Origin: Macrostomum lignano
Taxonomy: Eukaryota
DNA: 64,000 nt
NCBI GenBank assembly: GCA_002269645.1
Contig: NIVC01001484.1
Coordinates: forward strand, 111,531-175,530
Direction: 5' to 3'
The notes under the pieces were generated by a model. It saw only the letters and a program-made list of their open reading frames with translations. It was not told the origin of the DNA and made no database searches. Positions within the stretch are counted from its first letter, which is position 1, and each line of letters begins with the position of its first letter. Positions 1 through 64,000 of the stretch are shown piece after piece. The translations under genes were made by a program, and so were the position numbers.

Positions 1-311
1 AATTCTAGGGTAGCATACGCACTGCATGCTACTGACACAAAATAGTAGAATTATAAGCGAATATCAGCAAACGTGCGTTTTTTTCAACAATATGAATCAA
101 TCATATTTTGAGGCGAAATCAGACGCCAAGCAGTTTACAGGGTGTTTGATTTTTTATATCAATTTAAAACACGAGTCAGTACTTACTGAACTGTTATTGG
201 GTAATTTTACAAGCATAAATTATATTTATTCACTATATAAGAAAGGGCGGCTTATTTGCAAAGGAGTAGTTACAATTAAAAATATTATTGTGGAAATTAA
301 ACTTCATACCA

Positions 312-950
312 CTAAAATAAATCGGAATTGGTGTGAGGTGGTGGGTATGGGGCAGGGGTTGGCGTGAGGTGGTGGGTCTGGGGCAGGGTTTGGCCTGAGG
401 TGGTGGGTCTGGGGCAGGGGTTGGCGTGAGGTGGTGGGTCTTGGACAGAGGTTGGCGTGCGTGAGGTGGTGGTTCTGGGGCAGGGTTTGGCCTGAGGTGG
501 TGGGTCTGGGGCAGGGTTTGGCCTGAGGTGGTGGGTCTGGGGCAGGGTTTGGCCTGAGGTGGTGGGTCTGGGGCAGGGGTTGGCGTGAGGTGGTGGGTCT
601 GGGGACGGGGTTTGGCGTGAGGTGGTGGGTCTGGGGAAGGGGTTTGGCGTGAGGTGGTGGGTCTGGGGCAGGGTTTGGCCTGAGGTGGTGGGTCTGGGGC
701 AGGGTTTGGCCTGAGGTGGTGGGTCTGGGGCAGGGGTTGGCGTGAGGTGGTGGGTCTGGGGAAGGGGTTTTGCGTGAGGTGTGGGTCTGGTGAAGGGGTT
801 TGGCGTGAGGTGGTGGGTCTGGGGCAGGGGGATGTCGTGAGGTGGTGGGTCTGGGGAAGGGGTTTGGCGTGAGGTGGTGGGTCTGGGGAAGGGGTTTGGC
901 GTGAGGTGGTGGGTCTGGGGCAGGGGTTTGGCGTGAGGTGGTGGGTAGTA
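312..950. repeat. G-rich ~30-bp minisatellite (GTGAGGTGGTGGGTCTGGGGCAGGGTTTGGC-like), ~21 units
   Basis: Tandem units are directly visible; they explain the repetitive ORF 312..968. Confidence 0.95.
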
Positions 951-1619
951 TGATTGGTTATAACCCAAGCAAGAAAATCATACTAATGGGATGGGTCAGC
1001 ATAGTATAAATTAAAACCAAATGTTAGCATAGCTTTTTTTAGCAGCTGAAGACGCGGCACAGACAGCGAGGGAACGGTGGCCAATGCAGAGTAGCAAAAG
1101 GAAGACATTAACTAATTCTGCATATATTATATTGCGCAAGCGAGACTCCTATTGCCGGTCTGAATAAGCAAATATAGTTGTATAAAACTTGCATCTCTAC
1201 TAAGTAAGTAGCGACTGGTGAAAACGGATGACACGCAGTAGGGAGAAACTCAAATAATAAAAAAGCGAAGTCTGTTTATCCAGTACTGCAGACATTCAAT
1301 GATAAATTCTCATGATTTTAACCGTGCAAAAGCTTGTGACATTGTGCGCGTTGATGTCTACTGACAGTACGCAAAGACGACTGGGAGAAATGGATTAAAT
1401 ATAGCCAAACAAACGGATAAAAAGAGATGGGTACAAGTTAATTTAGTAGTCATATTTACGATGCAAGCGAGCAAAAGCGACAATCATCAATGCTGGTTAG
1501 ATAAGCGATGAGGAAATTTCAGTCATCAGAGGAAAAACGTCTTGCGCAATTTTCCGCGCCAAGCAATTATTAACAGGCTGACTGGTCTACGAAACTAACG
1601 ATATCAATACTGACTTGAT

Positions 1620-2582
1620 AAAGGCTGTTGCTAAGCGAAGCTACTGTTGCTAAGGGAGGATACAGTTGCTAAATGAGGATACTGTTGCTGGGGGAAGATA
1701 CTGTTGCTAAGGGAGGATACTGTTGCTAAAGGAGGATACTATCGCTAAGGGAAGCTACAGTTGCTAAGGGAATGCATCAGTTGCTAAGGGGAAGCTACTG
1801 TTGCTAAGAGAAGCTACTGTTGCTAAGAGAAGCTACTGTTGCTAAGAGAAGCTACTGTTGCTTAGGCAATAATTTAGTTGCTAGGAAAAGCTAATGTTGC
1901 TAAGGGGAAGCTACTGTTGCTAAGGGAAAGCTACTGTTGCTAAGGGGAAGCTACTGTTGCTAAGGTAATGATTCAGTTCCTAAGGGAAGCTACAGTTGCT
2001 AAGGGAATGCATCAGTTGCTAAGGGGAAGCTACTGTTGCTAAGGGGAAGCTACTGTTGCTAAGGTAATGATTCAGTTCCTAAGGGAAGCTACAGTTGCTA
2101 AGGGAATGCATCAGTTGCTAAGGGGAAGCTACTGTTGCTAAGGGGAAGCTACTGTTGCTAAGGGGAAGCTACTGTTGCTAAGGGGAAGCTACTGTTGCTA
2201 AGGGAAAGCTACTGTTGCTAAGGTAATGATTCAGTTCCTAAGGGAAGCTACAGTTGCTAAGGGAATGCATCAGTTGCAAAGGGGAAGCTACTGTTGCTAA
2301 GGGGAAGCTACTGTTGCTAAGGGGAAGCTACTGTTGCTAAGGGAATGCATCAGTTGCTAAGGGGAAGCTACTGTTGCTAAGGGGAAGCTACTGTTGCTAA
2401 GGGAAAGCTACTGTTGCTAAGGTAATGATTCAGTTCCTAAGGGAAGCTACAGTTGCTAAGGGAATGCATCAGTTGCAAAGGGGAAGCTACTGTTGCTAAG
2501 GGGAAGCTACTGTTGCTAAGGGGAAGCTACTGTTGCTAAGGGAATGCATCAGTTGCTAGGAGAAGCTACTGTTGCTAAGGGG
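1620..2582. repeat. ~20-21-bp minisatellite (GCTACTGTTGCTAAGGGGAA with variant units)
   Basis: Tandem units are visible 3' of the ARIH1 stop codon. Confidence 0.95.
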
Positions 2583-2724
2583 ACTAATTAACCTTTCAAG
2601 CTGCTTTTTACATCGTCAATCGGGCAGCAAGACCAACGCGACTGTATTAAATTTCAATTCAAAAATCGGGTGTCAATATTTTGAACAATCGTACACAGAC
2701 AAGCATTAGGCTGAGAAGTACTAC

Positions 2725-5700
2725 TCAAGCCAAATTAAGCTTTAAGCCTTCGTGAAACTCGAAGTCCCAGCAAGACATGCGGTAGCCCTCGTACACGTGA
2801 TCCAGCAGGGCGGCGGAGCGGGTCTCGCAGAACCGGAACTTGTCCTGCACCAGCCGCTTGAGCTGGGCAACATCCTCCAGCTGCATTTCCCGTTCCAGCA
2901 CCTCGCTGAGATCTTCCGTGGCTAATTGCAAATTTCGCTGATTGTCCTCGAAGATTTTCTGCTGATTGCTGGGCTTCAGGTAGTAGGCGAACACGTAGGT
3001 GTACATGAGCACCCGCCGGCAGTTACACAGGACGGCCACAGCGTCGCGGAGGAACTTCACCTCGATCCAGCTGAGTCCGTGGTACTGCATCTCGTCCATC
3101 TTGGAGTGCACCGTCTCCTGCAGGCGGGCCTCGAACTCCAGCGATTTCAAATGGTTCATGTACAGGTCGTAGTAGTGCAGGTAGCGGGACAGGTAGTTGC
3201 GGGACAGCGCCTGCTGCCGGCGGACGCGCTCCGCTCGCTCCTCGTCGAAGCTGAGGAAGAGTTATACAGAGTGCAGGGAGACAGCTGGCTATTATGTACA
3301 TTATCGATACATATCGGCAGATACAACCTTACTCAAAATTTCCCATAATTTCCAATGCCATTTAAATTAAGTTTAATATTCAAATGTCTTAAAAACTAAG
3401 GAGGGGGGAATTGCTAAAATATCAAGGCTCACGGGGGAATTGCTGAGATATCAAGGCTCACGGGTGAATTGCTGAGATATCAAGGCTCATAGAAGGGGAA
3501 TTGCTAAGATATCAAGGCTCATAGAAGGGGAATTGCTGAGATATCAAGGCTCACGGAGGGGAATGGCTGAGATATCAAGGCTCATAGAAGGGGAATTGCT
3601 GAGATATCAAGGCTCATAGAAGGGGAATTGCTGAGATATCAAGGCTCACGGAGGGGAATGGCTGAGATATCAAGGCTCATAGAAGGGGAATTGCTGAGAT
3701 ATCAAGCAAGGCTCACAGAAGGGGAATTGCTGAGATATCAAGGCTCACGGAGGGGAATGGCTGAGATATCAAGGCTCATAGGAGGGGAATGGCTGAGATA
3801 TCAAGGCTCATAGGAGGGGAATGGCTGAGATATCAAGGCTCATAGGAGGGGAATGGCTGAGATATCAAGGCTCATAGGAGGGGAATGGCTGAGATATCAA
3901 GGCTCATAGGAGGGGAATGGCTGAGATATCAAGGCTCATAGGAGGGGAATGGCTGAGATATCAAGGCTCATAGGAGGGGAATGGCTGAGATATCAAGGCT
4001 CACGGAGGGGAATGGCTGAGATATCAAGGCTCATAGGAGGGGAATGGCTGAGATATCAAGGCTCATAGGAGGGGAATGGCTGAGATATCAAGGCTCATAG
4101 AAGGGGAATTGCTGAGATATCAAGCAAGGCTCACAGAAGGGGAATTGCTGAGATATCAAGGCTCACGGAGGGGAATTGCTGAGATATCAAGGCTCATAGG
4201 AGGGGAATTTCTTAGATATCAAGGCTCACGGGGAATTGCTGAGATATCAAGGCTTATAGGGAAATTTCTGAGATGTCAAGGCTGAGGTAAAAAGCTACAT
4301 TTAGTTTATTAAAGAATTTATTCCATTATTTGTTGGTTCTCCAATGAGGGGGCGCTGATTTTAGGTTATGGCTACTAACAGTAGTTTACTAATGTCTCAC
4401 CGATTGCAGTTGTACCACTCTTTGCCGTGCGGCTGCCAGTCGTCCATGCAGACCCAGCAGAATTCGTGATTACAGGTGGCATTGCGGCATTTCATGTGAT
4501 TGCAGCCGCCGTTCTTTTCTATTGTTGCGTGGCATTTCGGGCACTCCTTGGTGTTGGCCATGAACCACTGGGTGCTCATCGATTCGCCTGCGTTCTTCTG
4601 CTGCCAGCGGCGCAGCATGGAGCAGCTGATGGGCTCGTGCCAGTCCTGTTGGAGGAGGCAGCGAACGGGCGAAGTGGTGGTTAGGTGAGCGAGTAGGGGA
4701 AGCGCTGACGGTGGGCTGGCCGGATTGTGGGCTAGCGGGGACTGCGCAGCGGGTTTAGAGATGGAAGAATCCAGGATTTGGCGGATCTACACGAAGGCTG
4801 GGGCGGATCAAGTTCGGGGGCGGATTCAGTGTGGGACATTTTTTTAGTGGGAGCGGATTTGGTGTGGGGCGTATTTAGGTTTTAGGTGAATCTAAGGCCG
4901 GAGCAGATCTAAGGTGGGGCGGATCTAGGGTCAGGGGGAAGATCTAAGGTCCGGGGAAGATCTAGGGTCAGGGGGAAGATCTAAGGTCCGGGGAAGATCT
5001 AGGGTCAGGGGAAAGATCTAAGGTCCGGGGAAGATCTAGGGTCGGGGCGGTAAGATCTAGGGTCGGGGGGAAGATCTAGGGTCAGGGGGGAAGATCTAGG
5101 GTCAGGGGGGAAGCTCTAGGGTCGGGGGAAGATCTAGGGTCGGGGCGGTAAGATCTAGGGTCGGGGCGGTAAGATCTAGGGTCGGGGGGAAGATCTAGGG
5201 TCGGGGCGGTAAGATCTAGGGTCGGGAGGAAGATCTAGGGTCGGGGCGGGAAGATCTAGGGTCGGGGCGGGAAGATCTAGGGTCGGGGCGGGAAGATCTA
5301 GGGTCGGGGCGGGAAGATCTAGGGTCGGGGCGGGAAGATCTAGGGTCGGGGGGAAGATCTAGGGTCGGGGGGGAAGATCTAGGGTCGGGGGCGGATCTAG
5401 GGTCGGGGGCGGATTTCGTAGTCTCACCTGAGCGCAGGCGAAGCAGAAGGTCTTGCCGCAGCGGCAGGTGACCCGGCAGGCGCGCACGGCGTCGTCAAGC
5501 AGGCGCACAACGCACTCGCAGTCGGCCCCGGGGCAGAAGGCCAACCGGCGGTTGCAGGTGACAAAGTTGGTGACCAGCGCCTTCTGGAACTGTCCGCGCA
5601 GCTTCGGGGAGCCCTCAAGCAGGCGCAGCACCAGCTGGTCGTCAAGTAGGGCGCGGCAATCGAACGCGGGGCACTGCAGGCCCTCGAACTGGCCGGCCTG

Positions 5701-8700
5701 CAGCATCCGCTGAGCGACATAGGAGCGGTAGCAGTCCACGCAGAACACGTGGGCGCAGCCGCTGCCGACCATGCCGCTGTAGGGCCGGCTCTGGCAGCAG
5801 ATCTCGCAGATCACCGTCTGCGGGAAGAGGGAAGGAGGAGATGCAGCTGATGGGGAGCTCTGCGCTTGCCGTTGAGGTGCCGCTGCGATCTACCTACTAC
5901 CATTCTATTTATCCCTTAATCTGTCTACCATTGTATCTACTTCTCACCTCATCTACCATTCTATCTGCTGACTAGAGCCTGTATACCATTGTATCTACCT
6001 CTCAACCTGTCTTCCATGTTATTTATCACTCAACCTGTCTACTGTTCTATCTACCTCTCATCCTATATACCATTCTATTTACTTCTCAGTCTGTCTACCA
6101 TTTTATCTACCACTCAGCATGTCTTCTTTTCTACCTACCTCTCAACCTGTCCACCAACCTATCTAATTTTCGGTATATTAGCTAACAACCAGTATTTAAC
6201 TTTCAGTTTGTCTACATCCACATAACAGCCATGCTTTTGATATCCTCTTCAATACCGCTCTCCCCCGCAAAGAAGCTCTCACACACAGAGCTCCATCACA
6301 GAACCTCAAATCACGCTAACCTGTGTGCCACTGCCGCCTGCGGTGCCGCGGGAGCCGGACTCGGCGGGAGCGGCAGCGACGATCCGCCACTGACTGGCCG
6401 GGATGTTGTGCCTGGCCAGGAAGTCCTCCGGCTCGCGCTCGTAGAATCGCTCCAACAGCAGGTCTTTGTCCCAGCGGTATTTGCTGAGCAGAAGACGCAG
6501 TACCCTGCTGGGTAGCTGGACAATCTGGCAGACCTCCTGTTTAGATAAGGCTGCCTGTATAGACTGTGATAGCAATCCACTTATATGTGAGCTGTGAGCC
6601 TCTCTCCCGTGTCTCAGTGAGCTGTGAGCCTCTCTCTAGTGTCTCAGTGAGCTGTGAGCCTCTCTCCCGTGTCTCAGTGAGCTGTGAGCCTCTCTCCCGT
6701 GTCTCAGTGAGGTGTGAGCCTCTCTCAAGTGTCTCAGTGAGCTGTGAGCCTCTCTCCCGTGTCTCAGTGAGCTGTGAGCCTCTCTCCCGTGTCTCAGTGA
6801 GCTGTGAGCCTCTCTCCCGTGTCTCAGTGAGCTGTGAGCCTCTCTCCCGTGTCTCAGTGAGCTGTGAGCCTCTCTCCCGTGTCTCAGTGAGCTGTGAGCC
6901 TCTCTCCCGTGTCTCAGTGAGCTGTGAGCCTCTCTCCCGTGTCTCAGTGAGCTGTGAGCCTCTCTCCCGTGTCTCAGTGAGCTGTGAGCCTCTCTCCCGT
7001 GTCTCAGTGAGCTGTGAGCCTCTCTCCCGTGTCTCAGTGAGCTGTGAGCCTCTCTCCCGTGTCTCAGTGAGCTGTGAGCCTCTCTCCCGTGTCTCAGTGA
7101 GCTGTGAGCCTCTCTCCCGTGTCTCAGTGAGCTGTGAGCCTCTCTTCCGTGTCTCAGTGAACTGTGACTACCGTGCTTTAGTTAACTGCGACCACTCACA
7201 GTAATCCTTTCAGTGATCAGTGAAATGCGACTATTTCAGTGAAAGGTGAAGTGTGACACTTTCACCAAACAGCGAAATGTGACTTACAGTGCTCAGTGAA
7301 ATTTGATCTTCTCAGTGAACAGTGAAGTGTGACCCTTTCAGGTGAGCAGTGAAGTGTGATTCTTTCAGTGAGCAGTGAAGTGTGATCCTTTCAGTGAGCA
7401 GTGAAGTGTGATCCTTTCAGTGAACAGTGAAGTGTGACCCTTTCAGGTGAGCAGTGAAGTGTGATCCTTTCAGGTGAGCAGTGAAGTGTGACCCTTTCAG
7501 GTGAGCAGTGAAGTGTGACCCTTTCAGGTGAGCAGTGAAGTGTGACCCTTTCAGGTGAGCAGTGAAGTGTGACCCTTTCAGTGAACAGTGAAGTGTGATC
7601 CTTTCAGGTGAGCAGTGAAGTGTGACCCTTTCAGGTGAACAGTGAAGTGTGATCCTTTCAGGTGAGCAGTGAAGTGTGACCCTTTCAGTGAACAGTGAAG
7701 TGTGACCCTTTCAGTGAGCAGTGAAGTGTGACCCTTTCAGGTGAGCAGTGAAGTGTGACCCTTTCAGGTGAGCAGTGAAGTGTGATCCTTTCAGGTGAGC
7801 AGTGAAGTGTGACCCTTTCAGGTGAGCAGTGAAGTGTGATCCTTTCAGGTGAGCAGTGAAGTGTGATCCTTTCAGTGAACAGTGAAGTGTGATCCTTTCA
7901 GGTGAGCAGTGAAGTGTGATCCTTTTAGGTGAGCAGTGAAGTGTGACCCTTTCAGGTGAGCAGTGAAGTGTGACCCTTTCAGGTGAGCAGTGAAGTGTGA
8001 TCCTTTCAGGTGAGCGGTGAAGTGTGACCCTTTCAGGTGAGCAGTAAAGTGTGACCCTTTCAGTGAACAGTGAAGTGTGATCCTTTCAGGTGAGCAGTGA
8101 AGTGTGATCCTTTCAGGTGAGCAGTGAAGTGTGATCCTTTCAGGTGAACAGTGAAGTGTGATCCTTTCAGGTGAGCAGTGAAGTGTGACCCTTTCAGGTG
8201 AGCAGTGAAGTGTGATCCTTTCAGGTGAGCAGTGAAGTGTGATCCTTTCAGTGAGCAGTGAAGTGTGACCCTTTCAGGTGAGCAGTGAAGTGTGATCCTT
8301 TCAGGTGAGCAGTGAAGTGTGACCCTTTCAGTGAACAGTGAAGTGTGATCCTTTCAGGTGAGCAGTGAAGTGTGACCCTTTCAGTGAACAGTGAAGTGTG
8401 ATCCTTTCAGGTGAGCAGTGAAGTGTGACCCTTTCAGGTGAGCAGTGAAGTGTGACCCTTTCAGTGAACAGTGAAGTGTGACCCTTTCAGTGAACAGTGA
8501 AGTGTGATCCTTTCAGGTGAGCAGTGAAGTGTGACCCTTTCAGGTGAGCAGTGAAGTGTGATCCTTTCAGGTGAGCAGTGAAGTGTGACCCTTTCAGGTG
8601 AGCAGTGAAGTGTGACCCTTTCAGGTGAGCAGTGAAGTGTGATCCTTTCAGTGAGCAGTGAAGTGTGACCCTTTCAGGTGAGCAGTGAAGTGTGACCCTT

Positions 8701-9551
8701 TCAGGTGAGCAGTGAAGTGTGACCCTTTCAGGTGAGCAGTGAAGTGTGACCCTTTCAGGTGAGCAGTGAAGTGTGATCCTTTCAGGTGAGCAGTGAAGTG
8801 TGACCCTTTCAGTGAACAGTGAAGTGTGACCCTTTCAGGTGAGCAGTGAAGTGTGATCCTTTCAGGTGAGCAGTGAAGTGTGATCCTTTCAGTGAGCAGT
8901 GAAGTGTGACCCTTTCAGGTGAGCAGTGAAGTGTGACCCTTTCAGGTGAGCAGTGAAGTGTGATCCTTTCAGGTGAGCGGTGAAGTGTGACCCTTTCAGG
9001 TGAGCAGTAAAGTGTGACCCTTTCAGTGAACAGTGAAGTGTGATCCTTTCAGGTGAGCAGTGAAGTGTGATCCTTTCAGGTGAGCAGTGAAGTGTGACCC
9101 TTTCAGGTGAACAGTGAAGTGTGACCCTTTCAGGTGAGCAGTGAAGTGTGACCCTTTCAGTGAACAGTGAAGTGTGATCCTTTCAGGTGAGCAGTGAAGT
9201 GTGATCCTTTCAGTGAGCAGTGAAGTGTGACCCTTTCAGGTGAGCAGTGAAAAGTGAGCCTCTGACAAAGCAGACACGGCAGCTCACCTGCACTATTCGG
9301 TGCATCTCCTCGTGCACGCTGTCTGGGCTCAACAATTCGAAATGATCGTTGGCGCCGTTGTCCCGCCGGAGCTGGCGGACATCCTCGCTCATTGGCAGAT
9401 CCTCGTCGCCCTCGCTATCGTCTCCCTCCTCTTCCTCTTCCTCCTCGTCCTCTTCCCCGTCGTCGGCGTCATAGAACTCCTCGGCTGTCGAGTCGAACTG
9501 GTCGCCGCCAAAGCGAGCGGCGGCGCCGTCTTGGGCGAGTCGGTGCGCCAT
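2725..9551 (-). CDS. ARIH1: Ariadne-1-like RBR E3 ubiquitin ligase, 5 exons, ~546 aa
   Basis: Exons on the minus strand: 9551-9288, 6536-6321, 5817-5428, 4645-4401, 3250-2725. All junctions are GT-AG and phase-consistent; total 1641 nt. Acidic N-terminus; UBA-like [12 protein letters not shown]; RING1 [14 protein letters not shown]; [20 protein letters not shown]; RING2 [21 protein letters not shown] with catalytic Cys; Ariadne domain [22 protein letters not shown]. Confidence 0.93.
3410..4285. repeat. ~32-bp intronic minisatellite (GCTGAGATATCAAGGCTCATAGGAGGGGAATG), ARIH1 intron 4
   Basis: Tandem units are visible inside intron 3251-4400. Confidence 0.95.
4895..5412. repeat. ~19-21-bp G-rich intronic minisatellite (AGATCTAGGGTCGGGGCGGGA), ARIH1 intron 3
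   Basis: Tandem units begin about 15 nt inside the donor at 5427. Confidence 0.95.
6588..7160. repeat. 30-bp minisatellite (GTGAGCTGTGAGCCTCTCTCCCGTGTCTCA), ~19 units, ARIH1 intron 1
   Basis: Near-perfect tandem array. Confidence 0.97.
7310..9250. repeat. 26/27-bp minisatellite (CAGTGAAGTGTGACCCTTTCAGGTGAG), ~70 units, ARIH1 intron 1
   Basis: Tandem array with 26-nt and 27-nt variants. Confidence 0.97.
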
Positions 9552-9777
9552 TTTTAATTAGCAGCTGCTTGAGTCGGAATCAAGTCTTTGTTGCAAAGGC
9601 AAATGCAGAGATGATCCACTGAAGCAAGTTTTTAGCAATACTTGTGCTTGGCAATCATGAATTAATGGATTTTAATATGCGCGACAAAATTGCTGCTGGC
9701 TACTTGTAGTAACTGAAGTCTGAATTTTAACAAAAAATGGAAAAGGAACTGATAAGGGCGGTTAATAGTGATTCTCT

Positions 9778-10356
9778 AAGGGCGGAATATGGAGGGGGGT
9801 TATTCTGGTGGGGTCCGAAAAAGGGCGGCTAAGGGTAAGTCCTGGGGGCGGAATAAGGGCGGTTAAGGTTAAGTCCTGGGGGCGGAATAAGGGCGGTTAA
9901 GGTAAGTCTCTGGGGGCGGAATAAGGGCGGTTAAGGGTAAGTCCTGGGGGTGGAATAAGGGCGGTTAAGGTTAAGTTCTGGGGGCGGAATAAGGGCGGTT
10001 AAGGTAAGTCTCTGGGGGCGGAATAGGGCGGTTAAGGGTAAGTCCTGGGGGTGGAATAAGGGCGGTTAAGGGTAAGTCCTGGGGGCGGAATGAGGGCGGT
10101 TAAGGGTAAGTCCTGGGGCGGAATAAGGGCGGTTAAGGTAAGTCTCTGGGGGCGGAATAAGGGTGGTTAAGGGTAAGTCTCTGGGGGCGGAGTAAGGGTG
10201 GTTAAGGGTAAGTCCTGGGGGCGGAATAAGGGTGGTTAAGGGTAAGTCCTGGGGGCGGAATAAGGGCGGTTAAGGGTAAGACCTGGGGGCGGAATAAGGG
10301 CGGTTAAGGGTAAGTCCTGGGGGCGGAATAAGGGCGGTTAAGGGTAAGTCCTGGGT
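9778..10356. repeat. ~35-bp GC-box-containing minisatellite upstream of ARIH1 (GGGCGGAATAAGGGCGGTTAAGGGTAAGTCCTGG)
   Basis: About 16 tandem units, most with two GGGCGG, starting ~230 nt upstream of the ARIH1 ATG. Confidence 0.93.
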
Positions 10357-10915
10357 CGAAATAATAAGGTTTTAAGGACATCACTATATCGGATTGAGAC
10401 TTAATCAGATGGACGATCTCATAAATCGGATACCGCAGGAACGAGGAACTGCTACATCCAGTATAGTGGCGTATTTAGCTAAATGTAAACAAAATATTTT
10501 CAATACAAACTTCACATTCAAAAGGCTATCAATATGATGACGCATGGCGATGTTTATTACATACTCATAGGATAGTGAAATCAACAGAGAATCGGAGCAT
10601 AATGCTTCACTGTCTGTGCGTACAGATTCTATAGGGGAAAATAATTGCAGATCTACAATACAGCAACGTTAATAAATTTGAAGCAATGTCCTGAATACGA
10701 GCGGATTGACATAGCAAATAGTGACGTCATTGATATACATTTGAAGTGCAATAAGAGCTTGATTTTTATCGTAAAATTGCACCAACTTCTGGGGACAATA
10801 GTGCGAAAAATAGTAACAAAAAACTACGAAACTAGCTTACTCCATTACTGACAGTAGATACAATGAAACGTTAATAATCTTGCAATGAAATTCAAGACTC
10901 AAAATTGATTAACCA

Positions 10916-11557
10916 CGCTGGCCCAGCAACTGAGGATCTGAGAGGCTGGCCCAGCAACTGAGGATCTGGGAGGCTGGCCCAGCAACTGAGGATCTGGGAG
11001 GCTGGCCCAGCAACTGAGGATCTGAGAGGCTGGCCCAGCAACTGAGGATCTAGGAGGCTGGCCCAGCAACTGAGGATCTGGGAGGCTGGCCCAGCAACTG
11101 AGGATCTGGGAGGCTGGCCCAGCAACTGAGGATCTGGGAGGCTGGCCCAGCAACTGAGGATCTGGGAGGCTGGCCCAGCAACTGAGGATCTGGGAGGCTG
11201 GCCCAGCAACTGAGGATCTGGGAGGCTGGCCCAGCAACTGAGGATCTGGGAGGCTGGCCCAGCAACTGAGGATCTGGGAGGCTGGCCCAGCAACTGAGGA
11301 TCTGAGAGGCTGGCCCAGCAACTGAGGATCTGGGAGGCTGGCCCAGCAACTGAGGATCTGAGAGGCTGGCCCAGCAACTGAGGATCTGAGAGGTTGGCCC
11401 AGCAACTGAGGATCTGGGAGGCTGGCCCAGCAACTGAGGATCTGGGAGGCTGGCTCAGCAACTGAGGATCTGGGAGGCTGGCCCAGCAACTGAGGATCTG
11501 GGAGGCTGGCCCAGCAACTGAGGATCTGGGAGGCTGGCCCAGCAACTGAAGATCTGG
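10916..11557. repeat. 28-bp minisatellite (GGCTGGCCCAGCAACTGAGGATCTGGGA), ~23 units
   Basis: Tandem array just 3' of RagA; it explains ORFs 10892-11588. Confidence 0.97.
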
Positions 11558-11660
11558 GAGGGAGTATTAAGGATTTAAAAGTGCCCAAGAGAAGCCCAGC
11601 AAGTTAAAAAATAGAAATCTCATACAGCAGTCCCCGAAACCCCCACGTAAACACAGCCGC

Positions 11661-12590
11661 CTACAGCGGGCGGCCCAGTGCGGACGGCCGGTCCTCGGGC
11701 CGCTCGAGCCGCTCAAAGTGCTTCCTAGCGTTGCGGATGTTTAGCATGGTGAGCGCCGGGCACACGTGCGTGTCGGAGACAACCACCATGACGTAGGTGT
11801 TGGCGGTGAACTGGTCGATGAAAGCGCCGAAGGCCCTGTTCTGCACGTGCATGCTCTGGAAGGCGGCGGCCACCTTGGAGCAGCTCAGCTTGAACTGCTT
11901 GATGATGTTGCTGATCTTCTCGAATCTGTGCGGATCGCGGTGCTGCTTCTGCTGGCAGTGCGAGATTACCAGGAAGGTGGCCCGCTCGAACAGCAGCACC
12001 TCGTCGGCGTCGATGATGTCGCCAAACTGCCGGAGATTCTCCTCGAGCAGGCGGACATTGGGGATGAGCGCGTAGACGATGCTGGACCAGGCCTTGTAGA
12101 GCGTCTCGTCCCAGATGCTGGTGGCGTAGCAGCGGCACTGCAGCGGCTTGCTGAGGGTGCGAAGCTCTTCGGAGCGCTGCGAGTACAGCTGCTCACGCTG
12201 CTCCTCGGGCACCAGGTCCATCTTGTGGATGAGGCAGAATATCTGAGCCTGCGGACTGTTCTGCATGATGGCCTCCAGACAGGTCTGGTAGTAGTGCAGG
12301 TCCTTCTCGAACTCGCGGCTCTCAACATCGAACACGTAGATCATGACCTCGACGCTGCGGAAGATGTTCTCCCGCTGGCTGGCGAAGTAGTTCTCCATGA
12401 AGGCCTCCTGGCCGCCGCAGTCCCACAGGTTCAGCACCAGGTTGCCAAGGAAACGCACGTGCGAGTGCTCAACATCGATGGTGGCGCCGAGGCGGCGAGT
12501 GTCGCGAGCGATGAAATTGGCAAAGATGATGGAGCGCATGCTGGTCTTGCCGGAGCCAGACTTGCCCATGAGCAGCACCTTCTTCTTCAT
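11661..12590 (-). CDS. RRAGA: Ras-related GTP-binding protein A/B (RagA/Gtr1), intronless, 309 aa
   Basis: [25 protein letters not shown] (P-loop), [27 protein letters not shown] and [17 protein letters not shown] are near-identical to animal RagA as recalled. Confidence 0.97.
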
Positions 12591-13189
12591 TGCGGCATGA
12601 GAACGAATGAAAATTAGTAATCAGCGAGGTAAGATACCAGATTATTCACTGGAAGGTGGGGCTTCGTTTGATCTTTCTGACTGAGCTTTGTTTTATGCTT
12701 TTGGCCTTGGTCTGTGCTTTAGCTAATCGTAAGCAAGACAAATTACTATAAAAAATCAAAAACAAAATAAAAAGTCTACTATTTGAATGATAAACTGGTT
12801 CGTAGGCAAAACTGTATTTTTATAGAAACATTGGAAGGAAACAGTTAAAAACTGGAATAACAGCGGCTCTGTGATAAAAAACAAGCGTAGGAAAGCGTTT
12901 CATGTGGTTAATAAAAAACGTTGCAAAATTGAAACATAAACTTCAAAAAAGGAAAGTCTAAACTCTTAAAAATAGAATTAAGACAAAATATTTTTGTATC
13001 TGGCAAACAAAAAGTTCAATCTGAAAAAAAATATAAATCTGATTAAAAAGTACATCCAATGTATCTAAGCAATGAAAGATTTTTCCTATTGATTCGATTT
13101 TTCGACCCGTTGTTTATATCTCACGCAAAACTATTATTTTTTGTGGTTGTCGCCCAATCTTTGCACCAAACTTGCAAAATAATAAAAAC

Positions 13190-15532
13190 TCAGTAGGGTC
13201 TCGGAAGATGCAAAATATTTCCACAATTGCGACACATAAAATTCGATGAGTCTCTTTTCAAATATGTATCCACATGGACACGACATCTCGTGCACCGCAT
13301 GAACTGAATCTGTGCACTCCCAGGTCGGCTCACAGAGCCACGCTTTGGAGAAGGGGCTACTTCTGGAAGACTGTCAAGTTCTTTGCACTTTCTGCCTGTA
13401 TGCACATCTTCCCAAGGCCGGCCGCACATCTTGCAAGTGTGCTTGTAGCAATTAAAGCACTGAAAACCAACAGGTTTAATAGGGCCCGTAATGGCTCTGT
13501 ACTTGCCGCAGTGAGCGCATTGCGGTTTCGTCCCAGCCTTTTGAGCTTTCATTCTGCAAGTAACTCGAGTAGACGAAATTTTTGGCTCATCAAACTCATC
13601 AGATTCATCAGATGTATTTGCCTTCTCAATGTCATTTTCAGGGCCATAAATCCCATTAAGCAACTTTTCAGCAGCATCAACAGGCTCAGAATCCTCAACT
13701 CGCCTCGCTGAAACTGTTGCCGAAGATTCAGCACGGGATGGAAATGAGCTCGCATGGGCCTCAAACTGCAGACCGCTGGCATGAGTAACCGCTGCCATCT
13801 GCCAGGCCGTATCATCTGCCCTTCTCTGCCTCGCTTCGTCACCTTGATATATTCTGGGATTTTCATCCAGCGGCACCTGCTTACCTCTTTGCAGCCTCGT
13901 CTTTCTGATCAGCTGCAGGTCATTCTGCATGGCTTCAGCCGCTTGCTCTTGGCGCAGCCGCTCTTCCTCTGCCCTTTCCCATCGCCCTACTGCTGCCGAC
14001 GCGTTCCGCAGAGATTGGTTTCTTCGTTGTCGCTCAGCCTCCTCTCTCTCCCACAGTCGCTGCGCCTCTTCTGTCTCCTTTCTCAACCGCTCAGCCTCTT
14101 CTCTCTCCCACAGTCGCTGCGCCTCTTCTGTATCCTTTCTCAACCGCTCAGCCTCTTCTCTCTCCCACAGTCGCTGCGCCTCTTCTCTCTCCTTTCTCAA
14201 CCGCTCAGCCTCTTCTCTCTCCCACAGTCGCTGCGCCTCTTCTCTCTCCTTTCTCAACCGCTCAGCCTCTTCTCTCTCCTTTCTCAACCGCTCAGCCTCT
14301 TCTCTCTCCTTTCTCCACCGGTCAGCCTCTTCTCTCTGCTGTCTCAACCGGTCAGCCTCTTCTCTCTCCTTTCTCAACCGGTCAGCCTCTTCTCTCTGCT
14401 GTCTCAACCGGTCAGCCTCTTCTCTCTTCTTTCTCAACCGATTAGCCTCTTCTCTCTCCTTTCTCAACCGCTCAGCCTCTTCTCTCTCCTTTCTCAACCG
14501 CTCAGCATCTTCTCTCTCCTTTCTCAACCGCTCAGCCTCTTCTCTCTCCTTTCTCAACCGCTCAGCATCTTCTCTCTCCTTTCTCAACCGCTCAGCCTCT
14601 TCTCTCTCCTTTCTCAACCGCTCAGCCTCTTCTCTCTGCAGTCTCAACCGCTCAGCCTCTTCCTTCTCTTTTTTCTTTCGTTCCACCTCTTCTCTTCTCT
14701 TCCGTTGTCGCAATTCTTCAGCTTCTCTCTGCCTCCTCTTATCATCCTCGATTCTCGCTTGCCTTTCGAGTTCTTCTCTTTTTTCTCTCTCCAGCCGCTG
14801 CTCCTCCAACATTGCCAACTCCAGCCGCTGCCTTTCCGTGGCTTCCTTCTCGAAACGCCTCTCTGTACAAAGTCTCTGCTCCTGCTCTTCTTTCAGCCGT
14901 GTCTGCAGCTCCTGTATTTGCTGCTCTCTTTTCTGCAGCTGAGTGTGCAGTTCTCTTCTTTCCTCCTCGGATTCTTTCAGTAAAGCCTGTAAGTTATGCA
15001 GCTTTGCAGAACTTCGAACCGCAGATCCTTGTAAATCGGCCTCCTTAGCCTCGAGCTGCAGCTTTAACTGGCCAAGCTGATCAGTCAGCTCAGCAATTCT
15101 CCCTGAGTCCTGTCTGATCTGCTCCGCTACTCTATCAGAGCACACGATGCCGTCAACGCGGAAAAACTCAGCGCTCTCGGTCTCGCACACTAAGCACGCC
15201 AAGTACTGCGAATCCGAGTTGGTCAAAACATGCTGGTTTTCCGAAAATGGGCAGTGCCTGCACGTCCAGGACACGATGGCTGCGCCAGCCAGGTGAACCT
15301 GAAAATTGTGCGATGCTACTCATTAAATATAAACTCAGATCAGTGATAACATTCACTCAGCCCAGCACGAGCTGCTCACCGATCTGCGATGCAGCCGCCG
15401 CTCCTCAGTCTGCTGGTGCCAGTCGGTGTCGCAGGTGTCGCACAGCAGCTGACCGCGGCACTCAGCGCAGGCGAGCACTGCGGGCCGGCTGTTGCAGCGG
15501 CTGCACAGCTGGGGCGGGCTGTCCGCTGACAT
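13190..15532 (-). CDS. HOIP-derived family A, copy 1: B-box, long-loop NZF, coiled coil/ER-K repeat rod, IBR, degenerate half-RING2
   Basis: Exon 1 15532-15380 (MSADSPPQLCSRC..LLCDTCDTDWHQ, donor GTGAGC) splices in phase 0 to exon 2 15298-13190 (acceptor TTTTCAG; VHLAGAAIVSWTCRHC). C-terminal CAHCG..FQCFNC..TCKMCGRPWEDVHTGRKC aligns to the IBR of the HOIP at 46 kb. Confidence 0.8.
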
Positions 15533-15977
15533 GCCGCATGAACGGGTGAAACATTTGATTGAGAAAAATGCTGCCAATCTTGCCTTGAGCACAAAAATGA
15601 TAGCCTAGCAGGCCGATAACCGAAATTGATTATGAATGAAGAATAAAGTCTTAACGCAACTTTTTGATAAATTATAATTGGCAATCAATATTTATTGTAA
15701 ACTGTAGCAGTCTGTATCAAATACTGTCAGCAAAAAAAATAATTAAATACTGAACTGGATTAATCGCATAATTAAAAATGTAAAACTGACAGCCGCCTAT
15801 TGGCTTTTGAACACAATTTAAAAAACTTTGGGTAAAAAGCGAGAATAGCGCAATAGCCAGTTCCTCGCCATCTGATTAGTGATTGCACAAAGTGATTACT
15901 GAAATGCTAATATTATAAGACGTATTGCAATGGAATTAGCGGACATTGGTATTGCTAGCATATGTTATGCAGCAAAA

Positions 15978-17464
15978 TCAATCTGAATCTTCTTCATCAC
16001 TATCAACCAGCTGCTCATAGACCAGAGCCGACCGGTCAGCTTTGCCGGTTGCTGCGCTGCCACTGCAGCGACGCTGCGAGGCTCCGGTTGGTGCGCTGGA
16101 GCGACGCAGTCCGCCACGGTTGCTTAGCAACGGAGGCTGGGCAGCGGCGGCGGCCGTTTCAGACTGGCTTCGGTGCAGCAGCAGGTTGGGCCGCGCCGGA
16201 GCAGCTGACGACAGTCGACGCTGTGCGGCCTCCAGCCGTTGCGTCAGCTCGGCGATGCGCGCCTCCTGATCGCGGACGATCGACTGCAGCTCGGCGGCGA
16301 GTTTCGCCTCGCCAATCAGAACTTCGGTGGCTCGCTGAGAGGTCAGCCAGACGCCGCGGATGCTGACGTCGGCGGCGCAGTCGGCCTGGCAGACGGCGCA
16401 GCGCAGCTGCTGCTGCTCGGAGCTGTCGCTGAGCACCTCGTCGTTGGTGAAGGTGCAGTGCGGACAGTTCCACAGCAGCTGGTTGCGGTCCGGAAGATGC
16501 ACCTGGAGTAAAACAATTTGAAATTACAAAGAGTATCTTGACCAAGTTACATAAGTATTTGTTCGGTACGAAAACTCAAGGAGGTTTTGATGCCAAAGCT
16601 TAACAATCTTGTAATTGCCTTTGTGGCCAGTTAACCAGATGAAAGCGGTACCTAGGACAAGAAGCGTCTCAGAGACCCTGGCAACTGAGCCCCAAAGCTT
16701 ACCCTAGCAACTAAGCTACTCAGCCCCAAAGCTCACCCTAGCAACTAAGCTACTCAGCTCCAAAGATCACCCTAGCAACTAAGCTACTCAGCTCCAAAGC
16801 TCACCCTAGCAACTAAGCTACTCAGCCCCAAAGCTCACCCTAGCAACTAAGCTACTCAGCTCCAAAGCTCACCCTAGCAACTAAGCTACTCAGCCCCAAA
16901 GCTCACCCTAGCAACTAAGCTACTCAGCTCCAAAGATCACCCTAGCAACTAAGCTACTCAGCCCCAAAGCTCACCCTAGCAACTAAGCTACTCAGCCCCA
17001 AAGCTCACCCTAGCAACTAAGCTACTCAGCCCCAAAGCTCACCCTAGCAACTAAGCTACTCAGCCCCAAAGCTCACCCTAGCAACGAAGCTACTCAGCCC
17101 CAAAGCTCACCCTAGCAACTAAGCTACTCAGCTCCAAAGCTCACCCTAGCAACTAAGCTACTCAGCCCCAAAGCTCACCCTAGCAACTAAGCTACTCAGC
17201 TCCAAAGCTCAGGCTAGCAACTAAGCTACTCAGCTCCAAAGCTCACCCTAGCAACTAAGCTACTCAGCTCCAAAGCTCACCCTAGCAACTGAGCTACTCA
17301 TCCCCAAAGCTCACCCTAACGCAGTGCCCTCGCCTCCCAGCCTGGCCGTGCCAGTTCAGCTCGCAGTCGTCGCAGAACAGTTTCTCCCTACAGTTGATGT
17401 AGGCCTCTTCGCAAACGAACTCAGCCGGCTGATGACCGCAGATTGAGCACAGATTGGCTGACAT
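15978..17464 (-). CDS. HOIP-derived family B, copy 1: B-box + NZF + short coiled coil, ~224 aa
   Basis: Exon 1 17464-17315 (MSANLCSICGHQPAEFVCEE..KLFCDDCELNWHGQAGRRGHCVR; not in the ORF track), donor GTGAGC. Exon 2 16502-15978 after TTTTACTCCAG (VHLPDRNQLLWNCPHCTFTN..CAVC). Confidence 0.8.
16688..17320. repeat. 34-bp intronic minisatellite (GCTACTCAGCCCCAAAGCTCACCCTAGCAACTAA), ~18 units
   Basis: The array abuts and includes the exon-1 donor of family B copy 1. Confidence 0.96.
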
Positions 17465-18379
17465 TGTGCTAGTGACCTCATTAACTCTTTCGGTTTTTTA
17501 ATACACTGATCGACTTGAGCTGCTGCGCAGAAATATTAAATTCAATAAACTAATCTACTTTAAGTAGTCTACGAGATGCTGGGTACCTAAATATTGTTGT
17601 TTACTAAGACTAACGCTAAGGATCGTTAGGATTTCCATTGCTATTAAGCCTCTACACACTAATGAACAACAAATCTATTGTTTAAGTCAAATAAGTGAAT
17701 AAGTGGCCAAAGTACAAAAAACGATATGATTTTATTGAAAACAAGTCGCATGAAAGAAATGCGCGAGTATTAAAAATAATGAAAAAACAATACTGACAAA
17801 ATTTTATAGCTTTTTGAGATTGAATTAATAGTTGGAAAAATATGAATCTGAAATGATGAAGATATAAATATGATTTCGAAGAAATCATTGCTCACTGATA
17901 AAGACACTGCTTGCCAGGATTATAAACTATAAAAAAACAGTAGTGCATTCCTCAGCCACTGCAAGTAGTAAAAGGCGCTTATTTCAGAAAATGGCAAACT
18001 TCGAAGAATAACGGAACCTCCAACTCAGTTGAGTCTGGCAATAAACAGAAACTGAAACGGAAAGTTGGCATGCAGAAACTGAGGCAATGCATTGCTCGCG
18101 ATAGATGCCAGCTTTATTGAGCCGACTAATAACTATAGCCAGACAAACTTTACCTATTATAATGCATTCTGAGTCAGAGCAAATCTTGATTCATTGATTT
18201 CAAACAGTTCCATTCTTATTGGGAAAACAATTCGATCTGCTTATACTGACAGAACTTTCGAAAATACAGTATAGTATGATTGATATATGAAAAAAATTTT
18301 ATGGTTGCAGATCTGGCTTGGACGAGCAGAAACTGTTATTGATAATGACAGAATGGGTTTGATTGCTTCATAAGAAATT

Positions 18380-18431
18380 GGACAGACAGAAAGACAGACA
18401 GACAGACAGACATACAGAGACAGACAGACAC

Positions 18432-18462
<31 letters not shown>

Positions 18463-18493
18463 CACAGACTGAAAGACAGACTGAAAGACAGAA

Positions 18494-18533
<40 letters not shown>

Positions 18534-18537
18534 TGAA

Positions 18538-18617
<80 letters not shown>

Positions 18618-18621
18618 TGAA

Positions 18622-18654
<33 letters not shown>

Positions 18655-18657
18655 CTA

Positions 18658-18732
<75 letters not shown>

Positions 18733-18801
18733 AGGACAGACAGACAGACAGACTGAAAGACAGAGAGACAGACAGACTGAAAGACAGAGAGACAGACAGA
18801 A

Positions 18802-18866
<65 letters not shown>

Positions 18867-18893
18867 CTAAGACAGACAGACAGACAGACACTA

Positions 18894-18958
<65 letters not shown>

Positions 18959-18961
18959 CTA

Positions 18962-19012
<51 letters not shown>

Positions 19013-19081
19013 TAGACAGACAGACAGACAGATAGACAGACAGAAAGACAGAGAGACAGACAGAAAGACAGACAGACACTA

Positions 19082-19126
<45 letters not shown>

Positions 19127-19301
19127 CTAAGACAGACAGACAGACAGACAGACAGGCAGACAGACAGACAGACAGACACATAGATAGACAGACAGACAGA
19201 GAGACAGACAGAAAGACAGACAGATAGACAGACAGACAGAAAGACAGAGAGACAGACAGAAAGACAGACAGACACTAAGACAGACAGACAGACAGACACT
19301 A

Positions 19302-19354
<53 letters not shown>

Positions 19355-19357
19355 CTA

Positions 19358-19398
<41 letters not shown>

Positions 19399-19401
19399 CT
19401 A

Positions 19402-19462
<61 letters not shown>

Positions 19463-19465
19463 CTA

Positions 19466-19505
<40 letters not shown>

Positions 19506-19509
19506 TGAA

Positions 19510-19552
<43 letters not shown>
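18380..19552. repeat. (GACA)n microsatellite, ~1.2 kb
   Basis: Directly visible; it produces the SVCL-type ORFs. Confidence 0.98.
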
Positions 19553-19670
19553 TTGATTGAATTTCAGCTATATTGAAGTCACCGCTGAAGGACACGCGCA
19601 TGCATAAAAATATTTCGCAATCAAATTAGGCTTCAATGTCTTCATAAAAAATCCCTTTTCTCTTCATCCT

Positions 19671-20732
19671 TTACTTGCGGACGCCGCGGCCAAAGTTGCC
19701 ATAGCAGATGCTGACTACGGGAGCGAACACCCCAGACAATCCGCCACTGCCGCCACCGCCGCCGCCAACACCGCCGCCGCTCCACATTGCCAGCCCGTGC
19801 GCGGCATCAAAATTGTTCGCCCGCCTGACCCGCCGGCTCGCCTCAGCAGGCAGATCGGCCTGCAGCTGGCCGCAGCTCCAAGGACTCTCCGCCAGCGCTG
19901 AATTGCCGCGGTCCAACAGAAACCGCCGAGGCAGCAAAGGCGAATTGGCCGACGCCGTCTCGGCCTCCCGACGCCGACGCTCTTCGACTTCGGCTTCGGC
20001 CTCTTTCAGCCGGCGTCGGAGACGTCGATCTCGCCGATGCTGGGCTCGTTCGCGCCGCTGCTCCGGCGTCTCGGCTGCTCGACGCTGCCTGGCGGCTTCG
20101 GCTTCGGTGGCCAGCTGGGCGCGAACTCCGGACCTCCAACGCTCGAAAGCGTCAACATCTCTGCTACTACTGTCAGTAGTTGTTGCAGACAGTGACGAGT
20201 GCCGTCTGTTGTGCCGGGCCAGACCGGCCAGGGAGCCGAACAGCCGCTGGGACCAGCTGGAACCGCGGCGGCTGCTGGCAGCTCTGGAAGATGAGGCAGT
20301 TTCAGCCGATTTTTCAGCCTCTCTACCTGCGGATTGTTCAGCCAGTTCGGTTGCGGCTACCGCAGCTTCAACAGAGCTCAGCTGGTGAGTCAGTTTCCGC
20401 AGCTGCTCAAGCTGCACCCGAGCCCGCCTCTGCAAGCAGGCCAACCTATGCCGCGGCTCAAGGCGGAGCTCTCCTTTGTTAGACGATGATGAGGCGCCGA
20501 AAACTCCTCGCGGCGAAACGCAGCTGGCAGCGGGGCAGCCGCACTGGCCGCACTCGAGCGAGGTCAGGCAGGAAGGAAACTCAGAGCTGGCCTGATGGAG
20601 CTTCTCAAGCTTAGCACAGTCAGCTTCACCACCTTTTGGTGCAGCTGTGGAGCACCAATGAAATCGAAGCTCGTTTCTAAGACTACAGCCGGCGCAGGTC
20701 CACGCAATCGAGCGAACGTCAAACAGCGACAT
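19671..20732 (-). CDS. HOIP-derived family C, copy 1: NZF-like finger + coiled coil + Arg/Ala-rich region, 353 aa
   Basis: Intact ORF with AG immediately before the ATG. WTCAGCSLRN..CGQC finger is followed by SPRGVF and LRKLTHQL, parallel to SIRGVW/RIAELTQRL in family B. ORF is preserved in both copies. Confidence 0.65.
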   Translation of the reverse strand: MSLFDVRSIAWTCAGCSLRNELRFHWCSTAAPKGGEADCAKLEKLHQASSEFPSCLTSLECGQCGCPAASCVSPRGVFGASSSSNKGELRLEPRHRLACLQRRARVQLEQLRKLTHQLSSVEAAVAATELAEQSAGREAEKSAETASSSRAASSRRGSSWSQRLFGSLAGLARHNRRHSSLSATTTDSSSRDVDAFERWRSGVRAQLATEAEAARQRRAAETPEQRRERAQHRRDRRLRRRLKEAEAEVEERRRREAETASANSPLLPRRFLLDRGNSALAESPWSCGQLQADLPAEASRRVRRANNFDAAHGLAMWSGGGVGGGGGGSGGLSGVFAPVVSICYGNFGRGVRK

Positions 20733-22027
20733 CTGGAATTATATGTTTGATAAGGTGCTGTGTGTTCAGCTGTATTGACCACTAGCTCACTGTGACTGCT
20801 TTGAGGGGTGACGCAAGCAGCCTTAGTCATTTAGACAAAAAACAACTCGTTTAAGTATGTCAGCAGTTACTCTTTCGATTAGAATTTTCTGGGTAACTTT
20901 TCAATTAAAAACTGCTGAATTGTCAAAGCGCACGGGGGAGTTGTAGAAATTCTGTGGCTCTTAGTGAGGAGTTGATGAGATGTCAAGGCTCAATCGGAAG
21001 TTGTTGGTAGGCCAAGCATCATAGGGGAGAAGGGTTTAAGTTAAGCCATGGCTTAAAGGGAGGTTTTGATGCCAAAGCTCACAGGGGATGCTAAAACACC
21101 ATTTTCCTCAAGAAACTAACAATAATGACTGTACAAGGTCAAAACCTTATACTTTAGTTTCTGCTTCCTCAATGGGAGGAGGGCGGATTGTTAGTTCTAT
21201 ATACTAAAAATAAAAACAAACACCAAAGCACTATTAGCACCATAGTGATAAAAAATAACGTTACAAAAGCGGTTCTATTTTGGTCTGAAAAAAAGAAAGT
21301 ACAAAATCAAAACTCCGTACTTGTACAAGTAGTACTATAGGACGAAGGCTTTTGCCGTTCCGGAATACACACGAACGTAAGTACATTTAGTCATAATGAA
21401 ACTACAAAAATAGCCATAACCATCAAACTAAAGTTTACACTGGAAAGATACTGACCATACAGACATAGCATTCGAGATACTGGAATATTGGACTACAATG
21501 GACAGTCAAATTGGGTGATGAATCTGAAACCAGCGGTTTTCTACTAACGCTTGACGTTAATATAAAACCAACAACGACATATTTAGTTCAAACTCAGAGT
21601 CCAAAATAGATTTTTCGGAATTGTTCTGAAGTTAAGTTTCATGGCAATTGAGTGGATAAAATTCATATATAAACATTGTAGGCAAAAAAATTAGAAAACC
21701 ATTAAGAACATCAGATGACTCCATACTTAAAAAAAAACTAATAAAAGAATATTAAAATAATTTATAATTTCTTCTTATCACATAGAGGACGAGGTTTGAA
21801 ATTTAGAGAAGTACCTCGAATAATTCGTATTATAGAGTAAAGTCTTCGCTATTTGGAAATGAAAAGTATATATGTTTTAGCAATTGGTCCAAAATATAGC
21901 CGATACTTTTAAGGATACGGTCGACAATTTATCGAGTACACTTAGCACGAGCAAGCAATACTCAATCTTATCTTTGTGCACCTATATACCATCGCTTTGC
22001 ACCGATCAGCGCATGCATAATAAAAAC

Positions 22028-25000
22028 TCAGTAGGGTCTCGGAAGATGCAAAACAGTTCCACAGTTGCGACACATAACATTCGATGAGTCTCTTTGCAAA
22101 TATGTATCCCCATTGCGACGACATTTCGGGCAGTACACGAGCTGAATCTGTGCACTCCCAGGTCGGCTCACAGAGCACCGCTTTGGAGAAGGGGCTACTT
22201 CTGGAAGACTGTCAAGTTCTTTGCACTTTCTGCCTGTATGCACATCTTCCCAAAGCCGGCCGCACATCTTGCAAGTGCGCTTGTAGCAAGTAAAGCACTG
22301 AAAACCAACAGGTTCGATAGGGCCCGTAATGGCTCTGTACTTGCCGCAGTGAGCGCATTGCAGTTTCGTCTCAGCCTTTTGAGCTTTCATTCTGCCAGTA
22401 ACTCGAGTAGACGATTTTTTTGGCTCATCAAACTCATCAGATTCATCAGACGTATTTACTTTGTGAAGGTCATTTACTGATGTTTCAGGACCATATATCC
22501 CATAAAGCAACTTTTCAGCAGCATCAACAGGCTCAGAATCCTCAACTCGCCAAGATGAAACTGTTGCCGATGATCCAGCACGGGATGGAAGTGAGCTCGC
22601 ATCGGCCCCAAACTGCAGACCGCTGGCATGAGTAACCGCTGCCATCTGCCAAGTCGTATAATCTGCCCTTCTCTGCCTCGCTTCGTCACCTTGATATCTT
22701 CTGGGATTTTCATCCAGCGGCACCTGTTTACCTCTTTGCAGCCTCGTCTTTCTGATCAGCTGCAGGTCATTCTGCATGGCTTCAGCCGCTTGCTCTTGGC
22801 GCAGCCGCTCTTCCTCTGCCCTTTCCCATCGCCCCACTGCTGCCGACGCGTTCCGCAGAGAGTGGTTTCTTTGTTGTCGCTCAGCCTCTTCTCTCTCCCA
22901 CAGTCGCTGCGCCTCTTCTCTCTCCTTTCTCCACCGCTCAGCCTCTTCTCTCTGCTGTCTTAACCGGTCAGCCTCTTTTCTCTCCTTTCTCAACCGCTCA
23001 GCCTCTTCTCTCTCCTTTCTCAACCGCTCAGCCTCTTCTCTCTCCTTTCTCAACCGCTCAGTATCTTCTCTCTCCTTTCTCAACCGCTCAGTATCTTCTC
23101 TCTCCTTTCTCAACCGCTCAGCCTCTTCTCTCTCCTTTCTCAACCGCTCAGCCTCTTCTCTCTCCTTTCTCAACCGCTCAGCCTCATCTCTCTCCTTTCT
23201 CAACCGCTCAGCCTCTTCTCTCTCCTTTCTCAACCGCTCAGCCTCTTCTCTCTCCTTTCTCAACCGCTCAGTATCTTCTCTCTCCTTTCTCAACCGCTCA
23301 GCCTCTTCTCTCTCCTTTCTCAACCGCTCAGCCTCTTCTCTCTCCTTTCTCCACCGCTCAGCCTCTTCTCTCTGCTGTCTTAACCGGTCAGCCTCTTCTC
23401 TCTCCTTTCTCAACCGCTCAGCCTCTTCTCTCTCCTTTCTCAACCGCTCAGCCTCTTCTCTCTCCTTTCTCAACCGCTCAGTATCTTCTCTCTCCTTTCT
23501 CAACCGCTCAGTATCTTCTCTCTCCTTTCTCAACCGCTCAGCCTCTTCTCTCTCCTTTCTCAACCGCTCAGCCTCTTCTCTCTCCTTTCTCAACCGCTCA
23601 GCCTCTTCTCTCTCCTTTCTCAACCGCTCAGCCTCTTCTCTCTCCTTTCTCAACCGCTCAGCCTCTTCTCTCTCCTTTCTCAACCGCTCAGTATCTTCTC
23701 TCTCCTTTCTCAACCGCTCAGCCTCTTCTCTCTCCTTTCTCAACCGCTCAGCCTCTTCTCTCTCCTTTCTCAACCGCTCAGCCTCTTCTCTCTCCTTTCT
23801 CAACCGCTCAGTATCTTCTCTCTCCTTTCTCAACCGCTCAGCCTCTTCTCTCTCCTTTCTCAACCGCTCAGCCTCTTCTCTCTTCCACAGTCGCTGCGCC
23901 TCTTCTGTCTCCTTTCTCAACCGCTCAGCCTCTTCCTTCTCTTTTTTCTTTCGTTCCGCCTCTTCTCTTCTCTTCCGTCGTAACATTTCTTCAGCTTCCC
24001 TCTGCCTCCTGTTCTCATCCTCGATTCTCGCTTGCCTTTCGAGTTCTTCTTTTTTTTCTCTTTCCAACCGTTGAAGCTCCAACATTGCCAGCTCCAGCTG
24101 CTGCCTTTCCGTGGCCTCCTTTTTGAAACGCCTCTCTGTACGAAGTCTCTGCTCCTGCTCTTCTTTTAGCCGCGTCTGCAGCTCCTGTATTAGCTGCTCT
24201 CTTTCCTGCAGCTGAGCCTGAGTTAACTGTCTTTTTTCTGCCTCCTGGACTGCCAGCAATTCAGCCAGTTGTACCTGCAACTCCTTTTCCTCCAGCTGCT
24301 GCTGATAGAGTGGATACTCAGCATCTTCAAGCTGTTTGGACTCTGTAGCGGTGCCGGCCGGTACCATGTCGGACCTCGAAGACGCTCGCGTCTCTCTACT
24401 TGGAGAATTTGCCGAGGCTTCCGCTGCTGCGACACGATTTTCCAATCGCTCAGCCGCTTTTGTCTCTATTTTATTTCGTTCTGCCTCTTCTGTTCTCTTC
24501 CGCTGTCGCATTTCTTCAGCTTCCCTCTGCCTCCTGTTCTCATCCTTGATTCTCGCTTGTCTTTCGAGTTCTTCTCTTTTTTCTCTTTCCAGCCGCTGCC
24601 TTTCCGTGGCCTCTTTCTCGAAACGCCTCTCTGTACGAAGTCTCTGCTCCTGCTCTTCTCTTAGCCGCCTCTGCAGCTCCTGTATTTGCTGCTCTCTTTC
24701 CTGCAGCTGAACGTGCAGTTCTCTGCTTTGAACCACAGATGTTTGTAACTCAGCCTCCTGAGCCTCGAGCTGCAGCTTTAACTGGCCAAGCTGATCAGTC
24801 AGCTCAGCAATTCTCACTGAGTCCTGTCTGATCTGATCCGCTACTCTGTCAGAGCACACGATGCCGTCAACGTGGAAAAACTCTGCGCTCTCGGTCTCGC
24901 ACACTAAGCACACCAAGTACTGCGAATCCGAGTTGGTCAAAACATGCTGGTTTTCCGAAAATAGGCAGTGCCTGCACGTCCAGGACACGATAGCAGCGCC

Positions 25001-25246
25001 AGCCAGGTGAATCTGAAAATTGTGCGATGCTACTCATTAAATATAAACTCAGATCAGTGACAATATTCACTCAGCCCAGCACGAGCTGCTCACCGATCTG
25101 CGATGCAGCCGCCGCTCCTCAGTCTGCTGGTGCCAGTCGGTGTCGCAGGTGTCGCACAGCAGCTGACCGCGGCACTCAGCGCAGGCGAGCACTGCGGGCC
25201 GGCTGTTGCAGCGGCTGCACAGCTGGGGCGGGCTGTCCGCTGACAT
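22028..25246 (-). CDS. HOIP-derived family A, copy 2, with expanded (KEREEAERLR)n rod, ~1045 aa
   Basis: Exon 1 25246-25094 (B-box), exon 2 25012-22028 (IHLAGAAIVSWTCRHC); ~32 ten-residue repeats; IBR-like C-terminus. Confidence 0.8.
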
Positions 25247-25628
25247 GCCGCTGGAACGGGTGAAATATTTGATTGAGAAAAATGCTGCCAATCTTGCCTT
25301 GAGCACAAAAATGATAGCCTAGCAGGCCGAGAACCGAAATTGATTATGAATGAAGAATAAAGTCTTAACGCAACTTTTTGATAAATTATAATTGGCAATC
25401 AATATTTATTGTAAACTGTAGCAGTCTGTATCAAATACTGTCAGCAAAAAAAATAATTAAATACTGAACTGGATTAATCGCATAATTAAAAATGTAAAAC
25501 TGACAGCCGCCTATTGGCTTTTGAACACAATTTAAAAAACTGTGGGTAAAAAGCGAGAATATCGCAATAGCCAGTTCCTCATGGAATTAGCGGACATTGG
25601 TATTGCTAGCACATGTTATGCAGCAAAA

Positions 25629-27591
25629 TTAATTTGAATCTTCTTCATCACTATCAACCAGCTGCTCGTAGACCAGAGCCGACCGGTCAGCTTTGCCGGT
25701 TGCTGCGCTGCCACTGCAGCGACGCTGCGAGGCTCCGGTTGGTGCGCTGGAGCGACGCAGTCCGCCACGGTTGCTTAGCAACGGAGGCTGGGCAGCGGCG
25801 GCGGCCGTTTCAGACTGGCTTCGGTGCAGCAGCAGGTTGGGCCGCGCCGGAGCAGCTGACGACAGTCGACGCTGTGCGGCCTCCAGCCGTTGCGTCAGCT
25901 CGGCGATGCGCACCTCCTGATCGCGGACGATCGACTGCAGCTCGTCGGCGAGTTTCGCCTCGCCAATCAGAGCTTCGGTGGCTCGCTGAGAGGTCAGCCA
26001 GACGCCGCGGATGCTGACGTCGGCGGCGCAGTCGGCCTGGCAGACGGCGCAGCGCAGCTGCTGCTGCTTGGAGCTGTCGCTGAGCACCTCGTCGTTGGTG
26101 AAGGTGCAGTGCGGACAGTTCCACAGCAGCTGGTTGCGGTCCGGAAGATGCACCTGGAGTTAAACAATTTGAAATTACAAAGAGTGTCTTGACCAAGTTA
26201 CATGAGTATTTGTTCGGTACGAAAACTCAAGGGGGTTTTGATGCCAAAGCTTAACAATCTTGTAATTGCCTTTGTGGCCAGTTAACCAGATGAAAACGGT
26301 ACCTAGGACAAGAAGCGTCCCAGAGTCCCTGGCAACTGAGCCCCAAAGCTCCCCCTAGCAACTAAGCTACTCAGCCCCAAAACTCACCCTAACAACTGAG
26401 CTACTCAGCCCTAAAGCTTACCCTAGCAACTAAGCTACTCAGCCCCAAAGCTCACCCTAGCAACTGAGCTACTCAGCCCCAAAGCTCACCCTAGCAACTA
26501 AGCTACTCATCCCCAGAGCTCACCCTAACAACTGAGCTACTCATCCCCAGAGCTCACCCTAGCAAATAAGCTACTCAGCCCCAAAGCTCACCCTAGCAAC
26601 TAAGCTACTCAGCCCCAAAGCTCACCCTAGCAACTAAGCTACTCAGCTCCAAAGCTCACCCTAGCAACTAAGCTACTCAGCCCCAAAGCTCACCCTAGCA
26701 ACTAAGCTACTCATCCCCAAAGCTCACCCTAGCAACTGAGCTACTCATCCCCAAAGCTCACCCTAGCAACTGAGCTACTCATCCCCAAAGCTCACCCTAG
26801 CAACTGAGCTACTCATCCCCAAAGCTCACCCTAGCAACTAAGCTACTCATCCCCAAAGCTCACCCTAGCAACTGAGCTACTCATCCCCAAAGCTCACCCT
26901 AGCAACTGAGCTACTCATCCCCAAAGCTCACCCTAGCAACTGAGCTACTCATCCCCAAAGCTCACCCTAGCAACTGAGCTACTCATCCCCAAAGCTCACC
27001 CTAGCAACTGAGCTACTCATCCCCAAAGCTCACCCTAGCAACTGAGCTACTCATCCCCAAAGCTCACCCTAGCAACTGAGCTACTCATTCCCAAAGCTAA
27101 CCCTAGCAACTGAGCTACTCAGCCCCAAAGCTCACCCTAGCAACTAAGCTACTCATCCCCAAAGCTCACCCTAGCAACTAAGCTACTCAGCTCCAAAGCT
27201 CACCCTAGCAACTGAGCTACTCATCCCCAAAGCTCACCCTAGCAACTGAGCTACTCAGCCCCAAAGCTCACCCTAGCAACTAAGCTACTCAGCCCCAAAG
27301 CTCACCCTAGCAACTAAGCTACTCATCCCCAAAGCTCACCCTAGCAACTAAGCTACTCAGCTCCAAAGCTCACCCTAGCAACTAAGCTACTCAGCTCCAA
27401 ATCTCACCCTAGCAACTAAGCTACTCAGCCCAAAAGCTCACCCTAACGCAGTGCCCTCGCCTCCCAGCCTGTCCGTGCCAGTTTAGCTCGCAGTCGTCAC
27501 AGAACAATTTCTCCCTACAGTTGTTGTCGGCCTCTTCGCAAACGAACTCAGCCGGCTGATGACCGCAGATTGAGCACAGATTGGCTGACAT
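25629..27591 (-). CDS. HOIP-derived family B, copy 2: B-box + NZF + coiled coil
   Basis: Exon 1 27591-27442 (MSANLCSICGHQ..NWHGQAGRRGHCVR), exon 2 26153-25629; near-identical to copy 1. Confidence 0.8.
26330..27447. repeat. 34-bp intronic minisatellite, ~33 units (same family as 16688-17320)
   Basis: Same unit, longer array. Confidence 0.96.
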
Positions 27592-28496
27592 TGTGCTAGT
27601 GACCTCATTAACTCTTTCGGTTTTTTAATACACTGATCGACTTGAGCTGCTGCGCATAAATATTAAATTCAATAAACTAATCTACTTTAAGTAGTCTACG
27701 AGATGCTGGGTACCTAAATATTGTTGTTTACTAAGACTAACGCTAAGGATCGTTAGGATTTCCATTGCTATTAAGCCTCTACACACTAATGAACAACAAA
27801 TCTATTGTTTAAGTCAAATAAGTGAATAAGTGGCCAAAGTACAAAAAACGATATGATTTTATTGAAAACAAGTCGCATGAAAGAAATGCGCGAGTATTAA
27901 AAATAATGAAAAAACAATACTGACAAAATTTTAGCATTTTAAGATTGAATTAATAGTTGGAAAAATATGAATCTGAAATGATGAAGATATAAATTTGATT
28001 TTGAAGAAATCATTGCTCACTGATAAAGACACTGCTTGCCAGGATTATAAACTATAAAAAACAATAGTGCATTCCTCAGTCACTGCAAGTAGTAAAAGGC
28101 GCTTATTTCAGAAAATGGCAAAATTCGAAAAATAACGGAATCTCCAGCTCAGCTGAGTCTGGCAATCAACAGAAACTGAAACGGAGACTTGGCATGCAAA
28201 AACTGGTGCAATGCATTGCTCGCGATAGATGCCAGCTTTGATCAGACTAATAACTATAGCCAGACAAAATTTACCTATTATAATGCATTCTGAGGTCAGA
28301 GCAAATCATTGATTCATTGATTTCAAAAAGTTCCATTCTTATTGGGAAAACAATTCGATCTGCTTATATTGACAGAATTTTCGAAATGCAGTATAGTATG
28401 AAATATGAAACATTTTTATGGGTAGCAGAGCTGGTTTGAACGAGCAGAAATTGTTATTGCCACTGCCTGAATAGGTTTGTTTGCTTCATAGGAAAT

Positions 28497-28550
<54 letters not shown>

Positions 28551-29878
28551 CTCCGGCTGTCCGGAAAGTCGTGAGAATGTATTTAAAAAACCAGTCAGAA
28601 CTATCAGAAAACACGATAACAGCACTAGTTGGTAATGTAATCTCCCCTTGCGTTGATTACAGCTTGGCAATGGTCAACGAGTCGCTGAACCTCTCTTTTC
28701 AAGCAATCTTCGTCCAGGCCTCTTGCCCATTGCAACGCAGCTTCTCGAACTTCATTGTGGTCGCTGAACACTCGCCTGGAGAAATCAGTCTTCATCCAAC
28801 TGAACAAAAAACGGTCGCACAAATTGAGCTGTAAGGACTCTGAAACACCAGCTGAACTCCACGGGACTCCATGTACTGCTGCACAGAACGAGCCACGTGA
28901 GGTCGCGCATTGTCCCACTGCCAAAGAACATCCGACAGATGAATTGGCCTTGACCTGAGAGTACGCCATAGGTCTCCGGTGTGCCGAATGAACTCAACCA
29001 TGCCATTTGCATTAACAGTTTGCTTTGGGGCTGTGGATTCAATGGAGAAGCGCTTGCTTGGAGTGAAAGCAACCAGAAGCATTGTCTTTGCATTGCCGAC
29101 TGAGTGCCTGACAACCTGGGGCCGATGATCCCCTTGGCCAAGCCAGCACCTGTTGTTTTGCTTTGTGCCAGTGTTGTTCAGGTACACCCACATCTCATTC
29201 TCCACCACGTACTTGTCGCAAAAGTTTTCCATGCCCTCGTTGTAAAAAAGCCTGCGAATTTGCTTGGCACAATTGATGCAAGCAGTCTTGTTCTCCTCGG
29301 ATAGAGCATGCGGAACCCAGACAGCAGAAACGTTTCAAAGGTGCAAATCCTCAGTCAAAATTTCGTGCACTGTTGTTTTTCCAACTTCCAAAGTCAGCGA
29401 GGTCTCGGACACTAACTTTTGGATCCTCTTCAATAAGAGCTCGGCAGGTTTCGATCAGTTCCGCTGTCCTTGTTGACTGTGGCCGGCCAGTCCGAGGAGC
29501 TGAGACTGGGGATAATGCTTCGTCACGGAACTTTGAATACCATCTATAAACCGTTGACTGACCTGGTGCAGCATCTCCATAAACTTTGAGCAGCTCGTCA
29601 TAACAGCTGATAGCGGAGATTCCGAGACAGTATCTAGCATAGGCATAACCCTGGAAGTCTTCCATTTTGAAGAACTCGCTGTCAAAATTTTCAAGCTTGA
29701 TCACCGCGTTGCATTTGCTATTGAGCACTTTATACTGAGCTCGCCCCTGCCCCAAATAACAAGAATTTTCACCATAGACATATATGAGTCTATTATTGAA
29801 ATTTCTGTGTGCCACGTCAACAGCTTGCTGTTTTCTTGCTTAATTGACACATTCTCACGACTTTCCGGGCAGCCGAAG
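28551..29878 (-). mobile_element. Full-length but decayed Tc1/mariner (mariner-like) DNA transposon, 1328 bp
   Basis: 30-bp TIRs (CTCCGGCTGTCCGGAAAGTCGTGAGAATGT and inverse, 2 mismatches), TA on both sides. Transposase from ATG 29665 to stop 28625: HTH (TVYRWYSKF..GRP), WVPHAL, DNARPH, PYS..LNLCD. In-frame TGA at 29337-29335 plus frameshifts. Confidence 0.93.
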
Positions 29879-29911
29879 TAGATAGATAGATAGATAGATA
29901 GATAGATACTA

Positions 29912-29982
<71 letters not shown>

Positions 29983-30100
29983 TTGATTGAATTTCAGCAA
30001 TATTGAAGTCACCGCTGAAGAACACGCGCATGCATAAAAATATTTGGCAATTAAATGTAGCTTCAATGTCTTCACAAAAAATCCCTTTTCTCTTCTTCCT

Positions 30101-30172
30101 TTACTTGCGGCCGCCGCGGCCACAGTTGCCATAGCAGATGCTGACCACGGGAGCGAACACCCCGGACAAACC

Positions 30173-30214
<42 letters not shown>

Positions 30215-31165
30215 CCACATTGCCAGCCCGTGCGCGGCATCGAAATTGTTCGCCCGCCTGACCCGCCGGCTCTCCTCAGCAGGCAGGGCGGCCCGCAGCT
30301 GGCCGCAGCTCCACGGACTCTCCGCCAGCGCTGAATTGCCGCGGTCCAACAGAAACCGCCGAGGCAGCAAAGGCGAATTGGCCGACGCCGTCTCGGCCTC
30401 CCGACGCCGACGCTCTTCGACTTCGGCTTCGGCCTCCTTCAGCCGGCGTCGGAGACGTCGATCTCGCCGACGCTGGGCTCGTTTGCGCCGCTGCTCCGGC
30501 GTCTCGGCTGCTCGACGCTGCCTGGCGGCTTCGGCTTCGGTGGCCAGCTGGGCGCGAACTCCGGACCTCCAACGCTCGAAAGCGTCAAGATCTCTGCTAC
30601 TACTGTCAGTAGTTGTTGCAGACAGTGACGAGTGCCGTCTGTTGTGCCGGGCCAGACCGGCCAGGGAGCCGAACAGCCGCTCGGACCAGCTGGAACCGCG
30701 GCGGCTGCTGGCAGCTCTGGAAGATGAGGCAGTTTCAGCCAATTTTTCAGCCTCTCTACCTGCAGCTTGATCAGCCAGTTCGGTTGCGGCTACCGCAGCT
30801 TCAACAGAGCTCAGCTGGTGAGTCAGTTTCCGCAGCTGCTCAAGCTGCACCCGAGCCCGCCTCTGTAGGCAGGCCAACCTATGCCACGGCTCAAGGCGGA
30901 GCTCTCCTTTGTTAGACGATGATGAGGCGCCGAAAACTCCTCGCGGCGAAACGCAGCTGGCAGCGGGGCAGCCGCACTGGCCGCACTCGAGCGAGGTCAG
31001 GCAGGAAGGAAACTCAGAGCTGGCCTGATGGAGCTTCTCAAGCTTAGCACATTCAGCTTCACCACCTTTTGGTGCAGCTGTGGAGCACCAATGAAATCGA
31101 AGCTCGTTTCTAAGACTACAGCCGGCGCAGGTCCACGCAATCGAGCGAGCATCAAACAGCGACAT
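30101..31165 (-). CDS. HOIP-derived family C, copy 2, 354 aa
   Basis: Near-identical to 19671-20732; the poly-Gly (GCC)n tract differs. Confidence 0.65.
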
Positions 31166-32494
31166 CTGGAATTATATGTTTGATAAGGTGCTGTGTGTTC
31201 AGCTGTATTGACCACTAGCTCACTGTGACTGCTTTGAGGGGTGACGCAAGCAGCCTTAGTCATTTAGACAAAAAACAACTCGTTTAAGTACGTCAGTAGT
31301 TACTCTTTCGATTAGAATTTTCTGGGTAACTTTTCCATTAAAAACTGCTGAATTGTCAAAGTGCACGGGGGAGTTGTAGAAATTCTGTGGCTCTTAGTGA
31401 GGAGTTGATGAGATGTCAAGGCTCAATTGGAAGTTGTTGGTAGGCCAAGCATCATAGGGGAGAGTTAGGGTTTAAGTTAAGCCATGGCTTAAAGGGAGGT
31501 TTTGATGCCAAAGCTCAAAGGGGATGCTAAAACAGCATTTTCCTCAAGAAACTAACAATAATGACTGTACAAGGTCAAAACCTTATACTTTAGTTTCTGC
31601 TTTCTCAATGGGAGGAGGGCGGATTGTTAGTTCTATATACTAAAAATAAAAACAAACACCAAAGCACTATTAGCACCATAGTGATAAAAAATAACGTTAC
31701 AAAAGCGGTTCTATTTTGGTCTGAAAAAAAGAAAGTACAAAATCAAAACTCTGTACTTGTACAAGTACTCGTAGTACTGTAGGACGAAGGCTTTTTGCCG
31801 TTGTGGAATAAACACGAACGTTAAGTACATTTTGTTATAACGAAACAAAAAAAATAGCCGTAACCGTAAAACGTAAGTTACACTGAAAAGATACTGAAAA
31901 TACAGACATAGCATTCGGGATACTGGGATATTTGGACTACAATGGACAGTCAAATTGGATGATGAATCTGAATCTGCGGTTTTTCACTAACGCTTGGTGT
32001 TAATATAAAACCAGCGACATATTTACTTAAAACTCTCAGTCTAAAATAGATTTTCCATCATTTTTATGAACTCAAGTTTAATGGCACTTAAGTGGATAAA
32101 AATAAAATATAAACATTGTAGGCGAAAAGTTAGACAACCATAAAGGCCATTAGATGACTTCGCACTTCGTAAAAGCTATCAATAATAAAATAATTTTGAA
32201 ATTCTTTTTATCACATAGAGGAGGATTTGAAATTAATAGAAGTACTCTAGAATAATTTGAATCATAGAATAAGGATTGTTCGCTAGTTGGATATGAAAAA
32301 GTATATGTTTTTTGGAATTGGTCCACAATATACTCGTAGCTGTATACTTTAAGGGTATGGTCGACAATTTATCGAGTACACTTAGCATGAGCTAGCAATA
32401 TCTAATCTTAACTTTCTGCAGCTATAGACCATCGCTTTGCTCCGATCACGGCATACATGTGACGCTAACTGCGTATTCTATACATAATGAAAAC

Positions 32495-34900
32495 TCAGTA
32501 GGCTCGGGGAAGATGCAATACAGTTCCACAGTTGCGACAAATAACATTTGATGAGTCTCTTTGCAACTTTGTATCCACAGTGACACGACATCTCGTGCAT
32601 TGCATGAGCTCCATCTGTGCACTCACAGGTCGGCTACCAGTCCCAGAGCCACGCTTTGGAGAAGGGGCTACTCCTGGAAGACTGTTAAGTTCTTTGCACT
32701 TTCTTCCAGTATGTACATCTTCCCAAGGCCGGCCGCACATCTTGCAAGTGTATTTGTTGCATGAAAAACATACAAATCCAACAGGTTCGATACGGCCTGT
32801 AATGTCTCTGTACTTGCCGCAGTGAGCACATTGGAGTTTTGCTATGCATTGGGATTGCATCCCAACCTTCTGAGATTTTCTTCTGCCAGCAACTCGAGTA
32901 GACAACCTTATTGGCTCATCAAACTCATCAGATTCATCGGAAGTAATTGCCTTCCCAATGTCATCTACCAATGTTTCAGGTCCACGAACTCCATTGCGCA
33001 ACTTTTCGGCAATATCAACAGGCTCAAAAGCCCCAACTCGCCTCGCTGAAACTGTTGTCGATGATCCAGCACGGGATGAAAATGAGCTCGCATGGGTCCC
33101 AAACTGCAGACCACTGGCATGAGTAACCGCTGCCATCTGCCAGGTCGGATCATCTGCCCTTCTCTGTCTCGCTTCGTCACCTTGATATCTTCTGGGATTT
33201 TTATCCAGCGGCGTCTGTTCGCGTCTATGCAGCCTTGTCTTTCTGATTAGATGCAGATCATTCTGCATGGCTTCAGCCTCTTGCTCTTGGCGCAGCCGCT
33301 CTTCCTCTGCCCTTTCCCATCGCCCTACTGCTGCCGACGCGTTCCGCAGAGAGTGGTTTCTTCGTTGTCGCTCAGCCTCCTCTCTCTCCCACAGTCGCTG
33401 CGCCTCTTCTGTCTCCTTTCTCAACCGCTCAGCCTCTTCTCTCTCCTTTCTCCACCGATCAGCCTCTTCTCTTTGCTGTCTCAACCGCTCAGCTTCTTCT
33501 TTCTCCTTTCTCAACCGCTCAGCCTCTTCTCTCTCCTTTCTCAACCGCTCAGTTTCTTCTCTCTCCTTTCTCAACCGCTCAGCCTCTTCTCTCTGCTGTC
33601 TCAACCGCTCAGCCTCTTCCCTCTCTTTTTTCTTTCGTTCCGCCTCTTCTCTCTTCCGTTGTCGCATTTCTTCAGCTTCTCTCTGCCTCCTCTTATCATC
33701 CTCAATTCTCGCTTGCCTTTCGAGTTCTTCTCTATTTTCTCTTTCCAACCGCTGCAGCTCCAACATTGCCAGCTCCAGCTGCTGCCTTTCCGTGGCCTCC
33801 TTTTTGAAACGTCTCTCTGTACGAAGTCTCCGTTCCTGCTCTTCTTTTAGCCGCGTCTGCAGCTCCTGTATTTGCTGCTCTCTTTCCTGCAGCTGAACCT
33901 GAGTTAACTGCCTTTTTTCTGCCTCCTCGACTGCCAGCAGTTCAGCCAGTTGTACTTGCAATTCCTTTTCCTCAAGCTGCTGATAGAGTGGATACTCAGC
34001 ATCTTCAAGCTGTTTGGACTCTGTAGCGATGTCGGCCGGTACCACATCGGACCTCGAAGACGTCCGCGTCTCTTTTCTTGGAGAATTTGCCAAGGTTTCC
34101 ACAGCTGCAACACGATTTTCAGACGGCGGCAGAGTTCGCTGGCGCTTTTGTTCTACGCGGTCTTCCACCGCTGAAGCATGCGCCTGTTTTCTATGAGATT
34201 CGCTGTTTGATTGGCTGGGCGGCTGCTGATCTCCCTGATTCGAACGCCCAGCATTCTGTCTGCCAATTGCAGCTTGAGCTTGAAACTGCCTCTGCCTTTC
34301 TTGAGGACTCAAGTCACTCAACCCAACACTATTCTCCGCATTAGGCGAAGCAGCTGCTGGATTTTCACGCTTTTTCGAAGGCGATGGCAGCTGAGAGTTG
34401 CACATTTCGCATTGTTTTGCTCCCTTCGCAGTATTGACAAAGGTGCAAGTAGGACAAGCAATCTCCGTGCTTGGTGATGACTTTTTAGTCGATTTCTTAG
34501 TCTTGGTTGTATTGCTGTTGCTGGTCTGAGCTGGTGCAGCTTCTCTCAATTCCCTGCCAACGCTGGTCTTGCTGCACACTTCGCACATCAACCGATCTTC
34601 TGGCTTCCATTGAACTGCGCTGACATTTTGAAATGTGCAGTGCGGACACGACCAAGGATAACCTTGCTGCTGCGGTTGCGTCAACGGCTGGTCACTGCGG
34701 CCGTTTTCTCGCAATAAAGCATCAACCTCCTGCCGCTGATGACTGCGTCTGCTCGGGTGGCCGTGCCAGATCTCGTCGCAGTTGACGCACAGCTGCTTGC
34801 GCGCGCAGGCCGGAGCTGTGCAGACGCGAGCGACAGGCTCGTCGCCGCAGAATTTGCACATTTCAACCTCGCCGATGCCAGCAGCTGCGCTTGTTGCCAT
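32495..34900 (-). CDS. HOIP-derived family A, copy 3 (intronless): B-box, 2 NZF, ER-K rod, IBR, degenerate half-RING2, 801 aa
   Basis: MCKFCGDEP..LCVNCDEIWHGHPSRRSH (HOIP-type B-box); WSCPHCTFQN and CPTCTFVN..CEMC (NZF); C-terminus as in copies 1 and 2. Confidence 0.85.
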   Translation of the reverse strand: MATSAAAGIGEVEMCKFCGDEPVARVCTAPACARKQLCVNCDEIWHGHPSRRSHQRQEVDALLRENGRSDQPLTQPQQQGYPWSCPHCTFQNVSAVQWKPEDRLMCEVCSKTSVGRELREAAPAQTSNSNTTKTKKSTKKSSPSTEIACPTCTFVNTAKGAKQCEMCNSQLPSPSKKRENPAAASPNAENSVGLSDLSPQERQRQFQAQAAIGRQNAGRSNQGDQQPPSQSNSESHRKQAHASAVEDRVEQKRQRTLPPSENRVAAVETLANSPRKETRTSSRSDVVPADIATESKQLEDAEYPLYQQLEEKELQVQLAELLAVEEAEKRQLTQVQLQEREQQIQELQTRLKEEQERRLRTERRFKKEATERQQLELAMLELQRLERENREELERQARIEDDKRRQREAEEMRQRKREEAERKKKEREEAERLRQQREEAERLRKEREETERLRKEREEAERLRKEKEEAERLRQQREEADRWRKEREEAERLRKETEEAQRLWEREEAERQRRNHSLRNASAAVGRWERAEEERLRQEQEAEAMQNDLHLIRKTRLHRREQTPLDKNPRRYQGDEARQRRADDPTWQMAAVTHASGLQFGTHASSFSSRAGSSTTVSARRVGAFEPVDIAEKLRNGVRGPETLVDDIGKAITSDESDEFDEPIRLSTRVAGRRKSQKVGMQSQCIAKLQCAHCGKYRDITGRIEPVGFVCFSCNKYTCKMCGRPWEDVHTGRKCKELNSLPGVAPSPKRGSGTGSRPVSAQMELMQCTRCRVTVDTKLQRDSSNVICRNCGTVLHLPRAY

Positions 34901-35080
34901 GGCTAACTAATGGTGCGAATTGCGTTTATCGCCACAGATGAGGAAAACTGGTTTGATTTGATTTGAAATTTGACGCGTTTCATAAATAGAAGATTAAGTG
35001 ACATTTATATTTACGGGTCTAATTACCTATGTCCTACACAAAAAACTCTGCCTACGCTTTACTGCCATTTTAAATAATGA

Positions 35081-35396
35081 GGGGTTGTAGCCTAGTGGTT
35101 AGAGCGTCGGATTCACGACTTGATCGAGGTCGGGGGATTCGATTCCCTATACCACTGGAAAAATTTGTGTCCTTGAGCAGAACTTCAGTTCACCCAGCTG
35201 TAAAATGGGTGCCAGCATTAGCTGGGGTAATTGAGGGTGTGTGGCGAGGCGACCCTCCCAGTCCTTGGTCTGAACAGCCGTACGCAGCCTTCAGATGCGC
35301 CGCGCAAATAGCTGCGGCTGAGCTGTCGGTTGCACATTTGGCCCAAATGGGGGGTAGGTGTAATCAAGTGAAATGAACTATTATTACTATTGCTAT
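35081..35396 (+). mobile_element. tRNA-derived SINE with CORE-like central domain
   Basis: A box TAGCCTAGTGG; B-box-like GATTCGATTCC; then GTGTCCTTGAGCA..CAGCTGTAAAATGGG resembling the MIR/CORE motif; TAT-rich tail. A second partial copy lies at 45541-45690. Confidence 0.7.
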
Positions 35397-36483
35397 TAAT
35401 ACTCAGAAAAAAAACTATTTGACGCATCAAATACCAGCAGTTTAATAAATCAAAACACAACTTTATTCGTTCAAACTCTGAATAAAAATAAGGGCCTTAG
35501 CCCACATAGCTACTATGTAGTTATTATAGAAATCATTGAATACATGGATGTTTCTACGATGGAAAGACAGATGATGAAGAAGGGGGAGTTTGGGTGAATA
35601 CGCTCGTACATGCGCAAAATAGCCAAGCAGAAAAATTGTCTTTTAGGCACAAAACCACGGGGGCAAGAAATGAAAAACATACTGACAAAAATATGATGCT
35701 AAGCAGGTATGCATAGATAAGAATGGACTCTTGCTGACTCTGTAGATATAAGGGGATTTTAATATGATCTTCAACTCTTTTATTCTTTATTAGCACACTC
35801 AAGTAATTGAGAGGCTCCTGTTCCTACAGATTGTTATACTGCACAATGTACACGTTTAACTAATAGTAATTATAATTTTAACTGAATTTTATTTTACGTT
35901 AAACAAATATCGATACCGTTGCAAAAGTAAAACATTATTTAGCTCCTAAACGTTTAAACACTGCAGAATAAAAGCATTCAATAACAGCAGAAGCAGCCTC
36001 TGACCTTTTCATCTTGGTTATGCATAAATAGGAGCCAATATATACACGTAGTACTACGAAGCGATTTTTTGTATTAGTTTGAGTAAACAACAATTACAAA
36101 TATGTTGGATACTGGATGTAAAATGGTGTAACTCAATGACAAACTCTTTATCTTAATTTACAAAACTTTGACTGCAAGTCATTACTTTTCTTATAAGTCG
36201 TTTTAACCACGGCGGCTTCAACTAAGCGCTTGTAGATATATGACTAATTAGGATTAAAAGAGTTTTTATGATGCCATTACAATTACAATTAATTGATCAT
36301 AAGTCAGGAATGGTCGTGAGGAATTCTACAAAGAAATCATAGAACCTTACAGCTTAATAAACCAACACGCAAATGAAAAAAATGAAAAAATTATTTGCTT
36401 ACATCTAGCTTTGTTGTGAAAAGAAGCTTCATCTTCTGCACAAAGTCCTACACAATAAAAACTTAACCAGGCAAATAAAAACA

Positions 36484-38582
36484 CTACCCGTCGGAAAAAA
36501 GGCTTTTAAAGAAATTCTTCATATATCGACCCCTTTTAACCCAGTTTATTTTAAAGGCCGATAACGACGAACATACGTTTTCCATAACGATATTGTTCTC
36601 ATTGATCAAGTCCAACAGGTACTCCTTGTAGTGCCGCTCACAGACGCAAACCTTCTTGTAGACTCGATTTTCGCACTGTAGAAAGCCACCGCTACCGGAA
36701 CCTCCATGTTTAAAGTCGATCGCTGAGCATCGCCACTCCTCATCAACGATCTTTCTTCCGCCCCTTTCGGATGAGCTTTTGTTCCGTCTGCGCCTGGCGG
36801 TCTTGTCGAAAGGAATTTTAGACTCTTTCAGTATAAACTGTAGCACGGAAATGCTGACATTCTTAGACTTAAAGAAGCACTGCTTCTCATGGCTAGACAG
36901 CATTATAGAACTTGCGGTGTTGCAGCAAGGACAGAATGAATGCTTGCAGCTGTAGCATGCAATATGATCCGCGGTGGATTTCGAACTCGGAAAAAAACAT
37001 TGGCATTCTGGACAGTAAAATCCTTTCGCGTTTAGCCTTTCATAAGCTGGTTGAGTGGAAGACAGCGTGTCAGAAAATTTACTTATCTTTATAGACAACT
37101 CACGGCAGCATTCGTCTGAAGTTCTTTCAAATTCAGTAATCACAGCTTCACTAACCCAGCTGCAAGTCTCTCCGATCTGCTCAAGCTGCAAGCTCAGAAA
37201 GTTTATGTGAGTAGCAAAGTGCTCCACATCGTCTGGCTTGGGCTGCTGACAGCCAGGACAAGAAAATCGACTCGGGCTGATGTTGGTAGCAGGGTTGAGG
37301 CACTCAAATACAAACTTTCTAAAGCAATCAAAGCACAGTTGACACGAGCACTGAGCCATGCACACTTGGTAGTGACGAGGCTCGGGTTTTTCACATTTCT
37401 GGCATTTGCTGCACAGGTAGGCAAGCATGAACTCGTCTTCGTAAGCGAGATCACCGCCAGACTGAACAGCTTTCACCAAATCGTCTAGCCGAAATCTACA
37501 GAACTTTGGATCCTGGACAAGTCTTAGCAAAAGCTCCTTCTCTGTATCAAGAGCTTTCATGTTGCGAATCTGTTGGAATGTTTCCTGTCTCAGACGATGC
37601 TGGACCTGTGGTTCCTCGCGTACGGCCTGCAGTGGTGGATTATCTGTAGCTGAATCGGGTGAAGGTTCGTGTTTTTGGTCACGAGACTGCTCGTACGAGG
37701 TTTTTGGAGCAGAGCTTAAACTGCTAGATTGGGTCTGTTGTTGCTGCGCATATTGTGGTTGAAGGACATCTTGATTAACTGACTGTCCGTTGGCTTCATG
37801 TTGCCTTGAATAGTTTGTCTGAGACTGCTGCTGTGACATCGGATCAAATCCATTCGAATCTCTCACAGTAGTTGAAGAATACACTGGGCGCTTGTTCTCC
37901 CTTGCCAGTGCGCTGTCCACAGACTGCGGTTGTTTTAAAACAACATCAGGCTGCTGGCATTGCTGCGGAGCTTGAACTGGACGCTGGCTATCAAAAGACA
38001 TTGGCGCCTTCTGAGTAGCAACAGCTCGACGATCAGTTGTTTTGTAACAGACTTCGCAAAGTAGGTGTTGAGTCGAGTCAATAGCTTGTCTCGCAGAACT
38101 GTTCATAAAAGTACAGTGCTCGCACTGCCACTCCACACCACCGCCAATAGCAGCCGGAGCCTCAGCAGCGGTTTGCGCTCGTGCTGCAAGGGTGTCATAT
38201 TGAGCGCCACTGGAGGTTCGCTGCATGGTTGAAGATTGACGTTCCTGCGGCAAACAGGACTTGTGCCGCTGGATAGAACTTTCAGAAGTCTTGGCCCTGT
38301 GCTGGATAATCCGTGTTTGCGGAGGCATGTTATAATGCGAGCTATTTTTGTCATCGTTAACGTCATGAACTCGATGATCTTTCCTATTCGGATGGCCGTG
38401 CCACAGTACGCTGCAGTCTTTGCACAGGCGATTGCGACTGCAGCTGGGCTCTGAGCAGATCCGCTGCACAGGATTGTCGCCGCAGAAGCTGCACATCTCA
38501 ACCTCACGGAGATTTGGCTGCTGGTGCGGCTGCATTGAGGCTGCAGCCGCTTGACTCTGAGCGGACAGACTGTAAGCCATGC
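36484..38582 (-). CDS. HOIP/RNF31 paralog, predicted pseudo-ligase: B-box, NZF, RING1, no IBR, RING2 with Cys->Ala, LDD (intronless)
   Basis: B-box CSFCGDNP..WHGHPNR; NZF WQCEHCTFMN; RING1 PRHYQVCMAQCSCQLCFDCF..CPGC; RING2-like CPEC-x10-ADHIACYSC..FCPCC..HEKQC; LDD CERHYKEYLLDLIN. The ORF-track start at 38625 lies in an upstream repeat; the real start (38582 or later) is uncertain. Confidence 0.85.
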
Positions 38583-38627
38583 ACAGATGAGAGACAAAAA
38601 TTATCTGCCAGGTGAAATGTCCCATTC

Positions 38628-39012
38628 AAAAGGAATCTACCAGGTGAAATATCCCATTCAAAATGAATCTACCAGGTGAAATATCCATTCCAAAGGAATC
38701 TACCAGGTGAAATATCCCATTCAAAATGAATCTACCAGGTGAAATATCCATTCCAAATGAATCTACCAGGTGAAATATCCCATTTAAAATGAATCTACCA
38801 GGTGAAATATCCATTCCAAATGAATCTACCAGGTGAAATATCCCATTTAAAAGGAATCTACCAGGTGAAATGTCCCATTGAAAGGAACCTACCAGGTGAA
38901 ATGTCATATTCAAAAGGAATCTACCTGGTGAAATGTCTTAGTTAAAAGGAATCTACCAGATGAAATGTCTCTTTCTGAAGGAACCTCCAGGTGAAATGCT
39001 CCATTCAAAAGG
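38628..39012. repeat. 31/32-bp minisatellite (CCAGGTGAAATATCCCATTCAAAAGGAATCTA)
   Basis: Tandem units directly upstream of the pseudo-ligase. Confidence 0.93.
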
Positions 39013-39715
39013 AATCTATCGAACATGCCCTAAATATGATATTTGATATAGCTAGGATCTATAAGTTCTAAATAACCATATAGCATGCAATGAATTTAAA
39101 GGCGTTTAAAGGCAATTTAAAGTCGAAACTGACTAAATGAAAGCGTCAGATTAGTCTGGAGTAACAAAAATACATATATTAATAATAAAACAGAAAATAT
39201 GTAGGCAGAGACAATTCTTTACCGCAATAATTCAAGGAACTCCATACTTTGTATTTATGAAAGATAATTGAAGTCTCTGATGGAAAATAAATTCAATGTA
39301 GTACATATTACAAAGCGATCAATCACGAAAGAGTAAATTCAAGTGTTAATTGATTTTATAACAGTTGAAGACTTTGAAAAAATATGATTCAAAAATTTGT
39401 TTTATGAAGCGAGTTTTCGAAATGACTCTGAATAAGCCAGCTAGCTGGGTCCTGTCGCATGTGGCGCTGTAGATCAGAGGAATATGCGTTATATATTTAT
39501 AACGAAAGTGCATTCTGGTCAATAAAATGGAGATATTCAAATAATTAGACAAAATCAGGATTAGATACAATGAGTAGCAGCATTTATTAGACTCGTGAAA
39601 CTATTCATCGAGATATGGAAGGATGAGTAGAATAATATGGGAATGTTCAAGAATTGCGCTTGTATGCATCTCATTGGTTTTTGTAACTTTTCGTAGAGAG
39701 GCTGTTCGTATATAT

Positions 39716-42700
39716 TAGTGGCTGTTCGTGAATACTAGTGGCTTTTTCTGGTTACTAGTGGCTTTTTCTGGTTACTAGTGGCTTTTCGTGGATACTAGTG
39801 GCTATTTCTGGTTACTAGTGGCTATTTCTGGATACTAGTGGCTATTTCTGGTTACTAGTGGCTTTTCGTGGATACTAGTGGCTATTTCTGGTTACTAGTG
39901 GCTTTTTCTGGTTACTAGTGGCTTTTCGTGGATACTAGTGGCTATTTCTGGTTACTAGTGGCTTTTCGTGGATACTAGTGGCTATTTCTGGTTACTAGTG
40001 GCTATTTCTGGTTACTAGTGGCTATTCGTGGATACTAGTGGCTATTTCTGGATACTAGTGGCTGGTCGTGGATACTAGCGGCTTTTCGTGGATACTAGTG
40101 GCTATTCGTGCATACTAGTGGCTGGTCGTGGATACTAGTGGCTGGTCGTGGATACTAGTGGCTGTTCGGGGATACTAGTGGCTATTTCTGGTTACTAGTG
40201 GCTGTTCGTGGATACTAGTGGCTGGTCGTGGATACTAGTGGCTGTTCGTGGATACTAGTGGCTGTTCGTGGATACTAGCGGCTTTTCGTGGATACTAGTG
40301 GCTATTCGTGCATACTAGTGGCTGGTCGTGGATACTAGTGGCTGTTCGTGGATACTAGTGGCTGTTCGTGGATACTAGTGGCTGTTCGGGGATACTAGTG
40401 GCTATTTCTGGTTACTAGTGGCTGTTCGTGGATACTAGTGGCTGTTCGTGGATACTAGTGGCTATTCGTGGATACTAGTGGCTGTTCGTGGATACTAGTG
40501 GCTATTCGTGGATACTAGTGGCTATTCGTGGATACTAGTGGCTGGTCGTGGATACTAGTGGCTGTTCGTGAATACTAGTGGCTGTTCGTGGATACTAGTG
40601 GCTGGTCGTGGATACTAGTGCCTGGTCGTGGATACTAGTGCCTGTTCGTGGATACTAGTGGCTGTTCGTGGATACTAGTGGCTGTTCGTGGATACTAGTG
40701 GCTGTTCGTGGATACTAGTGGCTGGTCGTGGATACTAGTGGCTATTTCTGTTTACTAGTGGCTATTTCTGTTTACTAGTGGCTATTTCTGGTTACTAGTG
40801 GCTTTTCGTGGATACTAGTGGCTATTTCTGGTTACTAGTGGCTATTTCTGGTTACTAGTGGCTATTTCTGTTTACTAGTGGCTATTTCTGGTTACTAGTG
40901 GCTATTTCTGGTTACTAGTGGCTATTTCTGGTTACTAGTGGCTTTTCGTGGATACTAGTGGCTATTTCTGGTTACTAGTGGCTATTTCTGGTTACTAGTG
41001 GCTATTCGTGGATACTAGTGGCTATTCGTGGATACTAGTGGCTGGTCGTGGATACTAGTGGCTGGTTCGTGGATACTAGTGGCTGGTTTGTGGATACTAG
41101 TGGCTGGTCGTGGATACTAGTGGCTATTTCTGGTTACTAGTGGCTATTCGTGGATACTAGTGGCTATTCGTGGATACTAGTGGCTGGTCGTGGATAATGG
41201 TGGCTGGTCGTGGATACTAGTGGCTATTTCTGGTTACTAGTGGCTATTCGTGGATACTAGTGGCTATTCGTGGATACTAGTGGCTATTCGTGGATACTAG
41301 TGGCTGGTCGTGGATAATGGTGGCTATTCGTGGATACTAGTGGCTGGTCGTGGATAATGGTGGCTGTTCGTGGATACTAGTGGCTATTTCTGGTTACTAG
41401 TGGCTATTCGTGGATACTAGTGGCTATTCGTGGATACTAGTGGCTGGTCGTGGATACTAGTGGCGGGTTTGTGGATACTAGTGGCTGGTTCGTGGATACT
41501 AGTGGCTGGTTCGTGGATACTAGTGGCGGGTTTGTGGATACTAGTGGCTGGTCGTGGATACTAGTGGCTATTTCTGGTTACTAGTGGCTATTCGTGGATA
41601 CTAGTGGCTATTCGTGGATACTAGTGGCTGGTCGTGGATAATGGTGGCTGTTCGTGGATACTAGTGGCTATTTCTGGTTACTAGTGGCTATTCGTGGATA
41701 CTAGTGGCTATTCGTGGATACTAGTGGCTGGTCGTGGATACTAGTGGCTGGTTCGTGGATACTAGTGGCGGGTTTGTGGATACTAGTGGCTGGTCGTGGA
41801 TACTAGTGGCTATTTCTGGTTACTAGTGGCTATTCGTGGATACTAGTGGCTATTCGTGGATACTAGTGGCTGGTCGTGGATAATGGTGGCTGGTCGTGGA
41901 TACTAGTGGCTATTTCTGGTTACTAGTGGCTATTCGTGGATACTAGTGGCTATTCGTGGATACTAGTGGCTGGTCGTGGATAATGGTGGCTGTTCGTGGA
42001 TACTAGTGGCTATTTCTGGTTACTAGTGGCTATTCGTGGATACTAGTGGCTATTCGTGGATACTAGTGGCTGGTCGTGGATACTAGTGGCTGGTTCGTGG
42101 ATACTAGTGGCTGGTTTGTGGATACTAGTGGCTGGTCGTGGATACTAGTGGCTATTTCTGGTTACTAGTGGCTATTCGTGGATACTAGTGGCTATTCGTG
42201 GATACTAGTGGCTGGTCGTGGATAATGGTGGCTGGTCGTGGATACTAGTGGCTATTTCTGGTTACTAGTGGCTATTCGTGGAAACTAGTGGCTATTCGTG
42301 GATACTAGTGGCTGGTCGTGGATAATGGTGGCTGTTCGTGGATACTAGTGGCTATTTCTGGTTACTAGTGGCTATTCGTGGATACTAGTGGCTATTCGTG
42401 GATACTAGTGGCTGGTCGTGGATAATGGTGGCTGGTCGTGGATACTAGTGGCTATTTCTGGTTACTAGTGGCTATTCGTGGATACTAGTGGCTATTCGTG
42501 GATACTAGTGGCTGGTCGTGGATAATGGTGGCTGTTCGTGGATACTAGTGGCTATTTCTGGTTACTAGTGGCTATTCGTGGATACTAGTGGCTATTCGTG
42601 GATACTAGTGGCTGGTCGTGGATAATGGTGGCTGGTCGTGGATACTAGTGGCTATTTCTGGTTACTAGTGGCTATTCGTGGATACTAGTGGCTATTCGTG

Positions 42701-44902
42701 GATACTAGTGGCTGGTCGTGGATAATGGTGGCTGGTCGTGGATACTAGTGGCTATTTCTGGTTACTAGTGGCTATTTCTGTTTACTAGTGGCTATTTCTG
42801 GTTACTAGTGGCTATTTCTGGTTACTAGTGGCTATTTCTGGTTACTAGTGGCTTTTCGTGGATACTAGTGGCTATTTCTGGTTACTAGTGGCTATTTCTG
42901 GTTACTAGTGGCTATTCGTGGATACTAGTGGCTATTCGTGGATACTAGTGGCTGGTCGTGGATACTAGTGGCTGGTTCGTGGATACTAGTGGCTGGTTTG
43001 TGGATACTAGTGGCTGGTCGTGGATACTAGTGGCTATTTCTGGTTACTAGTGGCTATTCGTGGATACTAGTGGCTATTCGTGGATACTAGTGGCTGGTCG
43101 TGGATAATGGTGGCTGGTCGTGGATACTAGTGGCTATTTCTGGTTACTAGTGGCTATTCGTGGATACTAGTGGCTATTCGTGGATACTAGTGGCTATTCG
43201 TGGATACTAGTGGCTGGTCGTGGATAATGGTGGCTGTTCGTGGATACTAGTGGCTGGTCGTGGATAATGGTGGCTGTTCGTGGATACTAGTGGCTATTTC
43301 TGGTTACTAGTGGCTATTCGTGGATACTAGTGGCTATTCGTGGATACTAGTGGCTGGTCGTGGATACTAGTGGCGGGTTTGTGGATACTAGTGGCTGGTT
43401 CGTGGATACTAGTGGCTGGTTCGTGGATACTAGTGGCGGGTTTGTGGATACTAGTGGCTGGTCGTGGATACTAGTGGCTATTTCTGGTTACTAGTGGCTA
43501 TTCGTGGATACTAGTGGCTATTCGTGGATACTAGTGGCTGGTCGTGGATAATGGTGGCTGTTCGTGGATACTAGTGGCTATTTCTGGTTACTAGTGGCTA
43601 TTCGTGGATACTAGTGGCTATTCGTGGATACTAGTGGCTGGTCGTGGATACTAGTGGCTGGTTCGTGGATACTAGTGGCGGGTTTGTGGATACTAGTGGC
43701 TGGTCGTGGATACTAGTGGCTATTTCTGGTTACTAGTGGCTATTCGTGGATACTAGTGGCTATTCGTGGATACTAGTGGCTGGTCGTGGATAATGGTGGC
43801 TGGTCGTGGATACTAGTGGCTATTTCTGGTTACTAGTGGCTATTCGTGGATACTAGTGGCTATTCGTGGATACTAGTGGCTGGTCGTGGATAATGGTGGC
43901 TGTTCGTGGATACTAGTGGCTATTTCTGGTTACTAGTGGCTATTCGTGGATACTAGTGGCTATTCGTGGATACTAGTGGCTGGTCGTGGATACTAGTGGC
44001 TGGTTCGTGGATACTAGTGGCTGGTTTGTGGATACTAGTGGCTGGTCGTGGATACTAGTGGCTATTTCTGGTTACTAGTGGCTATTCGTGGATACTAGTG
44101 GCTATTCGTGGATACTAGTGGCTGGTCGTGGATAATGGTGGCTGGTCGTGGATACTAGTGGCTATTTCTGGTTACTAGTGGCTATTCGTGGAAACTAGTG
44201 GCTATTCGTAAATACTAGTGGCTGGTCGTGGATAATGGTGGCTGTTCGTGGATACTAGTGGCTATTTCTGGTTACTAGTGGCTATTCGTGGATACTAGTG
44301 GCTATTCGTGGATACTAGTGGCTGGTCGTGGATAATGGTGGCTGGTCGTGGATACTAGTGGCTATTTCTGGTTACTAGTGGCTATTCGTGGAACTAGTGG
44401 CTATTCGTGGATACTAGTGGCTGGTCGTGGATAATGGTGGCTGTTCGTGGATACTAGTGGCTATTTCTGGTTACTAGTGGCTATTCGTGGATACTAGTGG
44501 CTATTCGTGGATACTAGTGGCTGTTCGTGGATAATGGTGGCTGGTCGTGGATACTAGTGGCTATTTCTGGTTACTAGTGGCTATTCGTGGATACTAGTGG
44601 CTATTCGTGGATACTAGTGGCTGGTCGTGGATAATGGTGGCTGGTCGTGGATACTAGTGGCTATTTCTGGTTACTAGTGGCTATTCGTGGATACTAGTGG
44701 CTATTCGTGGATACTAGTGGCTATTCGTGGATACTAGTGGCTGGTCGTGGATACTAGTGGCTATTTCTGGTTACTAGTGGCTATTCGTGGATATTAGTGG
44801 CTATTCGTGGATACTAGTGGCTATTCGTGGATACTAGTGGCTGGTCGTGGATACTAGTGGCTGTTCGTGGATAATGGTGGCTGGTCGTGGATACTAGTGG
44901 CA
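39716..44902. repeat. 5.2-kb 20-bp minisatellite (GCTATTCGTGGATACTAGTG) with higher-order structure, ~260 units
   Basis: Variant units recur in fixed order; rare-variant landmarks repeat at a 1910-bp offset. Confidence 0.97.
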
Positions 44903-45080
44903 ATCCTTGTTTAATAGTGGCTGCTGTCACGAGTGGAAATTTATGGATGCTAAACGTCAACTTTATCAGAAATGATGAAACGACAACGGACTTTTTAGAA
45001 CGGGGATGATGCACAGAAAAACTGTTGTTAAACAAACTGATAGCAAGTTGCTGTCATAAAAAACGCTGTCGCACCCAGAC

Positions 45081-48000
45081 TTAGAGCGGGCACTGAGCCA
45101 GGATCGCTTTTTTCAGTTCCGCCACGTTGACCTCTTCTGACCCCAAGGCCACCTGGAGACCGTGCCGCCTACACACGGCCACGAGCTCGTCAGACGTCAT
45201 GATCTCAACCGGATCCAGCCGGTTCCTATTGATAAGCGTCACCAGGTACTCTGAGTAGTGCTTGTCGCACAGGTTGGCCCGGCCGGGGTGCACCCGCCTG
45301 CTGCAGGCCTCATCAACCAGGCCGTCGGCTGTCTCCTTCTGCTCCATCACTTTGCACTCGTCGAACTCTTCGTCGTCGGGTACGAAAGAGCGAAATTCGA
45401 CTTTGTGCATGCGAAGCAGCTGCTGTAGCCTGCGAGGCCGATGCGAGTAAACAGGATCGTATAGACTGATTTCTAGTACTGACTACTCATATAAGTAGTC
45501 TAGTTCCAGATTCATGAGTGCTATATAACTCAGTGCATTGCTACAGTTCACCCAGCTGTAAAACGGGTGCCAGCATTAGCTGGGGTAATTGAGGGTGTAT
45601 GGCGACTGAACAGCCGTACGCAGCCTTCAGATGCGCCGCGCAACAATAGCTGCGGCTGAGCTGTCGGTTGCACACCTGGCCCAATTGGGGCCATATAAAC
45701 ATACAATAGATACAATAGGAATTTTTCTCACCTGTCAATATCGAAATCTCTCAGATGGTAGAGGCAGCTACGCGGATGACGGCACGCCAGGCCCTGGCTG
45801 TCCGTATGCTGGAACAGATTGCCGCAGCCCGAGCAGAAATTCGCCCGGCACATTCGGCACACAAAGTGCAGGCAGCCGCCGCCAGCCAAGGCGTACTTGA
45901 AGTGGCAGGCCGGGCACTCGATGCCGTGCTGCTGCAGGTAGAAGGCGACGCCTCTGGTCTGGAACTCCGGATCATTCTCCTGCTTCCAGCGTTCGAAGTC
46001 TTCGCAGCTGAGTCCTTTGTGCTGCTTCTCCCACGGCTTGCGGCACTCCCTGCAGGTGTCCCGGCGGCACCGGGGACAGGTGAACCGGTTCTGGCCGGCC
46101 TCGGCATCCAGCTCGAAGCCGGTGCCGCAGTGGCTGCACCAGACGAAGTCGGGGTTGCGCATCGTCTGCCAGTCGAACAGGCGGTCCTGGGTTGTTCAAG
46201 TGCGGGTTGTGGGTTTCATGTTGAAAATAAATGCACACTACTCGCTACTTAGTAGTACTATAAGCAGTAGCGTTTAGTTTTTCCTGAACATTATTTCGCT
46301 TTTGATCTGTCATCTTCTGCTACTCTGGTTTACTAGTAGCTACTTCTGATTTACTAGTGGCTACTTCTGATTTACTAGCAGCTACTTCTGATTTACTAGT
46401 AGCTATTTTTGATTTACTAGTAGCTACTTCTGATTTACTAGTAGCTATATCTGATTTACTGGTAGCTACTTCTGATTTACTAGTAGCTACTTCTGATTTA
46501 CTAGTAGCTACTTCTGATTTACTAGTAGCTACTTATGATTTACTAGTAGCTACTTCTGATTTACTAGTAGCTACTTCTGATTTACTAGCAGCTACTTCTG
46601 ATTTACTAGTAGCTACTTCTGATTTACTAGTAGCTACTTCTGATTTACTAGTAGCTACTTCTGATTTACTAGTAGCTACTTCTGATTTACTAGTAGCTAC
46701 TCTGATTTACTAGTGGCTACTTCTGATTTACTAGCAGCTACTTCTGATTTACTAGTAGCTATTTTTGATTTACTAGTAGCTACTTCTGATTTACTAGTAG
46801 CTACTTCTGGTTTACTAGTAGCTATTTTTGATTTACTAGTAGCTACTTCTGATTTACTAGTAGCTATATCTGATTTACTGGTAGCTACTTCTGATTTACT
46901 AGTAGCTACTTCTGATTTACTAGTAGCTACTTATGATTTACTAGTAGCTACTTCTGATTTACTAGTAGCTACTTCTGGTTTACTAGTAGCTATATCTGAT
47001 TTACTAGTAGCTACTTCTGATTTACTAGCAACTCTTTAATTAGCAAACTCACCTGCAGACGGTTTACATCATCCGGTTCGAATCGCAAAGCCGGATGCTG
47101 GAAGTGAGCAATCTGAGCCAGCATGTGCTGAAAGTGCAACTGCAATGCCTCAACATCGTTAGCCTTGGGATAGCGGCACACCGGGCAGTTCAGGTGAGTC
47201 ACGTGCATGTCCTTCATATTGGTAGTGACGAAGCCATAGAAGCACTCCTGGCACAGCTCGCAGCCGCAGTTCACCATGGCCAGGAATTGGTGCCGCGGAT
47301 ACTTCTCGGTGCAGATCGGGCACTGCTTGTTCATGTAGCTGCTGACTTCTTCCAGCCAATTCTCCTCATCCAGCATACAGTCTGTGGCCTTAACAGCTTC
47401 CACCAGATCCTCCAACTGATGGTGGCCGAAGTCTTCGTGATTGTGCAGCTTAGTGAGGCGCCTGGCGATGGACTCGCTGCGCAGTCCGTGATCCACCATG
47501 AGGGTGTGCAGCGAGAACTGGCTGCCGTCGAATGCGACGCAAGCAGCAGCGTCCGCATCGGGGCCGTCGCCGGCCAGTGACAGGTCGCCAAGGTAACTGT
47601 CCAGCACTAATCCGTTGAGCTGGTCGAGTGCCTTTTCAAGACTGCCATCGGCTCTGGCCACGGCTGCGTGATGATCGCGGCAGCTCAGGTTCGGGTAGAG
47701 CTGCGCCAACTCCTGCACCGCGCGTTCGCGGCGCCTGGAGCATTGGTCCAGCACCACCGGCAGGCAGTCGGCCTCGGACAGGTGCGGACAGTCGGCCATG
47801 GCTTCGGACACTTCGTGTTGCGAGAAAGCCAGCTCTTCCAGCGCATGCGGCTTCAGGTCCGGCCGATTGGCGAGGTAGCGACGCGTGGCTTCCAAGCGGA
47901 CGCGATCGACTCGGCGGGGCCACTCCTGGCGAACCCAGTCGATCAGTTTGGCATCCGGAATGTCCCGGTCGCCAGCCGCGGCCAAGGCGGCGATAATCAC

Positions 48001-60153: not shown

Positions 60154-60719
60154 CTGCATAGATTGGCTGTGCAGCTGCTTTGACGTCAAACACACTGAAA
60201 ATATTTTAAGTCAAAGCGGTCAATAAACTATTCAACTTTGCGGTAAAATTTACTCGCAAATTATTAGTCCAAAAGGCAATTGGCTTGAAAAAGCTATTTT
60301 TTGTCTTTTTTATTGTCGCTTCACAACACCATTCAATCACCAATTGTCGTATAAAAACTAATGTCGTAGTAAGGGAATATTTATTAATCGTAGTAAGGGA
60401 TTTATAGAGCAACACTGTTTTACAAATGTTACATGTATTACTGTTAGTAGTTTTAGACCATGAAACAGTAGTAGTTCGGTTAGGACAGATCGCAGGTTTG
60501 TTTAAAACTAGAAAGCAGCTCGAGACAAGGGTGCATTCGTCATTTAATTCAACTCGTTTAATTCTTCCAACTCGAAATGCAAATTAGCGTAAGAGCTCTG
60601 ACGCGAAAGAAAGAAAAGGGTGCGTTTCGACGGAGTCTGGCATGACTATCTCAGGCATAGGTTCCTTGAATGCGATGTTCCACACAACTTGGTCAGGATC
60701 GTCTCCAGTTACCTCGAAG

Positions 60720-61310
60720 GTAAGGAGATTCGAATCCAGGTGGGTGGGGCTCTCAGCGAGGGCTTTGGCCGCTAGACAACCGGGTCAGGATGAGCCAATT
60801 AGCGGACGACCTTGTTGTCTGGGCTTGCCAGAAAGTCCAGCATGTCTGCTAAAAGGCTCAACAGCTACTTTGCTATCTTGAAAATTGGCTGGCATCACTA
60901 TCAATCCAACCAAAAGAAAGGCTGTTTCTTTCTTTAAGTTTGAAGGTAATCACTTCACGGGCCCCGAAAAGCCGACCCTTGAACTTAGCCAGTACGAAAT
61001 TCAATACTTTGACTCCGCTGCCTTCTTAGGTGTCACTCTAGATAAGGAACCCAACATCAAACAACATATTTCCAAGACTGCCGGCATCACGACGGCCAAG
61101 CTCTACGTCATGAGAAGGATCGCCAGGAACACTATAGGATCACCCAGCTTGCACCCAGGCTTATCTACAGGTCCTACGTTGAGGGTGGTATGACCTACGG
61201 TGCACCTATTCTAGCTTATCAACGCTTCGGACACGCTACTCCAAAAACTCCAGGTTCTTCAAAACCAGGCGCTCATGATCTCCTTGGATGCTTCCTCCTA
61301 CACAAAAATT
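60720..61310 (+). mobile_element. Decayed non-LTR retrotransposon (LINE) reverse-transcriptase fragment
   Basis: RIQVGGALSEGF; ADDLVVW (60802, YADD-like); INPTK; FLGVTLDK..KQHI; YGAPI; LQKLQVLQNQAL; spread over frames with stops. Confidence 0.8.
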
Positions 61311-62530
61311 AGTTAAGTCACCAAAATTCACAGGTTCAAGGAGAGAGAATTTAGAATCTGGGCAAAAGGTGGTACAAATATGTCACTCTCTTTGCAGGGG
61401 TCCATAACATTGAGCTTGATCTAAAAGACTGAGGCAGGCCCAGCAACAGAGTCCCTGTGACCACTAGACTCAGAACTAACTGGTGGGTGTTCTCCCCCCA
61501 ACTTGCTAATTCAGTCTTGTATTTCTTTATAATAATAAAAACTGTGATTTTACTCTTGCCTATTTGTATTTATTACCCAACTCGAATTCTCTCTTCAAAC
61601 ATACATATTCTATACATATTCTTTACACCACAGAATATTTGTTTTATTGTTTTAAATTTATTCGATTAAATTTGTTTTAATTGTTTAAAATGATTTACAA
61701 TATTACCCCTTGCTCCTCTTTTCATTTCTCCAATATTTAACTTTCGTCTCGTAAAATAGGAATCGCAAATCTTTTTACTTCCAACTTTATAGAAAAATGT
61801 AAAAATACGAGTATTAGCGTAGGAGACCCGGCTAGGACTGAACAAGGACGACTACGCTCGTAAAGTAACATACATACTTTAGTAGTCCTGGGGCTGAAGC
61901 GCTAAAACCCATCAAAGTGAAAGTCAAAGCAGTTGGAAAAGCAGTTCCTCGCTAATTTAGGCTTTTGGATTAAATTACTCGTAAAATTCGACCTTAAACT
62001 ACAAAATAAAGAGCCCCATAAGGTGTTCTGTAAGGGCTGACGCACTCTCGTACACGTCAAATGAACCAATAAAACCCGGAGAAGTCTCACTCTTGCGTCC
62101 GTCAAGCCAATGTGCCAATGCTACACCCGTCCTAACAAAATAAGAGTTAAGGAAAGACGGAAATAAGCGTGTTAAGAGCAGGAGAGTTGCAAAAGTAGAA
62201 CGCACTTATGCCTTGGAGTGTCAGGATATACAGAATTAGGAAATGTTTTTAGCATACTTGATTAAATATCATGGTATCATATTCAAATATTAATCGTTTC
62301 TCTTCTTCGATATAATTGTTTGAGAAAAAATCGTTAACTGAATTCGAGTCCTTGCCTATTATTTGTCTTTAATAGGTTAGGATTGAGGACACAAAACTCA
62401 GTCGGCAGCAACTGTACCAAATAACCAGTTACAATAAGTATTTGATAATCCACTCAGACTTCATTGGCTGAACTAGTAACCTAAAACAGAAAGCTACGAT
62501 TCAATCATACATGGCGTTTAATTACATGTA

Positions 62531-62861
62531 CACCTTTTTACTTTCTATTTTGAAAAATATGCACTCAATATTGACATCTTTGCATCCAATTTTGACAGTC
62601 TGTGGTATCTATCGCTTGTTGAAATGTTCAAACTATTTTGACAAACTCAAATGCAATCATGACGATTTTCAACCGAAAATAACAAACTCCAACCTTTATT
62701 AACAATTTGCTAGCAATTTTGACACTGGGGTACAAAACAGTGCCTCTGTCTCGCCGTCTATAGTTTGAACATTTCAACAAGCGATACCACAGACTGTCGA
62801 AATTGAATGCAAAGACGTCAATATTGAGTGAAGATTTTTCAAAATAGAAAGTAAAAAGGTG
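62531..62861. mobile_element. 331-bp MITE with ~100-bp TIRs and TA target-site duplication
   Basis: CACCTTTTTACTTTCTATTTTGAAAAAT..CAAACTAT is mirrored at 62759-62861; TA on each side. Confidence 0.85.
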
Positions 62862-62971
62862 TAGCAAAGATGTGTTAATCTCGGGTAGCTACAATATGCT
62901 CTCATTCGAGGACATGTGATCGAATTATATCTACAAGTGCATATGTTCCCAATGGATGCATGTTCGATGAT

Positions 62972-63899
62972 TCCGGCTTTGGAGTCTGCATCCTTATCAA
63001 CGGCCGCGTGATCGCAACTCACACCCAACACACCGGTAGACTCTTCAGTGTCTTCCAAAACGAAGTACTCGCCATCAGCTCCTGTGTTTCTGAGCCCCGC
63101 TGCAGGTACTTCAAAGGCAGAAGAATCTTCTTCCACTTTGACAGCCAGGCTGCCTTGCAGGCCCTGTGTCACACCACTATGAACTCCTGAACACCGTCCA
63201 GCTCACGTGAATCCCAGGACACGCCGGTTTCAAAGGTAACGAGCTCGCTGACTCCCTCGCTAAGACGGGCAGTTCCAGCTGGCTCCTTGGCCCCGTGCCT
63301 CTGGCCCCCATCCCCCCGCGCGGTCATTAAACGTCAGATTAACGACTGGGCGGGTATCCTGCACCTACGCAGATGGGACGGTATTACTAACTGCCGCCAA
63401 TCCCGGGCGGCAGTGTACAACCCGTTCCTCAAGCTGCGGAGAATCTTTGTGAACCAAAATCGAAAAGATATCTGCGCTCTCACGATGACCTTCACGGGTC
63501 ACGGTTGCTTTGCCAGGCACTGTTCCTCCGAGGCGTCCGCCGGAGTGAACTCTGCCCCCTCTGCAACCTCGAGAACGAAGACACTAAGCACTTCGCCTGC
63601 TACTGCCCAGTCTTCAACCGAGACCGGCTCCACTACACCTCAGGCCCAACCCGTCCCTGGACGACGCTTGCCGGCCCGAGAACATCCCGCGGCTCATCCA
63701 GTTCCTCCGGGCTACCAAACAAGCCTCCGTCTTCCCAACAGAAGACAACACTGCAGACAGAAGCGGCAGACCTCCCTGACAAGCCCCGTGCCCTAGCCTA
63801 TGCGGGCTCTTCAGGGATTAGCGGAGTGGGCGACGCTCGCCTCCCTGTTGCGTCTTTGGACCGCCCTGCAGCTAAGTCAAGTCAAGTCAAGTAAGTCAA
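62972..63899 (+). mobile_element. 5'-truncated RNase H-bearing LINE with 12-bp TSD and (AAGTC)n tail
   Basis: SVFQNEVLAI, DSQAALQAL, *IPGHAGFKGNELADSLAK (RNase H, W->stop); TGHG..CPLC..EDTKHFACYCP zinc knuckle; TSD ATGTTCGATGAT at 62960-62971 and 63900-63911. Confidence 0.88.
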
Positions 63900-64000
63900 A
63901 TGTTCGATGATGTGCTCTCGTAGTCCCAGGTGATTTGCTCTTATTCGAAGGCAAGCATTGAAATTTAATTGATCTGGTCTCCCAATGCTTGCATGCTTAA

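What the first reader, a model, noticed from the sequence alone, without database searches (positions are those of the whole stretch)
36484..38582. Natural 'C885A' pseudo-HOIP with the IBR excised
Seen: CPEC-QCFFPSSKSTAD-HIACYSCKHSFCPCC aligns without gaps to CPAC-HFKYALAGGGCL-HFVCRMCRANFCSGC of the neighbouring HOIP. The catalytic Cys codon (45872-45874) corresponds to GCG/Ala (36970-36972). The downstream HEKQCFFKSKNV..LQFIL matches HPRSCLYHLRDF..LQQLL, so the acceptor-ubiquitin LRD motif has become SKN. RING1 runs into RING2 with no IBR. Zn ligands and a ~700-codon open frame are retained. Established: human HOIP C885A is catalytically dead, and R935/D936 position the acceptor ubiquitin. 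Inference: a selected pseudo-enzyme that could still bind E2~Ub through RING1 and act as a dominant negative or scaffold.
Basis: partly seen in the sequence, partly recalled or inferred. Interest (0 to 1): 0.8.

Follow-up and report, generated by a model that had tools for sequence, protein, structure and literature searches.

The report
Catalytically dead HOIP paralogue in flatworm
The flatworm Macrostomum lignano keeps an intact copy of the linear-ubiquitin ligase HOIP, annotated from RNA data, that has lost its active-site cysteine and its middle zinc domain. It most likely acts as a non-enzymatic partner or regulator rather than as a ligase.

Summary
The window is Macrostomum lignano (Mlig_3_7). 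ORF 36484..38625 (minus strand, 713 codons, one exon) encodes a HOIP-like protein: ZF, NZF-like finger, UBA-like helices, RING1, a 78-residue linker, a RING2-type finger and an LDD.

- **Active site:** Ala552 (GCG 36970-36972) sits where all 20 bona fide HOIPs compared have the catalytic Cys. LRD is SKN.
- **IBR:** none is detectable. The linker scores no better than shuffles against a HOIP IBR model.
- **Finger identity:** it scores 15.7 bits against a RING2 model and 7.4 against an IBR model.
- **Zn ligands:** all RING1, RING2 and LDD ligands are kept.

It is not a recent copy of the neighbouring HOIP (about 24% identity). It is not a decaying pseudogene either. A second copy in the genome keeps the Ala and lacks the IBR, with dN/dS 0.45 (p = 0.005) and only in-frame indels. 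The gene model is RNA-based. A deep paralogue at another HOIP cluster also lacks the Cys and groups with it.

The RING1 residue that forms the E2 pocket (human V701) is Lys here. I read it as a selected RBR pseudoligase, and its function is inferred. This is a new variant of a known kind, of moderate interest.

The parts
36484..38625 (-). Whole ORF of the pseudo-HOIP gene ('B'): 713 codons from the first ATG, single exon, TAG stop at 36484-36486. The database gene model (P0001, 697 aa) starts at codon 17. Met16 (38578-38580) is a likely start.
38374..38493 (-). N-terminal B-box-like zinc finger (aa 45-84), homologous to the ZF of HOIP and of neighbouring gene A.
   Evidence: Direct comparison of the translations. 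No Pfam model matches it.
38047..38130 (-). NZF-like finger (aa 166-193, WQCEHCTFMN...CEVC). It has the TF dipeptide and the same long insert as NZF1 of the neighbouring HOIP.
   Evidence: Sequence comparison. Pfam does not call it in B.
37597..38013 (-). Q/S-rich low-complexity spacer (aa 205-343). It occupies the place of NZF2 and the UBA pair of HOIP.
   Evidence: no UBA_HOIP hit in B. This spacer probably swamped the first homology search.
37414..37542 (-). UBA-like helical region immediately before RING1 (aa 362-404).
   Evidence: Aligns with the pre-RING1 region of HOIPs. AlphaFold pLDDT 86-92 with helices.
37249..37404 (-). RING1 (aa 408-459) with 8/8 Zn ligands. Lys410 (37396-37398) replaces the E2-pocket residue equivalent to human V701.
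   Evidence: The model matches solved HOIP RING1 (7v8f_B) with TM 0.67 and rmsd 1.7 A. The role of V701 is from PMC8944867.
37015..37248 (-). 78-residue linker (aa 460-537) where the RING1-IBR helix, the IBR and the IBR-RING2 helix should be. No detectable IBR.
   Evidence: IBR HMM -1.3 bits, no better than shuffles; pLDDT about 30; HOIP positions 92-191 unmatched
36877..37014 (-). RING2/Rcat-type finger (aa 538-583) with 8/8 Zn ligands. Ala552 (36970-36972) sits at the catalytic Cys position and His554 (36964-36966) is kept. An extra Cys543 (36997-36999) is shared only with paralogue P0002.
36574..36876 (-). LDD-like domain (aa 584-684). SKN (36859-36867) replaces the acceptor-ubiquitin motif LRD. 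The LDD zinc ligands and the HYKEYL helix are kept. The C-terminal helices are shorter than in true HOIPs.
   Evidence: Pfam PF18091 at 27 bits against a cut-off of 23. Also. Foldseek top 18 hits are all HOIP RING2-LDD, but the model is weak.

Best explanation
This is a protein-coding, transcribed paralogue of the RBR ligase HOIP/RNF31 in Macrostomum lignano that selection has kept as a pseudoligase.

**Shown**
- The zinc scaffolds of RING1, RING2 and the LDD are intact.
- Several parts needed for the RING-HECT-hybrid reaction have changed. The E2-pocket residue is Lys (human V701). The IBR and its flanking helices are missing. The thioester Cys is Ala (human C885). The acceptor-ubiquitin pair R935/D936 is K/N.
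- It belongs to an old lineage of Cys-less HOIP paralogues within a large expansion of the HOIP family in M. lignano.

**Inferred**
- It cannot carry ubiquitin on the canonical site and cannot make linear chains.
- It acts without catalysis, as an adaptor, ubiquitin binder or regulator. It would do so through its ZF, NZF-like finger, UBA-like region and the remodelled RING1 / RING2-LDD surfaces.
- It possibly modulates the active HOIPs encoded beside it. Inactive TRIM paralogues regulate active TRIM ligases in a comparable way.
For: - **Identity and architecture:**
- **Catalytic residues:** in 20 bona fide HOIPs, C885, H887, R935 and D936 are invariant and position 701 is I/V/L/M/T/A. B has A, H, K, N and K.
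- **Finger is RING2, not IBR; linker has no IBR signal:**
- **Selection:**
  - 713-codon ORF.
  - All non-IBR Zn ligands kept at about 24% identity to HOIP.
  - The second genomic copy (P0026 / PAA73089.1) is 96% identical in protein and keeps the Ala and the IBR loss.
  - In the diverged 3' half, dS = 0.093 and dN = 0.042, so dN/dS = 0.45. There are 19.9 synonymous and 37.1 non-synonymous differences. Fisher p = 0.005.
  - Both CDS indels are in-frame.
  - Identity falls from 94.7% to 73-80% just past the stop codon.
- **Expression (indirect):** the GenBank annotation of Mlig_3_7 derives only from RNA-seq and transcript assemblies (PMC5730564), and both copies carry gene models.
- **Old lineage:**
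  - P0002 has Tyr at the Cys position, Val at H887, LKQ for LRD and Arg at position 701.
  - It groups with B at 100% bootstrap.
  - It shares 15 residues with B that occur in none of the 20 true HOIPs. Other pairings share 0-4.
- **Analogy:** TRIM pseudoligases and the TRIM49/TRIM51 pair (PMC11992055).
Against: - No biochemical data exist, so loss of activity is inferred from residues only.
- The selection test rests on two copies in one genome and 57 substitutions. dN/dS of 0.45 indicates only moderate constraint.
- The 5' 954 nt are 100% identical between the copies (gene conversion or assembly), so they carry no information.
- Transcript evidence is indirect, because reads may come from either copy. 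The gene was not found in three sets of published supplementary tables.
- No orthologue from another species could be retrieved. Two of the three homology searches failed to return even the query itself.
- The clade of B with P0002 could be inflated by long-branch attraction.
- The AlphaFold models of the RING2-LDD part are of low confidence: pLDDT 57-59, TM 0.3-0.35 to HOIP.
- His887, and Lys at the R935 position, are retained. Some ubiquitin-handling function therefore cannot be excluded.
Confidence: 0.62

Rival explanations
1. One reading: an E2~Ub trap or dominant negative. RING1 still binds charged E2. With no Cys to receive ubiquitin, the protein would sequester E2~Ub away from active HOIPs.
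For: RING1 keeps 8/8 Zn ligands and the conserved Pro of the CPxC knuckle. It is modelled with high confidence and superposes on solved HOIP RING1 from its UBE2L3 complex at rmsd 1.7 A.
Against: - The human V701 equivalent helps form the pocket for UBE2L3 F63 (PMC8944867). It is Lys in B and Arg in P0002, but I/V/L/M/T/A in all 20 true HOIPs.
- I732 is Glu and W704 is Lys in B, although these two positions also vary among true HOIPs.
- The IBR and the RING1-IBR helix are absent. From my own knowledge of the 5EDV transfer complex, these help hold the donor ubiquitin of E2~Ub.
Confidence: 0.15
2. A neutral relic: a duplicated HOIP gene that is decaying and has kept its frame by chance or through recent gene conversion.
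For: - Catalytic and binding residues and a whole domain are lost.
- The C-terminal tail differs strongly between the two copies.
- dN/dS of 0.45 is not low.
- The locus sits among minisatellites and many HOIP-derived duplicates.
Against: - At about 24% identity to HOIP, a 713-codon frame and every non-IBR Zn ligand are retained.
- Synonymous changes are in excess, p = 0.005.
- Only in-frame indels occur in the CDS, while the 3' flank is 73-80% identical with many indels.
- An RNA-based gene model exists.
- A deeply diverged sister paralogue is also intact.
Confidence: 0.08
3. Still an enzyme. Ubiquitin would be passed through a different nucleophile, or RING1 would act as a canonical RING E3. 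One candidate nucleophile is the Cys just after the first CxxC of RING2. This is Cys543 in B and the third Cys of CPNCSLC in P0002, and no true HOIP has a Cys there.
For: - The extra Cys is shared by B, its second copy and P0002, and by none of the 20 true HOIPs.
- His at the H887 position is kept in B.
Against: - The position of this Cys relative to the active-site pocket could not be assessed. The model is of low confidence and no coordinates were available.
- P0002 lacks the His.
- The acceptor-site residues are changed, the E2-pocket residue is changed and the IBR is absent.
Confidence: 0.07
4. Artefact: a sequencing or assembly error creates the Ala codon or the missing IBR.
For: The long-read assembly shows a likely 1-nt indel in the neighbouring HOIP.
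Against: The Ala codon, the IBR-less linker and the open frame are all present on two independent contigs that differ at 5% of positions in this region.
Confidence: 0.01

Closest known systems
HOIP / RNF31 (LUBEL in arthropods), catalytic subunit of LUBAC
   Same: Same domain order: ZF, NZF-like finger, UBA-like region, RING1, RING2-type finger, LDD. The LDD passes the Pfam threshold. The best sequence and fold matches in PDB are all HOIP.
   Different: - No PUB domain, second NZF or UBA pair.
- No IBR.
- C885 is Ala, R935/D936 are Lys/Asn, and V701 is Lys.
- The LDD C-terminus is shorter.
- Only about 24% identity to the true HOIPs of the same genome.
Engineered HOIP C885A/C885S catalytic-dead mutants
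   Same: The same position lacks the thiol. In human HOIP this Cys carries the thioester (PMC7246992).
   Different: The laboratory mutants keep the IBR, the E2-binding RING1 and the acceptor site. Here all of these are altered as well, so the behaviour of C885A (for example E2~Ub binding) cannot simply be transferred.
IBR / BRcat domain of RBR ligases (Spratt, Walden and Shaw 2014, PMC3940038)
   Same: A BRcat is an Rcat-fold zinc domain without a catalytic Cys. The finger here is functionally that.
   Different: By descent it is the RING2/Rcat: 15.7 against 7.4 bits, and it runs directly into the LDD. The review states that RING1, BRcat and Rcat are always found together and in that order. 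This protein, as RING1-Rcat*, breaks that rule. So do the neighbouring proteins that carry only an IBR-like finger.
RING pseudoligases of the TRIM family (PMC11992055)
   Same: Paralogues of active E3s that keep the zinc fold but have diverged at the E2~Ub interface. At least one inactive paralogue, TRIM51, regulates its active relative TRIM49.
   Different: Those are canonical RING E3s with no catalytic Cys to lose. Here the loss is in an RBR (thioester-forming) ligase and includes a whole domain.
P0002 (PAA78395.1, BOX15_Mlig011956g1), M. lignano paralogue at a second HOIP cluster
   Same: No catalytic Cys (Tyr), Lys at R935, a basic residue at position 701, an extra Cys after the first RING2 CxxC, and the SKS and HSFCPxC motifs. 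It groups with B at 100% bootstrap.
   Different: It keeps an IBR (17 bits against the HOIP IBR HMM), has two UBA-like+RING1 units and a long Q/E-rich coiled coil, and lacks the His887 equivalent. It is only about 28-30% identical to B.

Membership tests
[quoted passage not shown] | RING1 with eight Zn ligands | tested here: met
   8/8 ligand columns conserved. The model matches solved HOIP RING1 with TM 0.67 and rmsd 1.7 A.
[quoted passage not shown] | IBR/BRcat domain between RING1 and RING2 | tested here: not met
   No Pfam IBR hit. The linker scores -1.3 bits against the HOIP IBR HMM, no better than shuffles. At most 3 of 8 ligands could remain. pLDDT is about 30.
[quoted passage not shown] | RING2/Rcat zinc domain | tested here: met
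   8/8 ligand columns. 15.7 bits against the HOIP RING2 HMM, with 0 of 500 shuffles reaching that score. phmmer aligns it to human RING2. Pfam IBR_1 does not call it.
[quoted passage not shown] | Catalytic Cys in RING2 that forms the ubiquitin thioester | tested here: not met
   Ala552 (GCG 36970-36972) at the column that is Cys in 20 of 20 true HOIPs and in human C885.
HOIP / RNF31 subfamily | C-terminal LDD (Pfam PF18091) | tested here: met
   27 bits against a cut-off of 23, aa 595-679. The LDD Zn ligand columns are invariant in the alignment. The fold match to HOIP RING2-LDD is weak, TM 0.3-0.35 on a low-confidence model.
HOIP / RNF31 subfamily | Acceptor-ubiquitin residues R935/D936 and catalytic-site residue H887 | tested here: not met
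   R935 is Lys and D936 is Asn, while H887 is retained. The role of these residues is from PMC7246992.
HOIP / RNF31 subfamily | N-terminal PUB domain, two NZFs and the UBA pair that binds HOIL-1L/SHARPIN | tested here: not met
   No PUB-like ORF lies between 38625 and the next gene; that interval holds only tandem repeats. There is no UBA_HOIP hit in B, whereas the neighbouring HOIP has one. One NZF-like finger is seen by eye only.
HOIP / RNF31 subfamily | Synthesis of Met1-linked ubiquitin chains | not testable with these tools
   Needs an in vitro ubiquitination assay.
Pseudoenzyme (pseudoligase) | Clear homologue of an active enzyme that lacks essential catalytic residues | tested here: met
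Pseudoenzyme (pseudoligase) | Maintained by selection and expressed (that is, not a pseudogene) | tested here: met
   dN/dS 0.45 with p = 0.005, in-frame indels only, and a drop in identity after the stop codon. The gene model is RNA-based. This rests on two copies in one genome, and no cross-species test was possible.
Pseudoenzyme (pseudoligase) | Demonstrated lack of catalytic activity together with a non-catalytic function | not testable with these tools
   Needs biochemistry and genetics.
Processed pseudogene / retrocopy of the neighbouring HOIP | Intronless near-copy of the parent mRNA, decaying | tested here: not met
   B is intronless where the neighbour has two introns, but it is only about 24% identical to it. 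It is under constraint. Several apparently active HOIP-family ORFs in this genome are also single uninterrupted ORFs.

The most novel reading that the evidence does not exclude
Macrostomum has evolved a conserved clade of catalytically dead HOIP paralogues. B is RING1-Rcat*-LDD without a BRcat, and P0002 still has one. These proteins would work as non-enzymatic readers or regulators of an expanded linear-ubiquitin system, for instance by binding ubiquitin chains or pairing with the active HOIPs encoded beside them. They would be the first natural RBR pseudoligases, and a natural exception to the rule that RING1, BRcat and Rcat always occur together. A still bolder version is that the clade-specific extra Cys next to the first RING2 zinc knuckle is a relocated nucleophile.
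Probability: 0.35. Interest if true: 0.65.

Novelty: new variant of a known kind. Interest (0 to 1): 0.5.

Why it matters
RBR ligases are defined by a RING1-IBR-RING2 triad and a thioester-forming Cys. A standard review states that the three domains are always found together (PMC3940038). My literature searches found no described natural Cys-less RBR.

A selected paralogue has lost the Cys, the IBR, the E2-pocket residue and the acceptor-site residues, yet keeps every zinc scaffold. That would show that the HOIP fold can be reused for a non-catalytic job. It would also be a natural counterpart to the C885A/S mutants used in LUBAC research.

M. lignano supports transgenesis (PMC5730564), and I know RNAi to be established in this species. 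The role of such a pseudoligase can therefore be tested directly, including whether it regulates the neighbouring active HOIPs. The surrounding expansion of HOIP-derived genes suggests unusual elaboration of linear-ubiquitin signalling in this regenerative flatworm.

Tried and rejected
1. **Full-length homology search.** It returned only the query's own cluster. The Q-rich spacer probably filled the candidate list.
2. **Two further searches with the C-terminal 373 aa and with an alignment of both copies.** Neither returned anything, not even the query itself. I therefore could not test whether the Ala and the IBR loss are conserved in other Macrostomum species.
3. **Exhaustive representative search.** It found the paralogue P0002 and true HOIPs. 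Two high-ranking hits, P0003 and P0004, are long tandem-repeat proteins and spurious.
4. **Vestigial IBR in the linker.** MAFFT alignments suggested this (CSW.. under WCSHC, DECCRE under DTCREC). I rejected it because the linker scores no better than shuffles against the IBR HMM.
5. **Recent copy or retrocopy of the neighbouring HOIP.** Rejected on about 24% identity and on the tree.
6. **AlphaFold2 of aa 377-713 and of aa 523-713.** RING1 and the UBA-like part are confident. RING2-LDD stays at pLDDT of about 57, so the Foldseek matches to HOIP RING2-LDD (TM 0.3-0.35) are only consistent, not decisive. A fold comparison cannot separate IBR from RING2 in any case, because they share a fold (PMC3940038).
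7. **Expression data.** I looked for Mlig019305 and Mlig011956 in full texts and in the supplements of three M. lignano papers and found nothing.
Full report
**Source and setting.** The protein encoded by ORF 36484..38625 is found exactly on contig NIVC01001484.1 of assembly GCA_002269645.1. That assembly is Macrostomum lignano Mlig_3_7, and cluster members carry names such as BOX15_Mlig019305g1. All genes discussed lie on the minus strand. The neighbourhood runs as follows:
- a bona fide HOIP, with exons 48411..47053, 46186..45732 and 45429..45081, 720 aa, plus an upstream PUB/ZF ORF;
- a 5.2-kb minisatellite of 20-bp units;
- the gene in question, here called B;
- gene A (32495..34900), a HOIP-derived protein with ZF, two NZFs, a coiled coil and an IBR-like finger.

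**Checking the observation.**
- The ORF is 713 codons in a single exon. The chance of such a frame at this base composition is about 1e-16.
- The codon at 36970-36972 is GCG (Ala552). The neighbour's codon at 45872-45874 is TGC, the Cys of GGGC.
- phmmer against PDB chains places the Ala opposite human HOIP C885. It aligns the finger with RING2 (+14.1 bits, continuing into the LDD) and not with the IBR (-2.6 bits).
- I built separate HMMs of the IBR and RING2 fingers from 20 bona fide HOIPs. The finger scores 15.7 bits on RING2 and 7.4 on IBR, and both exceed all 500 shuffles.
- Pfam calls the LDD (PF18091) at aa 595-679, 27 bits against a cut-off of 23.
- In a table of functional columns, all 20 true HOIPs have C885, H887, R935 and D936. 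B has A, H, K and N. The importance of Cys885, Arg935 and Asp936 is as summarised in PMC7246992.

**The IBR.**
- B has 78 residues between the last Cys of RING1 and the first Cys of RING2. The neighbour has 131.
- With the neighbour as phmmer query, its positions 92-191 find no counterpart in B.
- MAFFT scatters the linker under the IBR columns and suggests vestiges. The linker nevertheless scores -1.3 bits against the IBR HMM, and 465 of 500 shuffles do as well or better.
- AlphaFold predicts no structure there, with pLDDT of about 30.
- The IBR is therefore absent. The gaps are multiple rather than one clean excision.
- All Zn ligands outside the IBR are kept: RING1 8/8 and RING2 8/8, and the four LDD ligand columns are invariant in the alignment.

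**Not a recent copy of the neighbour.** B is 23-25% identical to the window HOIP and to a second M. lignano HOIP (P0005). Those two are 47% identical to each other. The exhaustive representative search found one closer relative, P0002 (PAA78395.1), at E = 4e-29. P0002 lies in a second HOIP cluster on contig NIVC01000691.1. Its features:
- two UBA-like+RING1 units, an NZF, an IBR (17 bits), a RING2-type finger and an LDD (Pfam E = 1.7e-9);
- Tyr at the C885 column, Val at H887 and LKQ for LRD.

In an NJ tree B and P0002 group at 100% bootstrap and the two true M. lignano HOIPs at 99.5%. Long branches could inflate that. However, B and P0002 also share 15 residues found in none of the 20 true HOIPs, against 0-4 for other pairings. 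These include SKS before the lost Cys, HSFCPxC, Lys at R935, a basic residue at 701 and an extra Cys after the first RING2 CxxC. The simplest reading is an old Cys-less lineage. P0002 kept the IBR and B later lost it.

**Gene or relic?** A second copy of B (P0026, PAA73089.1) lies on contig NIVC01001037.1, in a region collinear with the window.
- It is 96% identical in protein, keeps Ala (STANHIAC) and lacks the IBR.
- The first 954 nt are 100% identical, from gene conversion or very recent coalescence.
- The remaining 1.1 kb differ at about 5%. There are 19.9 synonymous and 37.1 non-synonymous differences, giving dS 0.093, dN 0.042 and dN/dS 0.45. Fisher p = 0.005.
- Both indels are in-frame.
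- Just past the stop codon identity falls to 73-80% with many indels.
- At about 24% identity to HOIP, every non-IBR Zn ligand is kept.
- The GenBank annotation of this assembly was made only from RNA-seq-guided and de novo transcript assemblies (PMC5730564), and both copies carry such models.

Together this argues for a transcribed gene under moderate purifying selection. The caveats are that only two copies from one genome were compared, the transcript evidence is indirect, and there are no cross-species data.

**How it probably works.** The canonical HOIP cycle is as follows (PMC7246992). RING1 binds E2~Ub. Ubiquitin passes to C885. The LDD presents the acceptor ubiquitin through R935/D936. 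In B the thioester site is gone and the acceptor pair is changed, though semi-conservatively (K/N). The IBR with its flanking helices is missing, and a RING1 residue of the E2 pocket is charged. In the UBE2L3/HOIP RING1 crystal structure, V701, C725, I732 and P745 form the pocket for UBE2L3 F63 (PMC8944867). Position 701 is I/V/L/M/T/A in all 20 true HOIPs but Lys in B and Arg in P0002. From my own knowledge, this loop-1 hydrophobic residue is the classic E2-binding determinant of RING domains.

Several elements of the reaction have therefore changed while the zinc scaffolds persist. That pattern fits a pseudoligase reused for binding or scaffolding better than an E2~Ub trap. Candidate interaction modules are the ZF, the NZF-like finger with its TF dipeptide, the UBA-like helices (pLDDT about 90) and the remodelled RING2-LDD. 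B lacks the PUB domain and the UBA pair. It would therefore not be expected to dock OTULIN/p97-type or HOIL-1L/SHARPIN-type partners the way HOIP does. That last point follows from established knowledge of HOIP and is inference here. Regulation of an active ligase by an inactive paralogue has precedent in TRIM49/TRIM51 (PMC11992055).

**Comparison with what is known.** Spratt, Walden and Shaw (PMC3940038) define the BRcat as an Rcat-fold domain without the catalytic Cys. They state that RING1, BRcat and Rcat are always found together and in that order. B is RING1-Rcat*-LDD with no BRcat, and its Rcat has become 'benign'. The neighbouring A/E/F proteins carry an IBR-like finger without RING1. 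Literature searches for natural Cys-less RBR or HOIP paralogues found none. I file B as a divergent, catalytically dead member of the HOIP lineage. It fails the defining catalytic features of the RBR family, so it is not a typical RBR ligase.

**Structure predictions.** The model of aa 377-713 is confident for the UBA-like part and RING1. That part matches solved HOIP RING1 (7v8f_B) with TM 0.67 and rmsd 1.7 A. The RING2-LDD part, also modelled alone, stays at pLDDT of about 57. Its top 18 Foldseek hits are all HOIP RING2-LDD or RBR chains, but at TM 0.3-0.35. This is consistent but weak.

**Verdict.** Novelty is a new variant of a known kind. Interest is moderate (0.5). It would rise if orthologues across Macrostomum confirm conservation, or if a regulatory interaction with active HOIPs is shown.

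Noticed in passing
window ~48604-48605 (minus strand), junction of ORFs 48438..50723 and 47011..48582: Relative to the homeologous contig, the window's true HOIP has a 1-nt deletion. On that contig (L003) one ORF of more than 1013 aa runs from the PUB/ZF part into NZF-UBA-RING1. The deletion splits the window gene into two frames. It is either a long-read assembly indel or a real frameshift in this copy.
   Followed up: partly
window 32495..34900 (gene A), 13190..15274, 22028..24988 (all minus strand): A family of HOIP-derived proteins. Each has NZF finger(s), a long REEAERLRKE-type coiled coil, a complete IBR-like finger (22 bits against the HOIP IBR HMM; 8 ligands) and a terminal CxxC..CxxC finger, but no RING1. 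Gene A also has a B-box ZF like B's. The IBR therefore occurs here without RING1 or RING2, another exception to the 'triad always together' rule.
   Followed up: partly
L002 (contig NIVC01000691.1) 913..4890, 9962..13306, 15226..17229, 19444..21045, 22695..: A second HOIP cluster.
- A small NZF+RBR-LDD unit (RGGCLH, FRD) fused through a Q/E-rich repeat to a full HOIP.
- The Cys-less P0002.
- Another NZF+RBR-LDD+NZF ORF.
- The HOIP P0005.
- A gene whose B-box ZF is 70% identical to B's, cut by the end of the locus.

M. lignano has a large expansion of the HOIP family, and the four ORFs listed here are each a single uninterrupted frame.
   Followed up: partly
window 39700-44901, 46319-47028, 38603-39018: Three tandem arrays: a 5.2-kb array of 259 copies of a 20-bp unit between HOIP and B, a 21-bp array inside HOIP intron 1, and a 32-bp array abutting B's 5' end. 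The first ATG of the ORF lies inside the 32-bp array. The arrays hold the same positions on the homeologous contig.
   Followed up: partly
window 37624-38577 and 45081-46318 compared with L003: Patches of 99.7-100% identity lie inside homeologous regions that are otherwise 73-96% identical. The patches are B's 5' 954 nt and HOIP exons 2-3 together with intron 2. Because an intron is included, this looks like gene conversion or very recent coalescence rather than selection.
   Followed up: partly
window 36997-36999 (Cys543) and the equivalent position in P0002: An extra Cys one to two residues after the first CxxC of the RING2-type finger is shared by B, its second copy and P0002. It is absent from all 20 true HOIPs. 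Its meaning is unknown: a Zn-site change, a relocated nucleophile or coincidence.
   Followed up: no
window 11661..12590 (minus strand): A single-exon RagA/Gtr1-type GTPase (Pfam Gtr1_RagA, E = 2.5e-98) at the edge of the HOIP-derived cluster.
   Followed up: no
window 19671..20732 and 30101..31165; 15978..16502 and 25629..26153 (minus strand): Two further pairs of near-identical ORFs, some beginning with NZF-like W-x-C-x2-C fingers. With the E/F genes they form a segmental duplication of about 9-10 kb inside the window.
   Followed up: no
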